Shown: piece by piece, positions 1-60,952 of the stretch
Position numbering within the stretch: the stretch's first letter is position 1
Layout of the letters: every line of letters begins with the position of its first letter
Assembly (NCBI GenBank): GCA_018816705.1
Contig: JAHIVG010000103.1
Span: forward strand, 1 to 60,952
Direction of reading: 5' to 3'
DNA from: Nanobdellota archaeon
Lineage (GTDB): Archaea > Nanobdellota > Nanobdellia > Woesearchaeales > JAHIVG01
DNA length: 60,952 bases
Notes under the pieces: generated by a model
The model's input: only the letters and a program-made list of their open reading frames with translations
Databases searched by the model: none
What the model was told of the DNA's origin: nothing
Position numbers and translations under genes: made by a program

Positions 1-281
1 ATGCGTGCACCATGGAACGGGCCTTCGAGAGGATGAAGCAGGTGTCGGGAACCCTATTAACAAAATCAGACGAGCTCTATACATATTATACTGCTGAGAC
101 CAATCCAGCTTGCGATGACCTATCGCCTTACGTTACCAGCGCTAACGGCCTGGAATCCATTCATGACAACGCTGTCTTTGATTCAACAAACAATAGGATG
201 AGAGACTTATACAACAATGGTAAACGCCTGAAGGCGGAGAACAGGGCCTTGCAGATAAAGTCCTGCCCCCTGCTGTACTAA
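1..281 (+). CDS. Hypothetical protein, probably the 3' part of a gene starting before the window (likely surface/pilin-cluster gene)
   Basis: ORF 12..281 stops 1 nt before the pilin-like gene at 283; no recognisable domain. Confidence 0.5.
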   Translation, partial: ACTMERAFERMKQVSGTLLTKSDELYTYYTAETNPACDDLSPYVTSANGLESIHDNAVFDSTNNRMRDLYNNGKRLKAENRALQIKSCPLLY

Positions 282-282
282 G

Positions 283-777
283 ATGAGACGAAGCCAGATA
301 AAGATGGGAGAGAACATCGCCGTGATATTCATATTCTTCATACTCGTTGCAGGAGGGCTAATGTTCTACATGAACATCAAGCAGAGGCTGATCCAGGATA
401 AGTTCAGGGAGCAGCAGGACCTCATGGCCATAGAGCTGGCGCAGAAGATACTCAACCTGCCGGACCTGCAGTGCACCAAGGACAACGTGCCGGTGCCGAA
501 CTGCATCGACAGCATGAAGATAGACGCGGTCGTAGCAAGGGCAGAAGAGGACCCTGTAGGGTATTTCCGCGTGTTCGGGCCGACAGAGGTCGGTATTGAT
601 ATCATTTATGCTGCTGTAGATCCCCCACAAAATGAAATCCACATTTATGGGACACTAGATGAAGCATGCCCGGACTGCACAAGGACCCTGACTGCGAACA
701 TGCCAGTGACCCTATACTCACCGATTCAGGGGTCCTACAGCTTCGCAGTGCTGAAAGTGGGGGTGCAGCTGAGATGA
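283..777 (+). CDS. Class III signal peptide (type IV pilin-like) protein
   Basis: N-terminus MRRSQ-IKMGE followed by a hydrophobic helix; Cys pairs in the C-terminal domain. Confidence 0.75.
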   Translation: MRRSQIKMGENIAVIFIFFILVAGGLMFYMNIKQRLIQDKFREQQDLMAIELAQKILNLPDLQCTKDNVPVPNCIDSMKIDAVVARAEEDPVGYFRVFGPTEVGIDIIYAAVDPPQNEIHIYGTLDEACPDCTRTLTANMPVTLYSPIQGSYSFAVLKVGVQLR

Positions 778-1265
778 AGGCCCAGATGGAGATACTCGGG
801 CTTGCGTTCGTCATAATGTTCATAGCAGTAGGGATGCTCTTTGTCATCAAGTTCGTGCTGATGCCCAGCGAGAGCCCGCGGCAGGACTTCACCAGGACAC
901 AGCTGGCTTATAACACCATCAACGCCCTGCTCCACACGGACAGCGAGTGCGCAGGCATGTCATTCAGGGACCTGCTTATTGCGTGCGCGGACGGGAGCGA
1001 GGTAACCTGCGGTGATACACTTGACCCAGTTTGCACTTATGCAGCCAATACAATCAAGGATCCTATCCTAACAAGCACGTTGGATGCCTGGGAATTCGAA
1101 TACGAGTTCGATGCGTATACTATCGATTCTGTATCAAGTGATGAAATTAGCATATTCAGCAATCCTCTTTCGAACGGCGAATGCGACGAGTGGAAGTCAG
1201 CCAGGTTCCCATTGCAGACCCAGACTGCCGGGACGATGTTCGTTGAGCTGAAGATGTGCGGTTGA
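774..1265 (+). CDS. Class III signal peptide (pilin-like) protein
   Basis: Start re-placed at ATG 774 (ATGA overlap with the previous stop): MKAQMEILGLAFVIMFIAVG, a KAQ-M-E prepilin motif. Confidence 0.8.
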   Translation: MKAQMEILGLAFVIMFIAVGMLFVIKFVLMPSESPRQDFTRTQLAYNTINALLHTDSECAGMSFRDLLIACADGSEVTCGDTLDPVCTYAANTIKDPILTSTLDAWEFEYEFDAYTIDSVSSDEISIFSNPLSNGECDEWKSARFPLQTQTAGTMFVELKMCG

Positions 1266-1334
1266 ACCTATCAAAACCTTTATATATTAGGCCGACAAGG
1301 AATAATGCATCATTATTAAAACAGAGGTGAGCCC

Positions 1335-1598
1335 ATGAAACGCGGTCAAGGACTATCAATGAATGTCATAATAATAGCCGCACTAGCATTACTGGTTCTC
1401 GTCGTGCTGGCAGTCATATTCATCACCAGGACAGACGACTGGGCAGGGCAGACTGATCCTGGAACGCTCTGCGAGAGCACACTGGGCGGGGAATGCCGCG
1501 CGCCAGCCGACAACAAGTGCCCCTCAGACGTGCCGAGGAAGATCGGTACCTGCGGAAGCGATGATGGCGGCAACGACATCTTCTGCTGCAAGGCATGA
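1335..1598 (+). CDS. Small pilin-like protein with a six-Cys C-terminal domain
   Basis: MKRGQGLSMNVIIIAALALLVLVV; GAGGTGA ribosome-binding site; TTTATATA at about 1278. Confidence 0.85.
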   Translation: MKRGQGLSMNVIIIAALALLVLVVLAVIFITRTDDWAGQTDPGTLCESTLGGECRAPADNKCPSDVPRKIGTCGSDDGGNDIFCCKA

Positions 1599-1606
1599 GG
1601 TGAAAG

Positions 1607-1864
1607 ATGAAAAAAGGCCAAGGACTCTCAATGAATGTGATTGTCATCGCGGCCCTCGCGATAGTCGTGCTGGTGGTCGTCACTCTGATAACCGTGAATC
1701 AGCTAGGACTGTTCGACGAGAACTTCAAGGCAGAGAAGACCTGCAAGCGTGCGGGAGGCGAATGCGTACTATCCGCTGACGGCACCTGCCCGGAAGGCCA
1801 GCAATGGATGAATGATTGCGGCGTAGACGATGCAGGGAGCGCCAGGGCCTGCTGCAAAACATGA
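1607..1864 (+). CDS. Small pilin-like protein, tandem paralogue of 1335..1598
   Basis: MKKGQGLSMNVIVIAALAIVVLVV; same Cys pattern; GAGGTGA site; T-run after the stop. Confidence 0.85.
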   Translation: MKKGQGLSMNVIVIAALAIVVLVVVTLITVNQLGLFDENFKAEKTCKRAGGECVLSADGTCPEGQQWMNDCGVDDAGSARACCKT

Positions 1865-1943
1865 TTTTTCTTTCATTATCCTCATTCTGGAAAACAATAA
1901 AACATAAATAGCCCGGCGGAGTTGCGATTCTTGGGTGTGAGAC

Positions 1944-2927
1944 ATGATAAGGATCCCTTATGAAGACATACTGCAGAAGATAACAGACAACAGCAACCTC
2001 AGCAAGGATGACATAGAGACCAAGATCAAGCAGAAGACTTCTCAGCTCTCAGGCCTGATAAGCAAGGAGGGGGCAGCCCACATAGTGGCCAATGAATTAG
2101 GGATAAAGCTGCTGGACGGCTTCACAGGCAAGCTCCAGGTAAAGAACATCCTGCCAGGCATGAGGAACGTAGAGACTGTGGGCAAGGCGGTAGAGGTCCA
2201 CGAGGTCAGGGAATTCACCAGCAACAAAAGGCAGGGCAAGGTCGGATCCCTCGTGGTGGGGGACGAGACAGGCACGATAAGGGTCGTGATGTGGAACGAC
2301 CAGGCAAAGCTCATGGAAAGCATCAACAAGGGCGACGTAATAAAGATAATCGGTGGCTACGTGAGGGACAACTCCGGCAGGAAGGAGATACACATAAACG
2401 ACAGGAGCAAGCTGACGATCAACCCGGAAGGGGTAACTGTAGAGGTCAAAGAGCCTGAGTCGACAAGGAAATCCATCAAGGACCTCAGCGAGAGCGACAG
2501 CGACGCAGAGCTCGTGGGCACCATAGTACAGGTGTTCGACCCTAACTTCTTCGAGGTCTGCCCAACCTGCGGCAAGAGAGCGAAGCCTGAAGGGGACGCA
2601 TTCAAGTGCGCCACGCACGGCGCTGTGACGCCAGATTTTTCCTACGTGACAAACGTATTCCTGGATGACGGCACAGAAAACCTGAGAGTTGTTTTCTTCC
2701 GGAACCAGACAGAGCAGCTCACCAAGAAGACCAAGGCTGAGATCATGGGATTCAAGGACAAGCCAGAGACCTTCGAGCAGGTCAAGACAGACCTTCTAGG
2801 CACGATAATCAAGGTCCAGGGCAGGGTTACCAAGAACCAGATGTTCGACAGGCTCGAGCTTGTGGCCAATAAGGTCAACCCGGACATAGACCCTGAAGAG
2901 GAGATCAAGCACCTCCAAGGCGCATAA
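1944..2927 (+). CDS. rpa: Replication protein A (OB folds with Zn finger)
   Basis: GLISKEGAAHIVA N-terminal domain, VGDETGTIRVVMW OB fold, CPTC..C..H Zn finger, LDDGTENLRVVFF. Confidence 0.9.
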   Translation: MIRIPYEDILQKITDNSNLSKDDIETKIKQKTSQLSGLISKEGAAHIVANELGIKLLDGFTGKLQVKNILPGMRNVETVGKAVEVHEVREFTSNKRQGKVGSLVVGDETGTIRVVMWNDQAKLMESINKGDVIKIIGGYVRDNSGRKEIHINDRSKLTINPEGVTVEVKEPESTRKSIKDLSESDSDAELVGTIVQVFDPNFFEVCPTCGKRAKPEGDAFKCATHGAVTPDFSYVTNVFLDDGTENLRVVFFRNQTEQLTKKTKAEIMGFKDKPETFEQVKTDLLGTIIKVQGRVTKNQMFDRLELVANKVNPDIDPEEEIKHLQGA

Positions 2928-3058
2928 GCCACTGGACACTGGACATCCACGGATAAGGTATATAAACCAGCCAGAATTCCTTCATAGCACTGCTATAGCA
3001 GCCTTCCCACCCCGCGAGGGGTGCTGAAAGAAAAAGCGAATAGCAAGGAGGGATATAT

Positions 3059-3313
3059 ATGGAAAAGAAACAGCCTGAGATAAAGTTCCGTGCTGGAGCC
3101 ATCAGCGCCTCAGTATGGGAGAACGAAGTGGAAAAGCAGGACGGCACCACCGGCAGCTACAAGACGATTTCTCTGCAAAGGTGCTACAAGGACAAGGCCG
3201 GCGACTGGAAGAACTGCAACTCCATGAGAGCCAATGACCTTCCGAAGGCTATGGTTGTCCTGACAAAGGCCTATGAACACTTAGTGATGAAGGACACCGC
3301 TGAGGCGGCTTAG
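3059..3313 (+). CDS. Small hypothetical protein, co-transcribed with radA
   Basis: AGGAGG site, host-like codon usage, stop abuts the radA ribosome-binding site. Confidence 0.8.
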   Translation: MEKKQPEIKFRAGAISASVWENEVEKQDGTTGSYKTISLQRCYKDKAGDWKNCNSMRANDLPKAMVVLTKAYEHLVMKDTAEAA

Positions 3314-3322
3314 GTGAATCAG

Positions 3323-4270
3323 ATGGCAAAAGAGAAGACTATCGAAGAGCTCCCAGGAGTGGGAGCTGCAACATCAGAAAAGCTCAGGACTGTGGGCTAC
3401 ACGACCCTGATGTCTATAGCGGTCGCGTCCCCTGGCGAGATCATAGACGCAGCAGGCATCAACGAGGCAGCCGCCAGGAAGATGATCCAGGCAGCCAGAG
3501 ACTCGCTGGAGATGGGCTTCGAGAGCGCCACAGACATCCTGGCCAAGCGCCAGAAGGTCGAGAAGATAAAGACCGACAGCGAAATGCTCAACAACCTCCT
3601 CGGAGGGGGCTTTGAGACTGGTGCCATAACAGAGGCCTTCGGCGAATACGGTTCTGGCAAGACTCAGATCGGACACCTGTTGTCTGTACGCGTGCAGATG
3701 ATGGAAAAGGAGAAGGACCCGGTGGTTGTCTATATCGACACGGAAAACACGTTCAGGCCTGAGCGCATAATAGACTTTGCGAAAGAAGCAGGAATCGACC
3801 AGGAGAAGGCACTCAAGGCCATAAAGGTGGCAAGAGCATACAACTCAGACCACCAGATGCTTATGGCGGAGAAGGTCGAGGACCTGATAAAGGACAAGAA
3901 GCTCAACGTGAAACTGGTCGTGGTCGATTCCTTGACAGCCCACTTCCGCGCCGAGTTCGTAGGCAGGGGCACGCTGGCCGAAAGGCAGCAGAAGCTCAAC
4001 AAGCACATGCATGTCCTGCTCAGGCTGGCCGATGTATACAACCTCTGCGTGTACGTGACGAACCAGGTCATGTCCAGGCCAGACGTGTTCTTCGGCGACC
4101 CGACCCAGGCCATCGGCGGACATGTTGTTGCCCACGCCTCAACCTTCAGGATATACCTGAGGAAGGGGAAGAAGGGCAGCAGGGTGGCCAAGCTCGTTGA
4201 TTCGCCCAACCTGCCTGAAGGGGAAGCGAACTTCTACGTGGAGACGGCCGGGCTGAGGGATGTGAAGTAG
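3323..4270 (+). CDS. radA: DNA repair and recombination protein RadA
   Basis: N-terminal HhH (ELPGVG), Walker A GEYGSGKT, YIDTENTFRPER, HFRAEFVGRGTLAERQQKL; ATG 3323 follows GGTGA. Confidence 0.97.
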   Translation: MAKEKTIEELPGVGAATSEKLRTVGYTTLMSIAVASPGEIIDAAGINEAAARKMIQAARDSLEMGFESATDILAKRQKVEKIKTDSEMLNNLLGGGFETGAITEAFGEYGSGKTQIGHLLSVRVQMMEKEKDPVVVYIDTENTFRPERIIDFAKEAGIDQEKALKAIKVARAYNSDHQMLMAEKVEDLIKDKKLNVKLVVVDSLTAHFRAEFVGRGTLAERQQKLNKHMHVLLRLADVYNLCVYVTNQVMSRPDVFFGDPTQAIGGHVVAHASTFRIYLRKGKKGSRVAKLVDSPNLPEGEANFYVETAGLRDVK

Positions 4271-4272
4271 GA

Positions 4273-5649
4273 TTATTTTCCCTTTTTTCCTCTTTTCTTC
4301 TTTTCTTTTTCTTTCTTAAGTTCCCATGCAAGTCCATTTAACAATGCTATCTCTTGATCAGAATGTAATCTTGTGGAAAGATGCAATTTTCTTTGTTCTT
4401 CTTCCACTTTTGTAACTTTTGCTAAAAAATCCATCCAGCGCTCATAATATTTCTCTATCAACAATTCATCTGGTTCCGGGCGCGAAGTCCATTCAGGCAT
4501 CTGGTTGTAACCAACGACTGCTGCTCTTGATAAACCTGCTCCCATGGAAAACCAGAATAGATAATTATCTGGGAGTAACCATCGATCTTCTCTGGCCGAA
4601 TCAAAAGCAACGACTGCAGACGCTCCCGAGGTATTGCCTCTCAGCCTGATGCCCTCCCTATATACATTCTCTATTGGTACACCAAAAGCAGGTGCACCCA
4701 ATTGCAGGGAACGATCATTCGGTTGATGGCTTACCAGCTGCACTTTTTGTTTATCCATCGGTTGACGCCCTCTTGTCTCCAACTCTTTTTGGACAGCGTC
4801 CCAAATTTTAGGAAGCCAATTTCCAAATGTGCGTATTACAAACTTATGCACTTCAGGACCATCCATTTCAAAGTAATGCCTTTTTGTATGGGAGGGGGAT
4901 TCGAATAACAATGGATCATAACTTGTTACAAGTGATTCCATGCCGGAACGCAAGATAATATTAGGGCCTAGACCACCATAGACTGCACTATCTGTGTGCA
5001 AAATTTCCATTCCAAGTCCGTTGGTGGATTCTAGAACAACTGCAGCTGCAGCATCAGATGCCATTGAAGAGAATACCCTGTTGCGCCAGTTAGGATATCT
5101 GCTCATCAGATCCGTAACAATCACCAGGTCAACCTTGCCAGGATATTCTTTTTGAAAATCTTCCGGGGAAAAATCCTCTGGAGCGGCTTCTTTTGGCTTG
5201 GAAAATAAGTATCTTTCAAAATTTGAAAGCTCTTCATGCCTCAAATGATGAAAGGAGCTGATCACTGCATTTATTCCGCCAGAACAACCCATACCGATAT
5301 CAACTGCAGGCCTCCCTTCTCTCTCCATAAGGTGTGTGATTATCGCTGATGCGTGCGGCACTACAAACTCATCGCTCCCGTTATGGGCGACATAGACATT
5401 TGCCACCTCATCTAATGTTTTTCCAGCTTGGGCTAATGCCTTTTCAGCAGCAACCGCGCCAAGAATGTACATGTTCTCATGAGGACCTGCAATCCTGCGT
5501 TCCTCGCAACCGACCCCTCCTCCAATGAACGGCTCATTGGTATGAAGCTCTACCATCTTCGTCAAATATTTCGTTGACACAACCAGGGAAGCGTCCGCCC
5601 TGCCTGTTGCTATGACTTTCACCGGCCGGAGATAATTCAAGGGATTCAT
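4273..5649 (-). CDS. 3-oxoacyl-ACP synthase III (FabH)-like condensing enzyme
   Basis: Cys-His-Asn triad motifs DIGMGCSGG, SHQPN and GNTSGAS; SDAAAAVVLE; MDGPEV; MGAGLS. Confidence 0.8.
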   Translation of the reverse strand: MNPLNYLRPVKVIATGRADASLVVSTKYLTKMVELHTNEPFIGGGVGCEERRIAGPHENMYILGAVAAEKALAQAGKTLDEVANVYVAHNGSDEFVVPHASAIITHLMEREGRPAVDIGMGCSGGINAVISSFHHLRHEELSNFERYLFSKPKEAAPEDFSPEDFQKEYPGKVDLVIVTDLMSRYPNWRNRVFSSMASDAAAAVVLESTNGLGMEILHTDSAVYGGLGPNIILRSGMESLVTSYDPLLFESPSHTKRHYFEMDGPEVHKFVIRTFGNWLPKIWDAVQKELETRGRQPMDKQKVQLVSHQPNDRSLQLGAPAFGVPIENVYREGIRLRGNTSGASAVVAFDSAREDRWLLPDNYLFWFSMGAGLSRAAVVGYNQMPEWTSRPEPDELLIEKYYERWMDFLAKVTKVEEEQRKLHLSTRLHSDQEIALLNGLAWELKKEKEKKKRGKKGK

Positions 5650-5722
5650 TCAGCTAAATGAATTGTTGTTACTATAAAAAGGTTATGGCAAGGTATTTAA
5701 AGGCGAAAAATAAGCTGAGGAT

Positions 5723-6211
5723 ATGCGCTCATTTGTCGCCCTTGACATCCCAGAAGGATTGATCACGAAATTAAAGTATATTCAGGATGCGCTGAGGGGG
5801 CATGGTCAATTCTCTTTTCCAAAGAGCTTCCACCTCACGCTGAGCTACCTGGGTGAAATTGAGGACGCTGAAAGGATAATCGAAGGCCTGTCCCAGATAC
5901 GCTTCGACCCGTTCAAATTCAAGCTGGACAAGGTAGGCATGTTCGGCAAGCGAGTTATATGGATCGGCATCAAGCCAGAGCAGGATGTTGTTGAACTGGC
6001 CAAGCAGGTGAGAAAGGCAGCGCCTCCAAAAGACAGCAAGTTCCACCCCCACATCACCCTCGCCAGGATAAAATGGCTGAAGGACCAGGACTGGAAGGTA
6101 ACCATCCCGGAAGACGAAGTGCTGGTAGAAGCCTTCAAGCTGTACAAGAGCACCCTCACTCCGGAAGGGGCGGTATACGAAGTGTTAGGGAGTTTTACCC
6201 ATGGAAAATAA
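5723..6211 (+). CDS. thpR: RNA 2',3'-cyclic phosphodiesterase (2'-5' RNA ligase family)
   Basis: MRSFVAL start, two HxT motifs (FHLTL, PHITL), KSTLTPEGAVY. Confidence 0.92.
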   Translation: MRSFVALDIPEGLITKLKYIQDALRGHGQFSFPKSFHLTLSYLGEIEDAERIIEGLSQIRFDPFKFKLDKVGMFGKRVIWIGIKPEQDVVELAKQVRKAAPPKDSKFHPHITLARIKWLKDQDWKVTIPEDEVLVEAFKLYKSTLTPEGAVYEVLGSFTHGK

Positions 6212-6980
6212 GGTCATCAAGACAATGCTGAAACCTCTGTGGAGGACTTGGTATTCCTACATAAGCTCGCTGGACAAGAATTCTGAAATCAACTTCCTGA
6301 ATTTCGGCTATGCCAACGACGATAGACCAGAGCTGGATGAAGAGGATGAGATCAACCGGTATCCCATCCAGCTCTATGATCACGTCGGCAAGGGCATCAA
6401 GCTAGAGGGCCAAGATGTATTGGAAGTCGGTTGCGGGAGAGGAGGAGGTGCCTCATACATAGCCAGATACATGAAACCCAAGTCAATTGTCGGAATTGAC
6501 CGGTGTAAGAGGGCGATCGATTTCTGTAATAAAGGATATGACACCGCCGGGTTGTCTTTCTCACAGGGAGATGCGATGAAATTAGGGTTTGATGATATGA
6601 GCTTTGATGCAGTACTCAATATTGAATCATCCCATTCTTATGAGGGGATGGACAGGTTCTTGAGCGAAGTCCACAGGATCCTCAAGCCAGGAGGGCATCT
6701 CCTGTTGGCTGATTTCCGTGATAGGACCGACGTGCCCAGGCTGGAAAAGGTGTTGAGGGACTCACAGTTCAAGCTTGTGAAAAAGGAGCAGATAACACCT
6801 CAAGTGGTGAAAGCACTGGAGCTTGACAGCGGAAGACGCCTGGATCTCATCAGGAGATTGGTACCGACAATACTATATGGGCCATTACGGGTCTTTGCCG
6901 GGACAGAAGGATCAACCACCTACAACTCCTTCAAGACAGGGAAGAAGGAATACTGGAACTTCATCCTGAGAAAGGTCTGA
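6201..6980 (+). CDS. Class I SAM-dependent methyltransferase (resembles fatty-acid/lipid O-methyltransferases)
   Basis: FLNFGY, IQLYDHV, VLEVGCGRGGG, NIESSHSY, RILKPGG. Confidence 0.85.
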   Translation: MENKVIKTMLKPLWRTWYSYISSLDKNSEINFLNFGYANDDRPELDEEDEINRYPIQLYDHVGKGIKLEGQDVLEVGCGRGGGASYIARYMKPKSIVGIDRCKRAIDFCNKGYDTAGLSFSQGDAMKLGFDDMSFDAVLNIESSHSYEGMDRFLSEVHRILKPGGHLLLADFRDRTDVPRLEKVLRDSQFKLVKKEQITPQVVKALELDSGRRLDLIRRLVPTILYGPLRVFAGTEGSTTYNSFKTGKKEYWNFILRKV

Positions 6981-7025
6981 TAGAAGGAAAGCTTTAAAAA
7001 CAGCTTTCTTCTCTTCTGCATCGGT

Positions 7026-7175
7026 GGGCCCGTAGCCTAGTCTGGATAAGGCGACAGCCTTCTAAGCTGAGGGTTCAAGTATCAGCTTGGATCCGCTTAA
7101 TAGATCGGGGGTTCGAATAGTTGACGCTTGCGGCAACGGCCGAGAAGCGCAGCTTCGACAGTCCCCCCGGGCTCA
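7026..7175 (+). tRNA. tRNA-Arg(TCT) with two non-canonical introns (7070-7100 at 42/43; 7118-7161 at 59/60)
   Basis: Acceptor GGGCCCG/CGGGCTC, D-stem GCCT/AGGC, anticodon arm ACAGC-CTTCTAA-GCTGT after splicing, T-arm GGGGG-TTCGAAT-CCCCC; TTTAAAAA about 26 nt upstream. Confidence 0.92.
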
Positions 7176-7307
7176 CTTCATTTTCATGAACCGTTACCTT
7201 CATGCCCTTGTGAAATTGGTGATAGTGGCAGTGCGGCACTTGGTTATTCTGCTGTTCTTCAGCAAGAAGAAACCTTTATAAATCCAGCAACACTAATCAA
7301 TAAATAT

Positions 7308-7393
7308 GCGGGGGTGGCCAAGCGGTTTAAGGCGGTCGCCTGCAGAGCGATTATTCGGGGGTTCGAAACCAAGCGAGAGTCCCTCCCCCCGCT
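7308..7393 (+). tRNA. tRNA-Cys(GCA) with a 12-nt T-loop intron (7368-7379)
   Basis: Acceptor GCGGGGG/CCCCCGC, anticodon arm GTCGC-CTGCAGA-GCGAT, T-loop TTCGAA|T restored by removing ACCAAGCGAGAG; TTTATAAA about 26 nt upstream. Confidence 0.92.
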
Positions 7394-7529
7394 CTTTTCT
7401 TTAATTGTACACATGGTTCATATAACCTTAAATGGACATTAGTATCATATTGGAGAACTATTTGAATAGTAACTATACAAAACACTCAATCTAATAAGAT
7501 TTTTAAATAATACCCTATTAAATACAGCC

Positions 7530-8231
7530 ATGAAGAAAAAGCATCTTGAGAAATCTTCTTCCCCCAAGATACTAATCAAAGAAATTAAAAGGTGTAATCG
7601 AAATTTATTTATAATATCACTCTTTATTGCAGTAATATCTGGATTCATTACTTATATTCTGTTAATGACTATTTATGGATTAATTTTTTCTATTTGTGCG
7701 TATGGATTAGTTGGATACTTGCTTTACTTAGTTTATATTAGAAATCTTGATTATAACAAATCTCCAATTATTATTCAAATGAAAAGATTTAGTGAGAATA
7801 AAAAAAATGTCATACTTGAGCTGGTAAAAGAGTTAAATGAGCGCAAGAATAAGATTGAATTTCGAAATGTAATAATTACTTCTTCATGGTTATGCCAAAG
7901 AACATTTTTATTCTTTAAAGTATTTCATTTTAGTCAATTATATTGGGTATATATAAAGAAAACACGACATTATACAAATTTTATCCCTTCAGGAACGACT
8001 TGGGAATTAGTATTCAATTTGTTTGATGGTAAAGATATTATCGGTTACCCAACAAAATCTGGAAATAAAAAGGATTCCGAAACAATTATTGAAGAAATTC
8101 ATAAAAGAGTTCCTTGGGCTTTTTTTGGTTATAGTGATGAGATAAAAAATGAATGGCAAAATAATCCAATAGTAATAATAAATGCGGTCCATGAGAGAAT
8201 ATTAGAAATTCAAGAGCAATTAAAAAAATGA
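7530..8231 (+). CDS. Membrane protein (DUF6709-like) in an AT-rich islet
   Basis: Two TM helices; WVYIKKTRHYTNFIP and VPWAFFGYS motifs recalled for this family. Confidence 0.6.
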   Translation: MKKKHLEKSSSPKILIKEIKRCNRNLFIISLFIAVISGFITYILLMTIYGLIFSICAYGLVGYLLYLVYIRNLDYNKSPIIIQMKRFSENKKNVILELVKELNERKNKIEFRNVIITSSWLCQRTFLFFKVFHFSQLYWVYIKKTRHYTNFIPSGTTWELVFNLFDGKDIIGYPTKSGNKKDSETIIEEIHKRVPWAFFGYSDEIKNEWQNNPIVIINAVHERILEIQEQLKK

Positions 8232-9673
8232 AGAAAAAACCTATCCCTTTGATTGTATTTATACTTATTGGTGGATTTGTGGGTTTGATTATTCATATTA
8301 GCCCCCTTTTATTTGAGATGGATATATTTCGACAATTGACTCTAAAAGAAAGTGGTAGATACCAACCAGAATATATATTTGAATATGATTGTCAAGAATA
8401 TAACTTTTCATTATTGTTATATCAAAGTTATTATGAACATTTTCAATCAAGTAAGAAGCAGGTTTTTTCTTTATCAGATATGGATGAAAATGAATTCTTA
8501 GACAAATATTATGGGATTTTCTTATCTAATAAAATTGATGAAAAAATATTGGATGAAATTATTCAGATCATTCAGGAAGAAATATCTTCGGAGGATAGTG
8601 ATAATGTTGTACTAGCAATAGTTTCTTTTGTCCAGAATTTCGAGTATAATTGTGAAAAAGCAAATAGTTACGAGCTTTTTAACCTTGACCCTTACTATGA
8701 CTTGGAGTATAATACGAATTATCCTTATGAAACTCTGTATCATTCAATTGGTGTTTGCGAAGACACCTCGATTCTGTTAGCCAAGTTATTAATAAAATTG
8801 GGGTATGGTGTTGCCTTATTATATTTTGAAGATGAAAAGCATATGTCCGTTGGATTAGCTTGTGCTGATGAATACTCTAACTATGAATCTGGTTATTGTT
8901 ATATTGAAACAACTCTTCCAAGCCAGATTGGAATTGTACCATATATAGCAAATGAGATTGAGATAAAATCGACTCCAAATATAATTGAAATAGCTGAAGG
9001 AAAAACATTTAATAAAATTACACAAATAAAAAAGCAACAGGAAGAATTGAGCAATGAATATGGACCCGATATTTTGCAATTGGCCAAATGTCAAGAAATA
9101 GAACTACTCAAAGAAATTATACAGTTAGAAAAAGAGCTAGAACCATTTACAACAAAATTAATGAAATATGAAGAGCGAATAAATAAATCCGAAAATAAAG
9201 TTGATTATCAGGAATCAATACTTGATTCATACGACGATCAATATAAAGAGATTGGGATTATGGATACTGATTATCAATGGTCTCTTTATGAATATGATAG
9301 TGCATGTTTCTATATTATCACCGACGAACAATATGCACAGTGTACAAAATTGTACAACAAAGCTGAGGACAAACGACAGGCATTAAATAGCGAAATTGAT
9401 GATTTTAATAGTGGATATTACACAGCATATGAAGAGTATAATACCACGTTAAATGAATATAATAATCTTATTGATGAATATAATGAATTTACAGAGGCAT
9501 ACAATACTCAAATTGAACCATATAATGAAAAAATTGAGATATATAACAATCTATTGTTAGAGTCGTATAAAGAATGTTCTCCTGTAAAATATGAACCTGA
9601 AGAACAGACTACTGTAATAACAGTACACCCAATAGAACCCTCAATTGTGATCTCAGAGGTTAATTCTTATTAG
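8228..9673 (+). CDS. Membrane-anchored transglutaminase-like (Cys-His) protein with a C-terminal coiled coil
   Basis: YPYETL..GVCEDTSILLA..LGY..HMSVGL..YCYIETT; N-terminal TM; YN-rich heptads. Confidence 0.75.
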   Translation: MKKKPIPLIVFILIGGFVGLIIHISPLLFEMDIFRQLTLKESGRYQPEYIFEYDCQEYNFSLLLYQSYYEHFQSSKKQVFSLSDMDENEFLDKYYGIFLSNKIDEKILDEIIQIIQEEISSEDSDNVVLAIVSFVQNFEYNCEKANSYELFNLDPYYDLEYNTNYPYETLYHSIGVCEDTSILLAKLLIKLGYGVALLYFEDEKHMSVGLACADEYSNYESGYCYIETTLPSQIGIVPYIANEIEIKSTPNIIEIAEGKTFNKITQIKKQQEELSNEYGPDILQLAKCQEIELLKEIIQLEKELEPFTTKLMKYEERINKSENKVDYQESILDSYDDQYKEIGIMDTDYQWSLYEYDSACFYIITDEQYAQCTKLYNKAEDKRQALNSEIDDFNSGYYTAYEEYNTTLNEYNNLIDEYNEFTEAYNTQIEPYNEKIEIYNNLLLESYKECSPVKYEPEEQTTVITVHPIEPSIVISEVNSY

Positions 9674-10207
9674 ATCAATAAAAAAAAAGAAAGAAATAAA
9701 TACTAGATAATAATTTAGTGGAATAAAGTTATAATTTAAAAGAGGGTGAAAAAATATTATACTCAACTGAGGAAGCGGATTCTTAGTGTAGCGTCACTTT
9801 GGATTCACTTTCCCTCACTTTTTTCTACCTGACAGTGTACACAAAAAACATAACAATTTTTCTATCTTCTTCCTCGTTGTCAAGTGATCTCTGCTCGATG
9901 AGACGCTACTCAAATGACGGTTTGAGAGAGCTTGAATAATTAAGTGAGGGAAAGCGATGACTACGCTAGTACACATACTAGCCAGAAGTCCTCCAGCCAT
10001 TCTCCTAGCTTTAGGAGGGATTGGTTGGTTGCTTCACATCCAAGGATCTTGGTTACTCTTGGTCCTGGGTGTTGGATTGCAAATACTCTGGCTAGGAAAA
10101 TAGGCAAGTAAAGAAAGATTACAACAGGAACTCGGATTCATTTAATTAGTTGTACTTCTATCATATTTATAAAGTGGATAATTAACTCCCCATATCATCC
10201 ATTTTTC

Positions 10208-11020
10208 TCAAACGGGCCTACAATACATCCGCTCGAAGGCTCTCAGGTTGTCAAGAGAATCCGACTGGAAGTTGAATGGGAAATCATACATACGCCTGCT
10301 CTCAGCATCGACCGGCGTCCAAACATATAGTTGTGGCCTTTCCTTCTCCTCACCTGCGAGCCTGGTGCAGCGGATGGCCATTATATCACGGCAGCTGGTC
10401 AGCTGACTGCAGGACAGGTTCATCCACACTTCATACTTATCCGGGTAGAGAGACATCAGCTTTGAATCCGTCTTCTTGTCCTCTATCTCAGCCCAGAACT
10501 GGTCTGCAGTTATAGGTATGCCCATCCTGAAATGGTCCAATTCGGGGAACTCCATCACCTTTGAAGTGTATTTGCTCCGGATGATCCAGAACGGGTCATA
10601 AAAAACAGCTGTATAGACCCCTGAAGTATATGAGAAGTAGGTCTCATTGCCTATCAGGTACCTCACCCCGAACGGAACAATGTACTTAATCCCTGGAATC
10701 TCCTTGTCGAGGGTAGAGAGGAAATCGTCCATGTCCCACGCAGTGATGTTGTAGAAATACTGCGGCTCTGGCTCGGGTGCCTTCTTGGGCTTCTGCTCGA
10801 CATTAGGGTTCGGGAGCATGTTATAGATAGAGGCGTCGATGTCCGGCTGTGTCAAGTTCACTTGTATGACATTAGATGCCGTCCCGTTGACTGTCTCGTT
10901 GGAAAGGGTCACGTTCTGCGGCAAAGGCTCTGGTTTGTCCCTCAGCACCAGAAAATACAGCGCGGCAGCAATCCCGAGCAAGAGCACTGCTGCGGTGATG
11001 ATGATTATGATCTTCTTCAT
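10208..11020 (-). CDS. Membrane-anchored extracellular hypothetical protein
   Basis: MKK plus a hydrophobic helix, several N-x-S/T sequons; divergent TATA at about 11060. Confidence 0.75.
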   Translation of the reverse strand: MKKIIIIITAAVLLLGIAAALYFLVLRDKPEPLPQNVTLSNETVNGTASNVIQVNLTQPDIDASIYNMLPNPNVEQKPKKAPEPEPQYFYNITAWDMDDFLSTLDKEIPGIKYIVPFGVRYLIGNETYFSYTSGVYTAVFYDPFWIIRSKYTSKVMEFPELDHFRMGIPITADQFWAEIEDKKTDSKLMSLYPDKYEVWMNLSCSQLTSCRDIMAIRCTRLAGEEKERPQLYVWTPVDAESRRMYDFPFNFQSDSLDNLRAFERMYCRPV

Positions 11021-11115
11021 GTCATGCCTCTTTTATTATCCCTGACTGGATTCGAGGATTTATAAAGTTAACTGAATCCAAACATATATAAACTTGCTCG
11101 GCGCTTTCTTTGGCC

Positions 11116-11832
11116 ATGGGGGTAGTGTTAATCGGGCAGGGAAAGAGCTATCTGGTCAAGGACCCAGCCAAGGCATTCCACACGCAATACGGCTTCATAG
11201 CCCCCGGTATGCTGAAGGAAGGGTGTGATGCAGAGACAAATATGGGCAAGGGCTTTGCTGTCATCAATGCCTCTTTCATCGACTTATACGGCAAGATATC
11301 AAGGAGCCCGCAGATAATTCCGAGAAAGGACATAGGCCTGATAATGGCAGAGACAGGCATCGGCAAGGACAGCCTGGTCATAGATTCCGGGACAGGCTCT
11401 GGCGCATTGTGCTGCATGCTCGCCAGGGTGGCCAAGAAAGTGGTGAGCTATGAGATCAGGCCTGATTTCCTGAACATAGCGGAAAAGAACAAAAAATATT
11501 TAGGCCTGAACAACCTTACCATAAAGGAAGGCGACATATACGACGGCGTACAGGAACGCAACGCTGACCTCCTGACCCTTGACGTGCCGGAGCCGTGGAA
11601 AGCATTGGACACAGCCAGCAAGTGCCTCAAGTCCGGAGGTTTCATCGTATCATACTCACCGAGCGTCCCGCAGGTGATGGACTTCGTCTCGTCTCTCGAC
11701 AAGAGGTTTGTCCATGTCAAGACCTGCGAACTGATCGAACGGGAATGGGAAGTCAACGAGCGCAAGGTCAGGCCCAAGAGCAGAGGCATAGGGCACTCTG
11801 GGTTCTTGACATTCGCGCGCAAGCTGAGGTGA
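11116..11832 (+). CDS. trmI: tRNA (adenine-N1) methyltransferase TrmI
   Basis: HTQYG, PQII.RKDIG, DSGTGSGAL, LDVPEPW, YSPSVPQV, GHSGFL. Confidence 0.92.
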   Translation: MGVVLIGQGKSYLVKDPAKAFHTQYGFIAPGMLKEGCDAETNMGKGFAVINASFIDLYGKISRSPQIIPRKDIGLIMAETGIGKDSLVIDSGTGSGALCCMLARVAKKVVSYEIRPDFLNIAEKNKKYLGLNNLTIKEGDIYDGVQERNADLLTLDVPEPWKALDTASKCLKSGGFIVSYSPSVPQVMDFVSSLDKRFVHVKTCELIEREWEVNERKVRPKSRGIGHSGFLTFARKLR

Positions 11833-11837
11833 AAAAC

Positions 11838-12065
11838 ATGAAAGCCTATGTGTTGGTGACCCTCGAAGGGTCAAACGAGCAGAACGTGTTCAAGAAACTA
11901 GAGTCGCTGAAGGAAGTCAAGGACCTCCACATACTGTTCGGGGAATGGGATGTCATAGCTGAGCTCGAGATAGCCTCCTCTGATGAGCTGGGAGAGTTCG
12001 TCATGAAGAACATAAGGTCCCTGCCAGAGGTCAAGCTCACCAGCACCATGATAGTGGCCAAGTAG
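11838..12065 (+). CDS. Lrp/AsnC ligand-binding-domain protein
   Basis: MKAYVLV..LFGEWDVIAELE..IRSLPEVKLTSTMIV; GAGGTGA site; start moved from 11595 to ATG 11838. Confidence 0.88.
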   Translation: MKAYVLVTLEGSNEQNVFKKLESLKEVKDLHILFGEWDVIAELEIASSDELGEFVMKNIRSLPEVKLTSTMIVAK

Positions 12066-12629
12066 ATGCCCAAGGAAGAGATAAGGGTCCTAGGCATAGA
12101 TGATACGCCCTTCGATAAGTTCAAGGACAAGAGGGCAAAGATAATAGGGGTCCTTTACAGGGGCGGCAAGTTCCTGGACGGAGTTCTTTCGGTCGATGTT
12201 GATGTTGACGGCACCGATGCAACCGCCAAGATAGCCTCGATGGTGAACAATAGCAAGTTCAAGGAGCAGCTCAGGGCTATACTCATGAAAGGCATCGCGG
12301 TTGCCGGCTTCAACATAATCGACATACATGAGCTTTCTGAGAAGACATGCCTGCCGGTCATAGTCGTGATGCGGTCACCTCCGAGATTGAAAGAGATGGT
12401 CTCTGCCCTGAAAAGGTTGGGATACACCGAGCAGCTCGAAAGCCTCGAGAAAGCCGGCAAGATAAACAATGCCGGCAAGGTACTCTTCCAGTGCGCAGGC
12501 TGCACGGAAGATAAGGCTGCCTCAATCATCGAGGTAACGACCACTCACGGCAACATACCTGAACCCCTGAGGGTGGCGCACCTTATTGCTGGCGGAATAA
12601 CCAAAGGAGAGAGCAGGGGACGGGCCTGA
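12066..12629 (+). CDS. DUF99 family (endonuclease V-like) protein
   Basis: RVLGIDD, DGTDAT, GIAVAGFNIID, IPEPLRVAHLIA. Confidence 0.9.
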   Translation: MPKEEIRVLGIDDTPFDKFKDKRAKIIGVLYRGGKFLDGVLSVDVDVDGTDATAKIASMVNNSKFKEQLRAILMKGIAVAGFNIIDIHELSEKTCLPVIVVMRSPPRLKEMVSALKRLGYTEQLESLEKAGKINNAGKVLFQCAGCTEDKAASIIEVTTTHGNIPEPLRVAHLIAGGITKGESRGRA

Positions 12630-12781
12630 AATTCTGGAAGGATTGCCGGAAAAAATATTGCCACAACACTTCTTTGCGATAGGATTTGCGGGACGAGGGA
12701 TGATTTATCCGGTCCACGGCCCAGGATTTCCGGATTTGCCTCGAAAAGACGTATAAAGGATTTTGACCGCTGCCTTGGACG

Positions 12782-14119
12782 GTGATGCACATGAAAAGAG
12801 GAATAATCATTATTTTGCTGATGTACTTGCCTATATGCCTGGCTGACAACATCGTGATAAGCGAGGTGCTGTTCTGGGCCAATAACACTGACGCTGGCGG
12901 AGAGTTCGTCGAGCTCTACAACCCCACAGAATACCCTGTGAACATATCCGGCTGGCTCATCGCTACCGAAAGCTCTGACACCGACGCTGAGATACCTGAA
13001 GGGACCTTATTGCTGCCCCATCAATACTACCTTATCGCAGACACAGGCTGGGACGAGAACAAGGATGATGCGGGTTGGCCGTCAGCAGACTATGAGGAAA
13101 CGATCTCATTATTCAACTCAGATTCAGGTGTGGCCCTCGTGGCCGATGATGTTGTCATAGACGCAACAGGTTGGGGGGACCCGAACAGCATAGAAGACAA
13201 CAAGTATGAGGGCACACCACACCCTATAATCATCAAGGGCAACAGTATCGAGAGAAGGCCCGGCCTGGAGGACGAGACAGGAGGCAACGGCCAGGACACA
13301 GACGACAACTCGGCAGATTTCCTCGAGCGGAGCCCTGAGCCGCAGAACAGCGACAGCTTCGAGATCCCGTTCGTCTATGACCCCGCGCATGTAGGCAACT
13401 TCACCATCGAGTTCACTGTCATCGGGAGTGGGCCCGAGTTCCTGCTAGTCGAAGTAGAGGATGACAGCGACGCCGAAGGCGTTCAGGTCCTGCCATTCCC
13501 AGGCGAAGAAAGAGAGGTGGAGGTGAACGCCACCATGCAATACAATGGCGTCGAGGGATTGGTGGTGCAGGCAAGATTCATGAATCTTACGCATAACCTC
13601 AGCCTTGACTGGCACAATGACACGCTCGGGCTGTTCACGGGATCGGTGAGCCTGCCGTATCACGCTTCCGGGAACCGATCAATCATCTTCACTGCTGTCG
13701 GTAGAGAGAACGCCTCTTACCAGGTCTGGGTCGGGGTGATGGAGGTCGCTGCATTGCTGCTGGACAGCCCCGGGACGAGCTTTGAATCAGAGCCAGGACA
13801 AGAGCACATACTCTGGGGGGATGATGATGTCGGGACAGCCGATAAGCCGACCCTGAAGAACATCGGCAACGTGCCGCTAGACATGAAGGTCAAGGGAGCA
13901 GAGTTCTCCAACGGGGATGTGGATTTGCCGCCAGAGACCTGCGGCTACAACCTCAACATGAGCCAGGTCTTCATGCCGCTATCGTCAAGCTGGCAGACCC
14001 TTGATGCCGGGCTGGAGAGCAGCCACACAGTGCCCTTGAGCGTGCAGCTGAGGATACCAGATGACGCTTCCAGCGGGGCCTATCTCGGGAGCTTGCTGAT
14101 TGCAGGAGCGGCATCATGA
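12782..14119 (+). CDS. Secreted lamin-tail-domain surface protein
   Basis: Signal peptide; IVISEV, EFVELYNP..VNISGW, GQDTDDNSADF; acidic beta-rich C-terminus. Confidence 0.85.
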   Translation: MMHMKRGIIIILLMYLPICLADNIVISEVLFWANNTDAGGEFVELYNPTEYPVNISGWLIATESSDTDAEIPEGTLLLPHQYYLIADTGWDENKDDAGWPSADYEETISLFNSDSGVALVADDVVIDATGWGDPNSIEDNKYEGTPHPIIIKGNSIERRPGLEDETGGNGQDTDDNSADFLERSPEPQNSDSFEIPFVYDPAHVGNFTIEFTVIGSGPEFLLVEVEDDSDAEGVQVLPFPGEEREVEVNATMQYNGVEGLVVQARFMNLTHNLSLDWHNDTLGLFTGSVSLPYHASGNRSIIFTAVGRENASYQVWVGVMEVAALLLDSPGTSFESEPGQEHILWGDDDVGTADKPTLKNIGNVPLDMKVKGAEFSNGDVDLPPETCGYNLNMSQVFMPLSSSWQTLDAGLESSHTVPLSVQLRIPDDASSGAYLGSLLIAGAAS

Positions 14120-14655
14120 GATGCATATTCATCTTGCTCTTTCTCCTCCCTTCGGTAACTGCCCTGACCCTCGGGGTCTCACCTCCGAGGGTCGACCTAG
14201 GGGAAATGGACAGAGGGGCTGAATCAACTGTGGAGCTTACGATCTTCAACCCCAACACTGTTGCCACAAGCTTCATCTTCGAGGAAGACGAATGCTTCGA
14301 GCCCACGAAGAAGACGGTTCGGATAAAGGGAAAAGGGATGAGCAAGGCTGGATTCAACGTCAAAGCCATTGACGAAACCTGCCCGATCACCATAAGGCCC
14401 AAGACAAGCGACGGCAGCCTGGTGCCTGGGATAACTGTTGAGGTGAACACGCGCCTGGCACAAGAAGTTGGACAGAAAGCGCTGGCAGCAGTTGTGCAGC
14501 CAAAGCCTCAGGCTATCATGACCGAGAATCCTGGAGAGATAATCCTTACAGATGACAAACCTATGGCAAAGCCGAACAGGTTCGTGGGAGCGGCGATCGT
14601 CGCATCGATAATACTATTGGGGATGGTAGTGTTCAAAGTAGTCAAAAGGGACTAA
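14116..14655 (+). CDS. Secreted Ig-like protein with a C-terminal membrane anchor
   Basis: Signal peptide, LGVSPP start, C-terminal TM; ATGA overlap with the previous gene. Confidence 0.75.
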   Translation: MRCIFILLFLLPSVTALTLGVSPPRVDLGEMDRGAESTVELTIFNPNTVATSFIFEEDECFEPTKKTVRIKGKGMSKAGFNVKAIDETCPITIRPKTSDGSLVPGITVEVNTRLAQEVGQKALAAVVQPKPQAIMTENPGEIILTDDKPMAKPNRFVGAAIVASIILLGMVVFKVVKRD

Positions 14656-15686
14656 CGCTTGGTCGCCACTATCTGCATGCTGGTCTCTATCCCTTCCCTA
14701 GGGAAGGTCGTGGTCTGCATGGTGCGCAGCAAGGCATTCCTCAAAGCGACCTCAATCTCATCCTGATCCATGCCAGAATCCTTCAAAGGGCCTAGGGCAG
14801 AGAGCAGGTAGACCTCCAAGAGCTGGGCAGGATTATACCTCAATTCTGTGGTGTCCCGTCTAACAATATTGAAATCGTGGCTTAACAGATCTTCAAGCTC
14901 GCCTTTCTGATAAGTATAAGGGCAGCCTTCCTCTAATTTCTTACCCGCCTCTGCGTTAGCCGCTATCATCAGGTGCTTGTAAAACTGGCGTTGCTTCATG
15001 TGCTTCTTATCCATCTTCTCATCGCCGAACTCATAGTCATGCCCTGTCAGGCTCAAAGCGAAAATGCCATTATCATCCAAAGCCTCATAAGCATTGTTTA
15101 TGACAAGGGCTGGATAATCATCCTTAGTCACCCCCTCTGGTGGGGCTCGCCTCCACCAGTGAGCGTTCTGCCAGGCGACAATCAGGCCAGCTCCGTCCCC
15201 CAACTCATTCACCTTATGAGGCCCACCATGTGAGAATGTAACATCCATAAAATGTTCCTCAAGCATCTTCCTCGTGACAGTGAGATGTTCCCTCAGGTCT
15301 ACCATGTCAGCAAGCTCTGCAATCAATGGCGGATAAGGATGGCCGTCTCGTAACTTATCAATTGAGTCAAAGAGACCCTCTGCAGATGTCTGGGAAAACT
15401 TGATCTTAGCCATCCTCAGATGGTCCTCGTTCGATTCGAGTGCCTTCACTTGGAGATGCGGCACCCTGCGGAGGGCTTGCTGGGTAAAGATGCCGCTCCT
15501 GGCTGCAATGTCGTACATGTCCTGTATCTTATCCAGATCCCTGACTTCCTGTATAGAATCGAGAAGATGATTGGCCATGTTCTCATAGCTGCGGAGATTG
15601 GCTGCGTGCTGCTCCCACTGCAAAGCGTCCTGACCCCTCCAAAAGGAAGGCTGCTCATAATTCGTAGTACCTGGCATTACCATCAC
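14652..15686 (-). CDS. Divergent class I SAM-methyltransferase-like protein
   Basis: Degenerate motif I (YDIAARSG), ALESNEDHL, NAHWW, EALDDNGIFALSL. Confidence 0.55.
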   Translation of the reverse strand: MMVMPGTTNYEQPSFWRGQDALQWEQHAANLRSYENMANHLLDSIQEVRDLDKIQDMYDIAARSGIFTQQALRRVPHLQVKALESNEDHLRMAKIKFSQTSAEGLFDSIDKLRDGHPYPPLIAELADMVDLREHLTVTRKMLEEHFMDVTFSHGGPHKVNELGDGAGLIVAWQNAHWWRRAPPEGVTKDDYPALVINNAYEALDDNGIFALSLTGHDYEFGDEKMDKKHMKQRQFYKHLMIAANAEAGKKLEEGCPYTYQKGELEDLLSHDFNIVRRDTTELRYNPAQLLEVYLLSALGPLKDSGMDQDEIEVALRNALLRTMQTTTFPREGIETSMQIVATKR

Positions 15687-15760
15687 CCAAAAGGGGAAAA
15701 ATCCTGGGATTTATAAACATTATGGGGATTTGCTGGGGCAGGTTGATATTGCCCCCTGTG

Positions 15761-15891
15761 GGCTCTGTCCTAATTCTGGCGGATTGGTCGCGCTGGCTGT
15801 CGCTTCCTCTCTTTTCCCGCCTCGCCAGGCAGGGCGGGAAAAGAGATTCAGCCCGCAAATGTGGCGGTAAGCCGGGACTCAGGACAGAGCC
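15761..15891. mobile_element. 131-bp MITE with GGCTCTGTCCT/AGGACAGAGCC terminal inverted repeats and a 9-bp target duplication
   Basis: CCCCCTGTG at 15752-15760 and again at 15892-15900; internal hairpin CTCTTTTCCCGCC..GGCGGGAAAAGAG. Confidence 0.85.
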
Positions 15892-15937
15892 CCCCCTGTG
15901 CAAACTTTTATTAACAAATCCCGTCTTCTGCCGGGTG

Positions 15938-16978
15938 ATGGAACCGCGAATTATGTCGCCTGATGAGCTAAAACAGCTGGAAGACGGATTCGGCATAAAG
16001 GTAATCCGGCAGTCGCCGCTGCGGCACAGCAGCTCGACAGTCGTGGCTTTGGAAACCGACCGCGGACAGCGCGTCGCGAAGAGATACCCGCCGCAATACA
16101 CGCCGGAGATGGTCCTTGCCCAGCAGGATGCAAATGTCCACATGCGCGGCCTTGGAACGCCTACGCCGGAGTTTTACAGCACTGGCAACGGTAGCACCGT
16201 CATGGTATTCGACGGCTCGGCGTACATCCTGATGGACCGGCTTCCAGGCGATGTCGCAGACTGGAAAGACCCTGACAACACGGAGCTGGTCATGCAGGGG
16301 CTTGCACTCGGCCATAATGGCTTGAGGGGCTTCAATCCTGAAGGATTTGCCCAGCCGCCGCGCTTCACAACCTTTCTTGTCGACCAGGCCGAGAACCTCG
16401 AGGGACTGCTTCCTGCATCGCCGAAAAGCGATACCGACCGATATGTCCTCGGCACCATGCCGTACATAAAGGAAGTTGCAGCAAAGTCTGATGCATTCTG
16501 GTCAGGGTTCCTCTCCGGGCTTCCCCCGCCTCGGAGGTATATCCTGGGTGATTATAACAGGGAATCACTGCTGGCAAAAGGAAAAGATATCACAGGCCTT
16601 GTTGTGCTCAACCATATCCGGCCGGGGTTCCTGGCTGCAGACGTTGTGCACACACTTGACTTATTGGCAATCGACAAAGAGACTGAAGGGATGGAGCTTG
16701 AAGAACGGGTTGACTGGAAGAGGATGTCTGAGGCGATGCAGGCATATCATGGAAATAATCCGGAAATCGCGGCAGATATCCCCCTTTTCCCGCCATTGCT
16801 GCAAGCGAAAGGCGTTGCGGATGTCATCCAGACCTGGCGGAAAGGGTATGACCCGGATGCATCTCAAGGGCAGAGGGATTATTTCAATAACAGGGTGAGC
16901 TTCTTCGTCGTGCGCGTGGATGCCGCAAAAAGGCTCGGCGGCAGGATGATTGATGTTCTCGAAAGCGCGATAAAGTGA
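15938..16978 (+). CDS. APH/type II homoserine kinase-like phosphotransferase with degenerate motifs
   Basis: RVAKRY, GTPTP, ILMDRLPG, LALGH, LGDYN; start set at ATG 15938, downstream of the TATA at about 15905. Confidence 0.7.
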   Translation: MEPRIMSPDELKQLEDGFGIKVIRQSPLRHSSSTVVALETDRGQRVAKRYPPQYTPEMVLAQQDANVHMRGLGTPTPEFYSTGNGSTVMVFDGSAYILMDRLPGDVADWKDPDNTELVMQGLALGHNGLRGFNPEGFAQPPRFTTFLVDQAENLEGLLPASPKSDTDRYVLGTMPYIKEVAAKSDAFWSGFLSGLPPPRRYILGDYNRESLLAKGKDITGLVVLNHIRPGFLAADVVHTLDLLAIDKETEGMELEERVDWKRMSEAMQAYHGNNPEIAADIPLFPPLLQAKGVADVIQTWRKGYDPDASQGQRDYFNNRVSFFVVRVDAAKRLGGRMIDVLESAIK

Positions 16979-17048
16979 AAGATGATTCATGAAACCAGGC
17001 ATGTACCTGATCCATAACTATCCTTCTGCTTGCAACGATTAAATAGAG

Positions 17049-18794
17049 TTATTGGTAATACAGCTTTCCCTTCTCCTTCTGCTCCCTGTCCTTCTGCGAG
17101 CCTTCCTTGTTAATCCGGGGGCGCTTGGATTCGGGATCGCGGCGGAGGGTTATGTTGAGGTCTGAGAGGAAGGTGTTCATGCCGTCCTCCATGGAATAAG
17201 GCCCTTTGAGGATACCGTGGACTGCGGGCTGGCCGTCGAAGACTATGAGGCGCTCTGCGACTGCCTCTGCAAACAACAGGTCGTGGTCGACAATGAGGGC
17301 TGACGCCCCGGAGTCCTGCAGCCGGTCATTTATGATCTTCGCGAGCTCGAGGCGCTGCTCAACGTCAAGGTAAGCTGATGGCTCGTCCAATAGATATAGG
17401 TCTGCCTCGCGGGCCAAGCACTCAGCAACCGTAACCCGCTGCAGCTCGCCGCCGGAAAGCTCGTTCAGCCTCTTTGTCATCAGCCCTTTGAGGTCCAACG
17501 GCCTCATGAGCTGCACCTCATGCCTTGCTGCGTCCTTTAGCTTTGCTGCCACCAAGGAATTGTCTGAAGTGAGGTATTGCGGCTTGTACGACACTTTCAG
17601 CTGCTTCATCTCACCCTCGTCTGGCTGGAGCTCGCCAGCGAGTATCCTTACGAACGATGTCTTGCCGATGCCGTTGGCGCCCAGTATGCCTATGACACGG
17701 TGCTGCTCGATGCTGCCCTGCTCCGCCTCAAGGCTGAATGAGCCGAGCTGTTTCTTAAGGACAGGCCATTCTGCAAGTATGGGCCTTGCCTTGTCCTTTA
17801 TCGGCGGCTTATCAGGGAAGGCGATCACGTGGTCCCGGAACCTTATGTTCTCCTCCTTGAGGAAGCCCTGGAGGTAGATGTTTAGGCCTGTCCTGGTGGG
17901 CTTCGGGTGGGAGACAATGCCATAGGCTGCTTCCTTGCCGTACATTATGTGCGCAAGGTCTGCCATGTAGTCCAGGACGATGAGGTCGTGCTCGATCACC
18001 AGCACTGCTGTATCCTTAGATGCGAGCTCTCTCAGGAACTTTGATAGGCGGATGCGCTGCTTGATGTCAAGGTAGCTCGTAGGTTCGTCAAACAAGTAGA
18101 GGTTGGCCTTCTTGAGCACAGTTCCTGCGATGGCCAGGCGCTGGAGCTCGCCTCCGGAGATCTTTGAGATGTCGTTGTCCATGACCGGGTTCAGGTCGAG
18201 CCTCTCTGCGACCTCGTTTAGCTGGCCGGTCTCGTCAACCTTCTGCAACAATTCCTTGACAGTGCCCTTGTACAGCTTGGGCAGCTGATCTATGGCCTGC
18301 GGCTTGTACGAGACCTTGATGTCTCCTGCCTTGAGCTTCTCGAAATAGTTCTGGGCCTCGCTGCCCTTGAAGAACTCGATTATCTGGTCGATCTCTGCCT
18401 CTTTTTCTCCCCCCATGTTGGGCTTTAGTACTCCAGCAAGGATCTTTATGGCAGTCGACTTCCCTATGCCGTTCTTGCCCACGATGCCGACAACCTTCCC
18501 GAACATCGGGGTAGGCAGGCTGTAGAGGTGAAAACCGTTATCGCCGTACTGGTGTATTATCTTTGTGTCAAGTTCTTCAGGAAGGTTTATGATGTGGATG
18601 GCGCCGTAAGGGCAGCGCTTTGGGCAGATGCCGCAGCCGGTGCACAGCTCTGTCTGTATCCTGGCCTTGAAGTCCTCACCCTCGATAATGCATTCCTTTC
18701 CCGTGCGGTTGACAGGGCAGAACCTGATGCACAGGTAGTTGCCGCAGTTATTAGGGTTGCACTTCTCCTTCTCGATGACTGCTAGTCGTGTCAT
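17049..18794 (-). CDS. ABCE1/RLI ribosome-recycling ATPase
   Basis: N-terminal Fe-S Cys clusters, two ABC domains (GKNGIGKST, GANGIGKTS, SGGELQR), TLRRD..RPRINK. Confidence 0.97.
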   Translation of the reverse strand: MTRLAVIEKEKCNPNNCGNYLCIRFCPVNRTGKECIIEGEDFKARIQTELCTGCGICPKRCPYGAIHIINLPEELDTKIIHQYGDNGFHLYSLPTPMFGKVVGIVGKNGIGKSTAIKILAGVLKPNMGGEKEAEIDQIIEFFKGSEAQNYFEKLKAGDIKVSYKPQAIDQLPKLYKGTVKELLQKVDETGQLNEVAERLDLNPVMDNDISKISGGELQRLAIAGTVLKKANLYLFDEPTSYLDIKQRIRLSKFLRELASKDTAVLVIEHDLIVLDYMADLAHIMYGKEAAYGIVSHPKPTRTGLNIYLQGFLKEENIRFRDHVIAFPDKPPIKDKARPILAEWPVLKKQLGSFSLEAEQGSIEQHRVIGILGANGIGKTSFVRILAGELQPDEGEMKQLKVSYKPQYLTSDNSLVAAKLKDAARHEVQLMRPLDLKGLMTKRLNELSGGELQRVTVAECLAREADLYLLDEPSAYLDVEQRLELAKIINDRLQDSGASALIVDHDLLFAEAVAERLIVFDGQPAVHGILKGPYSMEDGMNTFLSDLNITLRRDPESKRPRINKEGSQKDREQKEKGKLYYQ

Positions 18795-18873
18795 GCATCC
18801 CAGAAAACTACAAGAGGTTTATAAACGTTTAGGCAACTGAATATAGTCTGGAATCCGCTTCTGCACCAAGAAG

Positions 18874-18965
18874 GAGCCGCGGTCTTGCCAGAGCAAGACT
18901 CTTTTTTCCTCCGCCCTGCCTTTGCGAGGCGAGGAAAAAAGACCACGGTTTCCGGGGCGCGGCTC
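18874..18965. repeat. Intergenic hairpin related to the MITE core
   Basis: GAGCCGCG..CGCGGCTC stem enclosing CTCTTTTTTCC-CCGCCCTGCC..GCGAGGCGAGGAAAAAAG, similar to the reverse complement of 15807-15845. Confidence 0.6.
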
Positions 18966-18986
18966 AAATGAGATACAGCCTAGAAA

Positions 18987-19502
18987 TCATGAACCGGCTT
19001 CAGAAAGGAAATAGAGAAGCACGTTTGCCACGATGAAGAGGAAGACGATGATGCTATTGGAGGTGAACCTGCTGCCCAGGCCTATGCCGAAGACGAAGGC
19101 CACGCATAGGAGTGAGATGAGCTTGTGCCTGAGGTCGCCCTTCTGGTAATACAGGTATGCCAGGATGAAACCGAGGATGACAGCTATGTACGTCACGATC
19201 GCACTGCCCACCAAGGCCCTTGAAAGGAAGAACCCTACTGCTGTGGATATTACAACCAGGAAGCCGAACCAGTCCTGGGTGAAGGTGAACTTAGGCAGGA
19301 TCTTGAAGATGATGGTGTTCGAGACAGGCCTGCCGAGCTCAATCTGGCCGAAGATCCAGTTTATGATCCAGAACACGATGAAGAACACGATCAGGTATGC
19401 ACCCAAGCCCAGTCCTGTTGTCCTCTCCCACCAAGAAAAAAGCTTGAGAATGAAGAATAGCTGTATCAACAGGAATATGAACTTGCGCCATGGCATTACC
19501 AT
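18987..19502 (-). CDS. Multi-pass membrane hypothetical protein
   Basis: About 6 hydrophobic segments; GAGGT site. Confidence 0.75.
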   Translation of the reverse strand: MVMPWRKFIFLLIQLFFILKLFSWWERTTGLGLGAYLIVFFIVFWIINWIFGQIELGRPVSNTIIFKILPKFTFTQDWFGFLVVISTAVGFFLSRALVGSAIVTYIAVILGFILAYLYYQKGDLRHKLISLLCVAFVFGIGLGSRFTSNSIIVFLFIVANVLLYFLSEAGS

Positions 19503-19535
19503 AACCTCATTTTTAAGGACATGGGTTTAAATAGT

Positions 19536-21389
19536 TTACTGCTCCAGCTCTGCGAGGTCTCTTGTGAAGATCCTTTCCATGTCTTCCATCTTCTTCAGGA
19601 GTGTGTCATAATTCGAATAGTACCTCAGGAAGGCCTGTGCTTCAGCAATCGCATTCTTCTCTGTGAGGACCTGGAAGATGGGGCCGCTGTAGTCCTGCTG
19701 GTAGGTATAGCTGTCCGGGGTCACGAAATCAACGATCATCAATGTCCCTTGGACCTTGCCTTCAGAGCCGAGAGCGCGAGAGCTCATCCTTGAGAGTAAT
19801 CCGGCGAGACGTCCAGCCTGGGCAGGCCTTCTTATCTGGCTGATAAGCTTCCCCCATTTAGACTTGTCATATCTGATCACCTTCTTAGTGAACCAATCCT
19901 CGAATTGGGGGTAATTATTCTCAATCCAAAGGCCTTTAGTCTCGATAGTATATCTGTCTCTCACTATCGGCTTGCCCTCTTTTGCAGGGAGGAAGAGTTC
20001 TTGATTCAAATCTGATGTGTCGGGGAGGATCATATGAACATCGGTTATCTGTATCGCCGCTCCAGGAGAACGGCCCTTAGATGAGAATTTAGGATCAAAG
20101 AGGTGGAATTCATCGAATGTCGTGACTTGACCTGTTGATTGCCCGACAGCAAATTTGTACCCCTGTTTCATGAGAGTCGCTGATTGTACAAGGACTCCTT
20201 CATCACCATATTGAGGTTCAACACCTATAGAGAAGGCCAAAGAGTATCCCTCAAGGTTAAATTGATTTTTATCAGCCCTTCTTGAAGCTGTAGCAAAATC
20301 GATCTTATGGTCCTGGAGATATGATATTGAAGCAACCACACCGTTGACAACCATCTGCATGAGCGGGTCAACACGCTTGCTGCCAGTATATTCATGTTCA
20401 GATGATGTCAGATGCGTGACCCATCTGCCCCCTACTTGGTCAAGAAGGTTTGATCCCTTACCCATCTCCTCAAGCTGTCTTTCCCGACATGGGTAATCCT
20501 CAAATTTCCTATGACAAACGTGTTCCTTTGAACCTTCGAACCTTTCAGCGAACCTGTCCCTGAGATCATATATCTTTTTGAACCTCTGGCTCAGCTCTTC
20601 CAGCATGGCCTTGGGCATGCAGTTCACCACCAGCTCTTGGTCGAATGTGAGGACCTTTATCTTCGGATGGTATGTGTCCAGGACGTGCCTGTATGATTTT
20701 AACAATTCCTCGAGGCGGTTGTATAGGGACTTATAATATTGTGATAATAGACGTTTCTCTTCCTCCAGATAGCTCTTCGCTTCCCGCCTGCATTTGTCCA
20801 GACCTCTTAAGCATCTTTGGATTGATTCTTCAGTTCTTTTGTCCTCTTCATGGCGTTCCAGGCCGAACTCGACGATGAGGATCCTGTTCCGCTCTTTCTT
20901 GAATTTTGTCTGTATCTGGATGGCAGAGGCCTTGAGTCCTGAGACATTACTCTCGAAGAGTTCGATGAGTCCTGTTTCATTGCTCTCAAACTCCTTGACG
21001 CTCTCTAATGTGCTATGCAGTTCTGGCGGCACAGGCATCCGCCTTGAGATGAACTCGATGAGGGGCACCTTCTTTAAAGTGATCTGTTCCCTTTCCTTCT
21101 TTGCTGCCTCAGTCTCAGAGTCTGCCAGGCGAATTATCCGCTCGTTGGTAACAAAGGCCTTATCCAGCTTTAGTTTATATTCATCGAAATCCATCTTCTT
21201 CCATCTGTCATTCGCCCACCAGAACGCGTCCTGCCTCTCGGCTATCCGCTTCTCCAGCTTGGAGAATTCCAACGCGAGGCCAGAAGGATATTCTGGAGGC
21301 TTATAACCCAGATTGAAACGGTGTCTCGCGACCCCTTCACGCTTCCCCAGCGGCCTTAAAATAGCTCTGAGGACCTTGCGGTGTACCAT
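19536..21389 (-). CDS. Hypothetical protein: N-terminal coiled coil plus a possible ADP-ribosyltransferase-like domain
   Basis: 617-aa ORF with own TATA (about 21412); E/K/R-rich first half; THLTS..MVVNGVVAS motif. Confidence 0.7.
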   Translation of the reverse strand: MVHRKVLRAILRPLGKREGVARHRFNLGYKPPEYPSGLALEFSKLEKRIAERQDAFWWANDRWKKMDFDEYKLKLDKAFVTNERIIRLADSETEAAKKEREQITLKKVPLIEFISRRMPVPPELHSTLESVKEFESNETGLIELFESNVSGLKASAIQIQTKFKKERNRILIVEFGLERHEEDKRTEESIQRCLRGLDKCRREAKSYLEEEKRLLSQYYKSLYNRLEELLKSYRHVLDTYHPKIKVLTFDQELVVNCMPKAMLEELSQRFKKIYDLRDRFAERFEGSKEHVCHRKFEDYPCRERQLEEMGKGSNLLDQVGGRWVTHLTSSEHEYTGSKRVDPLMQMVVNGVVASISYLQDHKIDFATASRRADKNQFNLEGYSLAFSIGVEPQYGDEGVLVQSATLMKQGYKFAVGQSTGQVTTFDEFHLFDPKFSSKGRSPGAAIQITDVHMILPDTSDLNQELFLPAKEGKPIVRDRYTIETKGLWIENNYPQFEDWFTKKVIRYDKSKWGKLISQIRRPAQAGRLAGLLSRMSSRALGSEGKVQGTLMIVDFVTPDSYTYQQDYSGPIFQVLTEKNAIAEAQAFLRYYSNYDTLLKKMEDMERIFTRDLAELEQ

Positions 21390-21536
21390 GGAAAAAACCT
21401 GGCAGAACTGACTTATAAATCTTTAGATGTCCTCGAAACCCCATAAATAAATTCACTAGAGAGTTAATATCATAGAATAATTGTTGAGGATGACGGCATC
21501 ATAACTTATTTAAACCTTGCAACAACTCTTTGACGC

Positions 21537-22181
21537 ATGCCGATATCTGAGAATATTGATAGGATAAGGGAACGCATCGGTTCTTCTGCGGAAATGACTG
21601 GCCGCAACCCGTCTTCTGTCAGGCTTATGGCTGTCACGAAGCTTTCGACAGTTGAGCAGATGATGGAAGCGATTTCTTGTGGGATTGATTTGATCGGAGA
21701 GAACCGCGTGCAGAATGCTGCGGAGAAGTTCCCTTCTCTCCCAGCTGTCGAGAAGCACATGATAGGCCACCTGCAGACCAACAAGGTGGGGAAGGCAGTT
21801 GAACTGTTCGACTGCATACAGAGCCTTGATTCGTTGAAGCTGGCCAAAGAGATAGATAAGAGGGCGAAAGATATAGGAAAGGTCATGCCTGTCTTCATCG
21901 AGGTGAATCCTGATGAGGAATCGAAGCATGGAGTGAGGCTAGATGAGGTCGCCGGTTTTTATGGCAAGGTCGTGAAGCTTACGAACGTAAAGGTCATAGG
22001 ACTCATGGCTCTCGCCCCTTATGTGCCAGCTGAGGAGACCAGGCCGTTCTTCAAGAGAATCTCATCGCTCAACAAGAAGCTTGGGCTGAAAGAGCTGTCC
22101 ATCGGCATGACAAATGACTTCGAGGTCGCTATCGAAGAAGGCTCAACGCTTCTTAGGCTTGGAAGAGCCATCTTTGGCTGA
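21537..22181 (+). CDS. YggS family PLP-binding protein
   Basis: LMAVTK, GENRVQ, HMIGHLQTNK, LSIGMTNDFEVAIEEGSTLLRLGRAIFG. Confidence 0.95.
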   Translation: MPISENIDRIRERIGSSAEMTGRNPSSVRLMAVTKLSTVEQMMEAISCGIDLIGENRVQNAAEKFPSLPAVEKHMIGHLQTNKVGKAVELFDCIQSLDSLKLAKEIDKRAKDIGKVMPVFIEVNPDEESKHGVRLDEVAGFYGKVVKLTNVKVIGLMALAPYVPAEETRPFFKRISSLNKKLGLKELSIGMTNDFEVAIEEGSTLLRLGRAIFG

Positions 22182-23453
22182 GCCTCTCCTTCTCGCGTAG
22201 GATACAGGGTTCTTTATCCTCTCACAGAGGTTGTCAGGGTGGCATAACCTCAGGTCCTGGTAGAACGAGCGGCAGTTCGGAGGGAGGATCTTCTGCTTCC
22301 TGGACTTGTGATAACGCAGATGGCCCTTTATCATGACAGGGCGGAGATGCTGCGGGTTCTTCTTGTTCCACTCATCAATCCTCTTCTCCATCAGGTCGTA
22401 ATCCCAGCCGCAGCACGTCATGAAGTTGGTCAGGGCGAAGAGGAAGCGCTTCTTTCCGTCCTGCATGCCCTTGAAGCCGTGCTTGATGCACGGGGGAAAA
22501 CATAGTTCAGGTATGGCCTGCTCGGGGAGCTCGTACTCCTTGTGCTCGGCCTTGTCTTCGGGCAGCTCAGGCGCGTGGTCAAATGCTGCAATAAGCAGGT
22601 CCCTTGCCTCACCTGAAGAGGCCTTGCGCCCGAGGAAGGCTGTGCCGCCAAATTCCTTAGGTCCCTCGGCCATGTCCTTGGTGAATGAATCTATCTTCTT
22701 CGGGTCGATGGGGATGCTCAGCAACCCTGATTTCTCGTTGAAGGAATATGACATGCGATAGAGATGCCTGCTCGATATGAGTATGGTGTCTATGTTGAGG
22801 AAGGGTTCCACGTCTAGGTATGGGATGTCTGTGCCCATGGAATCCTGCTTGAAGGCCTGGACCTCCTTGGATGTCTTGCCCGTCTTCTTCAGTATGTTGG
22901 TGAGGCTGTCAGCTTCGAGGATGAGCTCGCCGAGCTTGGGCTTGATCATGACCTGTAGGTACATCGCTGTCCTCCTCGCGGCCTCTGGGAATAAGAGATA
23001 CGTATCATCTTTGCCGATCCTCTTGGGAAACGCCTCGTAAGGGATGCCGATGTGAAAACCCTTATTGCCGGAGAACTTGCATGATATCGACGATATCCCA
23101 TGATGCTTCAAGGCCCCTATGACCAGCTTTGCGGCAATCTTCGAATAATCCAGGATTGCACAGTCGATGTCCAGCACGAGGTCCCAGCCGATCCTCAACT
23201 GGTCCATGTCATGCTTGGACATCTCCGTGGACAGTTGGAGTGGGTTGGACCAGCGCTCCTCAGAGGCGTGGAAGGAGGTTGCGCCCTTCTTGGCCAATTC
23301 CAGTACGTCAGCAGGGTTGCGGAGCACGTCAGGTCGCTTGCCGAAGTAATTCGAGAACTTCACAGCGATCTCCTTGTCCCTGGCCTCCTCCACCAGGGCC
23401 TCCTGGATGGGCTTCTGCTTATAATGGCGGAGCAGGATGGACTTGTGTATCAT
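22143..23453 (-). CDS. Fused DNA primase small + large subunit (PriS-PriL)
   Basis: GWDLVLDID and KFSGNKGFHI (PriS) joined to FPPCI..DGKKR..PPNC..C..C (PriL Fe-S domain); start set at MIHKS (23453). Confidence 0.9.
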   Translation of the reverse strand: MIHKSILLRHYKQKPIQEALVEEARDKEIAVKFSNYFGKRPDVLRNPADVLELAKKGATSFHASEERWSNPLQLSTEMSKHDMDQLRIGWDLVLDIDCAILDYSKIAAKLVIGALKHHGISSISCKFSGNKGFHIGIPYEAFPKRIGKDDTYLLFPEAARRTAMYLQVMIKPKLGELILEADSLTNILKKTGKTSKEVQAFKQDSMGTDIPYLDVEPFLNIDTILISSRHLYRMSYSFNEKSGLLSIPIDPKKIDSFTKDMAEGPKEFGGTAFLGRKASSGEARDLLIAAFDHAPELPEDKAEHKEYELPEQAIPELCFPPCIKHGFKGMQDGKKRFLFALTNFMTCCGWDYDLMEKRIDEWNKKNPQHLRPVMIKGHLRYHKSRKQKILPPNCRSFYQDLRLCHPDNLCERIKNPVSYARRRGSAKDGSSKPKKR

Positions 23454-23511
23454 GGAAAAGGATATAAGAGGGTTGTTTTTATTAGTTTTGATAAAGTGAT
23501 GTCGTTGCCTC

Positions 23512-23877
23512 GTGAAAATGGACACCCTCACCGATTGGGTAGAATCCCTGAAAGAATCTAAGAAAGCGATCGTAGTCGAAGGCAAGAAGGATGTGAGGGC
23601 CTTGGCTGCGTTCGGGATAGAGGCCTTTCCGATCGAGGGGCGCTCGGTCCTGGAGGCAGCCGAAGCGATCGCTGCCAAATCCGAGGACTGCGTCATCCTC
23701 ACAGACCTTGACAAGGAGGGAAGGAGGCTCTACAGCATGCTCAAGCATTATCTATCGCAGATGGGTGTGAGGATAGACAACAAGTTCAGGGAATGGCTGT
23801 TCAGGGAGACCAAGCTGCGGCAGATCGAGGGATTAGTAAGCTATTTGGAGTCTCTAACTGACAGGCTGCCTGAGTGA
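23512..23877 (+). CDS. Toprim domain protein
   Basis: IVVEGKKD, ILTDLDKEG, IEGL. Confidence 0.9.
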   Translation: MKMDTLTDWVESLKESKKAIVVEGKKDVRALAAFGIEAFPIEGRSVLEAAEAIAAKSEDCVILTDLDKEGRRLYSMLKHYLSQMGVRIDNKFREWLFRETKLRQIEGLVSYLESLTDRLPE

Positions 23878-24264
23878 TTCTTCCAACTTGCTGAGTACGG
23901 AATAATAATCAAGGTTATCCAAAGGGAGTCCTGTCTGGGTATCATCTATCTTCCAGTTCTGGAGATCCCGAAAGGTCCCCTCAAGCAGAAAATAGTAATC
24001 AGAGATCTCTGGTGAACTGCCGTTGGGATGCGCCTCGGCATCTTCTTTGTCTTTCACCGCTTTTTCCCGGTCAAAATAGGCTCCCTTGATGTACCTGGTA
24101 CCGTCGAACTGGTCGACGCCCCGCACTATGAATACATCAGCCCGAGGGAATCTTTTGTTCAATATTGTACAAAGAGTATTGTCCTCCTTTTCACTGAGCT
24201 CTATCAGGTCTTCCCTATTCAATTCATCTGTAATATATTGTTGTTGCTCTTGCGAAAGCTGCAT
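23854..24264 (-). CDS. Hypothetical protein
   Basis: Acidic ORF; likely start MQLSQ at 24264. Confidence 0.6.
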   Translation of the reverse strand: MQLSQEQQQYITDELNREDLIELSEKEDNTLCTILNKRFPRADVFIVRGVDQFDGTRYIKGAYFDREKAVKDKEDAEAHPNGSSPEISDYYFLLEGTFRDLQNWKIDDTQTGLPLDNLDYYSVLSKLEESLRQPVS

Positions 24265-24324
24265 GCGAGGGGGGAAGGAGAAGTGATTAATATGTTTTAT
24301 TGTGTTGCAAACATATGTACCCAA

Positions 24325-24678
24325 TCAGTCTTGATCCTTTATGAACTTGCGAAGAATCGCCGTTATCTCATCCTGCATGTCCTCGTCTGAGTGGACTGAT
24401 AGAAAGACCTTATCCTTTCCAAAGATGACCTCGATGTAGTAACCTTCCTTCTCAAACTTAAACCTCCTGTCGATGTAATCCTTGACATCATCCACCTCAT
24501 TGAATATAGGATTGCCATCTTTGTCTTCCGGCCTGCCAAAGGATTCGCTTTCAGAGCCCTCAAAGCGCAATTCTTCCAGCAAATTCCTGATAACCAGGAG
24601 AATTACCTGTTCCTTTCGGAAGGTATAATGGTTATGTCTTTCTGATTTGCCTACTGCCAATAATCTTATCCGGGCCAT
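24325..24678 (-). CDS. Hypothetical protein
   Basis: 117-aa ORF with TATA about 25 nt upstream. Confidence 0.65.
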   Translation of the reverse strand: MARIRLLAVGKSERHNHYTFRKEQVILLVIRNLLEELRFEGSESESFGRPEDKDGNPIFNEVDDVKDYIDRRFKFEKEGYYIEVIFGKDKVFLSVHSDEDMQDEITAILRKFIKDQD

Positions 24679-24722
24679 GAAGTCCAGGAAGAATACATGA
24701 TTATAAAAATCTTATTGAAACG

Positions 24723-24842
24723 GGCTCTGATGAAAATCAGTTCATTTTTTTCCGTTTATCATACTTTCAGTGATTATTATCAGTACATATCATCATTGAA
24801 CGGAAAAAAATGAATCTTCCATTATAAATTTTCATTAGAGCC
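24723..24842. mobile_element. MITE with GGCTCTGATGAAAAT/ATTTTCATTAGAGCC terminal inverted repeats
   Basis: Internal arms TTCATTTTTTTCCGTT/AACGGAAAAAAATGAA; flanks ATTGAAACG and CTTGAAGCG (7/9 identical). Confidence 0.75.
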
Positions 24843-24868
24843 CTTGAAGCGATATCCAGAAAGAATCT

Positions 24869-25189
24869 CTAGTCTCCAATCTCAATCAGGATGTGGCGCT
24901 TGTCAGGGACAGTTACGAAGATGTTGTCGCCGCCCTTGAGGCTGAGGCACCTCGCCACATCGCGGTTAAAGTACATGCCCAAACGGTCTTGCGAGAGCTT
25001 GATGATCCTCTGCTTGATCTTGAGCGGCGATTCTTTTACCTTCACTTCGCTTATGGCCCTCTTCATCGATTTGTCCTCAAAGTCGAAGTAACCGCACTTC
25101 ATGCACTGGTGAGAGGTCACGAGGCTGTCAGCATCCTGTATCTTCACCCTGACTTCCTTCAGGTTCGACTTGCATTCTGGGCATCTCAT
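24869..25189 (-). CDS. Zn-ribbon (MqsA/YgiT-like) plus AbrB-like domain protein, probable antitoxin
   Basis: CPEC..CMKCG; RLGMYFNRDVARCLSLKGGDNIFV. Confidence 0.7.
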   Translation of the reverse strand: MRCPECKSNLKEVRVKIQDADSLVTSHQCMKCGYFDFEDKSMKRAISEVKVKESPLKIKQRIIKLSQDRLGMYFNRDVARCLSLKGGDNIFVTVPDKRHILIEIGD

Positions 25190-25401
25190 TTTTTCTTCAC
25201 GTTTATGATATATAATATCTTTCCATTGACCTCGCCTAAGATATATAAACGGTCATTCTGAATCTCGAATTTATCACCCTTCTTTCTCCCTTTCTTTATT
25301 GAGTATATAAGCTGCAGGAGCTCATTCCATGCTAAAGTGCCTTTATGATACTCGTCAAAATGGACGCTTTTCCTCACTTCCTTGAACCACACATCAATCA
25401 C
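25186..25401 (-). CDS. Small basic protein, probable toxin partner
   Basis: ATGA overlap with the Zn-ribbon gene; RelE/BrnT-like size and C-terminal beta strands (LYILG, ILYIINVK). Confidence 0.5.
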   Translation of the reverse strand: MIDVWFKEVRKSVHFDEYHKGTLAWNELLQLIYSIKKGRKKGDKFEIQNDRLYILGEVNGKILYIINVKKK

Positions 25402-25472
25402 GTCATTTTGACTTGATTATTAAAATCAAGTCTACTATATAAACCTTTCTAAAAAAATAAAGAAAATCAGGC

Positions 25473-25637
25473 CTAGAGGGCAGGGTTGTCGAGTATGGCC
25501 TGATAATACTCCACAGGCTTGACCTGGGAGATAATGGTCTTGTGCACAACGAAGCGGCTGTCCGGGGTCTTGAAGACCTTGGACTCTATCATTGGCATCT
25601 TCTTCAGCTGCGCAACCTTCTTTTCAGAAAGCTTCAT
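25473..25637 (-). CDS. Small protein (54 aa) missing from the ORF track
   Basis: MKLSEKKVAQLKKMPMIESKVFKTPDSRFVVHKTIISQVKPVEYYQAILDNPAL; GAGGTGAT site; host codon usage. Confidence 0.8.
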   Translation of the reverse strand: MKLSEKKVAQLKKMPMIESKVFKTPDSRFVVHKTIISQVKPVEYYQAILDNPAL

Positions 25638-25724
25638 AATATCACCTCTCCATCGATGAGGTATTAATCTAACTTAAAGCTTGTCCAGGAAAATCCGGAA
25701 GAATTCCGACGGTGACCGGAAGGT

Positions 25725-26783
25725 TTACGGCTCCAGGGTCAGAGTTTTCGACTTCTTGTCATGGGACTTTATAAAGCGGGATAGTCTCTTATTAGGTGTC
25801 TTGTTGTTTTTCATTGTATCCAAGGCCTCTTTCATGAGAGCATAATTCTCGAACACAGCCTGGCCTTTCTGCGTGTTCTCCTCGATGGACTGCTCCAAGG
25901 CCTTGAACTGCTTGAGCTGCTCCTCCTTGATGCGCTCCAATTTTTCCCTTTCCATGTCTTGAGCGGTCTTCTTCGGTGCCTCATGCATCTTAGAGAGAAT
26001 CTCTACTGCTGCGGAGAGGGAGGGCAAAGGATTTGTCTCTTTCCCTTCGTGCAGCTTCATCTTGAAGGGTGCGATCTCGCCTTCTTGCGTCTCATATGGG
26101 GCTGGTCTCTCGGCGAGAAGATTCCCCAGTTCCTGGAAGAGGGTTTGTTTCTCTTCTGCTGTGAGGGATTTGGCATTCTTGTCTACGCCTGCGCGCAGGC
26201 AGAGCTCCTCTGCGAAAATCCCCCCGAGGAAGAACCTTGTGGCCAAGAACTTGACGATACTGTCCCCTGCCCTGCTGATGGTCTCTGAGAAAGTCTTGCT
26301 GTCCATGCTGCGAAGGTCGACTGATTCCGGAAACTTGTATTCTGCTCCCCTGGTGATCTCCCTGTCTTTCCACATGCGCTTCTCAAGGACCATCTCGATC
26401 TTCTTGTCCTTCAGGATTATGAGGTTGCCGGTGCCGAAGAGCTCAAGGATCATCGTGAGCTTTTCTTTGGCCTCTAGCTCTAATATCAGTATGCGCTCAA
26501 AGCCGTGCTGAGCAATGCTGCGGATCCAGCATCCTGCAAGCAGCTTCCTCAGCCTCTGGCAGAACATCGGCGGCTCTGCCTGTGGTGGCTTTGTATCTGT
26601 GAAGAAGATGTAAGTGGGGAAGACTATCTTGAGCAGCCGCTTGCCCTCGTTCGGCACATGGAAGTGGAACAGGAACTCCTTCTTGCCCTGCTGGAAGAGC
26701 TTCTGCAGCCTCGCTCCTTTGAGGAGCTGCAGCTCCTTGGCCATTATCCCCAATTCCAAGGCAGATAGTTCGCGCTTCTTCAT
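25725..26783 (-). CDS. NFACT-N / RqcH (FbpA-like) N-terminal-half protein
   Basis: GARLQKLFQ, PPMFCQRLRK, QHGFERI, ILELFGTGNLII, LGGIFAEELC. Confidence 0.88.
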   Translation of the reverse strand: MKKRELSALELGIMAKELQLLKGARLQKLFQQGKKEFLFHFHVPNEGKRLLKIVFPTYIFFTDTKPPQAEPPMFCQRLRKLLAGCWIRSIAQHGFERILILELEAKEKLTMILELFGTGNLIILKDKKIEMVLEKRMWKDREITRGAEYKFPESVDLRSMDSKTFSETISRAGDSIVKFLATRFFLGGIFAEELCLRAGVDKNAKSLTAEEKQTLFQELGNLLAERPAPYETQEGEIAPFKMKLHEGKETNPLPSLSAAVEILSKMHEAPKKTAQDMEREKLERIKEEQLKQFKALEQSIEENTQKGQAVFENYALMKEALDTMKNNKTPNKRLSRFIKSHDKKSKTLTLEP

Positions 26784-26905
26784 GCCAAGATTGCCGTCCA
26801 AGGGTTTATTTAAAGGTTGTGGGATAAGAATTCAGAAATCGATGTCATCACTAAAGAATAATAATTTGAGTAAGATTTATAAATTGAACAAGTCTCCCCC
26901 TGAGG

Positions 26906-28147
26906 ATGGCAATCCAGGGCAAGAGTAAAACATTGGAATATGTCCACCGTGAACTTCCCCACATCCCAATCCCTGAATTCGAAAGGGTTACTGTTGACTT
27001 GAATTGGAGATGGGGATTAAAAGACATTTTTGGATTCCAAAAATCAAAATTAGCGAAAAAGGTTGGATACCCTCTTATTGTAAGATCAGATTCAAAACAT
27101 GAGGATGGTCTTGGAAGGAGCTTTGCAGGGATTTTCAATTCAGATGTCGTGAATTCACCTTCGGAACTTGAAAGAGCGATAAGGAAATGCAGGGATGAAT
27201 ATGACCAGGACACGGCTGCTACTTATTCAGAAGTAAGAAATATAAAGGCACCAACCGGCCCGATTGATCTAATGTTCATGCGTTATCAAAAACCTTCTGT
27301 TTTATGTGTCATAACACGACATCCTCATCAAGAAGATGCGCACTATGTTGATTTTGAAGTGAATATAGGGACACGTTTTCCGAATAGATATGGCTTCATT
27401 TTCTATGAAAATTCAGATATAATACGAACAATAGAACATTTTTTTACCAAGACCGGGGATAGCAGGTTAATTGAGTATGTTTACAGGAAAGGATTCTTCT
27501 TTCAGTTTGCCGAAGCTCTTGGTCATTATAAGGAGGTTGAAAGATTAAAAGAGTTTGATGATGACAAGGTCGCATACCAGATGGAATCAACCCTATTGCC
27601 GTATTCTTTCGTGCAGTGGAGGCCTTTCAGAAGGAAAGAGAAGGCCAATTTCAGAGTCGAGGATATTGCTCCCCCGGTTGATGGAGAGAGAGTCTTGCTG
27701 GCCCCAACTGTTTTCAGCATCACCTCTGAACAAGGCATCCAAGCCCTTCATTTCCCAAATGACTCGTATGGGCTCAGTAAGCCTGATCGCAAAACATATC
27801 ATTGGGAAAGAGAAATATCACAATTATGGGATGATGCAGAACCGCTCAGGCAAACGGGTATCCCAATTGCGTTCTCATTCTATGAAATCAGCAGGTATGG
27901 GAATCCTTTGGACAAAAAATCAGTGGTTCTGCCCGATGTGTCATTCTTCCATTATGATTTAACCCTGTATGATGACCAGAATAGGCCAATAACAACTTCT
28001 GCTTGGCAGGTACATGATGCCTTCAGATTCTTAGAAAGGGAAAGCCTCGTGGGCCTTGTCGGAGATGCACCGTTCGTAGAACATTATTGTCAATTCATCA
28101 AATATTGGAGCGACGGCATCAAAAGAGTAGTAGAGTTCATCAAGTGA
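26906..28147 (+). CDS. Orphan protein with a PEP/pyruvate-binding (PPDK_N-like) N-terminus
   Basis: PLIVRSDSKHEDG..SFAGIFNS motif; AT-richer than neighbours. Confidence 0.6.
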   Translation: MAIQGKSKTLEYVHRELPHIPIPEFERVTVDLNWRWGLKDIFGFQKSKLAKKVGYPLIVRSDSKHEDGLGRSFAGIFNSDVVNSPSELERAIRKCRDEYDQDTAATYSEVRNIKAPTGPIDLMFMRYQKPSVLCVITRHPHQEDAHYVDFEVNIGTRFPNRYGFIFYENSDIIRTIEHFFTKTGDSRLIEYVYRKGFFFQFAEALGHYKEVERLKEFDDDKVAYQMESTLLPYSFVQWRPFRRKEKANFRVEDIAPPVDGERVLLAPTVFSITSEQGIQALHFPNDSYGLSKPDRKTYHWEREISQLWDDAEPLRQTGIPIAFSFYEISRYGNPLDKKSVVLPDVSFFHYDLTLYDDQNRPITTSAWQVHDAFRFLERESLVGLVGDAPFVEHYCQFIKYWSDGIKRVVEFIK

Positions 28148-28199
28148 ATAATTAACTGTCACCGAAACCTTATTAAGACACCTGGCATGCTTAGGCACC

Positions 28200-28748
28200 A
28201 TGTTCATAAGGTTGAAGAAAATAAATGGTCAGCTCTATGCCTACAGGGTCAGGAACACGTGGACCAAGAAAGGGGCAAGGCAGAAGTCAGTCAAGTACCT
28301 TGGCAAGGCGCTTGAACTCGACAAGCCTGGAAAGCTTTCGTTCGAGGAATTCTTGAAGAAGTACCCGGCAGGCTTCATCGAGGAGGCAGAGCTCAAGCAG
28401 ATCATAGCAGCATTGGTATCATGGGAGCTGCAGCGCAGAGGCTTCAAGGCGAAGGAGGGATTTGTCAAAGGCGATGTGAACATCCAGCTCAACAAGCTCC
28501 AGCCTGAGATGAACGGCAAGCCCTTGATAATCAAGATGGGAGAAGGCTATCTCTGCGCCGAGACAATCAAGGCATTGCTGAGCTTCAGGCAGAAGGAAGA
28601 GGACCCTGAGACGGCAGGCATGAGGCTTGCAAACTCGTTCATCAGTGCGGGCATCCAGGTGCCGAAAGAAGTCTTCGTGAAAGTGTTCGAGAAGTGCTGC
28701 TACTTCGAGGAGCCAGAGGTAGAGACCTCATTGAAGAATTTTGAATAG
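28200..28748 (+). CDS. Conserved hypothetical protein
   Basis: MFIRLKKINGQLYAY..RQKSVKYLGK basic N-terminal motif; host codon usage. Confidence 0.75.
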   Translation: MFIRLKKINGQLYAYRVRNTWTKKGARQKSVKYLGKALELDKPGKLSFEEFLKKYPAGFIEEAELKQIIAALVSWELQRRGFKAKEGFVKGDVNIQLNKLQPEMNGKPLIIKMGEGYLCAETIKALLSFRQKEEDPETAGMRLANSFISAGIQVPKEVFVKVFEKCCYFEEPEVETSLKNFE

Positions 28749-29191
28749 ACAACCTCGTCCTTGTCAGGATAATAATGGCTCTTCAGCACAGCATCCTTCT
28801 TGGCCCCCATCTTCTCATAGAACCTATGAGCACGGACGTTGTCGTCATGTGTCATTATGAACAGCTTCCTCACCCTGAAACCCTGGCTTTTGAAGAAGGC
28901 TGCAGCTTCCTCCTCCATGGCCTTGAAGAGCTTATTTGCCACACCCTTACCCCTCGCATCCTGGATGATGCCGATATGATACAGCTCGTACAGGCCGTGA
29001 CTCGGACGGCCGTGCATCACCCAGCTGATCAACCCAAGACACATCCCAACCTCAACAGCGATGATGTAGTGATGGTGCTGCTCAAGCTCTTTCAGGAAGG
29101 TCTTCTCGGCCTCGGTCTTCATGTTGAAGCATTCGACCATCAGGGGCACCACTAATCCCGAGTCGTCTTTGGTCGCGTCCCTTATCTCCAT
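28700..29191 (-). CDS. GNAT acetyltransferase
   Basis: IRDAT, ARGKGVA, NVRAHRFYEKMG. Confidence 0.9.
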   Translation of the reverse strand: MEIRDATKDDSGLVVPLMVECFNMKTEAEKTFLKELEQHHHYIIAVEVGMCLGLISWVMHGRPSHGLYELYHIGIIQDARGKGVANKLFKAMEEEAAAFFKSQGFRVRKLFIMTHDDNVRAHRFYEKMGAKKDAVLKSHYYPDKDEVVYSKFFNEVSTSGSSK

Positions 29192-31006
29192 TCATTCCAC
29201 CGTCACAGATTTTGCCAGGTTGCGGGGCTTATCGATATCGCAGCCGCGCAGGTCAGCGATATGGTAAGCGAGCAGCTGAAGCGGGATCACCGTGAGGAAC
29301 GGCGAGACGAGCTCGTGCACCTTGGGGATGGTTATCTTGTGGGCTACAAGCCTGTCCAGTGCAGGGTCTTCCTGGGATACGACCGCGATTATCTTGCCGC
29401 CCCTGGCCTTGACCTCTTCCATGTTGCTGAGGATCTTCTCATAGGCACCGCTCTTGGGCGCGACGAAGACCACGGGCATCTTCTCATCTATGAGTGCTAT
29501 GGGACCATGCTTCATCTCTGCTGCCGGGTAGCCCTCGGCGTGCATGTAGGATATCTCCTTCAGCTTGAGAGCACCCTCTAATGCCACTGGATAGTTCAGA
29601 CCACGACCCAAATATAGGAAGTTGTTGCCCTCGAAATAAGACTCAGCAATCTTCCTTATCTCCTTACTCTTCTTCAGTATCTCTGCCATGTGTTTAGGCA
29701 CCAGGTTGATATGGTGCTGAAGCTCCCTCGCCTTAGCAGGGGTTATCTGCCCTCTCTCGAGGGCAACCAGGATTATGAAGAGGTACATTGCGGCGAGCTG
29801 GGATGTGAAGGCCTTGGTGCTCGCAACCCCTATCTCAGGGCCTGCATGCAGATATATACCCCCTCCTGTCTCCCTTGCTATGGAGCTGCCGACGACGTTG
29901 ATGATGCCGAGGGTCTTGGCCCCTTTCTTCTTGGCCTCTCTGAGGGCGGCCAAGGTGTCTGCTGTCTCGCCAGACTGGCTCACGACGATTACGAGGTCAT
30001 TCTCATCCACGATGGGGTTGCGGTAGCGGAACTCGGAAGCATACTCCACCTCTGTGGGAATACATGCTATCTCTTCGAAGAGGTACTCTGCGATGAGGGC
30101 CGCGTGCCAGGACGTGCCGCAGGCCGTGATTATCACCCTGCGCATCTTCTTGAGGAAGCCCTTACCCAAATAATCCAGGCCTCCGAAGTGAGGGCCCTCG
30201 TCGGTGATCCTGCCCCTGAGGGTGTTCTCCATGCTTTCGGGCTGCCCCATTATCTCTTTCAGCATGAAATGCCTAAAGCCACCCTTCTCTATCTCCTCGA
30301 TGCTCCAGGTTATCCTGTCCTCCTTCTTGTTCAGCTTCTTCTTGTCCTGGGTCATGACGCTGTAGCCGTCCCTTGTTATGAAGGCCATGTCCCCGTCGTC
30401 CAGGTAGACGACTTTCTTGGTGTAAGGCACGATGGGTGAGGCATCGCTGGCGATGAAGAACTCATGGTCGCCCAGGCCAATCATCAGTGGGGAACCGTTC
30501 CTGGCTGCAAGCAGCCTGTCTTCGTCCTTGTGCATGACCAGCAGGCCGTAAGTGCCCCTTACCTGGGCGAGGGCCCGCCTTGTGGCCTCTGCGAGGTCCC
30601 CGTGGTAATAGTGGCAGACAAGGTTGGCAATGACCTCTGAATCCGTATCAGAGCTAAAGGAGTAACCCTTCTTGATAAGTTTGGCCTTGAGCTTTGCATA
30701 GTTCTCGACGATGCCGTTATGGACGATGGCGATGTTACCGAAACAGCTTATGTGGGGGTGGGCATTCTTCTGCGTTACCTCTCCGTGCGTGGCCCACCTC
30801 GTGTGGCCGATGCCTACGGTGCCTTTGCCGAGCTTGAAATCCTTGACCTCCCCTATCTGGCCCACGTGCTTCGACAACAGCAATCCTTTGTCGCTCCTGA
30901 TGGTGACGCCCCAGGAATCATAACCGCGGTATTCGAGCTGCTTCAGGCCGTTGATGATTATACTGTCCGCGTCCTTGGTCCCGATGTAGCCGAATATTCC
31001 GCACAT
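29192..31006 (-). CDS. glmS: Glutamine--fructose-6-phosphate aminotransferase
   Basis: MCGIFG, LEYRGYDS, GHTRWATHG, SQSGETADT, PRNLAKSVTVE. Confidence 0.98.
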   Translation of the reverse strand: MCGIFGYIGTKDADSIIINGLKQLEYRGYDSWGVTIRSDKGLLLSKHVGQIGEVKDFKLGKGTVGIGHTRWATHGEVTQKNAHPHISCFGNIAIVHNGIVENYAKLKAKLIKKGYSFSSDTDSEVIANLVCHYYHGDLAEATRRALAQVRGTYGLLVMHKDEDRLLAARNGSPLMIGLGDHEFFIASDASPIVPYTKKVVYLDDGDMAFITRDGYSVMTQDKKKLNKKEDRITWSIEEIEKGGFRHFMLKEIMGQPESMENTLRGRITDEGPHFGGLDYLGKGFLKKMRRVIITACGTSWHAALIAEYLFEEIACIPTEVEYASEFRYRNPIVDENDLVIVVSQSGETADTLAALREAKKKGAKTLGIINVVGSSIARETGGGIYLHAGPEIGVASTKAFTSQLAAMYLFIILVALERGQITPAKARELQHHINLVPKHMAEILKKSKEIRKIAESYFEGNNFLYLGRGLNYPVALEGALKLKEISYMHAEGYPAAEMKHGPIALIDEKMPVVFVAPKSGAYEKILSNMEEVKARGGKIIAVVSQEDPALDRLVAHKITIPKVHELVSPFLTVIPLQLLAYHIADLRGCDIDKPRNLAKSVTVE

Positions 31007-31007
31007 G

Positions 31008-31691
31008 TTATCGCCCTAGGAAGGCCTCGATCTCAGGGATGTCTGAGGGCTGGCCGAGGTCGAGCCAGTAGTCGTGCAAAACCTTGATCTTGACCTTATT
31101 CTTGGCTGCAAGGGCTGTCAATGCGTCTGTGAGCTCGAGCTCGCCACGGGGAGAAGGCTTAAGCCCCTTGAGGGCAGGGAATATCTCCTTGGTGAGCTTG
31201 TACAGCCCAGTATTGATCAGGTTTGAAGGAGGGTGCTTGGGTTTCTCCAATATCTTCAACAGCCGCTCGCCATCAACCTGCAGCACGCCGTACTTTCCCG
31301 GATTGTCCACCTCCTTGGCTGCCATATACATGAATCTGTCGTCGATAAGCATCAGCCTCATGTCATCCGGGGACCACAGGTTGTCAGCTCCCACGACGAT
31401 GAAACCGCCCTTGACATGCTTCTCTGCCAGCAAGACAGCCTCTGCTGTGCCGCCTGGCTTGTCCTGTTCTATGAACTCGGCGTCAATGCTTTCCTCTGCG
31501 AAGAAATCTTTGATCTGTTCGCCCAGGTGTCCTATGACGACGACAAAGGATGTTATGCCGGCCTCCTGGAGGTTGCTGACCAAGTAAGAAAGGAAGGGCC
31601 TGCCCCCTATAGGGATGAGGCATTTCGGAACCTTGTCTGTGAGAGGACGCATCCTCACACCACTGCCGGCTGCGAGTATAACTGCTTTCAT
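31008..31691 (-). CDS. Sugar-phosphate nucleotidyltransferase
   Basis: AVILAAGSGVRMRPLT..PK, SPRGELELTDA, WLDLG. Confidence 0.92.
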   Translation of the reverse strand: MKAVILAAGSGVRMRPLTDKVPKCLIPIGGRPFLSYLVSNLQEAGITSFVVVIGHLGEQIKDFFAEESIDAEFIEQDKPGGTAEAVLLAEKHVKGGFIVVGADNLWSPDDMRLMLIDDRFMYMAAKEVDNPGKYGVLQVDGERLLKILEKPKHPPSNLINTGLYKLTKEIFPALKGLKPSPRGELELTDALTALAAKNKVKIKVLHDYWLDLGQPSDIPEIEAFLGR

Positions 31692-31863
31692 AGCTCAGCG
31701 GGATAACTCAGGGGGTTTATTAATTTTATTAAAAACTGATTCATAATTGACCATACATCGACGGGAAAATAAAGGGGTTGTTTTATAGAAAATGATAATA
31801 ATATTATGAATTGATTCATAATATTCGAAAGATTTTTATAATCCGATCACTCTCACTTTTCGC

Positions 31864-31992
31864 ATGAACGCGAGGGATTTCGTCTACGTCGACCCTAAAG
31901 ACAAGTGGAACTGGATTCTCGGCGCACTCGCAATATTCCTGCTCTGGTGGGGGCTGAAGACCATATTAAGAAGTCTCACTTTAGCATCATGA
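31864..31992 (+). CDS. Small membrane protein (42 aa) missing from the ORF track
   Basis: MNARDFVYVDPKDKWNWILGALAIFLLWWGLKTILRSLTLAS; TATA at about 31832; ATGA overlap with the next gene. Confidence 0.65.
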   Translation: MNARDFVYVDPKDKWNWILGALAIFLLWWGLKTILRSLTLAS

Positions 31993-32912
31993 AGAACGAT
32001 CACTACGTACTGCGAAGGGGAAACAAGCTCGAATACTGTGAAGCTGGACTGATCACCCCTGAGAACGCCCTCCTGCTAAGCCATCCTATAAGGCTGCAGA
32101 TACTCAGGCTGCTGGCCAAGAGGGAGATGTACCCTGCAGAGATAGCGTCGACGATCGGCGTGCACGAGCAGAAGGTATACTACCACATAAGGCAGCTTAT
32201 GAATGCAGGAATGCTCACTATCTACGAACGCAGCGAGATAAGGGGGACTGTGGCCAAGAGATACAAGGCTACAAGCCTCAACTTCTGCCTCAGCCTGGGA
32301 GGGGAATGGCAGAACGCCAGGAAGCTGCTATCGACCAAGAAAGAGAAGCTAAGCTATCTCTCACCCTTCATAGAGGGGACTGAGTTCAACTCGACATTCG
32401 TCGTCGGCAGCCCGGACCCGCACGGCCCGCACAAAGCAAGGGCGAGGGACTCCCACTATGCTGTTGAACTGGCCTTGTTCCTAGGCAACTACTGCTCTAC
32501 CAAGTCTCACTTTTCCACTATGCTGGACGTCGACATGAACATGAAGACTGATCCAGGCAATCTCATACTCGTCGGGGGGCCTGTCACGAACCTGCTCGTC
32601 GACTCGGTGAACAAGGCCTTGCCAGTGAGATTCAGCAAGAAGAAGCCTTGGGAACTGGTGTCCTCCACCACAGGGAAGAAGTACACCGAGGAGACCACAG
32701 GCATAGTGGCCAGGATACCTAATCCAGGATCAGACAGCCTCCTGCTCGTATTGGCAGGCATAAGGGCAGCAGGCACGAAATCAGCTGTCCTTGCAGTGAC
32801 GACCAACAAGGCGTTCAAGGACTTCAAGGGTGAGGAAAGCTATTGCAGGGTCGTGAACGGATTCGACCTGGACGGCGACGGGAGGGTGGACAATGTCGAG
32901 ATACTCGAATAG
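31989..32912 (+). CDS. ArsR-type HTH regulator with a C-terminal alpha/beta (S-layer-like) domain
   Basis: HPIRLQILRLL..YPAEIA..EQKVYYHIRQL; VVGSPDPHG, NLILVGGPVTN, GFDLDGDG. Confidence 0.85.
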   Translation: MKNDHYVLRRGNKLEYCEAGLITPENALLLSHPIRLQILRLLAKREMYPAEIASTIGVHEQKVYYHIRQLMNAGMLTIYERSEIRGTVAKRYKATSLNFCLSLGGEWQNARKLLSTKKEKLSYLSPFIEGTEFNSTFVVGSPDPHGPHKARARDSHYAVELALFLGNYCSTKSHFSTMLDVDMNMKTDPGNLILVGGPVTNLLVDSVNKALPVRFSKKKPWELVSSTTGKKYTEETTGIVARIPNPGSDSLLLVLAGIRAAGTKSAVLAVTTNKAFKDFKGEESYCRVVNGFDLDGDGRVDNVEILE

Positions 32913-33011
32913 GTCTCACTTTTTACGAATACCGATCAGGATTCCAACTAGTAACTTTCATTCAGCCCATATAAGGGCGATTTTCGACTTAATAGGGGAA
33001 GAGGTGGAATA

Positions 33012-33671
33012 ATGCTCTGGATCTTCAGAAAAAGCCGATTTGAGGCCCTATCGAGGCGTATAGACACTGCCTTAGGGGGTATGGAGAAGGACATCTACAG
33101 CCTCCAGGACTGGATAAGGCACCTCCATGACCGGGACGAGGGGCTTAAGAAGTCCCACCAGGAGCATATAGTCCTCACCAAGAGGGACATCACCCACCTC
33201 AACTCCTGGATAAAGTACCTCTACAAGCATATGTCGACGCTGCACGGCAGCATGAAGCAGCTCGGCGAAGGCCTGGAAGACATCAGGAAGACCAATGAAG
33301 AGATGTCTAAGAAGCTTAAGGAGATCGAGTCTAACTCTCACTTTTTACCTGTACAACCTAGGGCTCAGCTCAAGGCCCAGCCTATGGCTCATAAGCCTGG
33401 ATCCGGGCCTGTCTTAGCTGATCTCACCCTCCATGATGTCGGTGAGCTCTCACCTTCGGAGAAGGCGCTCATCATGGTGCTGTACACAGAACCAATACCA
33501 TCAAGCTATCATTCCATCGCCTCGAAATTGGGTTTGAATTACACAACTGTCAAGAACCTCATGTATAAGGCCAAGAAGAAGGGCTTTGTCATCAAGAGCC
33601 GGCTGAATGAGGATGGGGAAAAGGAATTCTACCTTGACAAGGCCATGCGGATCAAGGTATCCGGAAGATAA
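33012..33671 (+). CDS. Coiled-coil plus C-terminal winged-HTH DNA-binding protein
   Basis: Heptad N-terminal half; LSPSEKALIMVL..SYHSIASKLGLNYTTVKNLMYKAKKKG..EKEFYL; GAGGTGG site. Confidence 0.8.
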   Translation: MLWIFRKSRFEALSRRIDTALGGMEKDIYSLQDWIRHLHDRDEGLKKSHQEHIVLTKRDITHLNSWIKYLYKHMSTLHGSMKQLGEGLEDIRKTNEEMSKKLKEIESNSHFLPVQPRAQLKAQPMAHKPGSGPVLADLTLHDVGELSPSEKALIMVLYTEPIPSSYHSIASKLGLNYTTVKNLMYKAKKKGFVIKSRLNEDGEKEFYLDKAMRIKVSGR

Positions 33672-33690
33672 ACGGGGGATAAATAGGGGT

Positions 33691-33967
33691 GTGACACGTG
33701 TCACGGGTGTGTCACACTAGTGACATAGACGACAAACTGGTTATTGAGTGACACATCACTTGTGACGTGTCACTGTGTCACTTACCTGGTGTCACATGTG
33801 TGACACATCGATGACATCGACGGTAAACAAGCTCGACTTAACAAGCAGAAGATATGTGGATCCGGGCTTGTTCGTGGGATTTCCGGAAGTGACACACGTG
33901 TGTCACACTAGTGACATAGACGACAAACTGGGAAAACGGTGACACACGTCACGGGTGGAGTGACACA
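33691..33967. repeat. Array of about 16 GTGAC(AC)/(GT)GTCAC units with a 34-bp exact direct repeat
   Basis: GTGTGTCACACTAGTGACATAGACGACAAACTGG at 33707-33740 and 33898-33931; palindrome GTGACACGTGTCAC at 33691. Confidence 0.92.
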
Positions 33968-34470
33968 GAGTTTTCGAGAATTTTCTTGAGAATCTGCCTG
34001 GCGATCGCTCGCGAGGGGGTCTTGGAGGAGTCGGCTGTGAGGACCTTGAAGCCTGATTCCTCTGCTTCGTTCCCGCAGATATCAAGGTTCTCACATTCCA
34101 GGTTCTCCTTGATCTTCTCAGCAGAGTATTTCCTCTCCTCGAGGCGCCTCTTGAGGATGGCTGGAGAGCAGTGCAGGACTATACAGAAGTCGAACAGTGA
34201 GGGATCCATCACCTGGCTGAGGTGACCCTCGACGATGACTGACTTATCATCTTCCCTGGCCTTCTTCAGGATAGGGCCTAAACGCTCATTAAGGCTCTTA
34301 GAATCGACTATCTGACAGTCCCTCTGTTCATCATATCCCTCTGAGAGATCATGCTCCTTTATGAAGGCTGTAAGCCCTATCAGATGGCATCCTAGTAAAA
34401 GTGAGAGTTCCTTAGCTAATTCACTCTTGCCGGTGCCCGGCGTACCTGTGATGGCCAATATGAATCGCAT
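33949..34470 (-). CDS. Adenylate kinase, AK6/Fap7 type
   Basis: ITGTPGTGKS, VIVEGHLS, RRLEERKYSAEKIKEN; start set at MRFIL (34470). Confidence 0.9.
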   Translation of the reverse strand: MRFILAITGTPGTGKSELAKELSLLLGCHLIGLTAFIKEHDLSEGYDEQRDCQIVDSKSLNERLGPILKKAREDDKSVIVEGHLSQVMDPSLFDFCIVLHCSPAILKRRLEERKYSAEKIKENLECENLDICGNEAEESGFKVLTADSSKTPSRAIARQILKKILENSVSLHP

Positions 34471-34501
34471 GAGCCGATGCGGTGAAGTGACATTTATAAA
34501 A

Positions 34502-35116
34502 CTATGCTCGGCGCCTGACAAGCCAGGTGGCCAGCAAAGCCACTATGACCACTGCTCCACCGACGAGAAACCATATGACCGGCTCGGGGACGAGGGCTGA
34601 TCTGACTGTCTCCACAGCCTCGGGAATAGGGGCAGCTGCTAGGTCTGGAACGGCCTCTGCCATAGGCTGGGCAGCCTCTTTAGCCATGTCTGCAGACCCG
34701 GCCAGCGTCTTGAACACCGCAGGCCTCTTGAAGAATGCCAGGATGCCTGCTCCGACGACCAGTGCGGCGATGGACGGGAGGATGTGCCTTATCTTGACAG
34801 AGACACCTTCCTTGGTGTCAGGGGTGATGACTATGAACTTGTTGGCGAGGGTGTAATGGTTGACCTCCTTGCCCTTCTTGCTGTAGTGGAACTCCTCGAC
34901 GTTGACGAGCTTTGCAGCGAGGAGCTGCTGGAGGTTGTAATGCACAGTGGATAGGGGTATGTCCAGCTCCTTGGCGATCCCGGTCTCGGTAGCGTCCTTC
35001 TCAGCGAGGTGATCCAGTATCTTCCTGCATGTCTCGCTCGAGATGACGTTCGCAAGCTTCTTCGCCTTGTCCTCCTTCATCGAGACCAGCACAAAGGTCT
35101 CATTCTTCTTCTTCAT
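34502..35116 (-). CDS. ArsR-type HTH regulator with two C-terminal TM helices
   Basis: TCRKILDHL..TETGIAKELDIPLSTVHYNLQQL; two hydrophobic segments. Confidence 0.85.
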   Translation of the reverse strand: MKKKNETFVLVSMKEDKAKKLANVISSETCRKILDHLAEKDATETGIAKELDIPLSTVHYNLQQLLAAKLVNVEEFHYSKKGKEVNHYTLANKFIVITPDTKEGVSVKIRHILPSIAALVVGAGILAFFKRPAVFKTLAGSADMAKEAAQPMAEAVPDLAAAPIPEAVETVRSALVPEPVIWFLVGGAVVIVALLATWLVRRRA

Positions 35117-35206
35117 GGGAAGTGTATGGTATCTTGCTTATTTAAAGGTTGTCAAGGGTTCAAAGCGGGTTGAAGCGATAGCTATATAAGTGCAGGATGG
35201 CTTCTG

Positions 35207-35614
35207 GTGCGCATGGCAGTCATAACCGTTTCCACATCGAAGAGATACGAGCTGGTCGACGTGACTGAGGATGTGAGGGTTATAGTCAAGGAATCAGGTG
35301 TCAAAGAAGGGCTGTGCAATGTCTATGCTCCCCATGCCACTGCTGCCATCACGATCAACGAGAACGCGGACCCGAACATACGGGATGACATATCAGATGC
35401 CTTAAGCCAGCTCATCAAGGAGGGCTGCTGGAGGCATGACAGGATCGACAACAACGCGGCCTCGCACATAAAGGCGGCCATAGTCGGGGCCAGCGAGACC
35501 ATACCTATCGTCAACGGAGAGCTGGCCATGGGCACATGGCAGGACATATTCATCTGCGACTTCGACGGGCCAAGGACGAGAAAAGTTATCGTCACAGTGC
35601 TGCCCAAAAGCTGA
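35207..35614 (+). CDS. YjbQ/UPF0047 family protein
   Basis: PHATAAITINENADP, NAASHIK, GTWQDIFICDFDGPR. Confidence 0.93.
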   Translation: MRMAVITVSTSKRYELVDVTEDVRVIVKESGVKEGLCNVYAPHATAAITINENADPNIRDDISDALSQLIKEGCWRHDRIDNNAASHIKAAIVGASETIPIVNGELAMGTWQDIFICDFDGPRTRKVIVTVLPKS

Positions 35615-35647
35615 AATAGAACTAACCGCATGGTGCCTAAAAATTAT

Positions 35648-35725
35648 GGACAGAGCGCGATGACTGAGTGAACACCCACTGAGCCTTACGGCGATGATGA
35701 TCGGAAGTAACTTATGAGCGCGTCC
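35648..35725 (+). ncRNA. Candidate C/D-box guide sRNA
   Basis: CGATGA (C), 15 nt, CTGA (D'), GCC-TTAC-GGC hairpin, GATGATGA (C'), guide, ATGA (variant D); closed by GGAC..GCGC/GCGC..GTCC. Confidence 0.7.
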
Positions 35726-35746
35726 AATATATTGAAAGAGGTCAGG

Positions 35747-36179
35747 TCACTTCTTCGGCTTGCGTGGCTTCTTGAAGAACATCTCATTATCCATGAGAAG
35801 AAGCAGGGTGACTGCGACTGTGACTAAGAGCGAAGCGAAGTAATGCCCCAGCCCGACTGAGATGCCTATCAGGCAGACTGCCCATATGGAAGCTGCGGTG
35901 GTGAGGCCCATCACTTTCTTCTTGGCGTGGAGTATCGTCCCGGCGCCGAGGAATCCTATGCCAGTGATAAGGCCTTGAGCAATGCGAGCAGCGGGGTCAG
36001 AGCCCTCGAAATGGGTTATCGCCACAATCATGGCCAGGGCAGAGCCCAGGCCAGACCAGGATGTGTGTGCGTAGGCCAGCAGCCATGTTCGCCCTCTCGC
36101 GCTCAAAACCAATCAACCCGCCGAAGAGAATGGCCACACCCAGGCGGAGAAGGGCTTCGTTCAACGCTATCTGCTCCAT
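35747..36179 (-). pseudogene. MgtC/SapB family gene interrupted by a 1-nt frameshift
   Basis: LIGFERE..AGLRTHILV in one frame and GLGSALA..RIAQGLITGIGFLGAG..GLTTAASIW in another; switch near 36050. Confidence 0.8.
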
Positions 36180-36232
36180 AAAAATCCCAGAACACTTCAC
36201 ATTTATAAAATTATGTTATCATCAGGCGGGAA

Positions 36233-37366
36233 TCAGCCAAACATGAGGAGGTGGTCTTCCTTCTCCTTCTCCTTCACCTTGGCGATGGCCTCGATGAGAT
36301 CCTTCTCGTTGACCGTATTCCGGTTCTTCCTGATCGCAAAATAGCCTGCTTCGGTCGCGACAGCCCTTATCTCCGCACCGGAGAATCCATCCATCTTCAT
36401 CACGAGGCGCTTTATGTTCATCTTCTTGTTCAGCCTCATCCTCTTCGTGTGAATCCGGAAGATCTGCTCGATGCCTTCCTTGGTAGGGAGGGGGATGTGG
36501 ATCTGCCTGTCGAGACGGCCCGGCCGGAGCATAGCAGGGTCGAGTATGTCCCTCCTGTTGGTGCAGCCGATGACCTTCACGTCCGCAAGATGCTTGAAAC
36601 CATCTATCTCGGCGAGGAGCTGCATGAAGGTGCGCTGCACCTCCCTCTCGCCAGAGGTGCCTATCTCAATCCTCTTGGCCGCGATGGCATCCAGCTCATC
36701 GATGAATATTATCGAAGGCGCTTTCTCTTTTGCTAGGATGAAAATCTCCTTCACCAGCTTTGCGCCTTCGCCTATGAACTTCTGGACAAGCTCTGAGCCG
36801 ACTATCTCGATGAAAGTGCTTTTGGTCGAGGCAGCTACGGCCTTGGCAAGCAGTGTCTTCCCTGTACCTGGTTCGCCATGGAGCAATATGCCCTTAGGAG
36901 GCTGTATTCCCACCTTCTCGAATAGCTCGGGCTTCATCAAGGGAAGCTCTATGACCTCCTGCACCTCGATTATCTGGTCCTTCAGGCCGCCGACATCCTT
37001 CCAAGACACCTTGGGCTTCTCCATTATCACGAACTTCTCGACATCGAAACGCTTCGAGATGGACAGCCTCTTTATCACGGTCAGGTTGCGCTGCTCCACG
37101 AGCACCTGGTCCCCGACAGTGAGCTTTCCGCTGTTCCTAGACAGGTTGACGTAGAACCGGTTGCCGTTAGGGACCCTGATTATGACATGGTCCTTGAATA
37201 TCTCCCTGACCTCACAGACCATCAACGGAGGGGTCTTGAAGCGCTCCACCTCGTTCCTGAGCTCCTGAACTGTCTCCCTAAGAACTCTGTTCTCCTCCTC
37301 CATCTGATTCGTCTGAGTAGTGTAATTGTAGACTACGCTCTCCACTTCCTTGTCCTTCGATGTCAT
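36233..37366 (-). CDS. pan: Proteasome-activating nucleotidase
   Basis: Coiled coil plus OB domain; GEPGTGKT, SELVQKFIGEGA, FIDELDAI, SGEREVQRT, RPGRLDR. Confidence 0.95.
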   Translation of the reverse strand: MTSKDKEVESVVYNYTTQTNQMEEENRVLRETVQELRNEVERFKTPPLMVCEVREIFKDHVIIRVPNGNRFYVNLSRNSGKLTVGDQVLVEQRNLTVIKRLSISKRFDVEKFVIMEKPKVSWKDVGGLKDQIIEVQEVIELPLMKPELFEKVGIQPPKGILLHGEPGTGKTLLAKAVAASTKSTFIEIVGSELVQKFIGEGAKLVKEIFILAKEKAPSIIFIDELDAIAAKRIEIGTSGEREVQRTFMQLLAEIDGFKHLADVKVIGCTNRRDILDPAMLRPGRLDRQIHIPLPTKEGIEQIFRIHTKRMRLNKKMNIKRLVMKMDGFSGAEIRAVATEAGYFAIRKNRNTVNEKDLIEAIAKVKEKEKEDHLLMFG

Positions 37367-37376
37367 TATTATCCTA

Positions 37377-38684
37377 TCATTTCGATCCGGTTATGTTGAC
37401 GTCCTTCACCGACACCGCAGGGCTGATCACGGGGCTCTCTGTCTCCCAGCACATTATCTGCCTGCTTTCGTTGGAGGAATCAACCACAGAGCACAGCATC
37501 CTGGGCAGGTCATCACTCACCCTTATGCCCTTTACAGCCCCCTTCAGCTCTCCGTCCTCAATGATGAAGATCGCGTCCCTGGGGACAGTCGAGAACTGGC
37601 CTGTAAGGTAGTTCTGGAACCGTGTGTACCAAAGGTTTGTTATCAGCAAGCCTTTTCCTGTCTTTTTAAGCAGTTCCCCCTTATTATATTTTCCCTTTTT
37701 CATCACCACATTCCAGGGCCTGGGACAGACGAGGCCTGCATTGCCTGTGGTCCTCTTGCCGTGCTTTCGGGCCAGAGAGGTGTTGAACAAGTAGTTTTTC
37801 AGCACGCCCTCCTTTATTATCTCGGTCCGCCTGGTCGGCACCCCTTCATCATCAAAAGGAGTGGACTGCACCCCATTGGGTATCAGGGGATCATCGATTA
37901 TAGTGACCTTGTCTGATGCCACCTTTTTCCCGTGCTTGCCAGCCAGGAATGAAAGTCCTGCCTCCACGCTGAACATCGAAGCGGCGTTGCCGACATGGTC
38001 AAGGAGATTGGCAAACGCCAGTGGCTCGAACACGACATCATACTTGCCCAGCTTGATCCCCTTCGGATCCCTTGCGAGCAAGGCCGTCCTCGACGCATCT
38101 TTGGCCGCCTTTTCGGCGTCGAGGTGCTTGAGCATGCATCCTGCCCTGACCTCATGCGCAGAGGCATCCTTGGCTGCCAGCGCCCTCATAGAGAGATAAT
38201 AGCTAGAGCCCCTGGTCTCGGCATCAACACCATTAGATGTCAGGAGGTGTGTGTGACCGGTCCCATACTCGAAGACACCACCCAACCGGGTAGGCTTGGC
38301 AGCTACAATCGCTGACTTGACGATGTCCGGGGCCTGGCTGTCCAGGTCAAGTATGGACCCATCATATGTATCCCTTATCGTTTTGTAGTTGAAGCTGCCT
38401 TCGGCGATGCCGAAGTAATCCTCTTTGGGCTGCAATGCCTTGGCAAAGCTCACCAATGAGGAAGCCGTGGCCTTGAGATTGCTCTTGGTCAGGTGCTGCA
38501 ATGTGGTCGAGATCAGCCTTTTCTTATATGCGAAGAACAGCCTGTAGGAGGTATCCTCCCACATCTTCGTCGTGGCTATGACGCTGTTGACAAACTTTAT
38601 CTGGGTCTCGGTGAAGGTGTGGAGAGACATCACTATGTCATCTGCGCCTAGCCTTTCCAGCTCCTTGATCAGCAGTCGAATCAT
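37377..38684 (-). CDS. TldE/PmbA family protein
   Basis: PFDDEGVP, TTGNAG, TNLWYTRFQN; no HExxH; start set at 38684. Confidence 0.9.
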   Translation of the reverse strand: MIRLLIKELERLGADDIVMSLHTFTETQIKFVNSVIATTKMWEDTSYRLFFAYKKRLISTTLQHLTKSNLKATASSLVSFAKALQPKEDYFGIAEGSFNYKTIRDTYDGSILDLDSQAPDIVKSAIVAAKPTRLGGVFEYGTGHTHLLTSNGVDAETRGSSYYLSMRALAAKDASAHEVRAGCMLKHLDAEKAAKDASRTALLARDPKGIKLGKYDVVFEPLAFANLLDHVGNAASMFSVEAGLSFLAGKHGKKVASDKVTIIDDPLIPNGVQSTPFDDEGVPTRRTEIIKEGVLKNYLFNTSLARKHGKRTTGNAGLVCPRPWNVVMKKGKYNKGELLKKTGKGLLITNLWYTRFQNYLTGQFSTVPRDAIFIIEDGELKGAVKGIRVSDDLPRMLCSVVDSSNESRQIMCWETESPVISPAVSVKDVNITGSK

Positions 38685-40063
38685 CTTCCCACCCTGATCT
38701 TCCGTAGCCTGATCGATGGGCCACCCATCGTCACGGGCATGCCTTGCATGGGCTCGCCCTTGCCGCACGTGCCTGCGAAAAGCTCTACCTTGTCACTTAT
38801 AGCGTCGATGGATCTGTACAGGGTGTGCGTGCTCAGCTCGAGCACGGGCTGCCTCACCGGGACTGTGATCTCTCCATCTTCGATCAGATAAGCCTCGTTC
38901 CCCACATATTTCTGGTGCACCCGCCTGTCATCGATGTTCCACTCCATGAAGCTCTTGATGAAGACCCCCTTCTTTATGCCGTCGAGCAGTTCGTCGAACT
39001 TGTGGGTGCCGGGAAGCATGAAAGTGTTGGACATCCTAGGTATTGGCTCGCGGTTATAGGCTGATGCCCTTGCCGAGCCGTTGCTCCTGATGCCGAGGCT
39101 GCCGGCGGTCTCCCTGCTGTGCAGGAACTCGTTTATCCTTCCGGCCTTCATCAGGTACTTACGCCTGGCCTTAACGCCCTCATCATCGTACTGGTAATAA
39201 CCGGCGCTGTTCCTCACCGTAGGATCATCTACGACATCCACCATGCTGTTCCCGATCGCCTTGCCGCGCATATTCAGCGTAATGAATGACTCGCCTGCTT
39301 GGGCAGCCTCCCTCCCGAGGATCCTGTCAGCCTCATACGGGTGGCCGCCGCTCTCGTGCACGATTATCCCCACCACTTCCGGAGAGGCGACCACATCGAT
39401 ATTTCCCTTCGGGCAGGGAGTGCCTTTCTCAATATTCTTCGTCAGGGCGCATATCTCTCCTGCGAGCGCCTCGTGGAAACACCACTTCTTAACGTTCTCA
39501 TAGCCGCCGATGGATACCTTCTCCATATGCCTCTGCATAGTGACCTTCTTGCCGACTGTGAAGACGGTGTGCAACCCGACGTAGGGCTTTGAGCTCTCTA
39601 TGTGTGCCCCTTCGGACGAGGCGTAGACAGTGTCTGTCTGGGACATGAAAAACGAGAAGTATCGCAAAGGCAGCCCCTTTGCCACGGAATCGAGCTCAGC
39701 AAGATAGCTCAGGTTCTCCTCAGGGGAGACAGAGAACAACTTCTGCTTCTGCTTGATGTGCATCTTTCTCTTCACCGGCTGCGCCTTGGCAAGCGAGGTC
39801 TTGCCTGAATGCCTCGCCGTGCTCGCAGCCCTCCGGATGAGTCGGGTGAGAGCCTTCTTCGTGAGATTGTTGGTCGAGCAGAAACCCTGCCTGCCATCGA
39901 TGATCAGCCTTATGCCTATTCCCTTGCGCTCGTCCAGGCTGCCGAGCTCTGGGATGCCGTTCTTCAGGATGAATGACCTTGACCGGGTATTCTCGAGCCT
40001 GGCGTCCACGAATCCTGCGCCGTGCGTCTTGCCCTGCTCAACTGCGAATTCTGCCAGGGTCAT
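38681..40063 (-). CDS. tldD: TldD family metalloprotease
   Basis: HESGGHPYEAD, YDDEGV, PIPRMSNT, GTCGKG. Confidence 0.93.
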   Translation of the reverse strand: MTLAEFAVEQGKTHGAGFVDARLENTRSRSFILKNGIPELGSLDERKGIGIRLIIDGRQGFCSTNNLTKKALTRLIRRAASTARHSGKTSLAKAQPVKRKMHIKQKQKLFSVSPEENLSYLAELDSVAKGLPLRYFSFFMSQTDTVYASSEGAHIESSKPYVGLHTVFTVGKKVTMQRHMEKVSIGGYENVKKWCFHEALAGEICALTKNIEKGTPCPKGNIDVVASPEVVGIIVHESGGHPYEADRILGREAAQAGESFITLNMRGKAIGNSMVDVVDDPTVRNSAGYYQYDDEGVKARRKYLMKAGRINEFLHSRETAGSLGIRSNGSARASAYNREPIPRMSNTFMLPGTHKFDELLDGIKKGVFIKSFMEWNIDDRRVHQKYVGNEAYLIEDGEITVPVRQPVLELSTHTLYRSIDAISDKVELFAGTCGKGEPMQGMPVTMGGPSIRLRKIRVGR

Positions 40064-41007
40064 CTCAACGGCCCAAGAATTGATATCAGCTCTTCTGCCA
40101 CCGCCTTCTTGAGGTCCTGCGGGTGAAGCTCCTTCTTCTCATATGACCTGGAAAGCTCGTCAAATGATCCGAAGGCCAGATTGCCGCCGAATTTCTCAGG
40201 TCTCTTCACTTCGAGGCTGTCTATGCGTGGGAACACTATGAGCCCGGTGATGGCCAGGACAGGGTTGTCCTTGATGACGCCTTCAGGGCAGAAGGCCTTG
40301 TTCAGCTTCTTCCTTATCGATTCAGGGGAGTCCTTGACGCTTATCAATGATTCCGGGTCAGAAGAGCTCATCTTGCCCTCCTTGGCTATGGACGGGATGA
40401 GGGGTGTGTGGATGCAAAGCGGCGCCTTCCATCCAAGTTCTGGGAGCAGCTCCCTTGCGAGCATGTGGATCTTCCTCTGCTCAATGCCTGCATAGGCTAT
40501 GTCCAGCTTCAATGCCTTGATGTCCTCGATCTGCATGAAAGGGTATATGAGCTGGGAGACCTTTGCGTGCTCTATGTCCCTGGCTACCTCCTGCATGCTC
40601 CTCAAGGCACGCTTCATGGTCGTCTTGAGCGACATCTTCAGGATGTCGTCGATGTATGCGAGGTCGCGCTGGAAAGAGCTTCCGAGGACGAACTCTGCGT
40701 CCTTCAGCCCTGCTTTCTTGAATATGGCTTTCCATTCCTTGACCTGGTCGTGGATGAAGTCCCATTCACCTTTCTGGTTCAACCAGGTATGCCAATCGGC
40801 GAACAGGACCTTTATCTTGCAGCCTGCTTCCATCAAGTCCATGAGCTTAGTGATGGTGACAAGATGGCCGAGGTGGACCTCTCCGGAGGTCTCGTAGCCG
40901 CAGTAAGCCACAGGATGCTTCTTTTCCTTGAAAAGTGGCTCGAGCTCTGACTCCTCGATTATCTCTACAGTATTCCTCCTCACGAGCCTTAATCTGTCGT
41001 CTACCAT
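40060..41007 (-). CDS. tyrS: Tyrosyl-tRNA synthetase (archaeal type)
   Basis: YCGYETSGEVHLGH, ADWH, IYPFMQ..D, GIEQRKIHMLARE, KMSSS, LHPQDLK. Confidence 0.96.
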   Translation of the reverse strand: MVDDRLRLVRRNTVEIIEESELEPLFKEKKHPVAYCGYETSGEVHLGHLVTITKLMDLMEAGCKIKVLFADWHTWLNQKGEWDFIHDQVKEWKAIFKKAGLKDAEFVLGSSFQRDLAYIDDILKMSLKTTMKRALRSMQEVARDIEHAKVSQLIYPFMQIEDIKALKLDIAYAGIEQRKIHMLARELLPELGWKAPLCIHTPLIPSIAKEGKMSSSDPESLISVKDSPESIRKKLNKAFCPEGVIKDNPVLAITGLIVFPRIDSLEVKRPEKFGGNLAFGSFDELSRSYEKKELHPQDLKKAVAEELISILGPLR

Positions 41008-41223
41008 ACCTTCAAAGATGAGTCGAGGAGTTTATATATCTTTGGGTGAGAAAAAAGCAGATGAAAACGCCACAACATTTATAAATGGACCCTGGCTCCT
41101 CAGGCGTATTACCAAATGCCTTCCCATTGGAGGGAGGCGGCTTGCGTGAGGTGATAAAAACCGCAAGGTTTTCTCGGCAGGCAATGATGTAAATGTCAAA
41201 TAAGGCAATCACATGGTGATATC

Positions 41224-41823
41224 ATGACAGAAGAGACCTTTTTGGTGCCCACGAACCAGTACCTCAAGGCAGGCATACACATAGGCACCAAGTTCCAGAC
41301 CAAGTACATGGCAAGATTCATCTACAAGACCAGGCCTGACGGACTGGCCGTGCTCAACCTGGCGAAGATAGACGAACGCATCAAGATAGCTGCAAAGCTG
41401 CTGGCAACGTACTCACCAGAAGACATCGTGGTCGTCAGCAGGCGAGAGAACGGCTGGAAAGCAGCAAAGATGTTCGGCAAGGCCACTGGAGTGAGGGTGT
41501 ACGCTGGAAGGTACCCTCCAGGCATCCTGACCAATCCCAACCTGGAATCCTTCATCGAGGCCAAGATAATCCTAGCGACGGACTCATGGCCAGACCGCAA
41601 CGCCATAAACGACGCCCTGAAGATGGGAATCCCGGTCATTGCGCTGTGCGACACCAACAACCAAGCGAACAACCTGGACCTGGTGGTGCCGTGCAACAAC
41701 AAGGGCAAGAAGAGCCTAGGACTATTGTTCTACATCCTCGCAAGAGAGTTCTTGAAAGAGAAGAAGACCATCAAGTCAGACGAGGAATACAAGCCCCAGA
41801 TAGATGACTTCACAGAGGAATAG
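41224..41823 (+). CDS. rps2: 30S ribosomal protein S2
   Basis: YLKAGIHIGT, GRYPPGILTNP, ALCDT, PCNNKGKKSL. Confidence 0.97.
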   Translation: MTEETFLVPTNQYLKAGIHIGTKFQTKYMARFIYKTRPDGLAVLNLAKIDERIKIAAKLLATYSPEDIVVVSRRENGWKAAKMFGKATGVRVYAGRYPPGILTNPNLESFIEAKIILATDSWPDRNAINDALKMGIPVIALCDTNNQANNLDLVVPCNNKGKKSLGLLFYILAREFLKEKKTIKSDEEYKPQIDDFTEE

Positions 41824-42441
41824 CTAGCCCAACTGGAAGCCTGTCTGGGTGATGACGAATCGCTTTGTCAACCCTTCTTTAAGCGAGCGGTGCTTCCTCA
41901 GAGTCGCCACCCTGGAATCCGTGTCCTTGGAGAGTTCCAGCAAGCACTTGCTGCTGTAGCTTATCAAATCCCCACCGACGGGAAGGACCTCCTCTTTCGA
42001 GAACGGCGAGTAGACATGGTCAGTGAGCAAAGCCGGTATCTTAGCCTTCCTCGCAATCTTCCAGACCAGGCCGAGCTGGAGGGCCATGGCCCTGTTGACA
42101 GCCGCAGGGTCCTTTGTGCCTGCGAGCTCTAAGCGGTAGAGCATGGCGACCGAATCCAGGGCCAGCATGCCCATCCTCGGTGTCTGCCTGTACAGCATGG
42201 TCAGCTGCCGTTGCAGCTCCTGGAAAGACCTCGGCCTGAGCAATGACATGTCGATCCTTCCCAGCTGCCTAAGGCGGTCGGCAGACACGCCGTTCTCAGT
42301 GTCGATGAAGACAGTCTTCCTCTGTCCTGACAGGGATTGGGCTGCGAGCAGGCAGTAGTTGGTCTTCCCCGTGCCAGACGGCCCGTACACCGTGGTGAGC
42401 ACTCCCGGTTCAAGATTCATCATGCCTAACGGATCCTTCAT
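41824..42441 (-). CDS. radB: DNA repair protein RadB
   Basis: YGPSGTGKTN, FIDTE, LDS..LYRLE, KHRS motif. Confidence 0.9.
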   Translation of the reverse strand: MKDPLGMMNLEPGVLTTVYGPSGTGKTNYCLLAAQSLSGQRKTVFIDTENGVSADRLRQLGRIDMSLLRPRSFQELQRQLTMLYRQTPRMGMLALDSVAMLYRLELAGTKDPAAVNRAMALQLGLVWKIARKAKIPALLTDHVYSPFSKEEVLPVGGDLISYSSKCLLELSKDTDSRVATLRKHRSLKEGLTKRFVITQTGFQLG

Positions 42442-42599
42442 GCCTCTTAATGGGGAGAAAATGCTTTAAAAGTTCTTGGGAGGCATTTCCGGAAAAGACA
42501 AGGCCTAGACCGGAAGGATTCCGGAGAATGCCGGAAATGTGCGTGAACAAGGCTCTGATGACAAAGAATTTTTAAATAATACGGATACAGGTTCTGGTT

Positions 42600-44087
42600 A
42601 TGAAAGCCAGCAGGATAGCAGTACTTATCACGGTGTTCCTCATCGTCTTCGGGGTGAGGCTGTTCCTGGCCTTCCAGACCCCTGAATTCAACTACGACTC
42701 CTACCAGGAGCTGAGACAGGTAGAGCATATAAAGGAGACCGGAAGGCACATCTCTCATGACCCGTTGAGCTACGGCGGCAAGGACGTCGGCGGCTCCCCT
42801 TTCTATTCATACATACTGGCTGCCGGCACCATATTCATGCCCTTGGACATAACCCTAAAAGTCCTGCCTAATGCCTTCATCAGCCTCCTTGCAGTCATAA
42901 TCTTCTTCATCACACTGAAGATCACCCGCAAGCGTGAGGTGGCACTCTTCACAGCGATAATCTCAGGATTCGTGCCGATAATATACGAGACCACGCTCTA
43001 CAACCTGTCTTCCCTATGCCTGGTGATCCCCTTGATATTCTTTTGCCTGCACTTCTTCATGAGCATCAAGACTTCCCTGCCCTGGTTCCTGGTGTGCTTC
43101 CTGGCGCTCACAGTCATCAGTCCCCTGGCCTTCGTGCTCATACTGAGCCTGATCTTCTACCTGGCACTTGCCAAGTCAGAGGGCCTCCGCATGAGCAGGT
43201 CAGAGCTCGAGGTTGTGCTGTTCACCACTTTCTTCGGGCTTTGGCTGCAGTTCCTCATCCACAAGAACACGCTGCTCTTCCACGGATCCAGCGTGATATG
43301 GAAGAACATCCCGGCAGACATGATAGGAAGATTCTTCAGCGACCTGACCGTAGTGGAATCCCTGGTCAGCATAGGCGTCATCCCCTTCGTCTTCGGAGTG
43401 TACATAATATACAGGTACATCTTCAAGGAGAAGGACAGGGCAATGCACCTCTTCGCAGCACTGGCCATCACCTTGGGATTGCTGCTATGGATGAAACTGA
43501 TCCTGCTCAGCACCGGACTGAGCATCCTGGGTATAGTCCTGGTCATACTCCTCGGCAAGTTCCTCCAGTTGTTCATAAACTATGTCCAGAAGACCAAGGT
43601 CGCCAGGTACAAGAACCTGTTCCTCGGCGTGATATTCACGGTCTTCTTCATCACATCCATCGTGCCTTCGGTCACCATAGCGCAGAAACAGCTTGTCGAA
43701 GATATACCCGGCCAAGACGAGATCCTGGCGCTCAAGTGGGTGGAGAGCAACTCCCCGGAAGGGACCATGGTGGCAGAGCTGGAGGAAGGCTACCTGGTCA
43801 TGGCAGTAGCCCATAGAAACACAATCATCAACCCTGACTTCCTCCTCACGGACAATGTGGCGGAAAGGATCTCAGACGTGGAAGAGATATTCACAGGCCC
43901 TCACAAGACAGACGCACTTTCCCTGCTGCAGAAATATAATGCCAGCTACATATACATGTCTCCGAAGACCATGGAAAAATATGACATCATCGGTCTGCCT
44001 TATGCTGACCAATGCTTCCCGACCGTCTACGACAAGGGGGTCAAGATATACAAAGTCGCGTGCAGGCTGGAGGAGGGAGAAGGATGA
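42600..44087 (+). CDS. Multi-pass membrane GT-C/AglB-like protein
   Basis: YDSYQELRQVE, DPLSYGG; about 11 TMs; ALKWVESN..LLQKYNASYIY C-terminal domain. Confidence 0.65.
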   Translation: MKASRIAVLITVFLIVFGVRLFLAFQTPEFNYDSYQELRQVEHIKETGRHISHDPLSYGGKDVGGSPFYSYILAAGTIFMPLDITLKVLPNAFISLLAVIIFFITLKITRKREVALFTAIISGFVPIIYETTLYNLSSLCLVIPLIFFCLHFFMSIKTSLPWFLVCFLALTVISPLAFVLILSLIFYLALAKSEGLRMSRSELEVVLFTTFFGLWLQFLIHKNTLLFHGSSVIWKNIPADMIGRFFSDLTVVESLVSIGVIPFVFGVYIIYRYIFKEKDRAMHLFAALAITLGLLLWMKLILLSTGLSILGIVLVILLGKFLQLFINYVQKTKVARYKNLFLGVIFTVFFITSIVPSVTIAQKQLVEDIPGQDEILALKWVESNSPEGTMVAELEEGYLVMAVAHRNTIINPDFLLTDNVAERISDVEEIFTGPHKTDALSLLQKYNASYIYMSPKTMEKYDIIGLPYADQCFPTVYDKGVKIYKVACRLEEGEG

Positions 44088-45382
44088 ACCGCAAAGAGAT
44101 ACTTATGGTGATCTCAATCCTGGCCATAGTCCTCCTATTGGCGCTGATACCTGTACTGGCCAGAGGCATAGTGAGCGAAGGGCTGCTCATAGGACCTGAA
44201 CCCTACGAAGCCATCAACGGGACAGGTACAGCATTCTCTTGGATGCTCGGGATCATCAAATCCGTGCTGGGGCTCAAGGCTGCGCTAACTGCTGCCAAGG
44301 CCATACCGATTGCCTCGATCATCCTCGGAGGGTTCATGCTTTTCTTGATACTGAGGCTTGAGAGGAGCCGTATCGTCTCCCTGCTGGCCCTAACATTCTT
44401 CATCTCATCCTCTGCAGCAATATCAGCCATGCTGAGGTTCGGAGACTATGCCACACATTTCCTCCTCGCTTCCCTGGGGATTCTCATTTTCACAAGGAAG
44501 AGGGCTTGGCCCTTCTCTGTGATCCCCCTCATCATCATGTGCAGAAGCAGCCCAGCTTTCGGACTGGCCATCCTGGTCGGGATATTCATCTTCTCAGCAA
44601 AAAGATACCTTGTGCGGAGTCTTGCAGTATGCCTTGTTTCAGGCCTCGTCGGGATATCGGTCCAGGGCCTCGTGACCGTACCAGGACAGAAACTGCTGAT
44701 AGCAGACTTCGGCGCCATCACAGGAGTGTCCATATTCACCCTGCTGGCAGCCTTCGGAGGGATGTTCGTCATCTGGAACAGGAGGACGACCATGGCAGGA
44801 TATTACCTCTTCCTGGCAGCTGTGGCAGCGGGCTTCTGGCTCTGGCCCTCAGAATATGCGCTTCTTCTCGCAGCCATCTCCTCAATCTTTGCCGCCTTCG
44901 CAGTCGAGAGGCTGTTGGTCATGAAATGGCAGTTCAACCTCATCAAGCACCTCACGCTTCTGACCATCGCCTGCGGAGTGCTCTTCTCATTATTGGTTAC
45001 CCTTGACACGCTCACAGTATCCCAGCCGGACTCACTCATGGTACAGAGCTGGCTATCACTGTCAAGGATGCCTAAAGGGAACGTGCTGAGCCTCGAAGAA
45101 TACGGCCCGTGGATAAGGTCTTTCTCAGGCCAAGAGCATTCCATCCAGACATCCGACGCATATGAAATATTCTATGCGGTAGAACTCAAGAAGGCCAAGA
45201 CAGTCCTGGCTGAGAACAACATAAGCTACATCTGGATAAACGACGAGATGAAGAACGGAAGGATCTGGCACCAGCCAGAGGAAGGCCTCCTGTTCCTGCT
45301 GCGCAACAATGAGACATTCAACAAGGTCTACCAGCATGCAGGGATAGAGATCTGGGAAGTGGCTAACCTTTCCTTATCTTGA
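44084..45382 (+). CDS. Second multi-pass GT-C-like protein
   Basis: Many TMs; VLS..EYGPWI, LAENNISYIW; ATGA overlap with the previous gene. Confidence 0.6.
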   Translation: MNRKEILMVISILAIVLLLALIPVLARGIVSEGLLIGPEPYEAINGTGTAFSWMLGIIKSVLGLKAALTAAKAIPIASIILGGFMLFLILRLERSRIVSLLALTFFISSSAAISAMLRFGDYATHFLLASLGILIFTRKRAWPFSVIPLIIMCRSSPAFGLAILVGIFIFSAKRYLVRSLAVCLVSGLVGISVQGLVTVPGQKLLIADFGAITGVSIFTLLAAFGGMFVIWNRRTTMAGYYLFLAAVAAGFWLWPSEYALLLAAISSIFAAFAVERLLVMKWQFNLIKHLTLLTIACGVLFSLLVTLDTLTVSQPDSLMVQSWLSLSRMPKGNVLSLEEYGPWIRSFSGQEHSIQTSDAYEIFYAVELKKAKTVLAENNISYIWINDEMKNGRIWHQPEEGLLFLLRNNETFNKVYQHAGIEIWEVANLSLS

Positions 45383-45806
45383 TCAGGTCGCCTATCGTGA
45401 GCTGGTCAGAACTCTTCTTGGCAGATGTCTCGTGCTTCTCCTCGATCTGCTCCACCAGGGTTATGCCGAGCACGCGCTCGAACTTCCTGGCCATGGTGAG
45501 CGAGGGCTCAAAGCCGCCGGTCTCAATCTTATGTATCAAGGATTCCTTCTCGTTCAGCTTCTTGGCAAAATCCTTCTGGGTCAAGCCGAGTGATTCTCTC
45601 TTGCGCCTGATGACTTCAGCGAAATCCGGTTTCACTGCCTGGATGCGCTCCACGGACGACTTGGGAATGTCCGGAGAATCTGTCCGGATCCTGACCCTGC
45701 CGAGAACCTGGCCGTAGCCAGCACATTTCTTGCATACTGTCAGCTCAGTGCCCTCGATCTTCGCGTGCACCAACATGCTCTCCGCCCCGCACATATCACA
45801 CTGCAT
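45363..45806 (-). CDS. Multiprotein bridging factor aMBF1
   Basis: MQCDMCG..IEG..VCKKCA Zn ribbon; GLTQKDFAKKLNEKESLIHKIETG; TIGDLI. Confidence 0.93.
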   Translation of the reverse strand: MQCDMCGAESMLVHAKIEGTELTVCKKCAGYGQVLGRVRIRTDSPDIPKSSVERIQAVKPDFAEVIRRKRESLGLTQKDFAKKLNEKESLIHKIETGGFEPSLTMARKFERVLGITLVEQIEEKHETSAKKSSDQLTIGDLIKIRKG

Positions 45807-45841
45807 GTTACTGGAGAATAGACGAACGTATAAATATTTTT

Positions 45842-46666
45842 CTACAGTTTGACGCAGAATTTCTTCACAAAGTGGTCGGGATGGTAGCTTAGCTTGGCTT
45901 TCCTGAGGCCTTCGAGGCCGAGGTCCTGCTCCCGGTTGATCCATCTATAGCTGCTTAGCTTCTCGGCCATGGCCTTGTTGATGAATTGGTACAGACCCCT
46001 GTAAGAGCCGTTGGCCTTCTCGAAGTGTATCACGAACGTGGACTCGTTCAGAGGCTCTCCGAGAGTAAATGCTTCCACCTTTCCGTTGATTTTTATTGCC
46101 ATGCCCATGATTGGCAGCTCTGACACGTGTTTGAAGGTCTCCCTTATCGCCTGGTCCTCGCCAAGGAGTGTACCTGACGAGCAGTCCCTAAGATTGCACC
46201 AGGCCTCCTGGAGTGCGAGACATTCTTTCACTATCTCAGGCGTGCATTCGGCGAACTCCGGGCTGTGCTTAAAGGCGCTCTTAATGAAGTTCCTCTTCTC
46301 CATGTATTTTGTTCCTGGGAGGTCTGCCAGGTCAATCTGGTTGTATACATAGTCCCAGTTCTGCCTCTCCTCGATCACGTTAAGGCCCTTGGCCCTCTTC
46401 GCAAGCTCTTCTGGCACTCTTGAGAGTGGGGCTTCCTGTGCGAGCTCCTTCAGCAAGGATTCGGTGCTCGGCCCCACCGGGGCAAAGAAATATGGTTCGT
46501 CGATGTCGGCCTTGATAATAAGATGTTCCTGCCTCTCCTCGAACACAATAGGCCTGGTCTTCTGCCAGGTGAAGAGGTTGGTGAAGGTAAGCTCAGATAT
46601 CTCTGGCGGAAAGCGCTTGAAATAGCGATCAAAAAGCTCTCTGTCTTCAAGAGTCAAAGATCTCAT
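45842..46666 (-). CDS. DUF2156 (LPG synthase C-terminal-like GNAT) protein
   Basis: SELTFTNLFTW, DYVY..LADLPG, IHFEKAN, INREQDLGLEGLRKAKLSYHP. Confidence 0.88.
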   Translation of the reverse strand: MRSLTLEDRELFDRYFKRFPPEISELTFTNLFTWQKTRPIVFEERQEHLIIKADIDEPYFFAPVGPSTESLLKELAQEAPLSRVPEELAKRAKGLNVIEERQNWDYVYNQIDLADLPGTKYMEKRNFIKSAFKHSPEFAECTPEIVKECLALQEAWCNLRDCSSGTLLGEDQAIRETFKHVSELPIMGMAIKINGKVEAFTLGEPLNESTFVIHFEKANGSYRGLYQFINKAMAEKLSSYRWINREQDLGLEGLRKAKLSYHPDHFVKKFCVKL

Positions 46667-46672
46667 CAGGTT

Positions 46673-47827
46673 TTAGACGGTCTTTGATTCTTTCTTCAGC
46701 GTCTCTGCCAGGTCTGTCTTCTCCCAGGTGAACTCCGGCTCTTCCCTACCGAAATGACCGTATGCTGCCGTCTTCCTGAATATCGGTCGCTTGAGCTTGA
46801 GATGTGTGATGATCTCAGCCGGCTTCAGAGGGAAATGCTTCATGACCATCTTGCTGATCCTCTCTTCGGGGATGGTGTTCGTGCCGAAGCAGTCCACTGT
46901 CACCGAAGTCGGCTTGGCAACGCCGATAGCATAGCTTACTGCGACCTCGCATCTTTCCGCAAGGCCTGCTGCTACTATGTTCTTGGCCACGTAACGGGCC
47001 ATGTACGCGCCGGAGCGGTCCACCTTGGACGGATCCTTGCCTGAGAAGGCTCCTCCGCCGTGCCTGCCCACGCCGCCATAAGTATCCACGATTATCTTCC
47101 TTCCGGTCACTCCGGTGTCCCCTTCAGGACCGCCGATGACGAAACGACCGGTTGCGTTGATGTGCAGTTTTGTGTCGGAGTCGAGCAAGCTGCCGAGAAC
47201 AGGCTTGATGACCTCCTTGATGATGTCAGCCTTCATCTTCTCGGTCTCGACCGAGTCCCTGTGCTGGTTCGCTATCACTACCGCGTCCACGCGCTTGGGC
47301 TTGCCATCAATGTATTCCACGGTAACTTGCGACTTGCCGTCCGGGCCGAGGTATGGCAGGATCCTCTTTTTCCTCACCTCTGCGAGGCGCCTTGTGAGCT
47401 TATGGGCCAGCATGATGGGCAATGGCATGAGCTCGGGCGTCTCGTTACATGCGTAGCCGTACATCATACCCTGGTCGCCTGCGCCCTGCTCCTTCTTCTC
47501 GTCCTCGTCGACGCCCTGGGCTATGTCCTCGCTCTGCTTGTGTATGGAGACAAGGACGCCCGCATCTTCGCAGTCGATGCCGAAGGAAGGGTCTGTGTAG
47601 CCGATGTCTTTCAATGTCGCCCGTACGATTTCCTGTACAGAGACGAAGCCCTTTGTGGTCACTTCGCCCGCGCATATGACGAGCCCTGTCGTTGTAAGGC
47701 ACTCCACAGCCACCCTGGAATCAGGGTCCTGGGAGATCAGGTTGTCGAGAATCGAGTCTGAGATTATGTCGCATATCTTGTCCGGGTGCCCTTCTGTAAC
47801 GCTTTCCGATGTAACGAATGTCTTCAT
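46673..47827 (-). CDS. metK: S-adenosylmethionine synthetase (bacterial/eukaryotic type)
   Basis: [51 protein letters not shown]. Confidence 0.97.
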
Positions 47828-47932
47828 GGCTATCACCTTCTATTTGAGAATGAATGAAAGGAAACGCGCATGGTTTATAAAGATTTCTGAATGGTTTTTA
47901 TAGTCACAATGAGTGAAGGGTCAAGTGAACAC

Positions 47933-48970
47933 TCAACTGAACACCTTACCTTCCCTGAAATAGCTGACCAGGAACTCACCTACAACCCTGTTCCCCTCCC
48001 TGTTCCAATGCCTGTCACCGGTAATCTGGACCTGGACTCCCTCTGCCTCCCTGAGCTTCAGAATGTCATCGACCCTTCCGATAAAAGTTATGTTCGTCAG
48101 CCCACAGAGCCTTTCCTCATGCTGTGTGAGTTTCTCGTCCACGCCGAACATGTAGAACGGCCTATCTTCCGCTTGCCTTTTTGCGGCCGCCAATATCCTG
48201 TACGTGGTCTGGAAGGCCTCGTCGAATTGGTTGTCAAAGATCTCTGCCTCTGTAAAGTCCTTGTCCCAGAAATTTTTCCCATACACTTTATGATAAAAAA
48301 CATCGTCCCTAGCCGCGATCGACCGCCTAACCCTGTCATGCAGGCCTAATGCGATATCCATGGTCCTCGAGCGGCTTCTCAGCCAGCCCAAGGGGGCAGG
48401 AAAGCGGTAGACGATGGACTGGCCTTCGAGGAAAGGCCTGAAAGAGAGGCTGTTGAGGGGGTACTCCCTCCTGTCGAACTCAAACACGTTGTTGATGAAA
48501 TCGTTGAAATAGAACTGCCAGATAATCACGTCTGGGTCGATGATGTCCAGGTAGTCCTTGTAGACCATGTATTCCTGCAATGTGCCATAGCCTCCTGCGC
48601 CGAAAACGAAAAGCTCGACATCGAAGGCGTCCTCAAGATAGGCATAGTACTCCTCGCCGTTGTTGACAAATGACATCTCTGTGAAAGAGTCCCCCATGAT
48701 GAACACTTTTGTTTTATTTGTGTCCGGGTCCCCCCAGCGCTTGAAACCGTGGTAGGAATACGTAACATTAACCGAGCGGAAATGGCCATCGGTGTCCTGC
48801 CTCGAGATAGTCACAGTCTGGTTTATGGGCGGATACCACCCATATCTGTGGATGGGCTCTCTCGGCACGGCCAGCCTCAATACCGCTTCCATCATAGAAA
48901 AGCAGATCAAGGATACTGCAATCAATAGCAGCAGTTCTTTCCTTCGCCGCAACAATATAGGAGCACGCAT
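47933..48970 (-). CDS. Membrane-anchored SGNH/GDSL hydrolase
   Basis: GDSFT, GAGGYGTLQE, FYFND, DRHWN. Confidence 0.88.
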   Translation of the reverse strand: MRAPILLRRRKELLLLIAVSLICFSMMEAVLRLAVPREPIHRYGWYPPINQTVTISRQDTDGHFRSVNVTYSYHGFKRWGDPDTNKTKVFIMGDSFTEMSFVNNGEEYYAYLEDAFDVELFVFGAGGYGTLQEYMVYKDYLDIIDPDVIIWQFYFNDFINNVFEFDRREYPLNSLSFRPFLEGQSIVYRFPAPLGWLRSRSRTMDIALGLHDRVRRSIAARDDVFYHKVYGKNFWDKDFTEAEIFDNQFDEAFQTTYRILAAAKRQAEDRPFYMFGVDEKLTQHEERLCGLTNITFIGRVDDILKLREAEGVQVQITGDRHWNREGNRVVGEFLVSYFREGKVFS

Positions 48971-48982
48971 ACTGCCTGCCCC

Positions 48983-50239
48983 TCACTCATTCTTCTTCCA
49001 GATGTTGCGCTGGTGCTGGCGGAAGACCTCCGGCAGGGAGATGATGTAAATCATCATGATGAACAGCCAGAAGAGCGGGAGGAAGAAGAAAGGTATTATG
49101 TGGTAGAGGTCTATACGCCTGTCGAGCCGGAAGATGGCATAGATGTACATAGGGTATGAGAGCAGAGCTGCCACAAGGCCGGCTGCCGAGACGAATGTGA
49201 GCGGGACCTGGCCAGCCAATATCTGCCCCACCCAACTGACGACGCCCACCATGGAGAACCAGCCCAGCAGGAACTTCACCACCGCGAAGCTGAAATAGAC
49301 CCCCTGAGATGCATAATATGTAAAATAGCCCGAGACGACCTGGTAGACCGTGAAGGCACCCATGATGACTGCCTGGATGTATGCGAACACGAAAAGGGGA
49401 AGGGTGTAGACGTCGATGAACTTCCTCGTCATCCCCAGATGGCGCTTGAATATGTTTATCATGCCGCGCGCGAACCTCGTGCGCTGCCTCCAGATGCCCT
49501 TGGGATCGTGAGGCATATTGGTCTCGGTTATCGCCTTCTCGGCGAAGCCGATGCGGTAGCCCTTCCTTATCAGCCTGATCGTCACGTCGATGTCCTCTGA
49601 GAAGCCCTCTGTGCTGAAGCCTCCTGCCTCCAGCAATTCCGTTTTCCTATAGACGCTAAGCGGGCCTGGTGTGACGATGTTCGCGTTCACTTTTGAGAAA
49701 AGCAGGCGTATGATCGAGTTATACAGCTGTTCGAGGTGGTACCACATGCAGATATGGCTCTTGCGGTTCCTGACCTTCACCACGCATGACGAGCCTATGA
49801 CCCCTTTTCTCGACACCTCTTTGGCCATCTCCTTGATCGAGTCCTTATGTATGTAGCTGTCTCCGTCGACCACGGCGATCAGCTGCCCCTTTGCCAGCTT
49901 CAGGGCATTGTTGAGGGATGCTGCCTTGCCGCTGTGCTCCTGAGTAATCAGCATGACACCCCTCTTCATGTAAGGCTGCACAATCTTCGACGTGCTGTCG
50001 GTGCTGCCGTCGTCCACCACTATGACCTGCTTCTTCCCCTTGAACTGGGCTGCCAGGACGTGGTCAAGGGTCTTGGAGATGAACCTCTCCTCGTTGTGCG
50101 CGGGGATTATGACTGTGATGCTCTCGAACCTCTTCTCGACAGGGGGCTTGCGCAGCCTTATGAAGAACAGGATGTAATAGGAGAGCACTACCAAGAGAAA
50201 TATCACTGTGATCATCGAAGAGATGTGCTCAAGAAGCAT
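48983..50239 (-). CDS. Processive GT2 glycosyltransferase
   Basis: PAHNE, DDGSTD, KAASLN, DGD, SED, QRTRF; C-terminal TMs. Confidence 0.9.
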   Translation of the reverse strand: MLLEHISSMITVIFLLVVLSYYILFFIRLRKPPVEKRFESITVIIPAHNEERFISKTLDHVLAAQFKGKKQVIVVDDGSTDSTSKIVQPYMKRGVMLITQEHSGKAASLNNALKLAKGQLIAVVDGDSYIHKDSIKEMAKEVSRKGVIGSSCVVKVRNRKSHICMWYHLEQLYNSIIRLLFSKVNANIVTPGPLSVYRKTELLEAGGFSTEGFSEDIDVTIRLIRKGYRIGFAEKAITETNMPHDPKGIWRQRTRFARGMINIFKRHLGMTRKFIDVYTLPLFVFAYIQAVIMGAFTVYQVVSGYFTYYASQGVYFSFAVVKFLLGWFSMVGVVSWVGQILAGQVPLTFVSAAGLVAALLSYPMYIYAIFRLDRRIDLYHIIPFFFLPLFWLFIMMIYIISLPEVFRQHQRNIWKKNE

Positions 50240-51476
50240 TTTTCAATATCTGCGTGTTGGCTGCCTTGGGCGTGCAGTACCAGTGCAGCTTCTTGTTGAA
50301 TATCGCCCGGGTGAAGGCAAAGGTGTTCCATATCGCCAATAGCAGACCCATGGAGAATGCCGCCAGGATGTAATGGGGCAGCTCCCTGATGCGACCCCTC
50401 TTGTACAGCGTGATGAAACCCATGAAGATGAAACCGCCTGTCACCAGGAACCTGACGGATACGCTGAACAGGTCGTTTATCATGAACAGGCTCGGATCGC
50501 CCAAGAACCAGCCGAGCAGGCCGAAGAAGGTCATCAGCAGCACCAACGGCGCGATGACATTGCCGACGGTGATGAAGGTTATCATGAGACGCTGCCATAT
50601 GGTGAGGCCTGATTTGAACAGTATCGAGGAAGCGTTGTCGAAGAAGACACGCGCGTTGCCGTAGCACCAGCGCATCTGTTGCTTGATGAATGATTCGAAT
50701 GTGTCAGGCACCTCGCTCATGTGCTCCAGCTCGAGGTAGACAGTCTTATAGCCCTTGACAAGCATCCTTACGGTGAGGTCAGAGTCCTCTGTGATGCTGT
50801 CCAGGTTCCATCCGCCGACCTCGTCGAAGATGGATCTTCTGAAGGCGCCGCCCGTGCCGCAGAAGAACACGCAGTTTATCCTGTTGTTGATCGGCATCAT
50901 GATAGAATGGTAGGACATCAGAACATAGGCTGCGAATCTCGTTATCAGATTGGTCTTATGGTTGTAGAAGCCCTGCCGGGTCTGAACAACAGCGACCTTC
51001 GGGTCTGAGAACGGCCCCACCACCTCCTTCAGATAATCCTTGTGGGGTATCCAATCAGCGTCGAATATGGCGATTATCTCACCCAGGGTTTGCTTCATGG
51101 CTTTCTTCAACGCTCCGGGCTTGAAGCCATCCCTGTTCTCCCTGTGGACGAACTTGACAAACTTGCCGTCAGCCAACGCATTCAGCCTCTCTTGGGTCTC
51201 CCTGCTCGTGCTGTCGTCGACAATTATAATCTCGTAGCGGTCCTTCGGATAGTCCATCTGCATGCATCGCCTCACGCACCTGAGTGCAATGGGGTCGTTG
51301 AAGGTGGGAATCTGTATCGAGACGAAAGGGAAACGGGTCGTGGTGGGTCTCGGCGCGGGCTCCTTCTTGTCAATGAAGAGATTTATGAGCGACAGGGTGA
51401 GGAACATGACAGAGAACAGTATAATAGGGAACAGCGTGAGGTTATACACGAACAGCGCGATCTCCTGTGGGGTCAT
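50229..51476 (-). CDS. Processive GT2 glycosyltransferase (cellulose synthase/CslA-like)
   Basis: QIPTFND, DDS, GFKPGAL, FDAD, GGW..TED, QQMRW, TPK; start set at 51476. Confidence 0.92.
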   Translation of the reverse strand: MTPQEIALFVYNLTLFPIILFSVMFLTLSLINLFIDKKEPAPRPTTTRFPFVSIQIPTFNDPIALRCVRRCMQMDYPKDRYEIIIVDDSTSRETQERLNALADGKFVKFVHRENRDGFKPGALKKAMKQTLGEIIAIFDADWIPHKDYLKEVVGPFSDPKVAVVQTRQGFYNHKTNLITRFAAYVLMSYHSIMMPINNRINCVFFCGTGGAFRRSIFDEVGGWNLDSITEDSDLTVRMLVKGYKTVYLELEHMSEVPDTFESFIKQQMRWCYGNARVFFDNASSILFKSGLTIWQRLMITFITVGNVIAPLVLLMTFFGLLGWFLGDPSLFMINDLFSVSVRFLVTGGFIFMGFITLYKRGRIRELPHYILAAFSMGLLLAIWNTFAFTRAIFNKKLHWYCTPKAANTQILKNAS

Positions 51477-52186
51477 ACACCTATCTCCAACTTTTTTGTC
51501 AGGATCTCCCTTCGCAGCCGGCTGTACGATGCACCGTCGAGCACCGTGTTGCCCCTTCCATGGATGCCCACATAAAACCTGGGCTCCACGCCGACCATGC
51601 CGAAGCTCTCCACCTCTGACACGTCCTGCAGCACCTCGGGGAAGTTGCCCTTCTGGAGGCACCTGCCGAAGGTCTCCTCGGATATGCCATGTGCATCCAA
51701 GAGGCTGTCCAGCTGCCCTGGATCATCAGTCCTGAAAAGGTCAAGCAAGAAGCCATAATAGACCTCTTTTCTGACCCTTGCGACGCACGATAGGGAGTTC
51801 GCATATTTAAGGTTATCATTTTCAGCCAGCAGATCCTGCCTGGACACGTGGCTCTTCTGGTAAAACCTGACCACACCAGACTGGATGAACTCCTCGTCCA
51901 ACAGCGGGAACATCTCCTGCATGAAACTCCTTGAGGACCCTGACGTAGGATCCAGGTAAGCTATCACCGTGACCTGGGCATCCTTGTCGCCATACCAAGG
52001 CCTGCCGGCTATGTCCGGCCTTGAGGAAAGATAGAGGTCATAGAGGCCTGAAAAGTCTGCCTCATCCATCTTGGTGCTCAGGATGGGCTTGCGTTCGAAC
52101 TCCCGGGAATACGAGACGACCAGGAACACCGCCAGATAGAGGATCAGGCATGTAGTGATCAAGGCTATCGTGGTCTTGGGATTCAT
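51473..52186 (-). CDS. Membrane-anchored DsbA/thioredoxin-fold protein lacking CXXC
   Basis: GDKDAQVTVIAYLDPTSGSS (CXXC position is SGSS); GVEPRFYV. Confidence 0.75.
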   Translation of the reverse strand: MNPKTTIALITTCLILYLAVFLVVSYSREFERKPILSTKMDEADFSGLYDLYLSSRPDIAGRPWYGDKDAQVTVIAYLDPTSGSSRSFMQEMFPLLDEEFIQSGVVRFYQKSHVSRQDLLAENDNLKYANSLSCVARVRKEVYYGFLLDLFRTDDPGQLDSLLDAHGISEETFGRCLQKGNFPEVLQDVSEVESFGMVGVEPRFYVGIHGRGNTVLDGASYSRLRREILTKKLEIGV

Positions 52187-52851
52187 CGCGCCAGCTCCTC
52201 TGCTTCGAAAAGGCGACCCTGATATGTCTTGTAAGGCATTATCACTGCAGGGGCCCCTGTGAGGTTGTAGTACTGCTTGAAGATCCCGAGTATGCGCTCA
52301 TCCTCGTTGAAGTCGATGGTGAACACGACGACCCCCTGCTCAAGGACCTTCAGCCTGTCGAGCTCCCTCCCCTGGGCTACGCACCTTTCACAGTCGGATG
52401 AGTAGAAATAGAGGACAGGCACGAACTCAGGGCTGCACTGGTCGTAGATGTTCTTGGCTGTTATCCATGCCCTGATGGAGAGCTGTGTGTACTGCTGCTT
52501 GAGTTCCATGTAGTCAGGCGTCAGCTCCCTGCCGCGCTCGAATTCCTCTATGCGGAAAGGCAGCCTATCCCAGAATATCCCGAGCTCCTGCATCAGCTCG
52601 CCCATGGCTATTGCAGAGAAGGCGCACCGCTCCTCCCTGTCCAGTGTCTCTATGAAGACCTGCTCGAGCTGCATGCTCTCGAGGTTGGACTCCAGGATGT
52701 CCACATAGCCCTTGAGGAAGTCGATGTCCTGCTGGGTCTCCTTCTTGATTATCCTGTTGGCATAAAGCCCAGACATCACGCCGCTCATGTATAGCAGGAA
52801 AGAGACCAGCACTATGACGATGATCATCCCTGTTCTTCTTCTCTTCTTCAT
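52183..52851 (-). CDS. Membrane-anchored protein with a C-terminal thioredoxin-like domain
   Basis: N-terminal TM; VLYFYSSDCERC..QG..LD; APAVI. Confidence 0.75.
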   Translation of the reverse strand: MKKRRRTGMIIVIVLVSFLLYMSGVMSGLYANRIIKKETQQDIDFLKGYVDILESNLESMQLEQVFIETLDREERCAFSAIAMGELMQELGIFWDRLPFRIEEFERGRELTPDYMELKQQYTQLSIRAWITAKNIYDQCSPEFVPVLYFYSSDCERCVAQGRELDRLKVLEQGVVVFTIDFNEDERILGIFKQYYNLTGAPAVIMPYKTYQGRLFEAEELAR

Positions 52852-52852
52852 T

Positions 52853-53371
52853 CTAATCACGCTGCTGGATGGAGTCCTTCCTGACACCGGTCTTCTTGTA
52901 GTGAACCAATCCGACGATGAAAAGGAAAAGGCTCCAGATGAACAATGCGGGGGTGGTGAAGGTCAGCCAGCTGAACAAGAGGTATGGGAACAAGGCGTAA
53001 AGCATCACCTTCAACAGGTCTGTGTACCTGAGCTGCCTCACGAACAGACGAAGGATGATGCTCAAGATGAAGAGAAGGAAAGTTCCGGCGAAGACATAAA
53101 AGAATATGTACGAAGTGGACCTGCTGAGAGAATAGTTGAGCATCTTCAGGTAGTCGACGTTCACTAGGAGGAATGTGTCTAGGTAGAGCGCCTTCAGGAA
53201 GGAGTATGCCATGTTGAAGAGACCTGCCGCCAATCCCACTACCAAGAGCAGCCTTAGGTAATCGGCGACTATGCTCTCCAACGGTCGCCTGTGAAGCTGG
53301 GAAAATCCCTTGTCAGGGTTCACCAACAATGAGATGCCTGTCTTTATGGCTTCCTTTATCTTCTTTAACAT
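52853..53371 (-). CDS. Yip1-like membrane protein
   Basis: LLVNPDKGF start, 4-5 TMs, YTDLLKVMLYALFP. Confidence 0.65.
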   Translation of the reverse strand: MLKKIKEAIKTGISLLVNPDKGFSQLHRRPLESIVADYLRLLLVVGLAAGLFNMAYSFLKALYLDTFLLVNVDYLKMLNYSLSRSTSYIFFYVFAGTFLLFILSIILRLFVRQLRYTDLLKVMLYALFPYLLFSWLTFTTPALFIWSLFLFIVGLVHYKKTGVRKDSIQQRD

Positions 53372-53398
53372 GTCAATCCCCTTGCTGTATTGGACGCC

Positions 53399-54118
53399 TT
53401 AGAATATAAAGTTATCTATTGCCGAGGCTGGAAAGCGGTAGAACCTGTCTCCGAGCACAAAGTATTCCCTGATGGCGGCCTTCGGCAGGATAGGGCCGAG
53501 GCAGCCCTGCCTGACATCCGTGCCCTCGAAGAGGGGGTTGCTGGATGGGAGGACTATCAGTTGCCTGCTGCGCCACCTTGCGCTGATGAAGCACTTATAC
53601 CTCTCCGTCCTGACGGGCGACTTCAGGTCAAGGGCGGGATGCTCGTGGCCCATGATGACCGTCTTGACCTCCTTGGGAACCCTCATCTGCTTATCTCCGT
53701 GGAGGAAAAGGAAGTCTCCCAGATGGTATGAGTCATGCAGGGCAAGGTCTTTCTTGTCAGCTATCGGCTTCAGTATGTTGTCATGGTTCCCCTGTATCAG
53801 GACCAGCTCCCGGCCCTGCTTGAGAAGGTTTATCAGCCTCGATGCCTCCCTCCACTCCTGCTCAGAGATTCCACCGAAGTCATGCTTGACATCACCTGTC
53901 ACGATCACCATCTCGGGCTTTGTGGCCTGCAATATCTGTTTGGCATCCGAGAGCAGCTGCGAGAAATGCGTCTTCGGGATGAGTATGCCCTTTGACAGCA
54001 GCGCCTGCTCATAACCAATGTGAAAATCGCTGAAGACGAGGGTCTTGCGGGGCTTGATGTAAGCTGCTGTACCGATTAGCCTGATCCCTCCCCTGATATC
54101 GATAGTTGGTGTGGCCAT
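53399..54118 (-). CDS. Metallophosphoesterase
   Basis: SDFHIG, GDVKH, GNHD, HGD, GHEHP. Confidence 0.93.
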   Translation of the reverse strand: MATPTIDIRGGIRLIGTAAYIKPRKTLVFSDFHIGYEQALLSKGILIPKTHFSQLLSDAKQILQATKPEMVIVTGDVKHDFGGISEQEWREASRLINLLKQGRELVLIQGNHDNILKPIADKKDLALHDSYHLGDFLFLHGDKQMRVPKEVKTVIMGHEHPALDLKSPVRTERYKCFISARWRSRQLIVLPSSNPLFEGTDVRQGCLGPILPKAAIREYFVLGDRFYRFPASAIDNFIF

Positions 54119-54215
54119 GATACCAGAGTTAGAAATATTTGTCTTATAAAGTTTTAGGGTCAGTTGACGCCTGCCATTAGAAAACTATTTAAAGGCCGTT
54201 TTCGATTATAAGGGT

Positions 54216-54449
54216 ATGCTTTACAGGTTCAGGAAAAAGAGGGCGCTGAAAGAGGCCAAGCGGATGGAGGAAGAGATGAGGAAAGAGATTCCCATATCAG
54301 AGATAAAGCAGCTCCATGCAGAATTTCATAAGGAGGTCGTGGAGCTCTCTAAACTTGTAAGGAGACCAAAAGCTAAGAAGAAGACAAAGAAGGAAGCTGT
54401 AAAGAAGAAGGCAAGAAGCGTAAAGCCAAGAAAAAAAAGTAAGCGCTAG
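54216..54449 (+). CDS. Small basic hypothetical protein
   Basis: TATA (TATTTAAA) about 25 nt upstream; Lys-rich tail. Confidence 0.6.
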   Translation: MLYRFRKKRALKEAKRMEEEMRKEIPISEIKQLHAEFHKEVVELSKLVRRPKAKKKTKKEAVKKKARSVKPRKKSKR

Positions 54450-55234
54450 TTCTTGAGGAAATACTTCAATGACCTTATGCCCTTGGGCTTCAATATCTCC
54501 TTGGCGATGGGCTTGGTGTCCTTGTGCTCCAGAAGGAGCTTGATGAATCTCTTCCTAGTCCTCGGAGTGAGCACTTCTGTCACGAGGGCATCAACGAGAT
54601 GCTCCGGCTTGGTCAAGGTAGATTCCTTGAGCAGGGATATCAACAGGCCCTCGAAAGCCTCCTTGCCCAGTATTCTCTTCACCTTGGACTGGCTGAACAG
54701 CTCCTTGACAAAGCTCTCACGGGTCTTCTGCTTGAGGATCTTCTGGCTGCCGCTGTGCCTGATCAACGTGGCGAGCAGCTTCGGATTCGACAGCAGGACA
54801 TACTTGATCAACTGCAAAGAACGCACGACGCTGCTCCTGTAGAACTGCTTGTCCAGCTTGTGGATCACGTCCGCGAGGATGTCCTCGAAATAATTTATCT
54901 CGATGCCTTCCAGCTCCGGCTTCTTCCTGGTCAGGCCCAGGATCAGCATACGCTTGTATGGCTCGGACTTACCCACGAACTGCTCTATCAGCTCGGTCAC
55001 CTTGGTCGTGACAGCCTTATCCTTGAACTTGGCCTCATAATCCTTCGACGAGAATGAATCCGTCTGAGTTACAGATACGGCGGTCTCTATGTGGATAGCC
55101 TCGACCAGCCTGCCGTCGGCAAGCCTTATGGCGAATATGTCGACCTCCTTGTTCCCTGAAACCTTGACGCTGTTCATGACGAAGAATCCCTTCTTGTTGA
55201 GCCACCAGTTCATGATCTCCTTCTCAGGATTCAT
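54446..55234 (-). CDS. PD-(D/E)XK-like nuclease-fold protein
   Basis: E..WLNKKGFF..EVDIFAI..HIE; start set at 55234. Confidence 0.6.
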   Translation of the reverse strand: MNPEKEIMNWWLNKKGFFVMNSVKVSGNKEVDIFAIRLADGRLVEAIHIETAVSVTQTDSFSSKDYEAKFKDKAVTTKVTELIEQFVGKSEPYKRMLILGLTRKKPELEGIEINYFEDILADVIHKLDKQFYRSSVVRSLQLIKYVLLSNPKLLATLIRHSGSQKILKQKTRESFVKELFSQSKVKRILGKEAFEGLLISLLKESTLTKPEHLVDALVTEVLTPRTRKRFIKLLLEHKDTKPIAKEILKPKGIRSLKYFLKN

Positions 55235-55923
55235 CTTCTCACCCCCACGAGCCTCTTGACGTCCTGTATGTCCTGCTGAGGGATGGAACACCCGTTCAGG
55301 CGGAGCGCCCACACAAGGGCTTCCAGCAATGTCTTATCCGGAAGCTCCTCAGCGATGTATATGTCCAGCAGGCCCATCTCATATGCGATGCTCACCAGCT
55401 CCAGGGAGCGGAACACCTTCAGGCCGCGGACAGACTCCTCGAACTCCCTCAACGCATCCTTGTCAATCCTGACCTTTGTGTGGAGCTTGCTCTGCAGGAT
55501 ATGATGCAGGCCGTTCGGGTCCTCCAAGATGAGCCTTGCAGTCCGCTCATCGATGACCACGGCTTCGGACCCGTATGTGAGGGCTGCCGCGATGCTCTCC
55601 ATCTCAGCGCCATGCAGTATATTCAGAGGGTGTCCCTTTGCAGAGAAAATCCTGTTGGACAGCTCGAGCAGTCTCGAGGTCTTGTCTTCCAATTCACCTT
55701 GCTGAGTCATCTCCAATGTGCCTGAATTTATCTCCTTGAGCACCTGCAAGGCCTCGAACTCGAATCGCCTGATCTTCAGCGGCCTGTCGACCAGCTCCTG
55801 CTTAACAGAACGGGTGATGATGAAGGAGCCATTGAACTGCTTCTTCAGCTCAGGCAGCAACCACAACAGGTTGTTCACCGCCAAGGTGATTACCGGCCCG
55901 CTGTCGAACACCAATGATTTCAT
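55231..55923 (-). CDS. PIN-domain protein
   Basis: LVFDSGPVI, V..EL, HGAEMESIA, VVIDERTAR. Confidence 0.75.
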   Translation of the reverse strand: MKSLVFDSGPVITLAVNNLLWLLPELKKQFNGSFIITRSVKQELVDRPLKIRRFEFEALQVLKEINSGTLEMTQQGELEDKTSRLLELSNRIFSAKGHPLNILHGAEMESIAAALTYGSEAVVIDERTARLILEDPNGLHHILQSKLHTKVRIDKDALREFEESVRGLKVFRSLELVSIAYEMGLLDIYIAEELPDKTLLEALVWALRLNGCSIPQQDIQDVKRLVGVRR

Positions 55924-56459
55924 AGGCCGAACACCCTCCGCGCAAAGCCCATCCTGTCCTTAAATGAGGTACGGCCCTTCCCTTCAGGATCATCATGCAC
56001 CTTACCGACGAAGGACATCAGCTCCCACTGCGATACCCCCATGAGCGACGCAGCCTTGGCCAAGGAAAGGCCGTGCTCATATAGCTTTGTGCCTTTCTTT
56101 ATCTCAGCCTGGTTGATGACATGGATGATGTACAGTCGAAGACGGTGGTCTGCCTTCCTCACATGCTCGAAAACCTTCTGGATGGTCTCCCTGTAACCGT
56201 CCTCGTCGCCGTGCTGAAGCCTGGTCTTGGCACTCTGTATCTCTACCCTGACACCGTCTGCCAGCTTCCCCTCCCTGTCCAGTATCTTCGACAGGGCGTA
56301 GAAGAGTATCGCGACCGATAGTGAGTCCCCGTCCTGGAATATCGAGGCATTGTGCAGGGTGCGGTTGCTCAGCGCCTTTATATCAGAGACATCAAGCTTC
56401 GGGAGCTGGAGAAACCTTCCTAATACGTCCAAGATGTCCTCTCGCACAACCCCCTCCAT
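55920..56459 (-). CDS. Hypothetical protein with a C-terminal UPF0175-like HTH
   Basis: LYEHGLSLAKAASLMGVSQWELM. Confidence 0.7.
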   Translation of the reverse strand: MEGVVREDILDVLGRFLQLPKLDVSDIKALSNRTLHNASIFQDGDSLSVAILFYALSKILDREGKLADGVRVEIQSAKTRLQHGDEDGYRETIQKVFEHVRKADHRLRLYIIHVINQAEIKKGTKLYEHGLSLAKAASLMGVSQWELMSFVGKVHDDPEGKGRTSFKDRMGFARRVFGL

Positions 56460-56505
56460 GCAGGATGACTATTACTCGAGATTATATAAAGGTTTCCTAG
56501 ATAAT

Positions 56506-56640
56506 GGCTCTGTCCTAAATCGTATGAATCGGTCGCGCCGGCTGTCGTTTACTCTTTTTTCCCGCCCTACCAACGCGAGGCAGGAAAAAAAAGAATTTGT
56601 CCGCAATCAGGGCAGGTGAAACGAGATTCAGGAAAAAGCC
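56506..56640. mobile_element. Diverged copy of the 15761-15891 MITE
   Basis: GGCTCTGTCCTAA..GGTCGCGC.GGCTGTCG..hairpin..TCAGGAAAAAGCC; flanks CTAGATAAT and CAAGATAGC (6/9 identical). Confidence 0.75.
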
Positions 56641-56663
56641 CAAGATAGCAAGAATGTGTTAAG

Positions 56664-56789
56664 CTAAAAGCCTCTCCTGCGTTCGGCGCGCTCTGTCAGC
56701 GTGAGGTCGATGACGTCCTCCTTCTTCAGAAGCTCTTCGATCTCTGTGCGGTCCTTGCCCATCAGCGCAGCCAAGTCATCGAGGTTCAT
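56664..56789 (-). CDS. Small protein (41 aa) missing from the ORF track
   Basis: MNLDDLAALMGKDRTEIEELLKKEDVIDLTLTERAERRRGF; AAAAACTTTATGAA BRE/TATA about 25 nt upstream. Confidence 0.65.
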   Translation of the reverse strand: MNLDDLAALMGKDRTEIEELLKKEDVIDLTLTERAERRRGF

Positions 56790-57224
56790 CTATGACAGCA
56801 TTGCAACAGGTCATTCATAAAGTTTTTGTTTTGTAAAGTCAATTAAATTATTAGCCGCGGGCCCTGTTAGGTGTAAATGATATTCCACTCGGCAGCAACA
56901 ATAATGGCACGGACGGCCAAACGCGAGAGATTGCCTGGGCAATTTCTGTGTGCCAGAAATCTACGATTTCTGAGCAGCCAGGCTTTGTCCTATTCCGCTG
57001 ACTGGAACCGTAAACTTCGTCTACGCGCAGTCACTCGTTCCGCTCGCTCGGCTGTTAAATCAGAGATTTAACAACCCAGTCAGCTCCATCCGGCCATTGT
57101 TGCTGCCTCGCCTCTGGCGAACTAACAGCAGTCAATTGGCCTCTTCATCGGCTGAGCCTAAAAGATTTTCATCAGAGCCAAAAATCCCAAAAGTTTTATT
57201 AAGACCTACTGTTTTGTAGTTACC

Positions 57225-57857
57225 ATGATCGGCATAATAAGACGGTTCATAAACAAGTTCTTCAACGGGCTCTTCAAGAAGAAGAAGCACATCAAGCTGG
57301 GGCTATACGGACCCCCAAACGGGGGCAAGACAACGCTGGCCAACAGGATCTGCAAGGACTGGCTCGGGGAAGAGATGGGCAAGGTCTCGAACATACCTCA
57401 CGAGACGCGTGAGATACAGATAAAGGAGCAGATAGTCATCAAGTCAGGCGGCAAGGAGCTTTCCTTCAACCTCGTGGATACGCCGGGAATAGCCACAAAG
57501 ATAGACTATGAGGACTTCCTCAAGAGCGGCATGAAGGAGAAGGAGGCCAAGATCAGGGCGAAGGAGGCTACCAAGGGTGTCATCGATGCCATAAGATGGC
57601 TTGACGACATGGACCTCGTCATCGTGGTGTTAGACGCCACAGCAGACCCGTATTCCCAGGTCAACATCACGATAATCGGGAACCTCCAGGCGAGGGACAT
57701 CCCTGTGCTGCTGGTGGGCAACAAGGTGGACCTGAAGAGGGCTAAGCTCAAGAGGGTCCAATCTGCATTCCCGCAGTACAATCTGGTAGGCATATCCGCA
57801 AAATACGGAAACAGCATGGAGGAGTTTTATGAGGCGCTTTTCAAGATAGCTTCCTAA
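57225..57857 (+). CDS. Small GTPase, OapA/ArvA-like
   Basis: LYGPPNGGKTTLANRI, PHETR, VDTPG, DPYSQVN, NKVD, ISA. Confidence 0.9.
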   Translation: MIGIIRRFINKFFNGLFKKKKHIKLGLYGPPNGGKTTLANRICKDWLGEEMGKVSNIPHETREIQIKEQIVIKSGGKELSFNLVDTPGIATKIDYEDFLKSGMKEKEAKIRAKEATKGVIDAIRWLDDMDLVIVVLDATADPYSQVNITIIGNLQARDIPVLLVGNKVDLKRAKLKRVQSAFPQYNLVGISAKYGNSMEEFYEALFKIAS

Positions 57858-57871
57858 AAAAGAGGTGTACC

Positions 57872-58249
57872 ATGTTAACCCTACAATTCATACCTTATGC
57901 AGAGATTCAGGGGCTGAGCTCCGGCAGGAGGACAAAGAAGCTCCTCGACGCAGCGAAGCAGAACAAGATAGTGCTTCTCCAGGGCAGGCTGACAAAGCAG
58001 GAAGAAGCAGACCTGATACAGAAGACCATGGAGCAGATAGACGACAAGTTCAAGGGGATAGAGCTCTCCGTGATCGCGCCCGGCAACATGGACGGCGCAT
58101 GGCATGAGAAGGTCAAGCAGCAGCTGCTGAGCCTGCTGATGGGCGACAGGGAAGGCTTCACCATCATAGGCCCCGCGACGATAGTCAAGGAGATAAGGAA
58201 AGACCCACACAAGATACAGCTCCTGATGAAGGACAAGAGGAAAAGATAA
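57872..58249 (+). CDS. DUF2073 (OapB/ArvB) protein
   Basis: IVLLQGRL..EEADLIQKTM..FKGIE..TIIGPA. Confidence 0.88.
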   Translation: MLTLQFIPYAEIQGLSSGRRTKKLLDAAKQNKIVLLQGRLTKQEEADLIQKTMEQIDDKFKGIELSVIAPGNMDGAWHEKVKQQLLSLLMGDREGFTIIGPATIVKEIRKDPHKIQLLMKDKRKR

Positions 58250-58623
58250 TGCCCCACCAATGCGTGAGATGCAACAAGTTCTACACAGATGGTGCTGAGG
58301 AGATCCTGAAAGGGTGCACGTGCGGCGGCAGGCTGTTCTTCTACGTCAAGAAGGATTCTCTTGACAAGCTCAAGAAGGAGACTGTAAAGCTCTCTGACAG
58401 CCAGAAGAAGGAGATCGAAAAGGATGCCTTTGAGCTCGTGGGCGCGGACATAAACAGCGACGAGCCCATAGTGCTGGATTTCGAGAGCATAAGGATAATG
58501 AAGCCTGGCAGCTACCAGATAGACCTCGTGAACCTCTTCAGTAAACAACCGCTGATCTACAAGCTGGAGGAAGGCAAGTACATGATCGACCTGCCAGAGA
58601 CCTTCAAGAACATCAAAGAGTAA
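58249..58623 (+). CDS. DUF2072 Zn-ribbon (OapC/ArvC) protein
   Basis: MPHQCVRC..ILKGCTCGGRLFFYV..ESIRI..PGSYQIDL. Confidence 0.9.
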   Translation: MPHQCVRCNKFYTDGAEEILKGCTCGGRLFFYVKKDSLDKLKKETVKLSDSQKKEIEKDAFELVGADINSDEPIVLDFESIRIMKPGSYQIDLVNLFSKQPLIYKLEEGKYMIDLPETFKNIKE

Positions 58624-58655
58624 CCTTTAAATAAGCTTCTCCCAAATGATGCGAT

Positions 58656-59246
58656 ATGGCCAAAGCCGAACCGCTGGGTCTGCATGTGACTAACTACGAG
58701 GTGAAGAGCCAGCAGTTCCCGTTCCACAGCAAGAGCTTCTACGTCATGATCCACGAATGGATGCTGGAGCATGAGTTCGCACCGGATGCTGCAGACCCTA
58801 ACTTCCCTGAGACCATGTACTACGAGTCCAGACAGCAGGATGGCAACAAGGAGATCTGGTGCTGGTGGCGCAACAAATACGTGCCCGAAGAGAACCCTTT
58901 CTACAGGTATGCCCTCAACATAAACATGCACTGGCTAGGGGCCAAGGACCAAGACGTCGTCCAGGACGGCAGGAAGATAAGGCTGCAGTCGGGAGAATTT
59001 TGGTTCATCGTCCAGGCAGTGCTCGAGGTCGATTATCAGGGTAAGTGGAGGAATCACTGGCTACTGAAGCACCTGCTCGAGACCTTCTGGAAGCGGTTTA
59101 TCTGGAAAGACCTGGAGAAGCACAAACACGAGTTGCACAACATCGCCTACGAGCTGAGGAAGGACGTCATGGAATTCCTGCAGACGAGGCAACCGAGGAA
59201 AGTACCTAGGTCATGGTGGCCCGAGAAGGGGCATATAACGCACTGA
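58656..59246 (+). CDS. Conserved hypothetical protein
   Basis: Own TATA (TTTAAATA at about 58626); aromatic-rich; host codon usage. Confidence 0.75.
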   Translation: MAKAEPLGLHVTNYEVKSQQFPFHSKSFYVMIHEWMLEHEFAPDAADPNFPETMYYESRQQDGNKEIWCWWRNKYVPEENPFYRYALNINMHWLGAKDQDVVQDGRKIRLQSGEFWFIVQAVLEVDYQGKWRNHWLLKHLLETFWKRFIWKDLEKHKHELHNIAYELRKDVMEFLQTRQPRKVPRSWWPEKGHITH

Positions 59247-59357
59247 GTTCTGGGAAAAATATATAAACCGCCTTTAAATACTCGACCGCGTGCCTCCGTA
59301 GTACACTCAGAAATCATAAAAATGATTTCTTCGTAACTACGGATGCTCGCTTCGCTC

Positions 59358-59430
59358 GCCTCCGTAGCATAGTAGCTATTGCGTGGGACTTGTAATCCCA
59401 AGGTCGTGGGTGCGAATCCCACCGGAGGCT
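59358..59430 (+). tRNA. tRNA-Thr(TGT)
   Basis: Acceptor GCCTCCG/CGGAGGC, anticodon arm TGGGA-CTTGTAA-TCCCA, T-arm GTGGG-TGCGAAT-CCCAC. Confidence 0.93.
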
Positions 59431-59822
59431 GTCAAGAACCACTGGTCATAGACTGGTGGTGTGTATGTAAGTGACCATACCAATGGGTGTGGTTCTTGAC
59501 TTACGAATGTAACCAGTGGATTCACTGCTAGTGAAGACGCTGGTGGAATGAGTGTATTCAATATCCTGGCGGCAATCAATCTCACGACAATTGCGGACTT
59601 CTTGATAATTGTTTACATCTGTACGACAAGGCGATAGTTCGCAAAATACGTCTAAGGGGAACCTTATCTGAAGGTAGGGCTAAAGGATAACAATTGTCCA
59701 TACAAAATCTATGGTAACCCGGCACGGCAGGAGGGTCTATTTCCCTAACTAAGTCAAATAACCACTACTGAGTGGTCAAAAAACCGAAAGATTTAAATAG
59801 TGAGCTTCATTTCATCAAAACC

Positions 59823-60635
59823 ATGGAAGAAGGGTCATCTGCTTCAAAACTTGAAGCCGAACTTAACCGGGAAAGAGCAGGGAGATTGCGTGATAGTTAT
59901 GACGGACCAATTAGCTTTCTTTCTTCAGTTTTTGAAAAATTCAGAACACCTGAGTTAGAATCTTATCAACTCAACAGGCTAATTTTGGGTCGGGGAGGAA
60001 TTGGTGAAGTTGCTGCCCGAATTGCTGAGGTCACAAAACGTGTTAAGAGCTACACACCCACAGATAATGAAGATACTTTGGCCTATATACAAAACCTTGC
60101 TTCGTTTCTTATTGAAGAACAACATTACTTTTTGGCCCACACGCCCGATTCCGCTGTTGAAGAGGCTGCTTCAATTCTACGCGATTATGCAAAGAGATGC
60201 AAAGAACAGTTGCCAACTCACCCTGATGAAGACACACCAAGTCTTATTGGTTATATTCAGCTTCTAGAACCTGCAGATTATAAACCTGCTGACGATCCTC
60301 AGATGAAAATTTTTAAAGATGAACATGCACAGCCTCTTGTTAACCGTGTTAGGGACACCCTATTAACTGATAATCTTGACTGGACTGCAAGAGTAAACCA
60401 AATCGCTAAATATATTGAAGAAACCGTTCCAAATCCTCCCTGGGGATCCAATCCCGAATTATATTTCATTTGGGGAGTGCAGGCGATTCTAGACAGAGAT
60501 GTTAAAATCGGGCATCTAAACGGATTAGTCGCAAAAGGAGAATTCGATCATTCATCATTAAACAAGCTTTCTGAAGCCATAGAAACATATCATACAAAAC
60601 ATAAAAAAATTACTGCAGATCATCCCTTTTTTTAA
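59823..60635 (+). CDS. Orphan helical hypothetical protein in AT-rich DNA
   Basis: Long ORF; GAAAGATTTAAATA promoter favours a leaderless ATG at 59823. Confidence 0.65.
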   Translation: MEEGSSASKLEAELNRERAGRLRDSYDGPISFLSSVFEKFRTPELESYQLNRLILGRGGIGEVAARIAEVTKRVKSYTPTDNEDTLAYIQNLASFLIEEQHYFLAHTPDSAVEEAASILRDYAKRCKEQLPTHPDEDTPSLIGYIQLLEPADYKPADDPQMKIFKDEHAQPLVNRVRDTLLTDNLDWTARVNQIAKYIEETVPNPPWGSNPELYFIWGVQAILDRDVKIGHLNGLVAKGEFDHSSLNKLSEAIETYHTKHKKITADHPFF

Positions 60636-60952
60636 TAATTTGTTCTTCGGCTTTTCATGTGCTTTTTCTGAATTCTAAACCTGGGACCAAATACAGCTGA
60701 ACCTCCCTAGTTCCATGGATATACTAGACTCAAACAGCAAGAAAACCAAATAACCCCCCAAAATTGTTATTAGAATATGTGTAAGGCAGTATCCTACACC
60801 CCTCTAACCTATTCGCCTTCTAAGTAATAAGCGAACCAATCTAAAAGCCGATGAAATCTCAGGAAGAACCGGAAGAAAAGAGGGCCTGTACTTTAGAATG
60901 CGAAAGTTTTTATTCTAACTGGTAATCCGTTGGCTTCATGGACTATAAGACA

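Follow-up and report, generated by a model that had tools for sequence, protein, structure and literature searches.

What is the function of a short word that changes strand across a repeat array in the genome of a Nanobdellota archaeon? The locus lies in a 60,952-nucleotide stretch of DNA, the window of this analysis, in which the word TCTCACTTTT occurs five times compared with 0.17 expected copies (31851, 32505, 32914 and 33336 on the plus strand, 34397 on the minus strand). None of 100 shuffles gave five copies, and the window holds no further exact one. Together with a 9/10 copy, TCTCACTTTA, which the first-pass annotation had placed correctly at 31974 on the plus strand, all sites fall within 2.6 kb. 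The whole genome (1,738,914 bp, 114 contigs) contains nine exact copies, five of them at this locus, and five copies of the reversed control word; for TCTCACTTT, 6 of the 13 genome copies are found here. The clustering claimed in that annotation is therefore borne out, and mapping of the 10-mer did not reveal an even distribution. Its remark that no full copy was noticed elsewhere holds within the window; four of the nine exact copies in the genome lie outside the locus. The three copies nearest to the array run on as T(T)AC, as had also been described.

The conserved box comprises 13 bp and is asymmetric, with the consensus AAC(T)CTCACTTTT and AACTCTCAC as its most strongly conserved part. 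Four T are fixed, and position +9 is a T in 36-44% of sites (information 0.12 bit). Neither a conserved partner half-site nor a TATA-like signal at a fixed distance was found within 45 nt on either side. A box variant, CTCACTTTC, occurs in one of the relatives (G027). The literature retrieved for CTCACTTTT in archaea, accessible in part, contained primers and unrelated text only. The box is a real, previously undescribed order-wide signal with a putative role in protein docking.

Table 1. Features of the box locus (coordinates refer to the window).
Feature	Position	Strand	Remarks
Box 1, CACTCTCACTTTT	31848..31860	+	TATA-like TTTTTATAA (31833-31841) before, ATG 31864 of 42-aa ORF after
42-aa ORF (putative)	31864..31992	+	Hydrophobic stretch; stop overlaps ATG of next gene
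Box 2, AAGTCTCACTTTA, one core mismatch	31971..31983	+	Follows ATATTAA (31963-31969)
ArsR-type HTH protein, 307 aa	31989..32912	+	Conserved C-terminal domain; widespread archaeal gene
Box 3, AAGTCTCACTTTT	32502..32514	+	Sense, within ArsR-like gene; encodes K-S-H-F-S
Box 4, AGGTCTCACTTTT	32911..32923	+	Covers last two bases of ArsR-like stop codon (32910-12)
Coiled-coil plus winged-helix protein, A-type, 219 aa	33012..33671	+	Structure model
Box 5, AACTCTCACTTTT, full consensus	33333..33345	+	Within coiled-coil/winged-helix gene; encodes N-S-H-F-L
Central iteron array	33691..33966		12 GTGACAC/GTGTCAC half-sites, many palindromically paired
P-loop kinase	33949..34470	-	AAA_18; NCBIfam PRK03839 'putative kinase', under that model's cut-off
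Box 6, full consensus	34397..34409	-	Within kinase gene, 64 nt past start; encodes L-S-L-L

The boxes are on the plus strand to the left of the GTGACAC array and on the minus strand to its right, so that they face an array flanked by the stop codons of the convergent genes for the coiled-coil protein and the kinase. The array contains 12 of the 67 GTGACAC/GTGTCAC copies of the genome, forms its only cluster of at least four, and includes one 58-nt unit that is present twice. The same strand switch is seen in a sister genus (G002), whose orthologous locus has four boxes in homologous positions. Across 23 genomes, 77 boxes point toward the automatically detected array, 9 point away and 3 lie inside it, with the caveat that the automatic choice of array may be wrong in G005, G016, G024 and G028; in 16 of these genomes every box points toward the array. 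The proposal of oriented sites thus holds for non-palindromic boxes whose polarity switches at the array. Relative to the coiled-coil/winged-helix gene, 52 upstream boxes share the orientation of the gene and 4 are opposite, while downstream 22 are opposite and 5 have the same orientation. The inward pointing is independent of the sense of the host gene, and the layout recurs across an order of tiny uncultured archaea (Woesearchaeota-type relatives).

KOPS and Ter sites, both suggested in the first-pass annotation, were rejected. KOPS occur frequently and throughout a genome, and Ter sites are spread across the terminus. Like them, the box is asymmetric and flips strand at a defined point. Unlike them, five of its nine copies are concentrated in 2.6 kb, and no FtsK- or Tus-type logic or terminus position was seen. 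Nine copies in 1.74 Mb, five in a single locus and with five for the control word, make the word too rare and too local for KOPS, which would be spread genome-wide by replichore. A Ter/Tus fork trap does not fit a cluster that covers only 1-3 kb and that is not at the skew maximum in G041 or G018.

The boxes are tied to the coiled-coil/winged-helix family. Around 30 family genes (29 genomes, 105,155 bp) we counted 91 boxes versus 2 reversed control words, although the pooled genomes are related and non-independent, and therefore such counts overstate significance. At least one box is present at 24 of the 30 family loci. The ArsR-like gene was considered as the organizer and dropped because 60 of the 69 ArsR-like loci without a coiled-coil/winged-helix neighbor are box-free. 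All of the remaining 11 of 80 ArsR-like loci, which have such a neighbor, are boxed (37 boxes in total). The ArsR-like gene itself has no tie to the boxes. The module neighbors are the ArsR-like HTH protein, the small kinase and an HTH/TM protein, and in relatives also a methyltransferase, RpoL and AMMECR1. Box clusters number one or two per genome in relatives, and so few target loci are atypical of the regulon of a transcription factor. No family member was found in 12 of 41 genomes.

Every family gene is accompanied by a lineage-specific iteron array of its own (arrays adjoin family genes in 23 genomes), located 5' or 3' of the gene depending on the relative. The iteron unit tracks the protein subtype, with GNGACA-type units beside A-type genes and (A/T)(G/T)TCCCA-type units beside B-type genes (10 genomes), and the box remains invariant while the iterons vary. 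The structure model of the A-type protein (pLDDT 82.8) shows a predicted helix spanning residues 2-109, followed by a low-confidence linker (112-140) and a MarR-like winged helix (148-217), with a Foldseek match to MepR (3eco_A, E 1.7e-4). The A-type protein is the candidate reader of the iterons next to its gene. No named family emerged from sequence searches: NCBIfam and Pfam yielded weak HTH or coiled-coil hits only, a PDB profile search yielded coiled-coil noise, and the ESM Atlas returned 'hypothetical / HTH_11' clusters from Nanobdellota. No family match was obtained for the 42-aa ORF.

Could the boxes be chance occurrences, or a by-product of conserved S-H-F and K-S-E peptides? Three of the copies in the window do lie in coding DNA, and some of the peptide contexts are conserved. 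Against this, none of the shuffles reached the observed count, and copies occur in three reading frames, in sense and antisense orientation, and in non-coding DNA as well. The same protein motifs of the methyltransferase are box-free where no family gene adjoins: only 1 of 14 such genes is boxed, compared with 8 of 9 beside a family member. In this neighboring gene, 17 boxes are antisense and none is sense. The boxes also use rare codons, which counts against a peptide by-product. At 32505 and 33336, S-H-F is written TCT-CAC-TTT, and in 27 window genes TTT accounts for 19% of Phe and TCT for 15% of Ser codons, in line with the earlier remark on unusual codons; box 6 uses TTA, 5% of Leu codons. 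The explanation is thus refuted, and its probability is negligible.

Comparison with G002 places three of the boxes on runs of identical nucleotides. The boxes of the coiled-coil and kinase genes each lie on one of the two longest such runs: for box 5 a 12-nt run at the same codon position, the second longest of its gene, and for box 6 an 11-nt run, the longest in the kinase gene. Box 3, of which homologous copies exist in G002 and G001, lies on an 11-nt run identical with G002, one of several of that length in the ArsR-like gene. Box 4 also has a homologous copy in G002 and has a 17-mer in common with a box on contig C111 of the same genome. The boxes are under DNA-level selection. Since they are placed in coding sequence against codon preference and on either strand, DNA- and protein-level selection overlap.

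Additionally, A/T tracts flank the boxes and are phased at 10.5 bp. The box-anchored 10.5-bp oscillation has a power of 0.257 compared with a control maximum of 0.037 (0 of 200 controls reached 0.257), and the phasing (Rayleigh p ~3e-13, 87 sites) holds in both locus subsets. Spacings from box to box favor multiples of 10.5 bp (R=0.35, p ~0.006, uncorrected).

We propose, at roughly even odds, that oriented protein-docking boxes and central palindromic iterons fold the locus into one wrapped regulatory complex, with the coiled-coil/winged-helix gene as its core. Dimers of the coiled-coil/winged-helix protein would sit on the iterons, and a second, order-wide conserved factor would dock on the asymmetric boxes, always in the same orientation. 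For this box reader, the best candidate is a near-universal paralogue encoded on contig C111 (C-type, 4064-4576), a candidacy based on neighborhood and conservation; some genomes have a C-type gene but no exact boxes nearby. A D-type protein is encoded on C111 as well (2918-3397). The helically phased A/T tracts beside each box would bend the flanking DNA inward, and the 2.6-kb locus would fold or loop onto the array. The likeliest output would be control of the transcription of the module itself and of its neighbors.

Boxes 1 and 2 illustrate how such control could be exerted, as a protein bound between TATA and start codon would block RNA polymerase. Box 1 is in an operator-type position, and the idea that this copy acts as an operator is right as to its location between TATA and ATG and plausible as to its function. 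Box 2 ends 5 nt ahead of the ATG at 31989 and overlaps the 3' end of the 42-aa ORF; boxes also occur at the equivalent spot in G028 and G032. Archaeal repressors such as MDR1, Phr and TrmB have operators between TATA and transcription start. Like these, boxes 1 and 2 and their equivalents in G028 and G032 lie in the TATA-to-ATG interval, and the proteins adjoining the boxes carry MarR/ArsR-type winged helices. Unlike these operators, the box is asymmetric, being neither a dyad nor a direct repeat as expected of a winged-helix repressor site, and has practically no other targets in the genome. Most boxes are distant from promoters, within genes, and polar relative to a distant array; only two of the six in the window (31848-31860 and 31971-31983) overlap a TATA-to-start interval, and the other four are not at promoters. 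The array of the window, between convergent genes and without a promoter, also counts against the regulatory reading. Its location there, and 5' or 3' of the gene in relatives, fits a plain operator less well than an autonomous DNA element. Further, in two genomes the 200 bp richest in A+T lie within sister modules, which points toward DNA melting and against a regulatory role.

Another transcriptional role would be that of polar terminators or insulators, in which the T-run of the box stops polymerases heading to the array and shields the module from read-through on both sides. The orientation fits, as inward boxes would present CTCACUUUU(U) to incoming polymerases. The 10-mer of box 4 begins one base past the ArsR-like stop codon, 97 nt before the coiled-coil/winged-helix ATG, and includes a T5, and antisense copies in the methyltransferase gene would leave the sense mRNA undisturbed. 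However, only four T are fixed and the +9 position is barely constrained, and a plain T-run terminator has no need of the conserved AACTCTCAC. Boxes 3, 5 and 6 are sense-oriented inside genes that they would truncate, boxes 1 and 2 are upstream of likely transcription starts, and in G028 the box directly after the equivalent ArsR-like stop codon is inverted. Five tandem antisense terminators would also be hard to justify in a gene without a nearby upstream promoter on the same strand. We therefore regard termination as very improbable. An RNA-level element was dropped because boxes are found in both sense and antisense orientation and because, in G028, the box at the same position is inverted. 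A permissive Rfam search of 31000-35500 gave only one chance-level lncRNA match.

The inverted boxes raise the question of a replication origin, as the first-pass annotation had suggested by speaking of origin boxes. The locus could be a secondary origin or origin-like element set by winged-helix proteins instead of an adjacent Orc1/Cdc6. The boxes would then correspond to polar origin recognition boxes (ORBs) that face a central zone of loading or melting, and a dedicated initiator or regulator would bind the iterons. We consider this rather improbable. In Sulfolobus oriC1, polar, inverted ORBs flank an AT-rich element, and different initiators, among them the non-Orc protein WhiP, can specify archaeal origins (PMC12141716). 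Like oriC1, the locus has non-palindromic boxes inverted around a center and an adjoining DNA-binding gene. Genes for replication proteins (RPA, RadA, primase, OapB, OapC) are also numerous in the window. In sister modules, the center includes the most AT-rich DNA of the genome: the box cluster of G041 contains the lowest- and third-lowest-GC 200-bp windows of its complete chromosome, and the lowest-GC window of the assembly studied here is in the box-bracketed module on C111. The origin reading was kept because of this AT-rich DNA. The module and orc1/cdc6 share a contig in G002, G021, G009 and G024, at a distance of 32-45 kb. The box itself, we assume, does not resemble the ORB consensus.

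Several observations weaken the origin reading. Unlike those of oriC1, the boxes are spread over 1-3 kb, often within coding DNA, and orc1/cdc6 is never adjacent: the genome's single Cdc6_C match lies on another contig (C9), and the distance from cluster to orc1 in relatives is 32-329 kb (~320 kb in G041, ~329 kb in G018). The center of the window is an iteron array of about 50% G+C (~0.50 at 33-34 kb) without an AT-rich tract, and therefore has no AT-rich unwinding element, in contrast to the modules on C111 and in G041. In neither of the two complete relatives does the skew turn at the cluster. The GC, purine and gene-orientation curves of G041, of which the GC skew is weak and noisy, turn near 500 kb (orc1 at 468 kb) and 870 kb, not at the 788-kb cluster. 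The minimum of the GC skew of G018, noisy as well and sampled sparsely in the last third, lies at about 690 kb, with orc1 at 765 kb, and the module is mid-slope at 437 kb. The failure to find the family in 12 of 41 genomes and the presence of two or more modules per genome also count against an origin. Of the suggested origin boxes, the inverted polar sites are thus retained, and the link to orc1 and to a skew turn is not. No cluster of ORB-like 9-mers was found near orc1 in G041. None of the ~3-kb loci searched around orc1 in five relatives contained repeats, an uninformative result. The literature search on Woesearchaeota replication origins found nothing relevant.

A centromere-like or chromosome-organizing site, at which the coiled-coil/winged-helix protein bridges or anchors DNA at the unique array and phased boxes shape a wrapped 'segrosome'-type complex, appears still less probable than an origin. 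The logic is comparable to that of plasmid ParR-parC, RacA-ram and MatP-matS. The array and boxes are single-copy per genome, the DNA-binding gene adjoins its own repeats, the protein combines a long coiled coil with a DNA-binding head, and the 10.5-bp phasing suggests wrapped DNA; the loose orc1 linkage in several genomes also counts for such a site. As in plasmid Rep-iteron origins and ParR-parC-type centromeres, a unique short-repeat array lies beside a winged-helix gene, with a unit that changes with the protein lineage and phased DNA that suggests wrapping. Unlike those systems, the module is chromosomal, order-wide and located beside housekeeping genes, and it has an additional layer of invariant polar boxes lying further out. 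Among the module neighbors inspected there was no Rep, helicase or partition NTPase (ParA/SegA-like), the adjacent P-loop protein being a small kinase-type one. That the family was not found in about a quarter of genomes counts against a centromere-like site as well.

To our knowledge, almost nothing is known of the cis-regulatory or chromosome-maintenance signals of DPANN archaea, which cannot be grown alone. An order-wide element is now defined by a 13-bp polar box, an inward rule, phased flanks, an iteron core and a protein family, and it is directly testable with recombinant proteins and synthetic DNA. In its boxes, selection on the DNA and on the protein clearly overlaps. If the element is regulatory, it would represent a compact switch, conserved in many families, in which several HTH proteins interact. 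It is unlikely, though with an appreciable probability, that the modules are autonomous DPANN elements, either origins fired by winged-helix proteins independently of Orc1 adjacency or centromere-like anchors. In such elements, the invariant polar boxes would dock a conserved factor in a single orientation, so that both sides are wrapped toward the lineage-specific iteron core. Origins or centromere-like sites of this kind would extend the known archaeal replicators or segregation sites by a new type, and autonomous elements would constitute a new class of archaeal chromosome-maintenance site.

Five exact copies of TCTCACTTTT, the 10-mer core of a short asymmetric box, are present in the 60,952-bp window (31851+, 32505+, 32914+, 33336+ and 34397-), where 0.17 are expected. 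None of 100 dinucleotide-preserving shuffles reached five copies, and chance as the origin of the cluster can practically be dismissed. A one-mismatch scan identified TCTCACTTTA at 31974+ as the sole additional copy in the locus. The first-pass annotation had described plus-strand copies left of a repeat array, a minus-strand copy to its right and a T(T)AC extension of the three array-proximal copies; all of these were recovered, including the 9/10 copy. Genome-wide (1,738,914 bp, 114 contigs), TCTCACTTTT occurs 9 times, with 5 copies in this one locus (reversed control word: 5), and TCTCACTTT 13 times, 6 of them here. The clustering looked for by mapping the word is therefore seen, and its rarity and locality exclude KOPS and Ter sites, which had been inferred earlier. 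As remarked previously, two copies spell S-H-F with unusual codons (TCT-CAC-TTT; across 27 genes of the window, 19% of Phe codons are TTT and 15% of Ser codons are TCT). The minus-strand copy encodes L-S-L-L with TTA (5% of Leu codons).

Features of the box locus in the window and of the second module on contig C111 of the same assembly
Feature	Position	Strand	Basis or remark
42-aa ORF	31864-31992	+	ORF translation
ArsR-type HTH protein, conserved C-terminal domain	31989-32912	+	HTH_20, 3.4e-12
cc-wHTH protein (A-type, subtype of this locus), 219 aa	33012-33671	+	weak HTH match
Repeat array	33691-33966		12 GTGACAC/GTGTCAC words (word count)
Small P-loop kinase	33949-34470	-	AAA_18, 7e-27
C111 boxes	near 1704 (degenerate) and 1897	+
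C111 lowest-GC 200 bp of assembly	about 2060-2260		17% G+C
C111 GTCGGGAT/TCCCGAC iterons	2340-2790
C111 D-type, highly conserved HTH protein, 159 aa	2918-3397	-	found in 15/41 genomes
C111 AT-rich tract with ATTCGGCA-type repeats	3400-3760
C111 boxes	3786, 4010, 4042	-
C111 C-type cc-wHTH protein	4064-4576		found in 34/41 genomes

The array is the only cluster of at least four among the 67 GTGACAC/GTGTCAC copies of the genome. It contains perfect palindromes (GTGTCAC directly after GTGACAC) and two copies, 84% identical, of a 58-nt unit (33698-33755 and 33889-33946), and its last repeats overlap the kinase ORF at the 3' end. The interval from the TATA-like element to the kinase ATG also holds a GTGACA-type half-site (about 34476-34486).

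The neighboring gene encodes a coiled-coil/winged-helix (cc-wHTH) protein, for which AlphaFold2 predicted, at a mean pLDDT of 82.8, a single helix spanning residues 2-109 and a winged helix at 148-217, joined by a linker of low confidence (112-140). Foldseek related the winged helix to MarR-family regulators (MepR 3eco_A, E 1.7e-4). No curated family was found in family libraries or by PDB profile search, and the ESM Atlas returned only "hypothetical / HTH_11" clusters from Nanobdellota. A profile search of 41 genomes from the order detected the family in 29. Its members fall into three subtypes: A-type, as in the window; B-type, usually adjoining a METTL5-like methyltransferase gene; and C-type. 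The D-type protein represents an additional HTH family.

In G002, a genome from another genus of the same family, four boxes lie at positions homologous to 32505, 32914, 33336 and 34397, and the previously noted strand switch across the array is kept. The identical run at the box is the longest in the kinase gene (11 nt; 55% nucleotide identity), the second longest in the cc-wHTH gene (12 nt; 59%) and one of several equal runs in the ArsR-like gene (11 nt; 66%). We also compared 80 ArsR-like loci from public genomes, a set that partly overlaps with our related genomes. The word CTCACTTTT was found in all 11 loci with a cc-wHTH gene next door (37 copies in total) and was absent from 60 of the 69 loci without this neighbor. 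Further, 30 cc-wHTH loci (105,155 bp) contained 91 boxes vs. 2 reversed control words, with at least one box in 24 loci, and alignment of 77-89 sites widened the consensus to AAC(T)CTCACTTTT. The 13-bp asymmetric box is clustered, conserved across many families, under DNA-level selection inside genes, and linked to a cc-wHTH gene that has an iteron array of its own.

A short-repeat array lies near every A/B-type gene and its unit varies by lineage: GTGACAC in the window, G002 and G038, a GAGGACA-type unit in G021, G032 and G004, and ATTCCCA, AGTCCCA or TGGGACA beside B-type genes of 10 genomes. Arrays were called automatically by taking, within 300-bp windows, the 7-mer with the most repeats, and a few of these calls may be wrong. 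Relative to them, 77 boxes pointed toward the array, 9 away and 3 lay inside (23 genomes); all boxes were inward in 16 genomes and the majority outward in one, G024. Relative to the A/B-type gene, in the 25 box-bearing loci (five box-less loci left out), same and opposite orientations numbered 52 and 4 upstream, 5 and 3 inside, and 5 and 22 downstream. Inside methyltransferase genes beside a B-type gene, boxes were exclusively antisense (17 vs. 0 sense; 8 of 9 genes), whereas only 1 of 14 such genes without an adjoining cc-wHTH family gene carried a box, with the protein motifs still present. The inward rule does not depend on whether a box lies sense or antisense in its host gene. We consider it very improbable that the boxes are polar transcription terminators. 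Additional box clusters with alternating strands occur at two further loci, L078 (about 11800-12750) and L047 (9045-9373, with a head-to-head inverted pair); no cc-wHTH gene was detected in the examined portions of either.

In the mean over 87 sites, A/T content oscillates outward from the box with a 10.5-bp period, most strongly for about 50 bp on the array side and visibly to about 120 bp. The periodogram power, 0.257, exceeded that of every one of 200 control sets placed at random within these loci (mean 0.009, maximum 0.037). Phase coherence was high (Rayleigh, p about 3e-13) and the signal was robust to leaving out any one locus. It was observed both in A-type loci (25 sites, best period 11.0, power 0.18 vs. 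control maximum 0.105) and in B-type or other loci (62 sites, 0.34 vs. 0.062). Spacings between same-strand neighbors also favored 10.5-bp multiples (n = 43, some homologous between genomes; R = 0.35, p about 0.006, uncorrected for 8 periods tried). Inward polarity is accompanied by phased flanks, a pattern characteristic of DNA that is bent or wrapped with the box as its anchor. That the boxes mark a centromere-like or chromosome-organizing site seems improbable to us.

A second, smaller box cluster was found on C111 (1690-4100). It shares its layout with the module of the complete chromosome G041: box, AT-rich tract, TCCCGAC-type iterons with a D-type gene, AT-rich tract and inverted box. 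The same layout and iteron also occur in G024. On C111, the minus-strand boxes are followed by the C-type gene and then a METTL5-like methyltransferase gene.

These AT-rich sister modules bear on the earlier proposal of origin boxes. Of all 200-bp windows on the G041 chromosome, the one lowest in G+C (9.5%) and the third lowest both fall within the box cluster, and the lowest of our assembly falls in the C111 module. The center of the 60,952-bp window's own locus has about 50% G+C. Distances from module to orc1/cdc6 are 41 kb in G002, 45 kb in G021, 32 kb in G009, 40 kb (C/D module) and 132 kb (B module) in G024, about 320 kb in G041 and about 329 kb in G018, also a complete chromosome. On the G041 chromosome, the curves of cumulative purine excess and gene orientation have turning points near 480-500 kb (orc1 at 468 kb) and near 860-880 kb, and the box cluster (787.5-789.8 kb) lies on a slope; GC skew alone was noisy. 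For G018 we sampled the first 866 kb (40 x 20 kb) and the remaining sequence (10 x 10 kb); GC skew reached its minimum near 690 kb, with orc1 at 765 kb, and the module, at 437 kb, lay in the middle of a slope. Because the most AT-rich DNA lies in the C111 and G041 modules, we keep an origin-like element as a minority explanation, although an unlikely one given these distances and skews.

The sole orc1/cdc6 gene of the assembly is located at the very edge of another contig, C9 (1-1178), and genes for the origin-associated proteins OapB and OapC (57872-58623) lie near the window end. Therefore, a canonical origin may be located in or near an assembly gap beyond the window. After the Oap genes, the region 59287-59560 holds tRNA-Thr (59358-59430), an inverted repeat with perfect 12-nt arms (59431-59442 and 59489-59500) and CCAGTGG/CCACTGG/CTGGTGG words. 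In lower-GC DNA just downstream of tRNA-Thr, a 287-aa ORF without family match (59772-60635) could represent one end of an integrated element. A low-GC island (7000-10000; 30-36% vs. about 50%) with DUF6709-like and transglutaminase-like genes may be acquired DNA. The window also carries RPA-like, RadA, RadB-like and EndoMS/NucS-type genes (1944-4270, 12066-12629, 41824-42441), and a 523-aa ORF (22143-23714) whose weak matches to both PriS (small) and PriL (large) families suggest a fused primase.

Box 1, the copy at 31851, sits as originally placed downstream of TTTTTATAA (31833-31841) and upstream of the start codon at 31864. Box 2, the 9/10 copy, is preceded by ATATTAA (31963-31969), and its end lies 5 nt before the ATG at 31989. 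In G028 and G032, a box lies 8-9 nt before the ATG of the ArsR-like gene, with A/T-rich TATA-like sequence in front, and at B-type genes the iterons extend right to the gene's own TATA box. If the mRNAs are leaderless, as the spacing suggests, a protein bound to the box at about -18 to -5 would block polymerase recruitment; such placement is typical of archaeal repressors. To the left of box 1, in the divergent promoter region (31721-31836), are two 27-nt repeats that contain TGATTCATAAT, along with a near-palindrome of 23 nt (31789-31836); this may be another operator.

Since the repeat unit co-varies with the protein subtype, the iterons would be bound by the adjacent A/B-type protein. The invariant box is presumably read by an equally conserved factor, most likely, judged by neighborhood and distribution, the C-type paralogue, and the whole locus may fold into a wrapped or looped complex controlling transcription of the module. 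We give this combined interpretation about an even chance of being correct. Known design principles include both the placement of oriented boxes about a core and that of iterons next to the protein that binds them; the nearest case found is Sulfolobus oriC1 with its polar, inverted ORBs (PMC12141716; PMC5333045). Neither the box nor the cc-wHTH family was found described in the accessible portions of the literature, family libraries and PDB. We regard the box module as a variation on these principles, with a real chance that it is something more.

What the first reader, a model, noticed from the sequence alone, without database searches (positions are those of the whole stretch)
33012..33967. 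Coiled-coil/wHTH gene followed by a GTGACAC iteron array: candidate origin or centromere module
Seen: 20 nt after the stop, about 280 bp hold about 16 GTGAC/GTCAC units in both orientations, often as palindromic pairs. They form two blocks sharing an exact 34-bp repeat, separated by about 70 bp without the unit. The array sits between convergent genes, so it is not a simple promoter operator. Established: a DNA-binding gene next to its iterons is the layout of initiator/origin pairs (Rep, WhiP) and centromere-binding systems (AspA, SegB). No canonical ORB, orc1 or ParA is visible in the window. Inference: an undescribed chromosome replication, segregation or terminus module. This is my best candidate for a new system.
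Basis: partly seen in the sequence, partly recalled or inferred. Interest (0 to 1): 0.88.

Follow-up and report, generated by a model that had tools for sequence, protein, structure and literature searches.

The report
DNA-binding gene with its own site array
A small uncultivated archaeon carries a previously undescribed DNA-binding protein gene sitting next to a dense array of its probable binding sites, a pairing kept across hundreds of related genomes with the site sequence changing in step with the protein, which makes it a testable candidate for a chromosome-handling locus.

Summary
Window 33691-33966 holds all 12 GTGACAC of the window and 16 GTGAC/GTCAC units in two blocks sharing an exact 34-bp repeat. 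It is the densest hexamer cluster in the 1.74-Mb genome and the only place where the motif clusters.

The upstream gene (33012-33671) encodes a 108-residue helix, a disordered linker and a winged HTH. It belongs to no named family. Relatives occur through one order and neighbouring orders of Nanobdellota (DPANN) archaea.

In 37 of 50 homologous loci a short motif is clustered beyond local shuffles, and in 34 of these it lies inside or within 500 bp of the gene. The motif differs between clades (GTGACA, GGACA, GTAACAT, TAGACG, AATGCA, ATAATG, CAAACAG) and tracks the recognition-helix sequence. Sites are often phased at 10-11 bp and often lie inside the linker-coding part of the gene itself.

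GC skew in two complete relatives does not switch at the module, no AT-rich unwinding element is present, and an Orc1-linked origin lies elsewhere. Main origin or terminus is therefore unlikely.

My best reading is a single-locus nucleoprotein complex that is centromere-like and probably self-regulating. The function is untested.

The parts
33012..33671 (+). Gene for a 219-aa coiled-coil + winged-HTH protein (the 'long' subfamily). Helix aa 2-109 (nt 33015-33338), disordered linker aa 110-147 (nt 33339-33452), wHTH aa 148-217 (nt 33453-33662).
   Evidence: ORF. AlphaFold2 on a 73-row alignment gave mean pLDDT 89.4. Foldseek hits are MarR/ArsR-type wHTH at E about 1e-4. No Pfam or NCBIfam family is above its cut-off.
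33540..33578 (+). Codes the predicted recognition helix (aa 177-189, NYTTVKNLMYKAK), the segment whose sequence class tracks the motif class across relatives.
   Evidence: Helix H177-189; helix/motif table.
33691..33806 (.). Array block 1: 10 GTGAC/GTCAC units (7 as full GTGACAC), mixed orientation, several forming palindromes such as GTGACACGTGTCAC.
33807..33888 (.). 82-bp spacer without exact units; 47.6% GC, so not AT-rich.
33889..33966 (.). Array block 2: 6 units. The last two overlap the 3' end of the convergent kinase ORF.
33707..33740 (.). First copy of the exact 34-bp repeat (GTCAC-N4-GTGAC followed by ATAGACGACAAAC). This composite unit is also present in the two same-family genomes G001 and G002.
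33898..33931 (.). Second copy of the exact 34-bp repeat. One low-depth contig of another metagenome run joins 33706 to 33898, skipping the 191 bp between the two copies.
33949..34521 (-). Convergent Fap7/AK6-like P-loop kinase (probable start at 34470). It is the most frequently conserved neighbour of the family.
   Evidence: Pfam AAA_18 at 9.3e-27; NCBIfam PRK03839 at 1.8e-29, below its cut-off; best such match in G000. Neighbour in 28 of 51 loci and 33 of 61 loci.
31905..32912 (+). Upstream neighbour: ArsR-type HTH plus an S-layer-like C-terminal domain. Conserved next to the family in a minority of loci.
   Evidence: 18 of 51 loci and 16 of 61 loci.

Best explanation
The 219-aa protein is a sequence-specific DNA binder. 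A long N-terminal helix makes it an oligomer, probably a coiled-coil dimer. Two winged-HTH heads hang from it on flexible linkers of about 40 residues.

Its only clustered target in the genome is the array beside its own gene. In relatives the array lies inside the gene. The flexible tethers would let the heads use half-sites in either orientation and at varying spacing.

Many copies load side by side, on one face of the helix where sites are phased at 10-11 bp. They build one large nucleoprotein complex per chromosome. Because the sites sit at or inside the gene, the complex probably also throttles the gene's own expression.

I think the complex most likely serves as a chromosome 'handle': a centromere-like, partition or tethering site comparable to ParB/parS, omega/heptads or TubR/tubC. 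I think it is not the replication origin or terminus.

Shown here: the array, its uniqueness in the genome, the fold, the gene-array linkage across relatives, the motif/helix correspondence and the helical phasing.
Inferred: binding itself (I put it at about 0.85), higher-order assembly (about 0.7), autoregulation (about 0.6), and a centromere-like role (about 0.35-0.4).
For: 1. The array is unique and extreme in its genome.

2. Linkage. Of 50 long-subfamily loci from the same order, 37 have a hexamer cluster reaching or exceeding 99 of 100 local-composition shuffles. Of these 37, 25 lie just downstream of the stop, 7 inside or overlapping the gene, 2 upstream within 500 bp, and 3 at 0.9-1.3 kb away. 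In 11 further loci, 9 of them from other orders of the class, 8 are significant.

3. The array follows this gene and not its neighbours. It stays on the gene's 3' side when the kinase gene lies upstream instead of downstream. It is also present in loci that lack the kinase.

4. Paralogue control. Of 20 loci of a shorter paralogue, 6 reach p<=0.01. Four of those clusters lie next to a second, long-type family gene upstream of the paralogue. The other two are borderline, with 6 copies each.

5. Motif class tracks recognition-helix class:
- NY[TS]TVKN with GTGACA
- K.KS[IV]RN with GGACA, across at least 6 GTDB-family codes
- NYGTIKNR with GTAACAT
- NT[AV]KNH.CH with TAGACG
- HSINT[VI]RV.MN with AATGCA
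- N[TS].[RK]VYMN with ATAATG or ATAACG

6. Same-orientation neighbour spacing peaks at 10 bp (43) and 11 bp (35), with a harmonic at 20-22 bp.

7. In many relatives the sites lie in the linker-coding part of the gene and impose peptide repeats there: SVTKSVT, GQVRDKSGTS, VQTGVQT.

8. The fold is a long helix, a disordered linker and a wHTH.

9. The layout matches known centromere-binding-protein systems. I read passages of PMC9499535 on 7-bp heptads in mixed orientation with at least 4 contiguous needed, and of PMC6009700 on tubC split into blocks of short iterons with TubR both repressing and segregating.
Against: No binding experiment exists.

No ParA/ParM/TubZ-type motor gene is among the conserved neighbours in 61 loci. 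The only recurrent neighbour NTPase is a Fap7-like kinase, which looks like the housekeeping copy.

The distance of the module from the best Orc1/Cdc6 gene varies from 82 to about 327 kb. Bacterial chromosomal parS sites are usually origin-proximal (listing abstract of PMC7333895).

Thirteen of 50 loci show no significant cluster. These include the complete genome G087.

Helix/motif correspondence is confounded by shared ancestry. Clades differ in everything, so it is weaker evidence than the physical linkage.

An autoregulatory operator alone would also explain why the sites stay close to the gene.
Confidence: 0.42

Rival explanations
1. Pure autoregulation or titration. The array is an oversized operator or roadblock through which the protein sets its own level, and perhaps that of the convergent or co-oriented Fap7-like kinase gene. 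It would have no structural role for the chromosome.
For: Sites are always at the gene: upstream in some lineages (L032, L060, L064, L192, L198), inside the coding region in others, downstream in most. No partner motor gene is linked. The wHTH is closest in fold to MarR/ArsR repressors. The kinase gene is linked in two different arrangements, convergent downstream or same-strand upstream, in 33 of 61 loci.
Against: The loci carry 10-25 phased sites, which in my judgement is far more than a simple repressor operator would need. Most arrays lie beyond the stop codon between 3' ends, where they cannot act on a promoter (25 of the 37 significant clusters). Known centromere-binding proteins also autoregulate (PMC6009700 passages), so autoregulation does not exclude the main reading.
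Confidence: 0.25
2. A secondary or conditional replication origin. The protein would act as a lineage-specific initiator or origin-marking factor, as with lambda O, whose iterons lie inside the O gene.
For: The binding-site arrays lie inside the linker-coding part of the protein's own gene in many relatives. This parallels ori-lambda mapping within the O gene (PMC5043065 passages). Two blocks flank a spacer in G000. In G001 the spacer is about 200 bp and AT-rich. In G278 contig C1 the orientation-corrected skew turns positive for about 10 kb right after the module, and 728 kb is a secondary optimum for a switch.
Against: The G000 array has no AT-rich stretch. Its lowest 40-bp GC is 0.40, and 70% of equal-sized stretches of the window go as low or lower.

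In complete G087 (909,956 bp, sampled as 20 stretches of 20 kb) skew is negative on both sides of the module at 711 kb, and the sign changes lie near 65-90 kb and 600-630 kb. In complete G018 (1,301,350 bp, 20 stretches of 20 kb) the large-scale sign changes lie near 110 kb and 700-720 kb, while the module is at about 437 kb.

G087 has a roughly 650-bp AT-rich region with an inverted GTTCCA...GAAAC pair directly upstream of its best Orc1/Cdc6 gene.

The protein has no similarity to Rep, Orc1, Cdt1 or lambda O in the searches run.
Confidence: 0.1
3. A replication-fork barrier or terminus module of the RTP-Ter kind: a winged-helix protein gene next to inverted repeats that arrest forks.
For: The window's cumulative GC skew peaks at about 35-36 kb, 1-2 kb from the array. 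Gene orientation changes from mostly plus to mostly minus across the region. The protein is a winged helix and the sites are inverted repeats. The RTP-Ter layout itself is recalled, not checked in a paper.
Against: Gene orientation alone explains about 30% of the window's skew variance. Adding a switch helps little and fits 24 kb as well as 36 kb. In G087 and G018 the module is not at either large-scale skew switch. Many arrays in relatives are same-orientation repeats at 10-11 bp rather than inverted pairs.
Confidence: 0.05
4. The array is bound by a different factor, or is an RNA-level or recombination-generated repeat, and its position next to this gene is only inherited synteny.
For: No binding data exist. 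The f1-family genomes share an extra conserved element (ATAGACGACAAA) next to the palindromes that could belong to another protein. One run shows a 191-bp deletion between the 34-bp repeats, so the array does recombine.
Against: The motif changes between clades while its position at this gene persists through rearrangements of the neighbours. Same-orientation phased repeats cannot form hairpins, and no Rfam family matches. The array is single-copy in the genome. The protein has no relatives in the plasmid, phage or IMG/VR collections, though that search could reach only close relatives.
Confidence: 0.1

Closest known systems
TubR / tubC (type III plasmid and prophage partition)
   Same: A winged-HTH protein gene lies next to a centromere made of short iterons split into separate blocks. 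The protein spreads into a large nucleoprotein structure and also represses transcription (PMC6009700, passages read).
   Different: tubC lies upstream of tubR and is coupled to the tubulin-like GTPase TubZ in one operon. Here most arrays are downstream of or inside the gene and no motor gene is linked. No sequence relation was seen, and TubR is not among the Foldseek rows listed. The long N-terminal coiled coil is absent from TubR as far as I recall.
omega (ParB) / heptad parS of pSM19035
   Same: The centromere consists of contiguous 7-bp units in mixed direct and inverted orientation, and several adjacent units are needed for function (PMC9499535, passages read). This resembles the GTGACAC heptamers in both orientations.
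   Different: Omega is a ribbon-helix-helix protein (recalled) and works with the ParA-type ATPase delta. Its heptads are contiguous. Here units are spaced 7-14 bp apart in G000 and 10-11 bp apart in many relatives.
Bacteriophage lambda O protein / ori-lambda
   Same: The protein's binding repeats lie inside its own gene (PMC5043065, passages read). In many relatives of this family the sites lie in the linker-coding segment.
   Different: Ori-lambda has four 19-bp inverted repeats followed by a 40-bp A+T-rich region. No AT-rich element is present here and skew gives no origin signal. There is no homology to O.
Archaeal SegAB and pNOB8 AspA-ParB-ParA
   Same: Both have an archaeal site-specific DNA-binding protein whose centromere-like sites sit next to its gene. 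For SegB this comes from the abstracts of PMC8682754 and PMC12139799, seen only in the search listing.
   Different: Those systems include a ParA-type ATPase in the same operon. Here ParA-like genes lie on other contigs. No similarity to SegB or AspA turned up, though I ran no direct pairwise comparison.
RacA / ram sites of Bacillus subtilis (recalled, not checked in a paper)
   Same: An HTH domain joined to a long coiled coil binds clustered chromosomal sites and anchors the chromosome.
   Different: The domain order is reversed. The ram sites are spread over a large origin-proximal region rather than forming one dense array at the gene. No homology was tested.
MarR/ArsR-family winged-helix repressors
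   Same: These are the best structural matches of the C-terminal domain (Foldseek E 1e-4 to 4e-3, aligned over about 70-80 residues).
   Different: No Pfam family passes its cut-off. In the model a 108-residue N-terminal helix and a disordered linker precede the wHTH. That this differs from the MarR dimerisation scheme is recalled, not tested here. The target is a single array of 16 units rather than one operator.

Membership tests
Iteron-type replication origin with cognate initiator (lambda O/ori, plasmid Rep/iterons, Orc1/ORB, WhiP/oriC3) | Repeated initiator-binding sites next to or inside the initiator gene | tested here: met
   16 units after the stop in G000; arrays at or in the gene in 34 of 50 order-level loci.
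Iteron-type replication origin with cognate initiator (lambda O/ori, plasmid Rep/iterons, Orc1/ORB, WhiP/oriC3) | A+T-rich DNA-unwinding element beside the repeats | tested here: not met
   In G000 the intergenic region is 48.7% GC and the spacer 47.6%. The lowest 40-bp GC is 0.40, which is not unusual for the window. G001 does have an AT-rich spacer.
Iteron-type replication origin with cognate initiator (lambda O/ori, plasmid Rep/iterons, Orc1/ORB, WhiP/oriC3) | Strand-composition polarity switch at the site (chromosomal origin) | tested here: not met
   No sign change at the module in the complete genomes G087 and G018, each sampled as 20 stretches of 20 kb. Ambiguous in G278 contig C1 and in the window.
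Iteron-type replication origin with cognate initiator (lambda O/ori, plasmid Rep/iterons, Orc1/ORB, WhiP/oriC3) | Initiator homologous to Rep, Orc1/Cdc6, Cdt1/WhiP or lambda O | tested here: not met
   No such family appears in the Pfam, NCBIfam, PDB-sequence or Foldseek results.
Iteron-type replication origin with cognate initiator (lambda O/ori, plasmid Rep/iterons, Orc1/ORB, WhiP/oriC3) | Supports autonomous replication or shows a marker-frequency peak | not testable with these tools
   Needs wet-lab work or genome-wide read-depth profiles. Read laying covers at most 20 kb, and here it gave contigs only.
Prokaryotic partition cassette (centromere + centromere-binding protein + motor NTPase) | Cis array of repeated sites adjacent to the gene of the protein that binds them | tested here: met
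   Binding itself is inferred, not shown.
Prokaryotic partition cassette (centromere + centromere-binding protein + motor NTPase) | Motor NTPase (ParA/SegA, ParM, TubZ) encoded in the same operon | tested here: not met
   No such cluster among conserved neighbours in 61 loci. ParA-like genes of G000 lie on C88, C9 and C53.
Prokaryotic partition cassette (centromere + centromere-binding protein + motor NTPase) | Binding protein of a known centromere-binding class (ParB-HTH, RHH, TubR or AspA-type wHTH) | tested here: inconclusive
   It is a winged HTH, but the listed Foldseek matches are MarR/ArsR-type. I made no direct comparison with TubR or AspA.
Prokaryotic partition cassette (centromere + centromere-binding protein + motor NTPase) | Stabilises or positions the replicon | not testable with these tools
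   Requires experiment.
MarR/ArsR-type winged-helix transcription regulators | Pfam family membership above the gathering score | tested here: not met
   The best hit is Sigma70_r4_2 at 21.5 bits against a cut-off of 25.7. No MarR or ArsR family is listed for this protein.
MarR/ArsR-type winged-helix transcription regulators | Winged-HTH fold | tested here: met
   AF2 elements H148-159, H166-173, H177-189, E194-198, E204-208. Foldseek to MepR, SlyA, AbfR2 and others at E 1e-4 to 1e-3.
RTP-Ter / Tus-Ter replication terminator | Located at the replication terminus (skew switch opposite the origin) | tested here: not met
   In G087 and G018 the module is not at either large-scale skew switch.

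The most novel reading that the evidence does not exclude
The module is the chromosomal centromere, or kinetochore-like anchor, of Nanobdellota (DPANN) archaea. It would be a new partition or tethering system built from a coiled-coil/winged-helix adaptor whose binding-site array is embedded in and beside the adaptor's own gene. It would work either with an unlinked orphan ParA-like ATPase or without any dedicated motor, for example by tethering the chromosome to a cell-envelope or host-contact structure. A less likely but equally new reading is an Orc1-independent secondary origin organised like ori-lambda.
Probability: 0.3. Interest if true: 0.9.

Novelty: new variant of a known kind. Interest (0 to 1): 0.76.

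Why it matters
In the papers my searches returned, nothing addresses how the ultra-small, mostly uncultivated DPANN archaea organise, segregate or anchor their chromosomes. Their genomes also hold many conserved genes of unknown function.

This module gives a concrete, sequence-defined protein-DNA pair. It is conserved across an order and into neighbouring orders, and its specificity has diversified naturally into at least six or seven motif classes. That makes it directly testable in vitro by EMSA, DAP-seq and helix swaps, without cultivating the organisms.

It also provides a natural series for studying how a winged-helix protein and its sites co-evolve.

The embedding of the site array in the disordered-linker coding region of the binding protein's own gene has, to my knowledge, a described parallel mainly in ori-lambda inside the O gene. 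Seeing it recur with different motifs in many archaeal lineages is unusual.

If the locus turns out to be a centromere or an origin, it would be a new type for Archaea.

Tried and rejected
**Multi-copy or assembly repeat: rejected.** The motif clusters nowhere else in the 114 contigs. Independent metagenome runs hold the same sequence.

**Mobile-element module: no support.** There was no tblastn match in the plasmid or phage collections, and none in IMG/VR with the single protein. These searches reach only fairly close relatives.

**RNA element: no support.** Rfam gave only one chance-level hit, inside the gene. Same-orientation phased repeats in relatives argue for DNA sites.

**Sigma-70-type promoter and terminator scan:** not informative for an archaeon.

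**Motif avoidance elsewhere in the genome:** only mild. I counted 55 observed against 73.5 expected by the maximal-order Markov model, about the 3rd percentile of heptamers. I do not build on it.

**Interaction of the protein with the neighbouring Fap7-like kinase:** Complex prediction gave no verdict (score 0.00, controls not run). This is no evidence either way.

**RNA evidence:** no RNA holder was listed among the sequencing runs. The runs laid were contigs only, so depth and transcript ends cannot be read.

**Tree-based independent contrasts** for helix class against motif class were considered and not run. Each class looks like one clade, so there would be too few independent pairs.

**Co-occurrence with the orphan ParA-like gene** was considered and not run. 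E-values alone do not separate divergent long-subfamily members from the short paralogue.

**OG0000296.** A preprint on 208 complete Nanobdellota genomes (10.64898/2026.05.13.725050, passages read) mentions a phylum-wide single-copy winged-HTH orthogroup, OG0000296. I could not tell whether it is this family or its paralogue. Its data files and supplements were not available to me.

**Literature searches** that found no description of this module. Papers outside the held library, and supplements, were not seen.

Full report
**1. What is there**

The gene at 33012-33671 (+) ends with TAA. Twenty nucleotides later a 276-bp stretch begins (33691-33966). It contains all 12 GTGACAC/GTGTCAC heptamers of the window; shuffles of the whole window gave a mean of 4.51 and never reached 12. 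It also holds 16 of the window's 73 GTGAC/GTCAC pentamers.

The units form two blocks:
- Block 1, 33691-33806, 10 units.
- Block 2, 33889-33966, 6 units.
- The blocks are separated by 82 bp and share an exact 34-bp repeat, 33707-33740 = 33898-33931.

Several units pair into palindromes such as GTGACACGTGTCAC. The array lies between convergent genes, and its last two units overlap the last codons of the minus-strand ORF 33949-34521.

In the whole assembly (G000, 1.74 Mb, 114 contigs, 94% complete; the window is contig C35):
- There are 67 heptamers, 12 of them here.
- No other place has three within 300 bp or two within 60 bp.
- Among 34,151 windows of 300 bp this is the densest non-AT hexamer cluster in the genome.

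The array is single-copy, not a dispersed or assembly repeat.

**2. The protein**

AlphaFold2 on a 73-row alignment (mean pLDDT 89.4) gives three parts:
- one uninterrupted helix, residues 2-109;
- a disordered linker, residues 110-147;
- a winged helix-turn-helix, residues 148-217, with the recognition helix at 177-189.

Foldseek against the PDB finds only generic MarR/ArsR-type winged helices, at E 1e-4 to about 4e-3 over about 70-80 aligned residues. A profile search of PDB sequences finds weak HTH and coiled-coil noise. No Pfam or NCBIfam family reaches its cut-off. The ESM Atlas returns only 'hypothetical' clusters from Nanobdellota and Woesearchaeota.

The closest named homologue, at 49% identity, is a hypothetical protein of a 'Nanoarchaeota archaeon' MAG. 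This is the only organism name that any tool gave. A profile search of 1.84 billion representatives finds 1,143 proteins at E<=1e-3, 287 at <=1e-10 and 48 at <=1e-30.

**3. The comparative test**

With profile A1, 294 of 401 genomes of the same order have a match at E<=1e-5. This tally includes 15 genomes flagged as unpublished, from which I fetched nothing.

The matches fall into two groups:
- A 'long' subfamily of 200-340 aa, with a conserved W..HL...H..H...W..YL pattern in the N-terminal helix. The window's protein belongs to it.
- A shorter paralogue of about 165-180 aa.

With the long-subfamily profile A2 at E<=1e-18, 49 of 301 genomes sampled across the phylum match. Of these, 27 are from other orders of the same class.

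I fetched 50 long-subfamily loci of the order, each about 3.6 kb. For each I asked whether any non-AT hexamer is clustered in 300 bp beyond 100 shuffles that preserve local composition. The results:

| Set | Loci | Significant (p<=0.01) | Where the clusters lie |
|---|---|---|---|
| Long subfamily, same order | 50 | 37 | 25 just past the stop codon, 7 inside or overlapping the gene, 2 within 500 bp upstream, 3 at 0.9-1.3 kb downstream |
| Further long-subfamily loci (9 from other orders) | 11 | 8 | 3 downstream, 2 upstream, 1 in the gene, 2 farther than 500 bp |
| Short paralogue | 20 | 6 | 4 beside a second, long-type family gene upstream of the paralogue; 2 borderline with 6 copies |

Thirteen of the 50 long-subfamily loci have no significant cluster. 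One of these, L034, has GGACA sites split between the gene and the downstream region.

Rows left out of the count of 50:
- L015 (G027), which turned out to be the short paralogue.
- L012 (G001), where the gene is cut by a contig end, although its GTGAC array is plainly there.
- The first-fetch duplicates L006-L019.

For scale, in G000's own genome only 32 of 34,151 windows (about 11 places) hold 7 or more copies of a hexamer.

**4. The motif changes with the protein**

The clustered motif is clade-specific, and each motif class has its own recognition-helix signature:

| Motif | Where seen | Recognition-helix signature |
|---|---|---|
| GTGACA(C) | G000, G001, G002, G038, G157 | NY[TS]TVKN |
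| GGACA(T) | at least six family codes: G021, G148, G032, G154, G222, G278, G004, G063, G067, G324, G230 | K.K[ST][IV]RN |
| GTAACAT | G006, G211 | NYGTIKNR |
| TAGACG | G134, G312, G376, G346, G265, G181 | NT[AV]KNH.CH |
| TAGTCGACTA | G009 | not grouped |
| AATGCA | G182, G092, G295 | HSINT[VI]RV.MN |
| ATAATG / ATAACG / GTTATA | G076, G236, G288, G066, G248 | N[TS].[RK]VYMN |
| AATTACG | G016 | not grouped |
| GTCCCA | G018, G198, G213 | not grouped |
| CAAACAG | other orders | not grouped |

Shared ancestry confounds this correspondence, so I give it no p-value. Two points go beyond ancestry:
- A 5-7-bp motif is kept in non-coding DNA across family-level divergence.
- The array stays with this gene when the neighbourhood changes. 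It remains on the gene's 3' side in the six loci where the kinase gene lies upstream rather than downstream, and it is present in loci without the kinase.

**5. Architecture of the arrays**

Same-orientation neighbouring sites are spaced mostly 10 bp (43 cases) or 11 bp (35 cases) apart, with a harmonic at 20-22 bp. That is one helical turn.

In many relatives a second array lies inside the gene, in the segment coding for the disordered linker. There it imposes peptide repeats: SVTKSVT for GTGACA, GQVRDKSGTS for GGACA, VQTGVQT for CAAACAG. The DNA sites therefore appear to be selected and the linker tolerates them.

The three genomes of the window's own family share a longer composite unit: GTCAC-N4-GTGAC followed by ATAGACGAC(A)AA.

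**6. Is it an origin or a terminus?**

- G000 has two Orc1/Cdc6 genes on contig C9. One is at the very contig start, so its upstream region is missing.
- In genomes with long contigs, the module lies 82 kb (G278), 123 kb (G087), 209 kb (G295) and about 327 kb (G018) from the best Orc1/Cdc6 gene.
- In complete G087 (909,956 bp, sampled as 20 stretches of 20 kb), GC skew is positive from about 90 to 600 kb and negative elsewhere. The module at 711 kb has negative skew on both sides: -0.070, -0.081 and -0.078 in the three nearest stretches.
- G087's best Orc1 gene, at 588 kb, sits next to a skew switch. It is preceded by about 650 bp of very AT-rich DNA and an inverted pair GTTCCAAAAGAAAC.../...GTTTCACTTGGAAC. 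From memory this resembles ORB elements.
- In complete G018 (1,301,350 bp, 20 stretches of 20 kb, contiguous over 380-500 kb), the large-scale switches lie near 110 kb and 700-720 kb. The module, with 13 GTCCCA, is at about 437 kb. Skew there is noisy, drifting from about 0 to -0.06 with no sign change.
- In G278 contig C1 (782 kb, fetched whole), skew is negative for 0-726 kb whatever the gene orientation. It turns positive for about 10 kb right after the module at 727 kb. The best-fit switch is at 764 kb, and the contig ends at 782 kb, so this case is ambiguous.
- In the window, cumulative skew peaks at 35-36 kb. Gene orientation explains about 30% of the variance, and an added switch fits 24 kb as well as 36 kb.
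- The G000 array has no AT-rich element.

Together this argues against the main origin or terminus. It does not exclude a minor origin.

**7. Neighbours and partners**

The only frequently conserved neighbour is a Fap7/AK6-like P-loop kinase, present in 28 of 51 loci and 33 of 61 loci. It is usually convergent downstream and sometimes immediately upstream on the same strand. It is the best such gene in G000 and so probably the housekeeping copy.

A complex prediction for the two proteins gave no verdict.

No ParA, ParM or TubZ-type gene is among the conserved neighbours. G000 does encode ParA-like ATPases elsewhere, including an apparently orphan one at C88:15182-15973.

**8. Interpretation**

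The evidence best fits a dedicated protein-DNA pair. An oligomeric coiled-coil protein with flexibly tethered winged-helix heads loads in many copies on one array per chromosome and forms a large complex there.

Its position at or inside its own gene makes self-regulation likely. The number, phasing and block structure of the sites go beyond an ordinary operator. They resemble prokaryotic centromeres: mixed-orientation heptads of pSM19035 (PMC9499535) and the split tubC iteron blocks bound by winged-helix TubR (PMC6009700). The in-gene arrays recall ori-lambda inside the O gene (PMC5043065).

My probabilities:
- This protein binds the array: about 0.85.
- Centromere-like or chromosome-organising role: about 0.35-0.4.
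- Autoregulation only: about 0.25.
- Secondary origin: about 0.1.
- Fork barrier or terminus: about 0.05.
- Array unrelated to the protein: about 0.1.

**9. Novelty**

My literature searches found no description of this family or module. Known archaeal systems (SegAB, AspA-ParBA, HpaAB) appeared in the listing and all involve ParA-type partners, judging by their abstracts.

The general kind, a DNA-binding gene next to its own iteron array, is well known. What is new here is the protein family, its chromosomal single-copy setting in DPANN archaea, the diversification of specificity, and the recurrent embedding of the sites in the linker-coding region. I therefore rate it a new variant of a known kind, with function still open.

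Noticed in passing
window 33706/33898 (run X4): One 268-nt contig (depth 2.85) of a biofilm-metagenome run from another study joins 33706 directly to 33898. This skips the 191 bp between the two 34-bp repeats, and that run has no depth over 33755-33868. It is possibly a natural one-block variant made by recombination between the repeats, or a low-coverage assembly effect.
   Followed up: partly
L134 (G213), L136 (G198), L147 (G018), L133, L135, L140, L144, L146: In 8 of 20 loci fetched for the short paralogue, a second, long-type family gene lies immediately next to it, on the same strand upstream or on the opposite strand. In G213, G198 and G018 that gene carries arrays of 10-13 GTCCCA/TCCCA units. 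The two paralogues may work together.
   Followed up: partly
protein P0065: A 740-aa protein with 12 tandem copies of the family's wHTH segment (Pfam HTH_24 matched in 11 stretches): a polydactyl winged-helix protein of unknown source.
   Followed up: partly
G000 contig C88:15182-15973: A 263-aa ParA/Soj-like ATPase (AAA_31, E 1.7e-46) with no ParB-like gene beside it; the next gene is convergent. It is a candidate unlinked partner for a centromere-like system.
   Followed up: partly
L124 (G087:C1:585001-605000), locus 1830-2730: Directly upstream of the best Orc1/Cdc6 gene of a complete relative there is about 650 bp of extremely AT-rich DNA. It is followed by a 20-nt inverted pair (GTTCCAAAAGAAACAAAGGT / ACCTTTGTTTCACTTGGAAC) 197 nt apart. 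This looks like a canonical origin with ORB-like elements and lies close to a GC-skew switch.
   Followed up: partly
G278:C1 (782 kb): There is a strikingly uniform negative GC skew (about -0.07) and positive AT skew over more than 640 kb, independent of gene orientation. The best Orc1/Cdc6 gene at 645 kb is not at a GC-skew switch, although the AT skew dips there.
   Followed up: partly
window 7000-10000: A low-GC island (30-33% against about 52%) encodes a DUF6709 protein (7530-8231) and a 481-aa protein with a transglutaminase-like DUF553 domain (8228-9673). It is possibly acquired DNA.
   Followed up: partly
G000 contig C109:1-300: This is the second-densest hexamer cluster of the genome (AGGCCT, 11 copies in 300 bp), at a contig end. 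I did not examine it.
   Followed up: no
window 31905-32912 and 34502-35116: Two further winged-helix (HTH_20/ArsR-type) genes flank the module. One is fused to an S-layer-like C-terminal domain, the other to a C-terminal hydrophobic HVO_1552_C-like region. The first recurs beside the family in 16-18 loci.
   Followed up: partly
run X2, window 33011: One contig of a second groundwater run carries a 2-nt insertion (AT) just before the gene's start codon; the sequence is otherwise identical.
   Followed up: no
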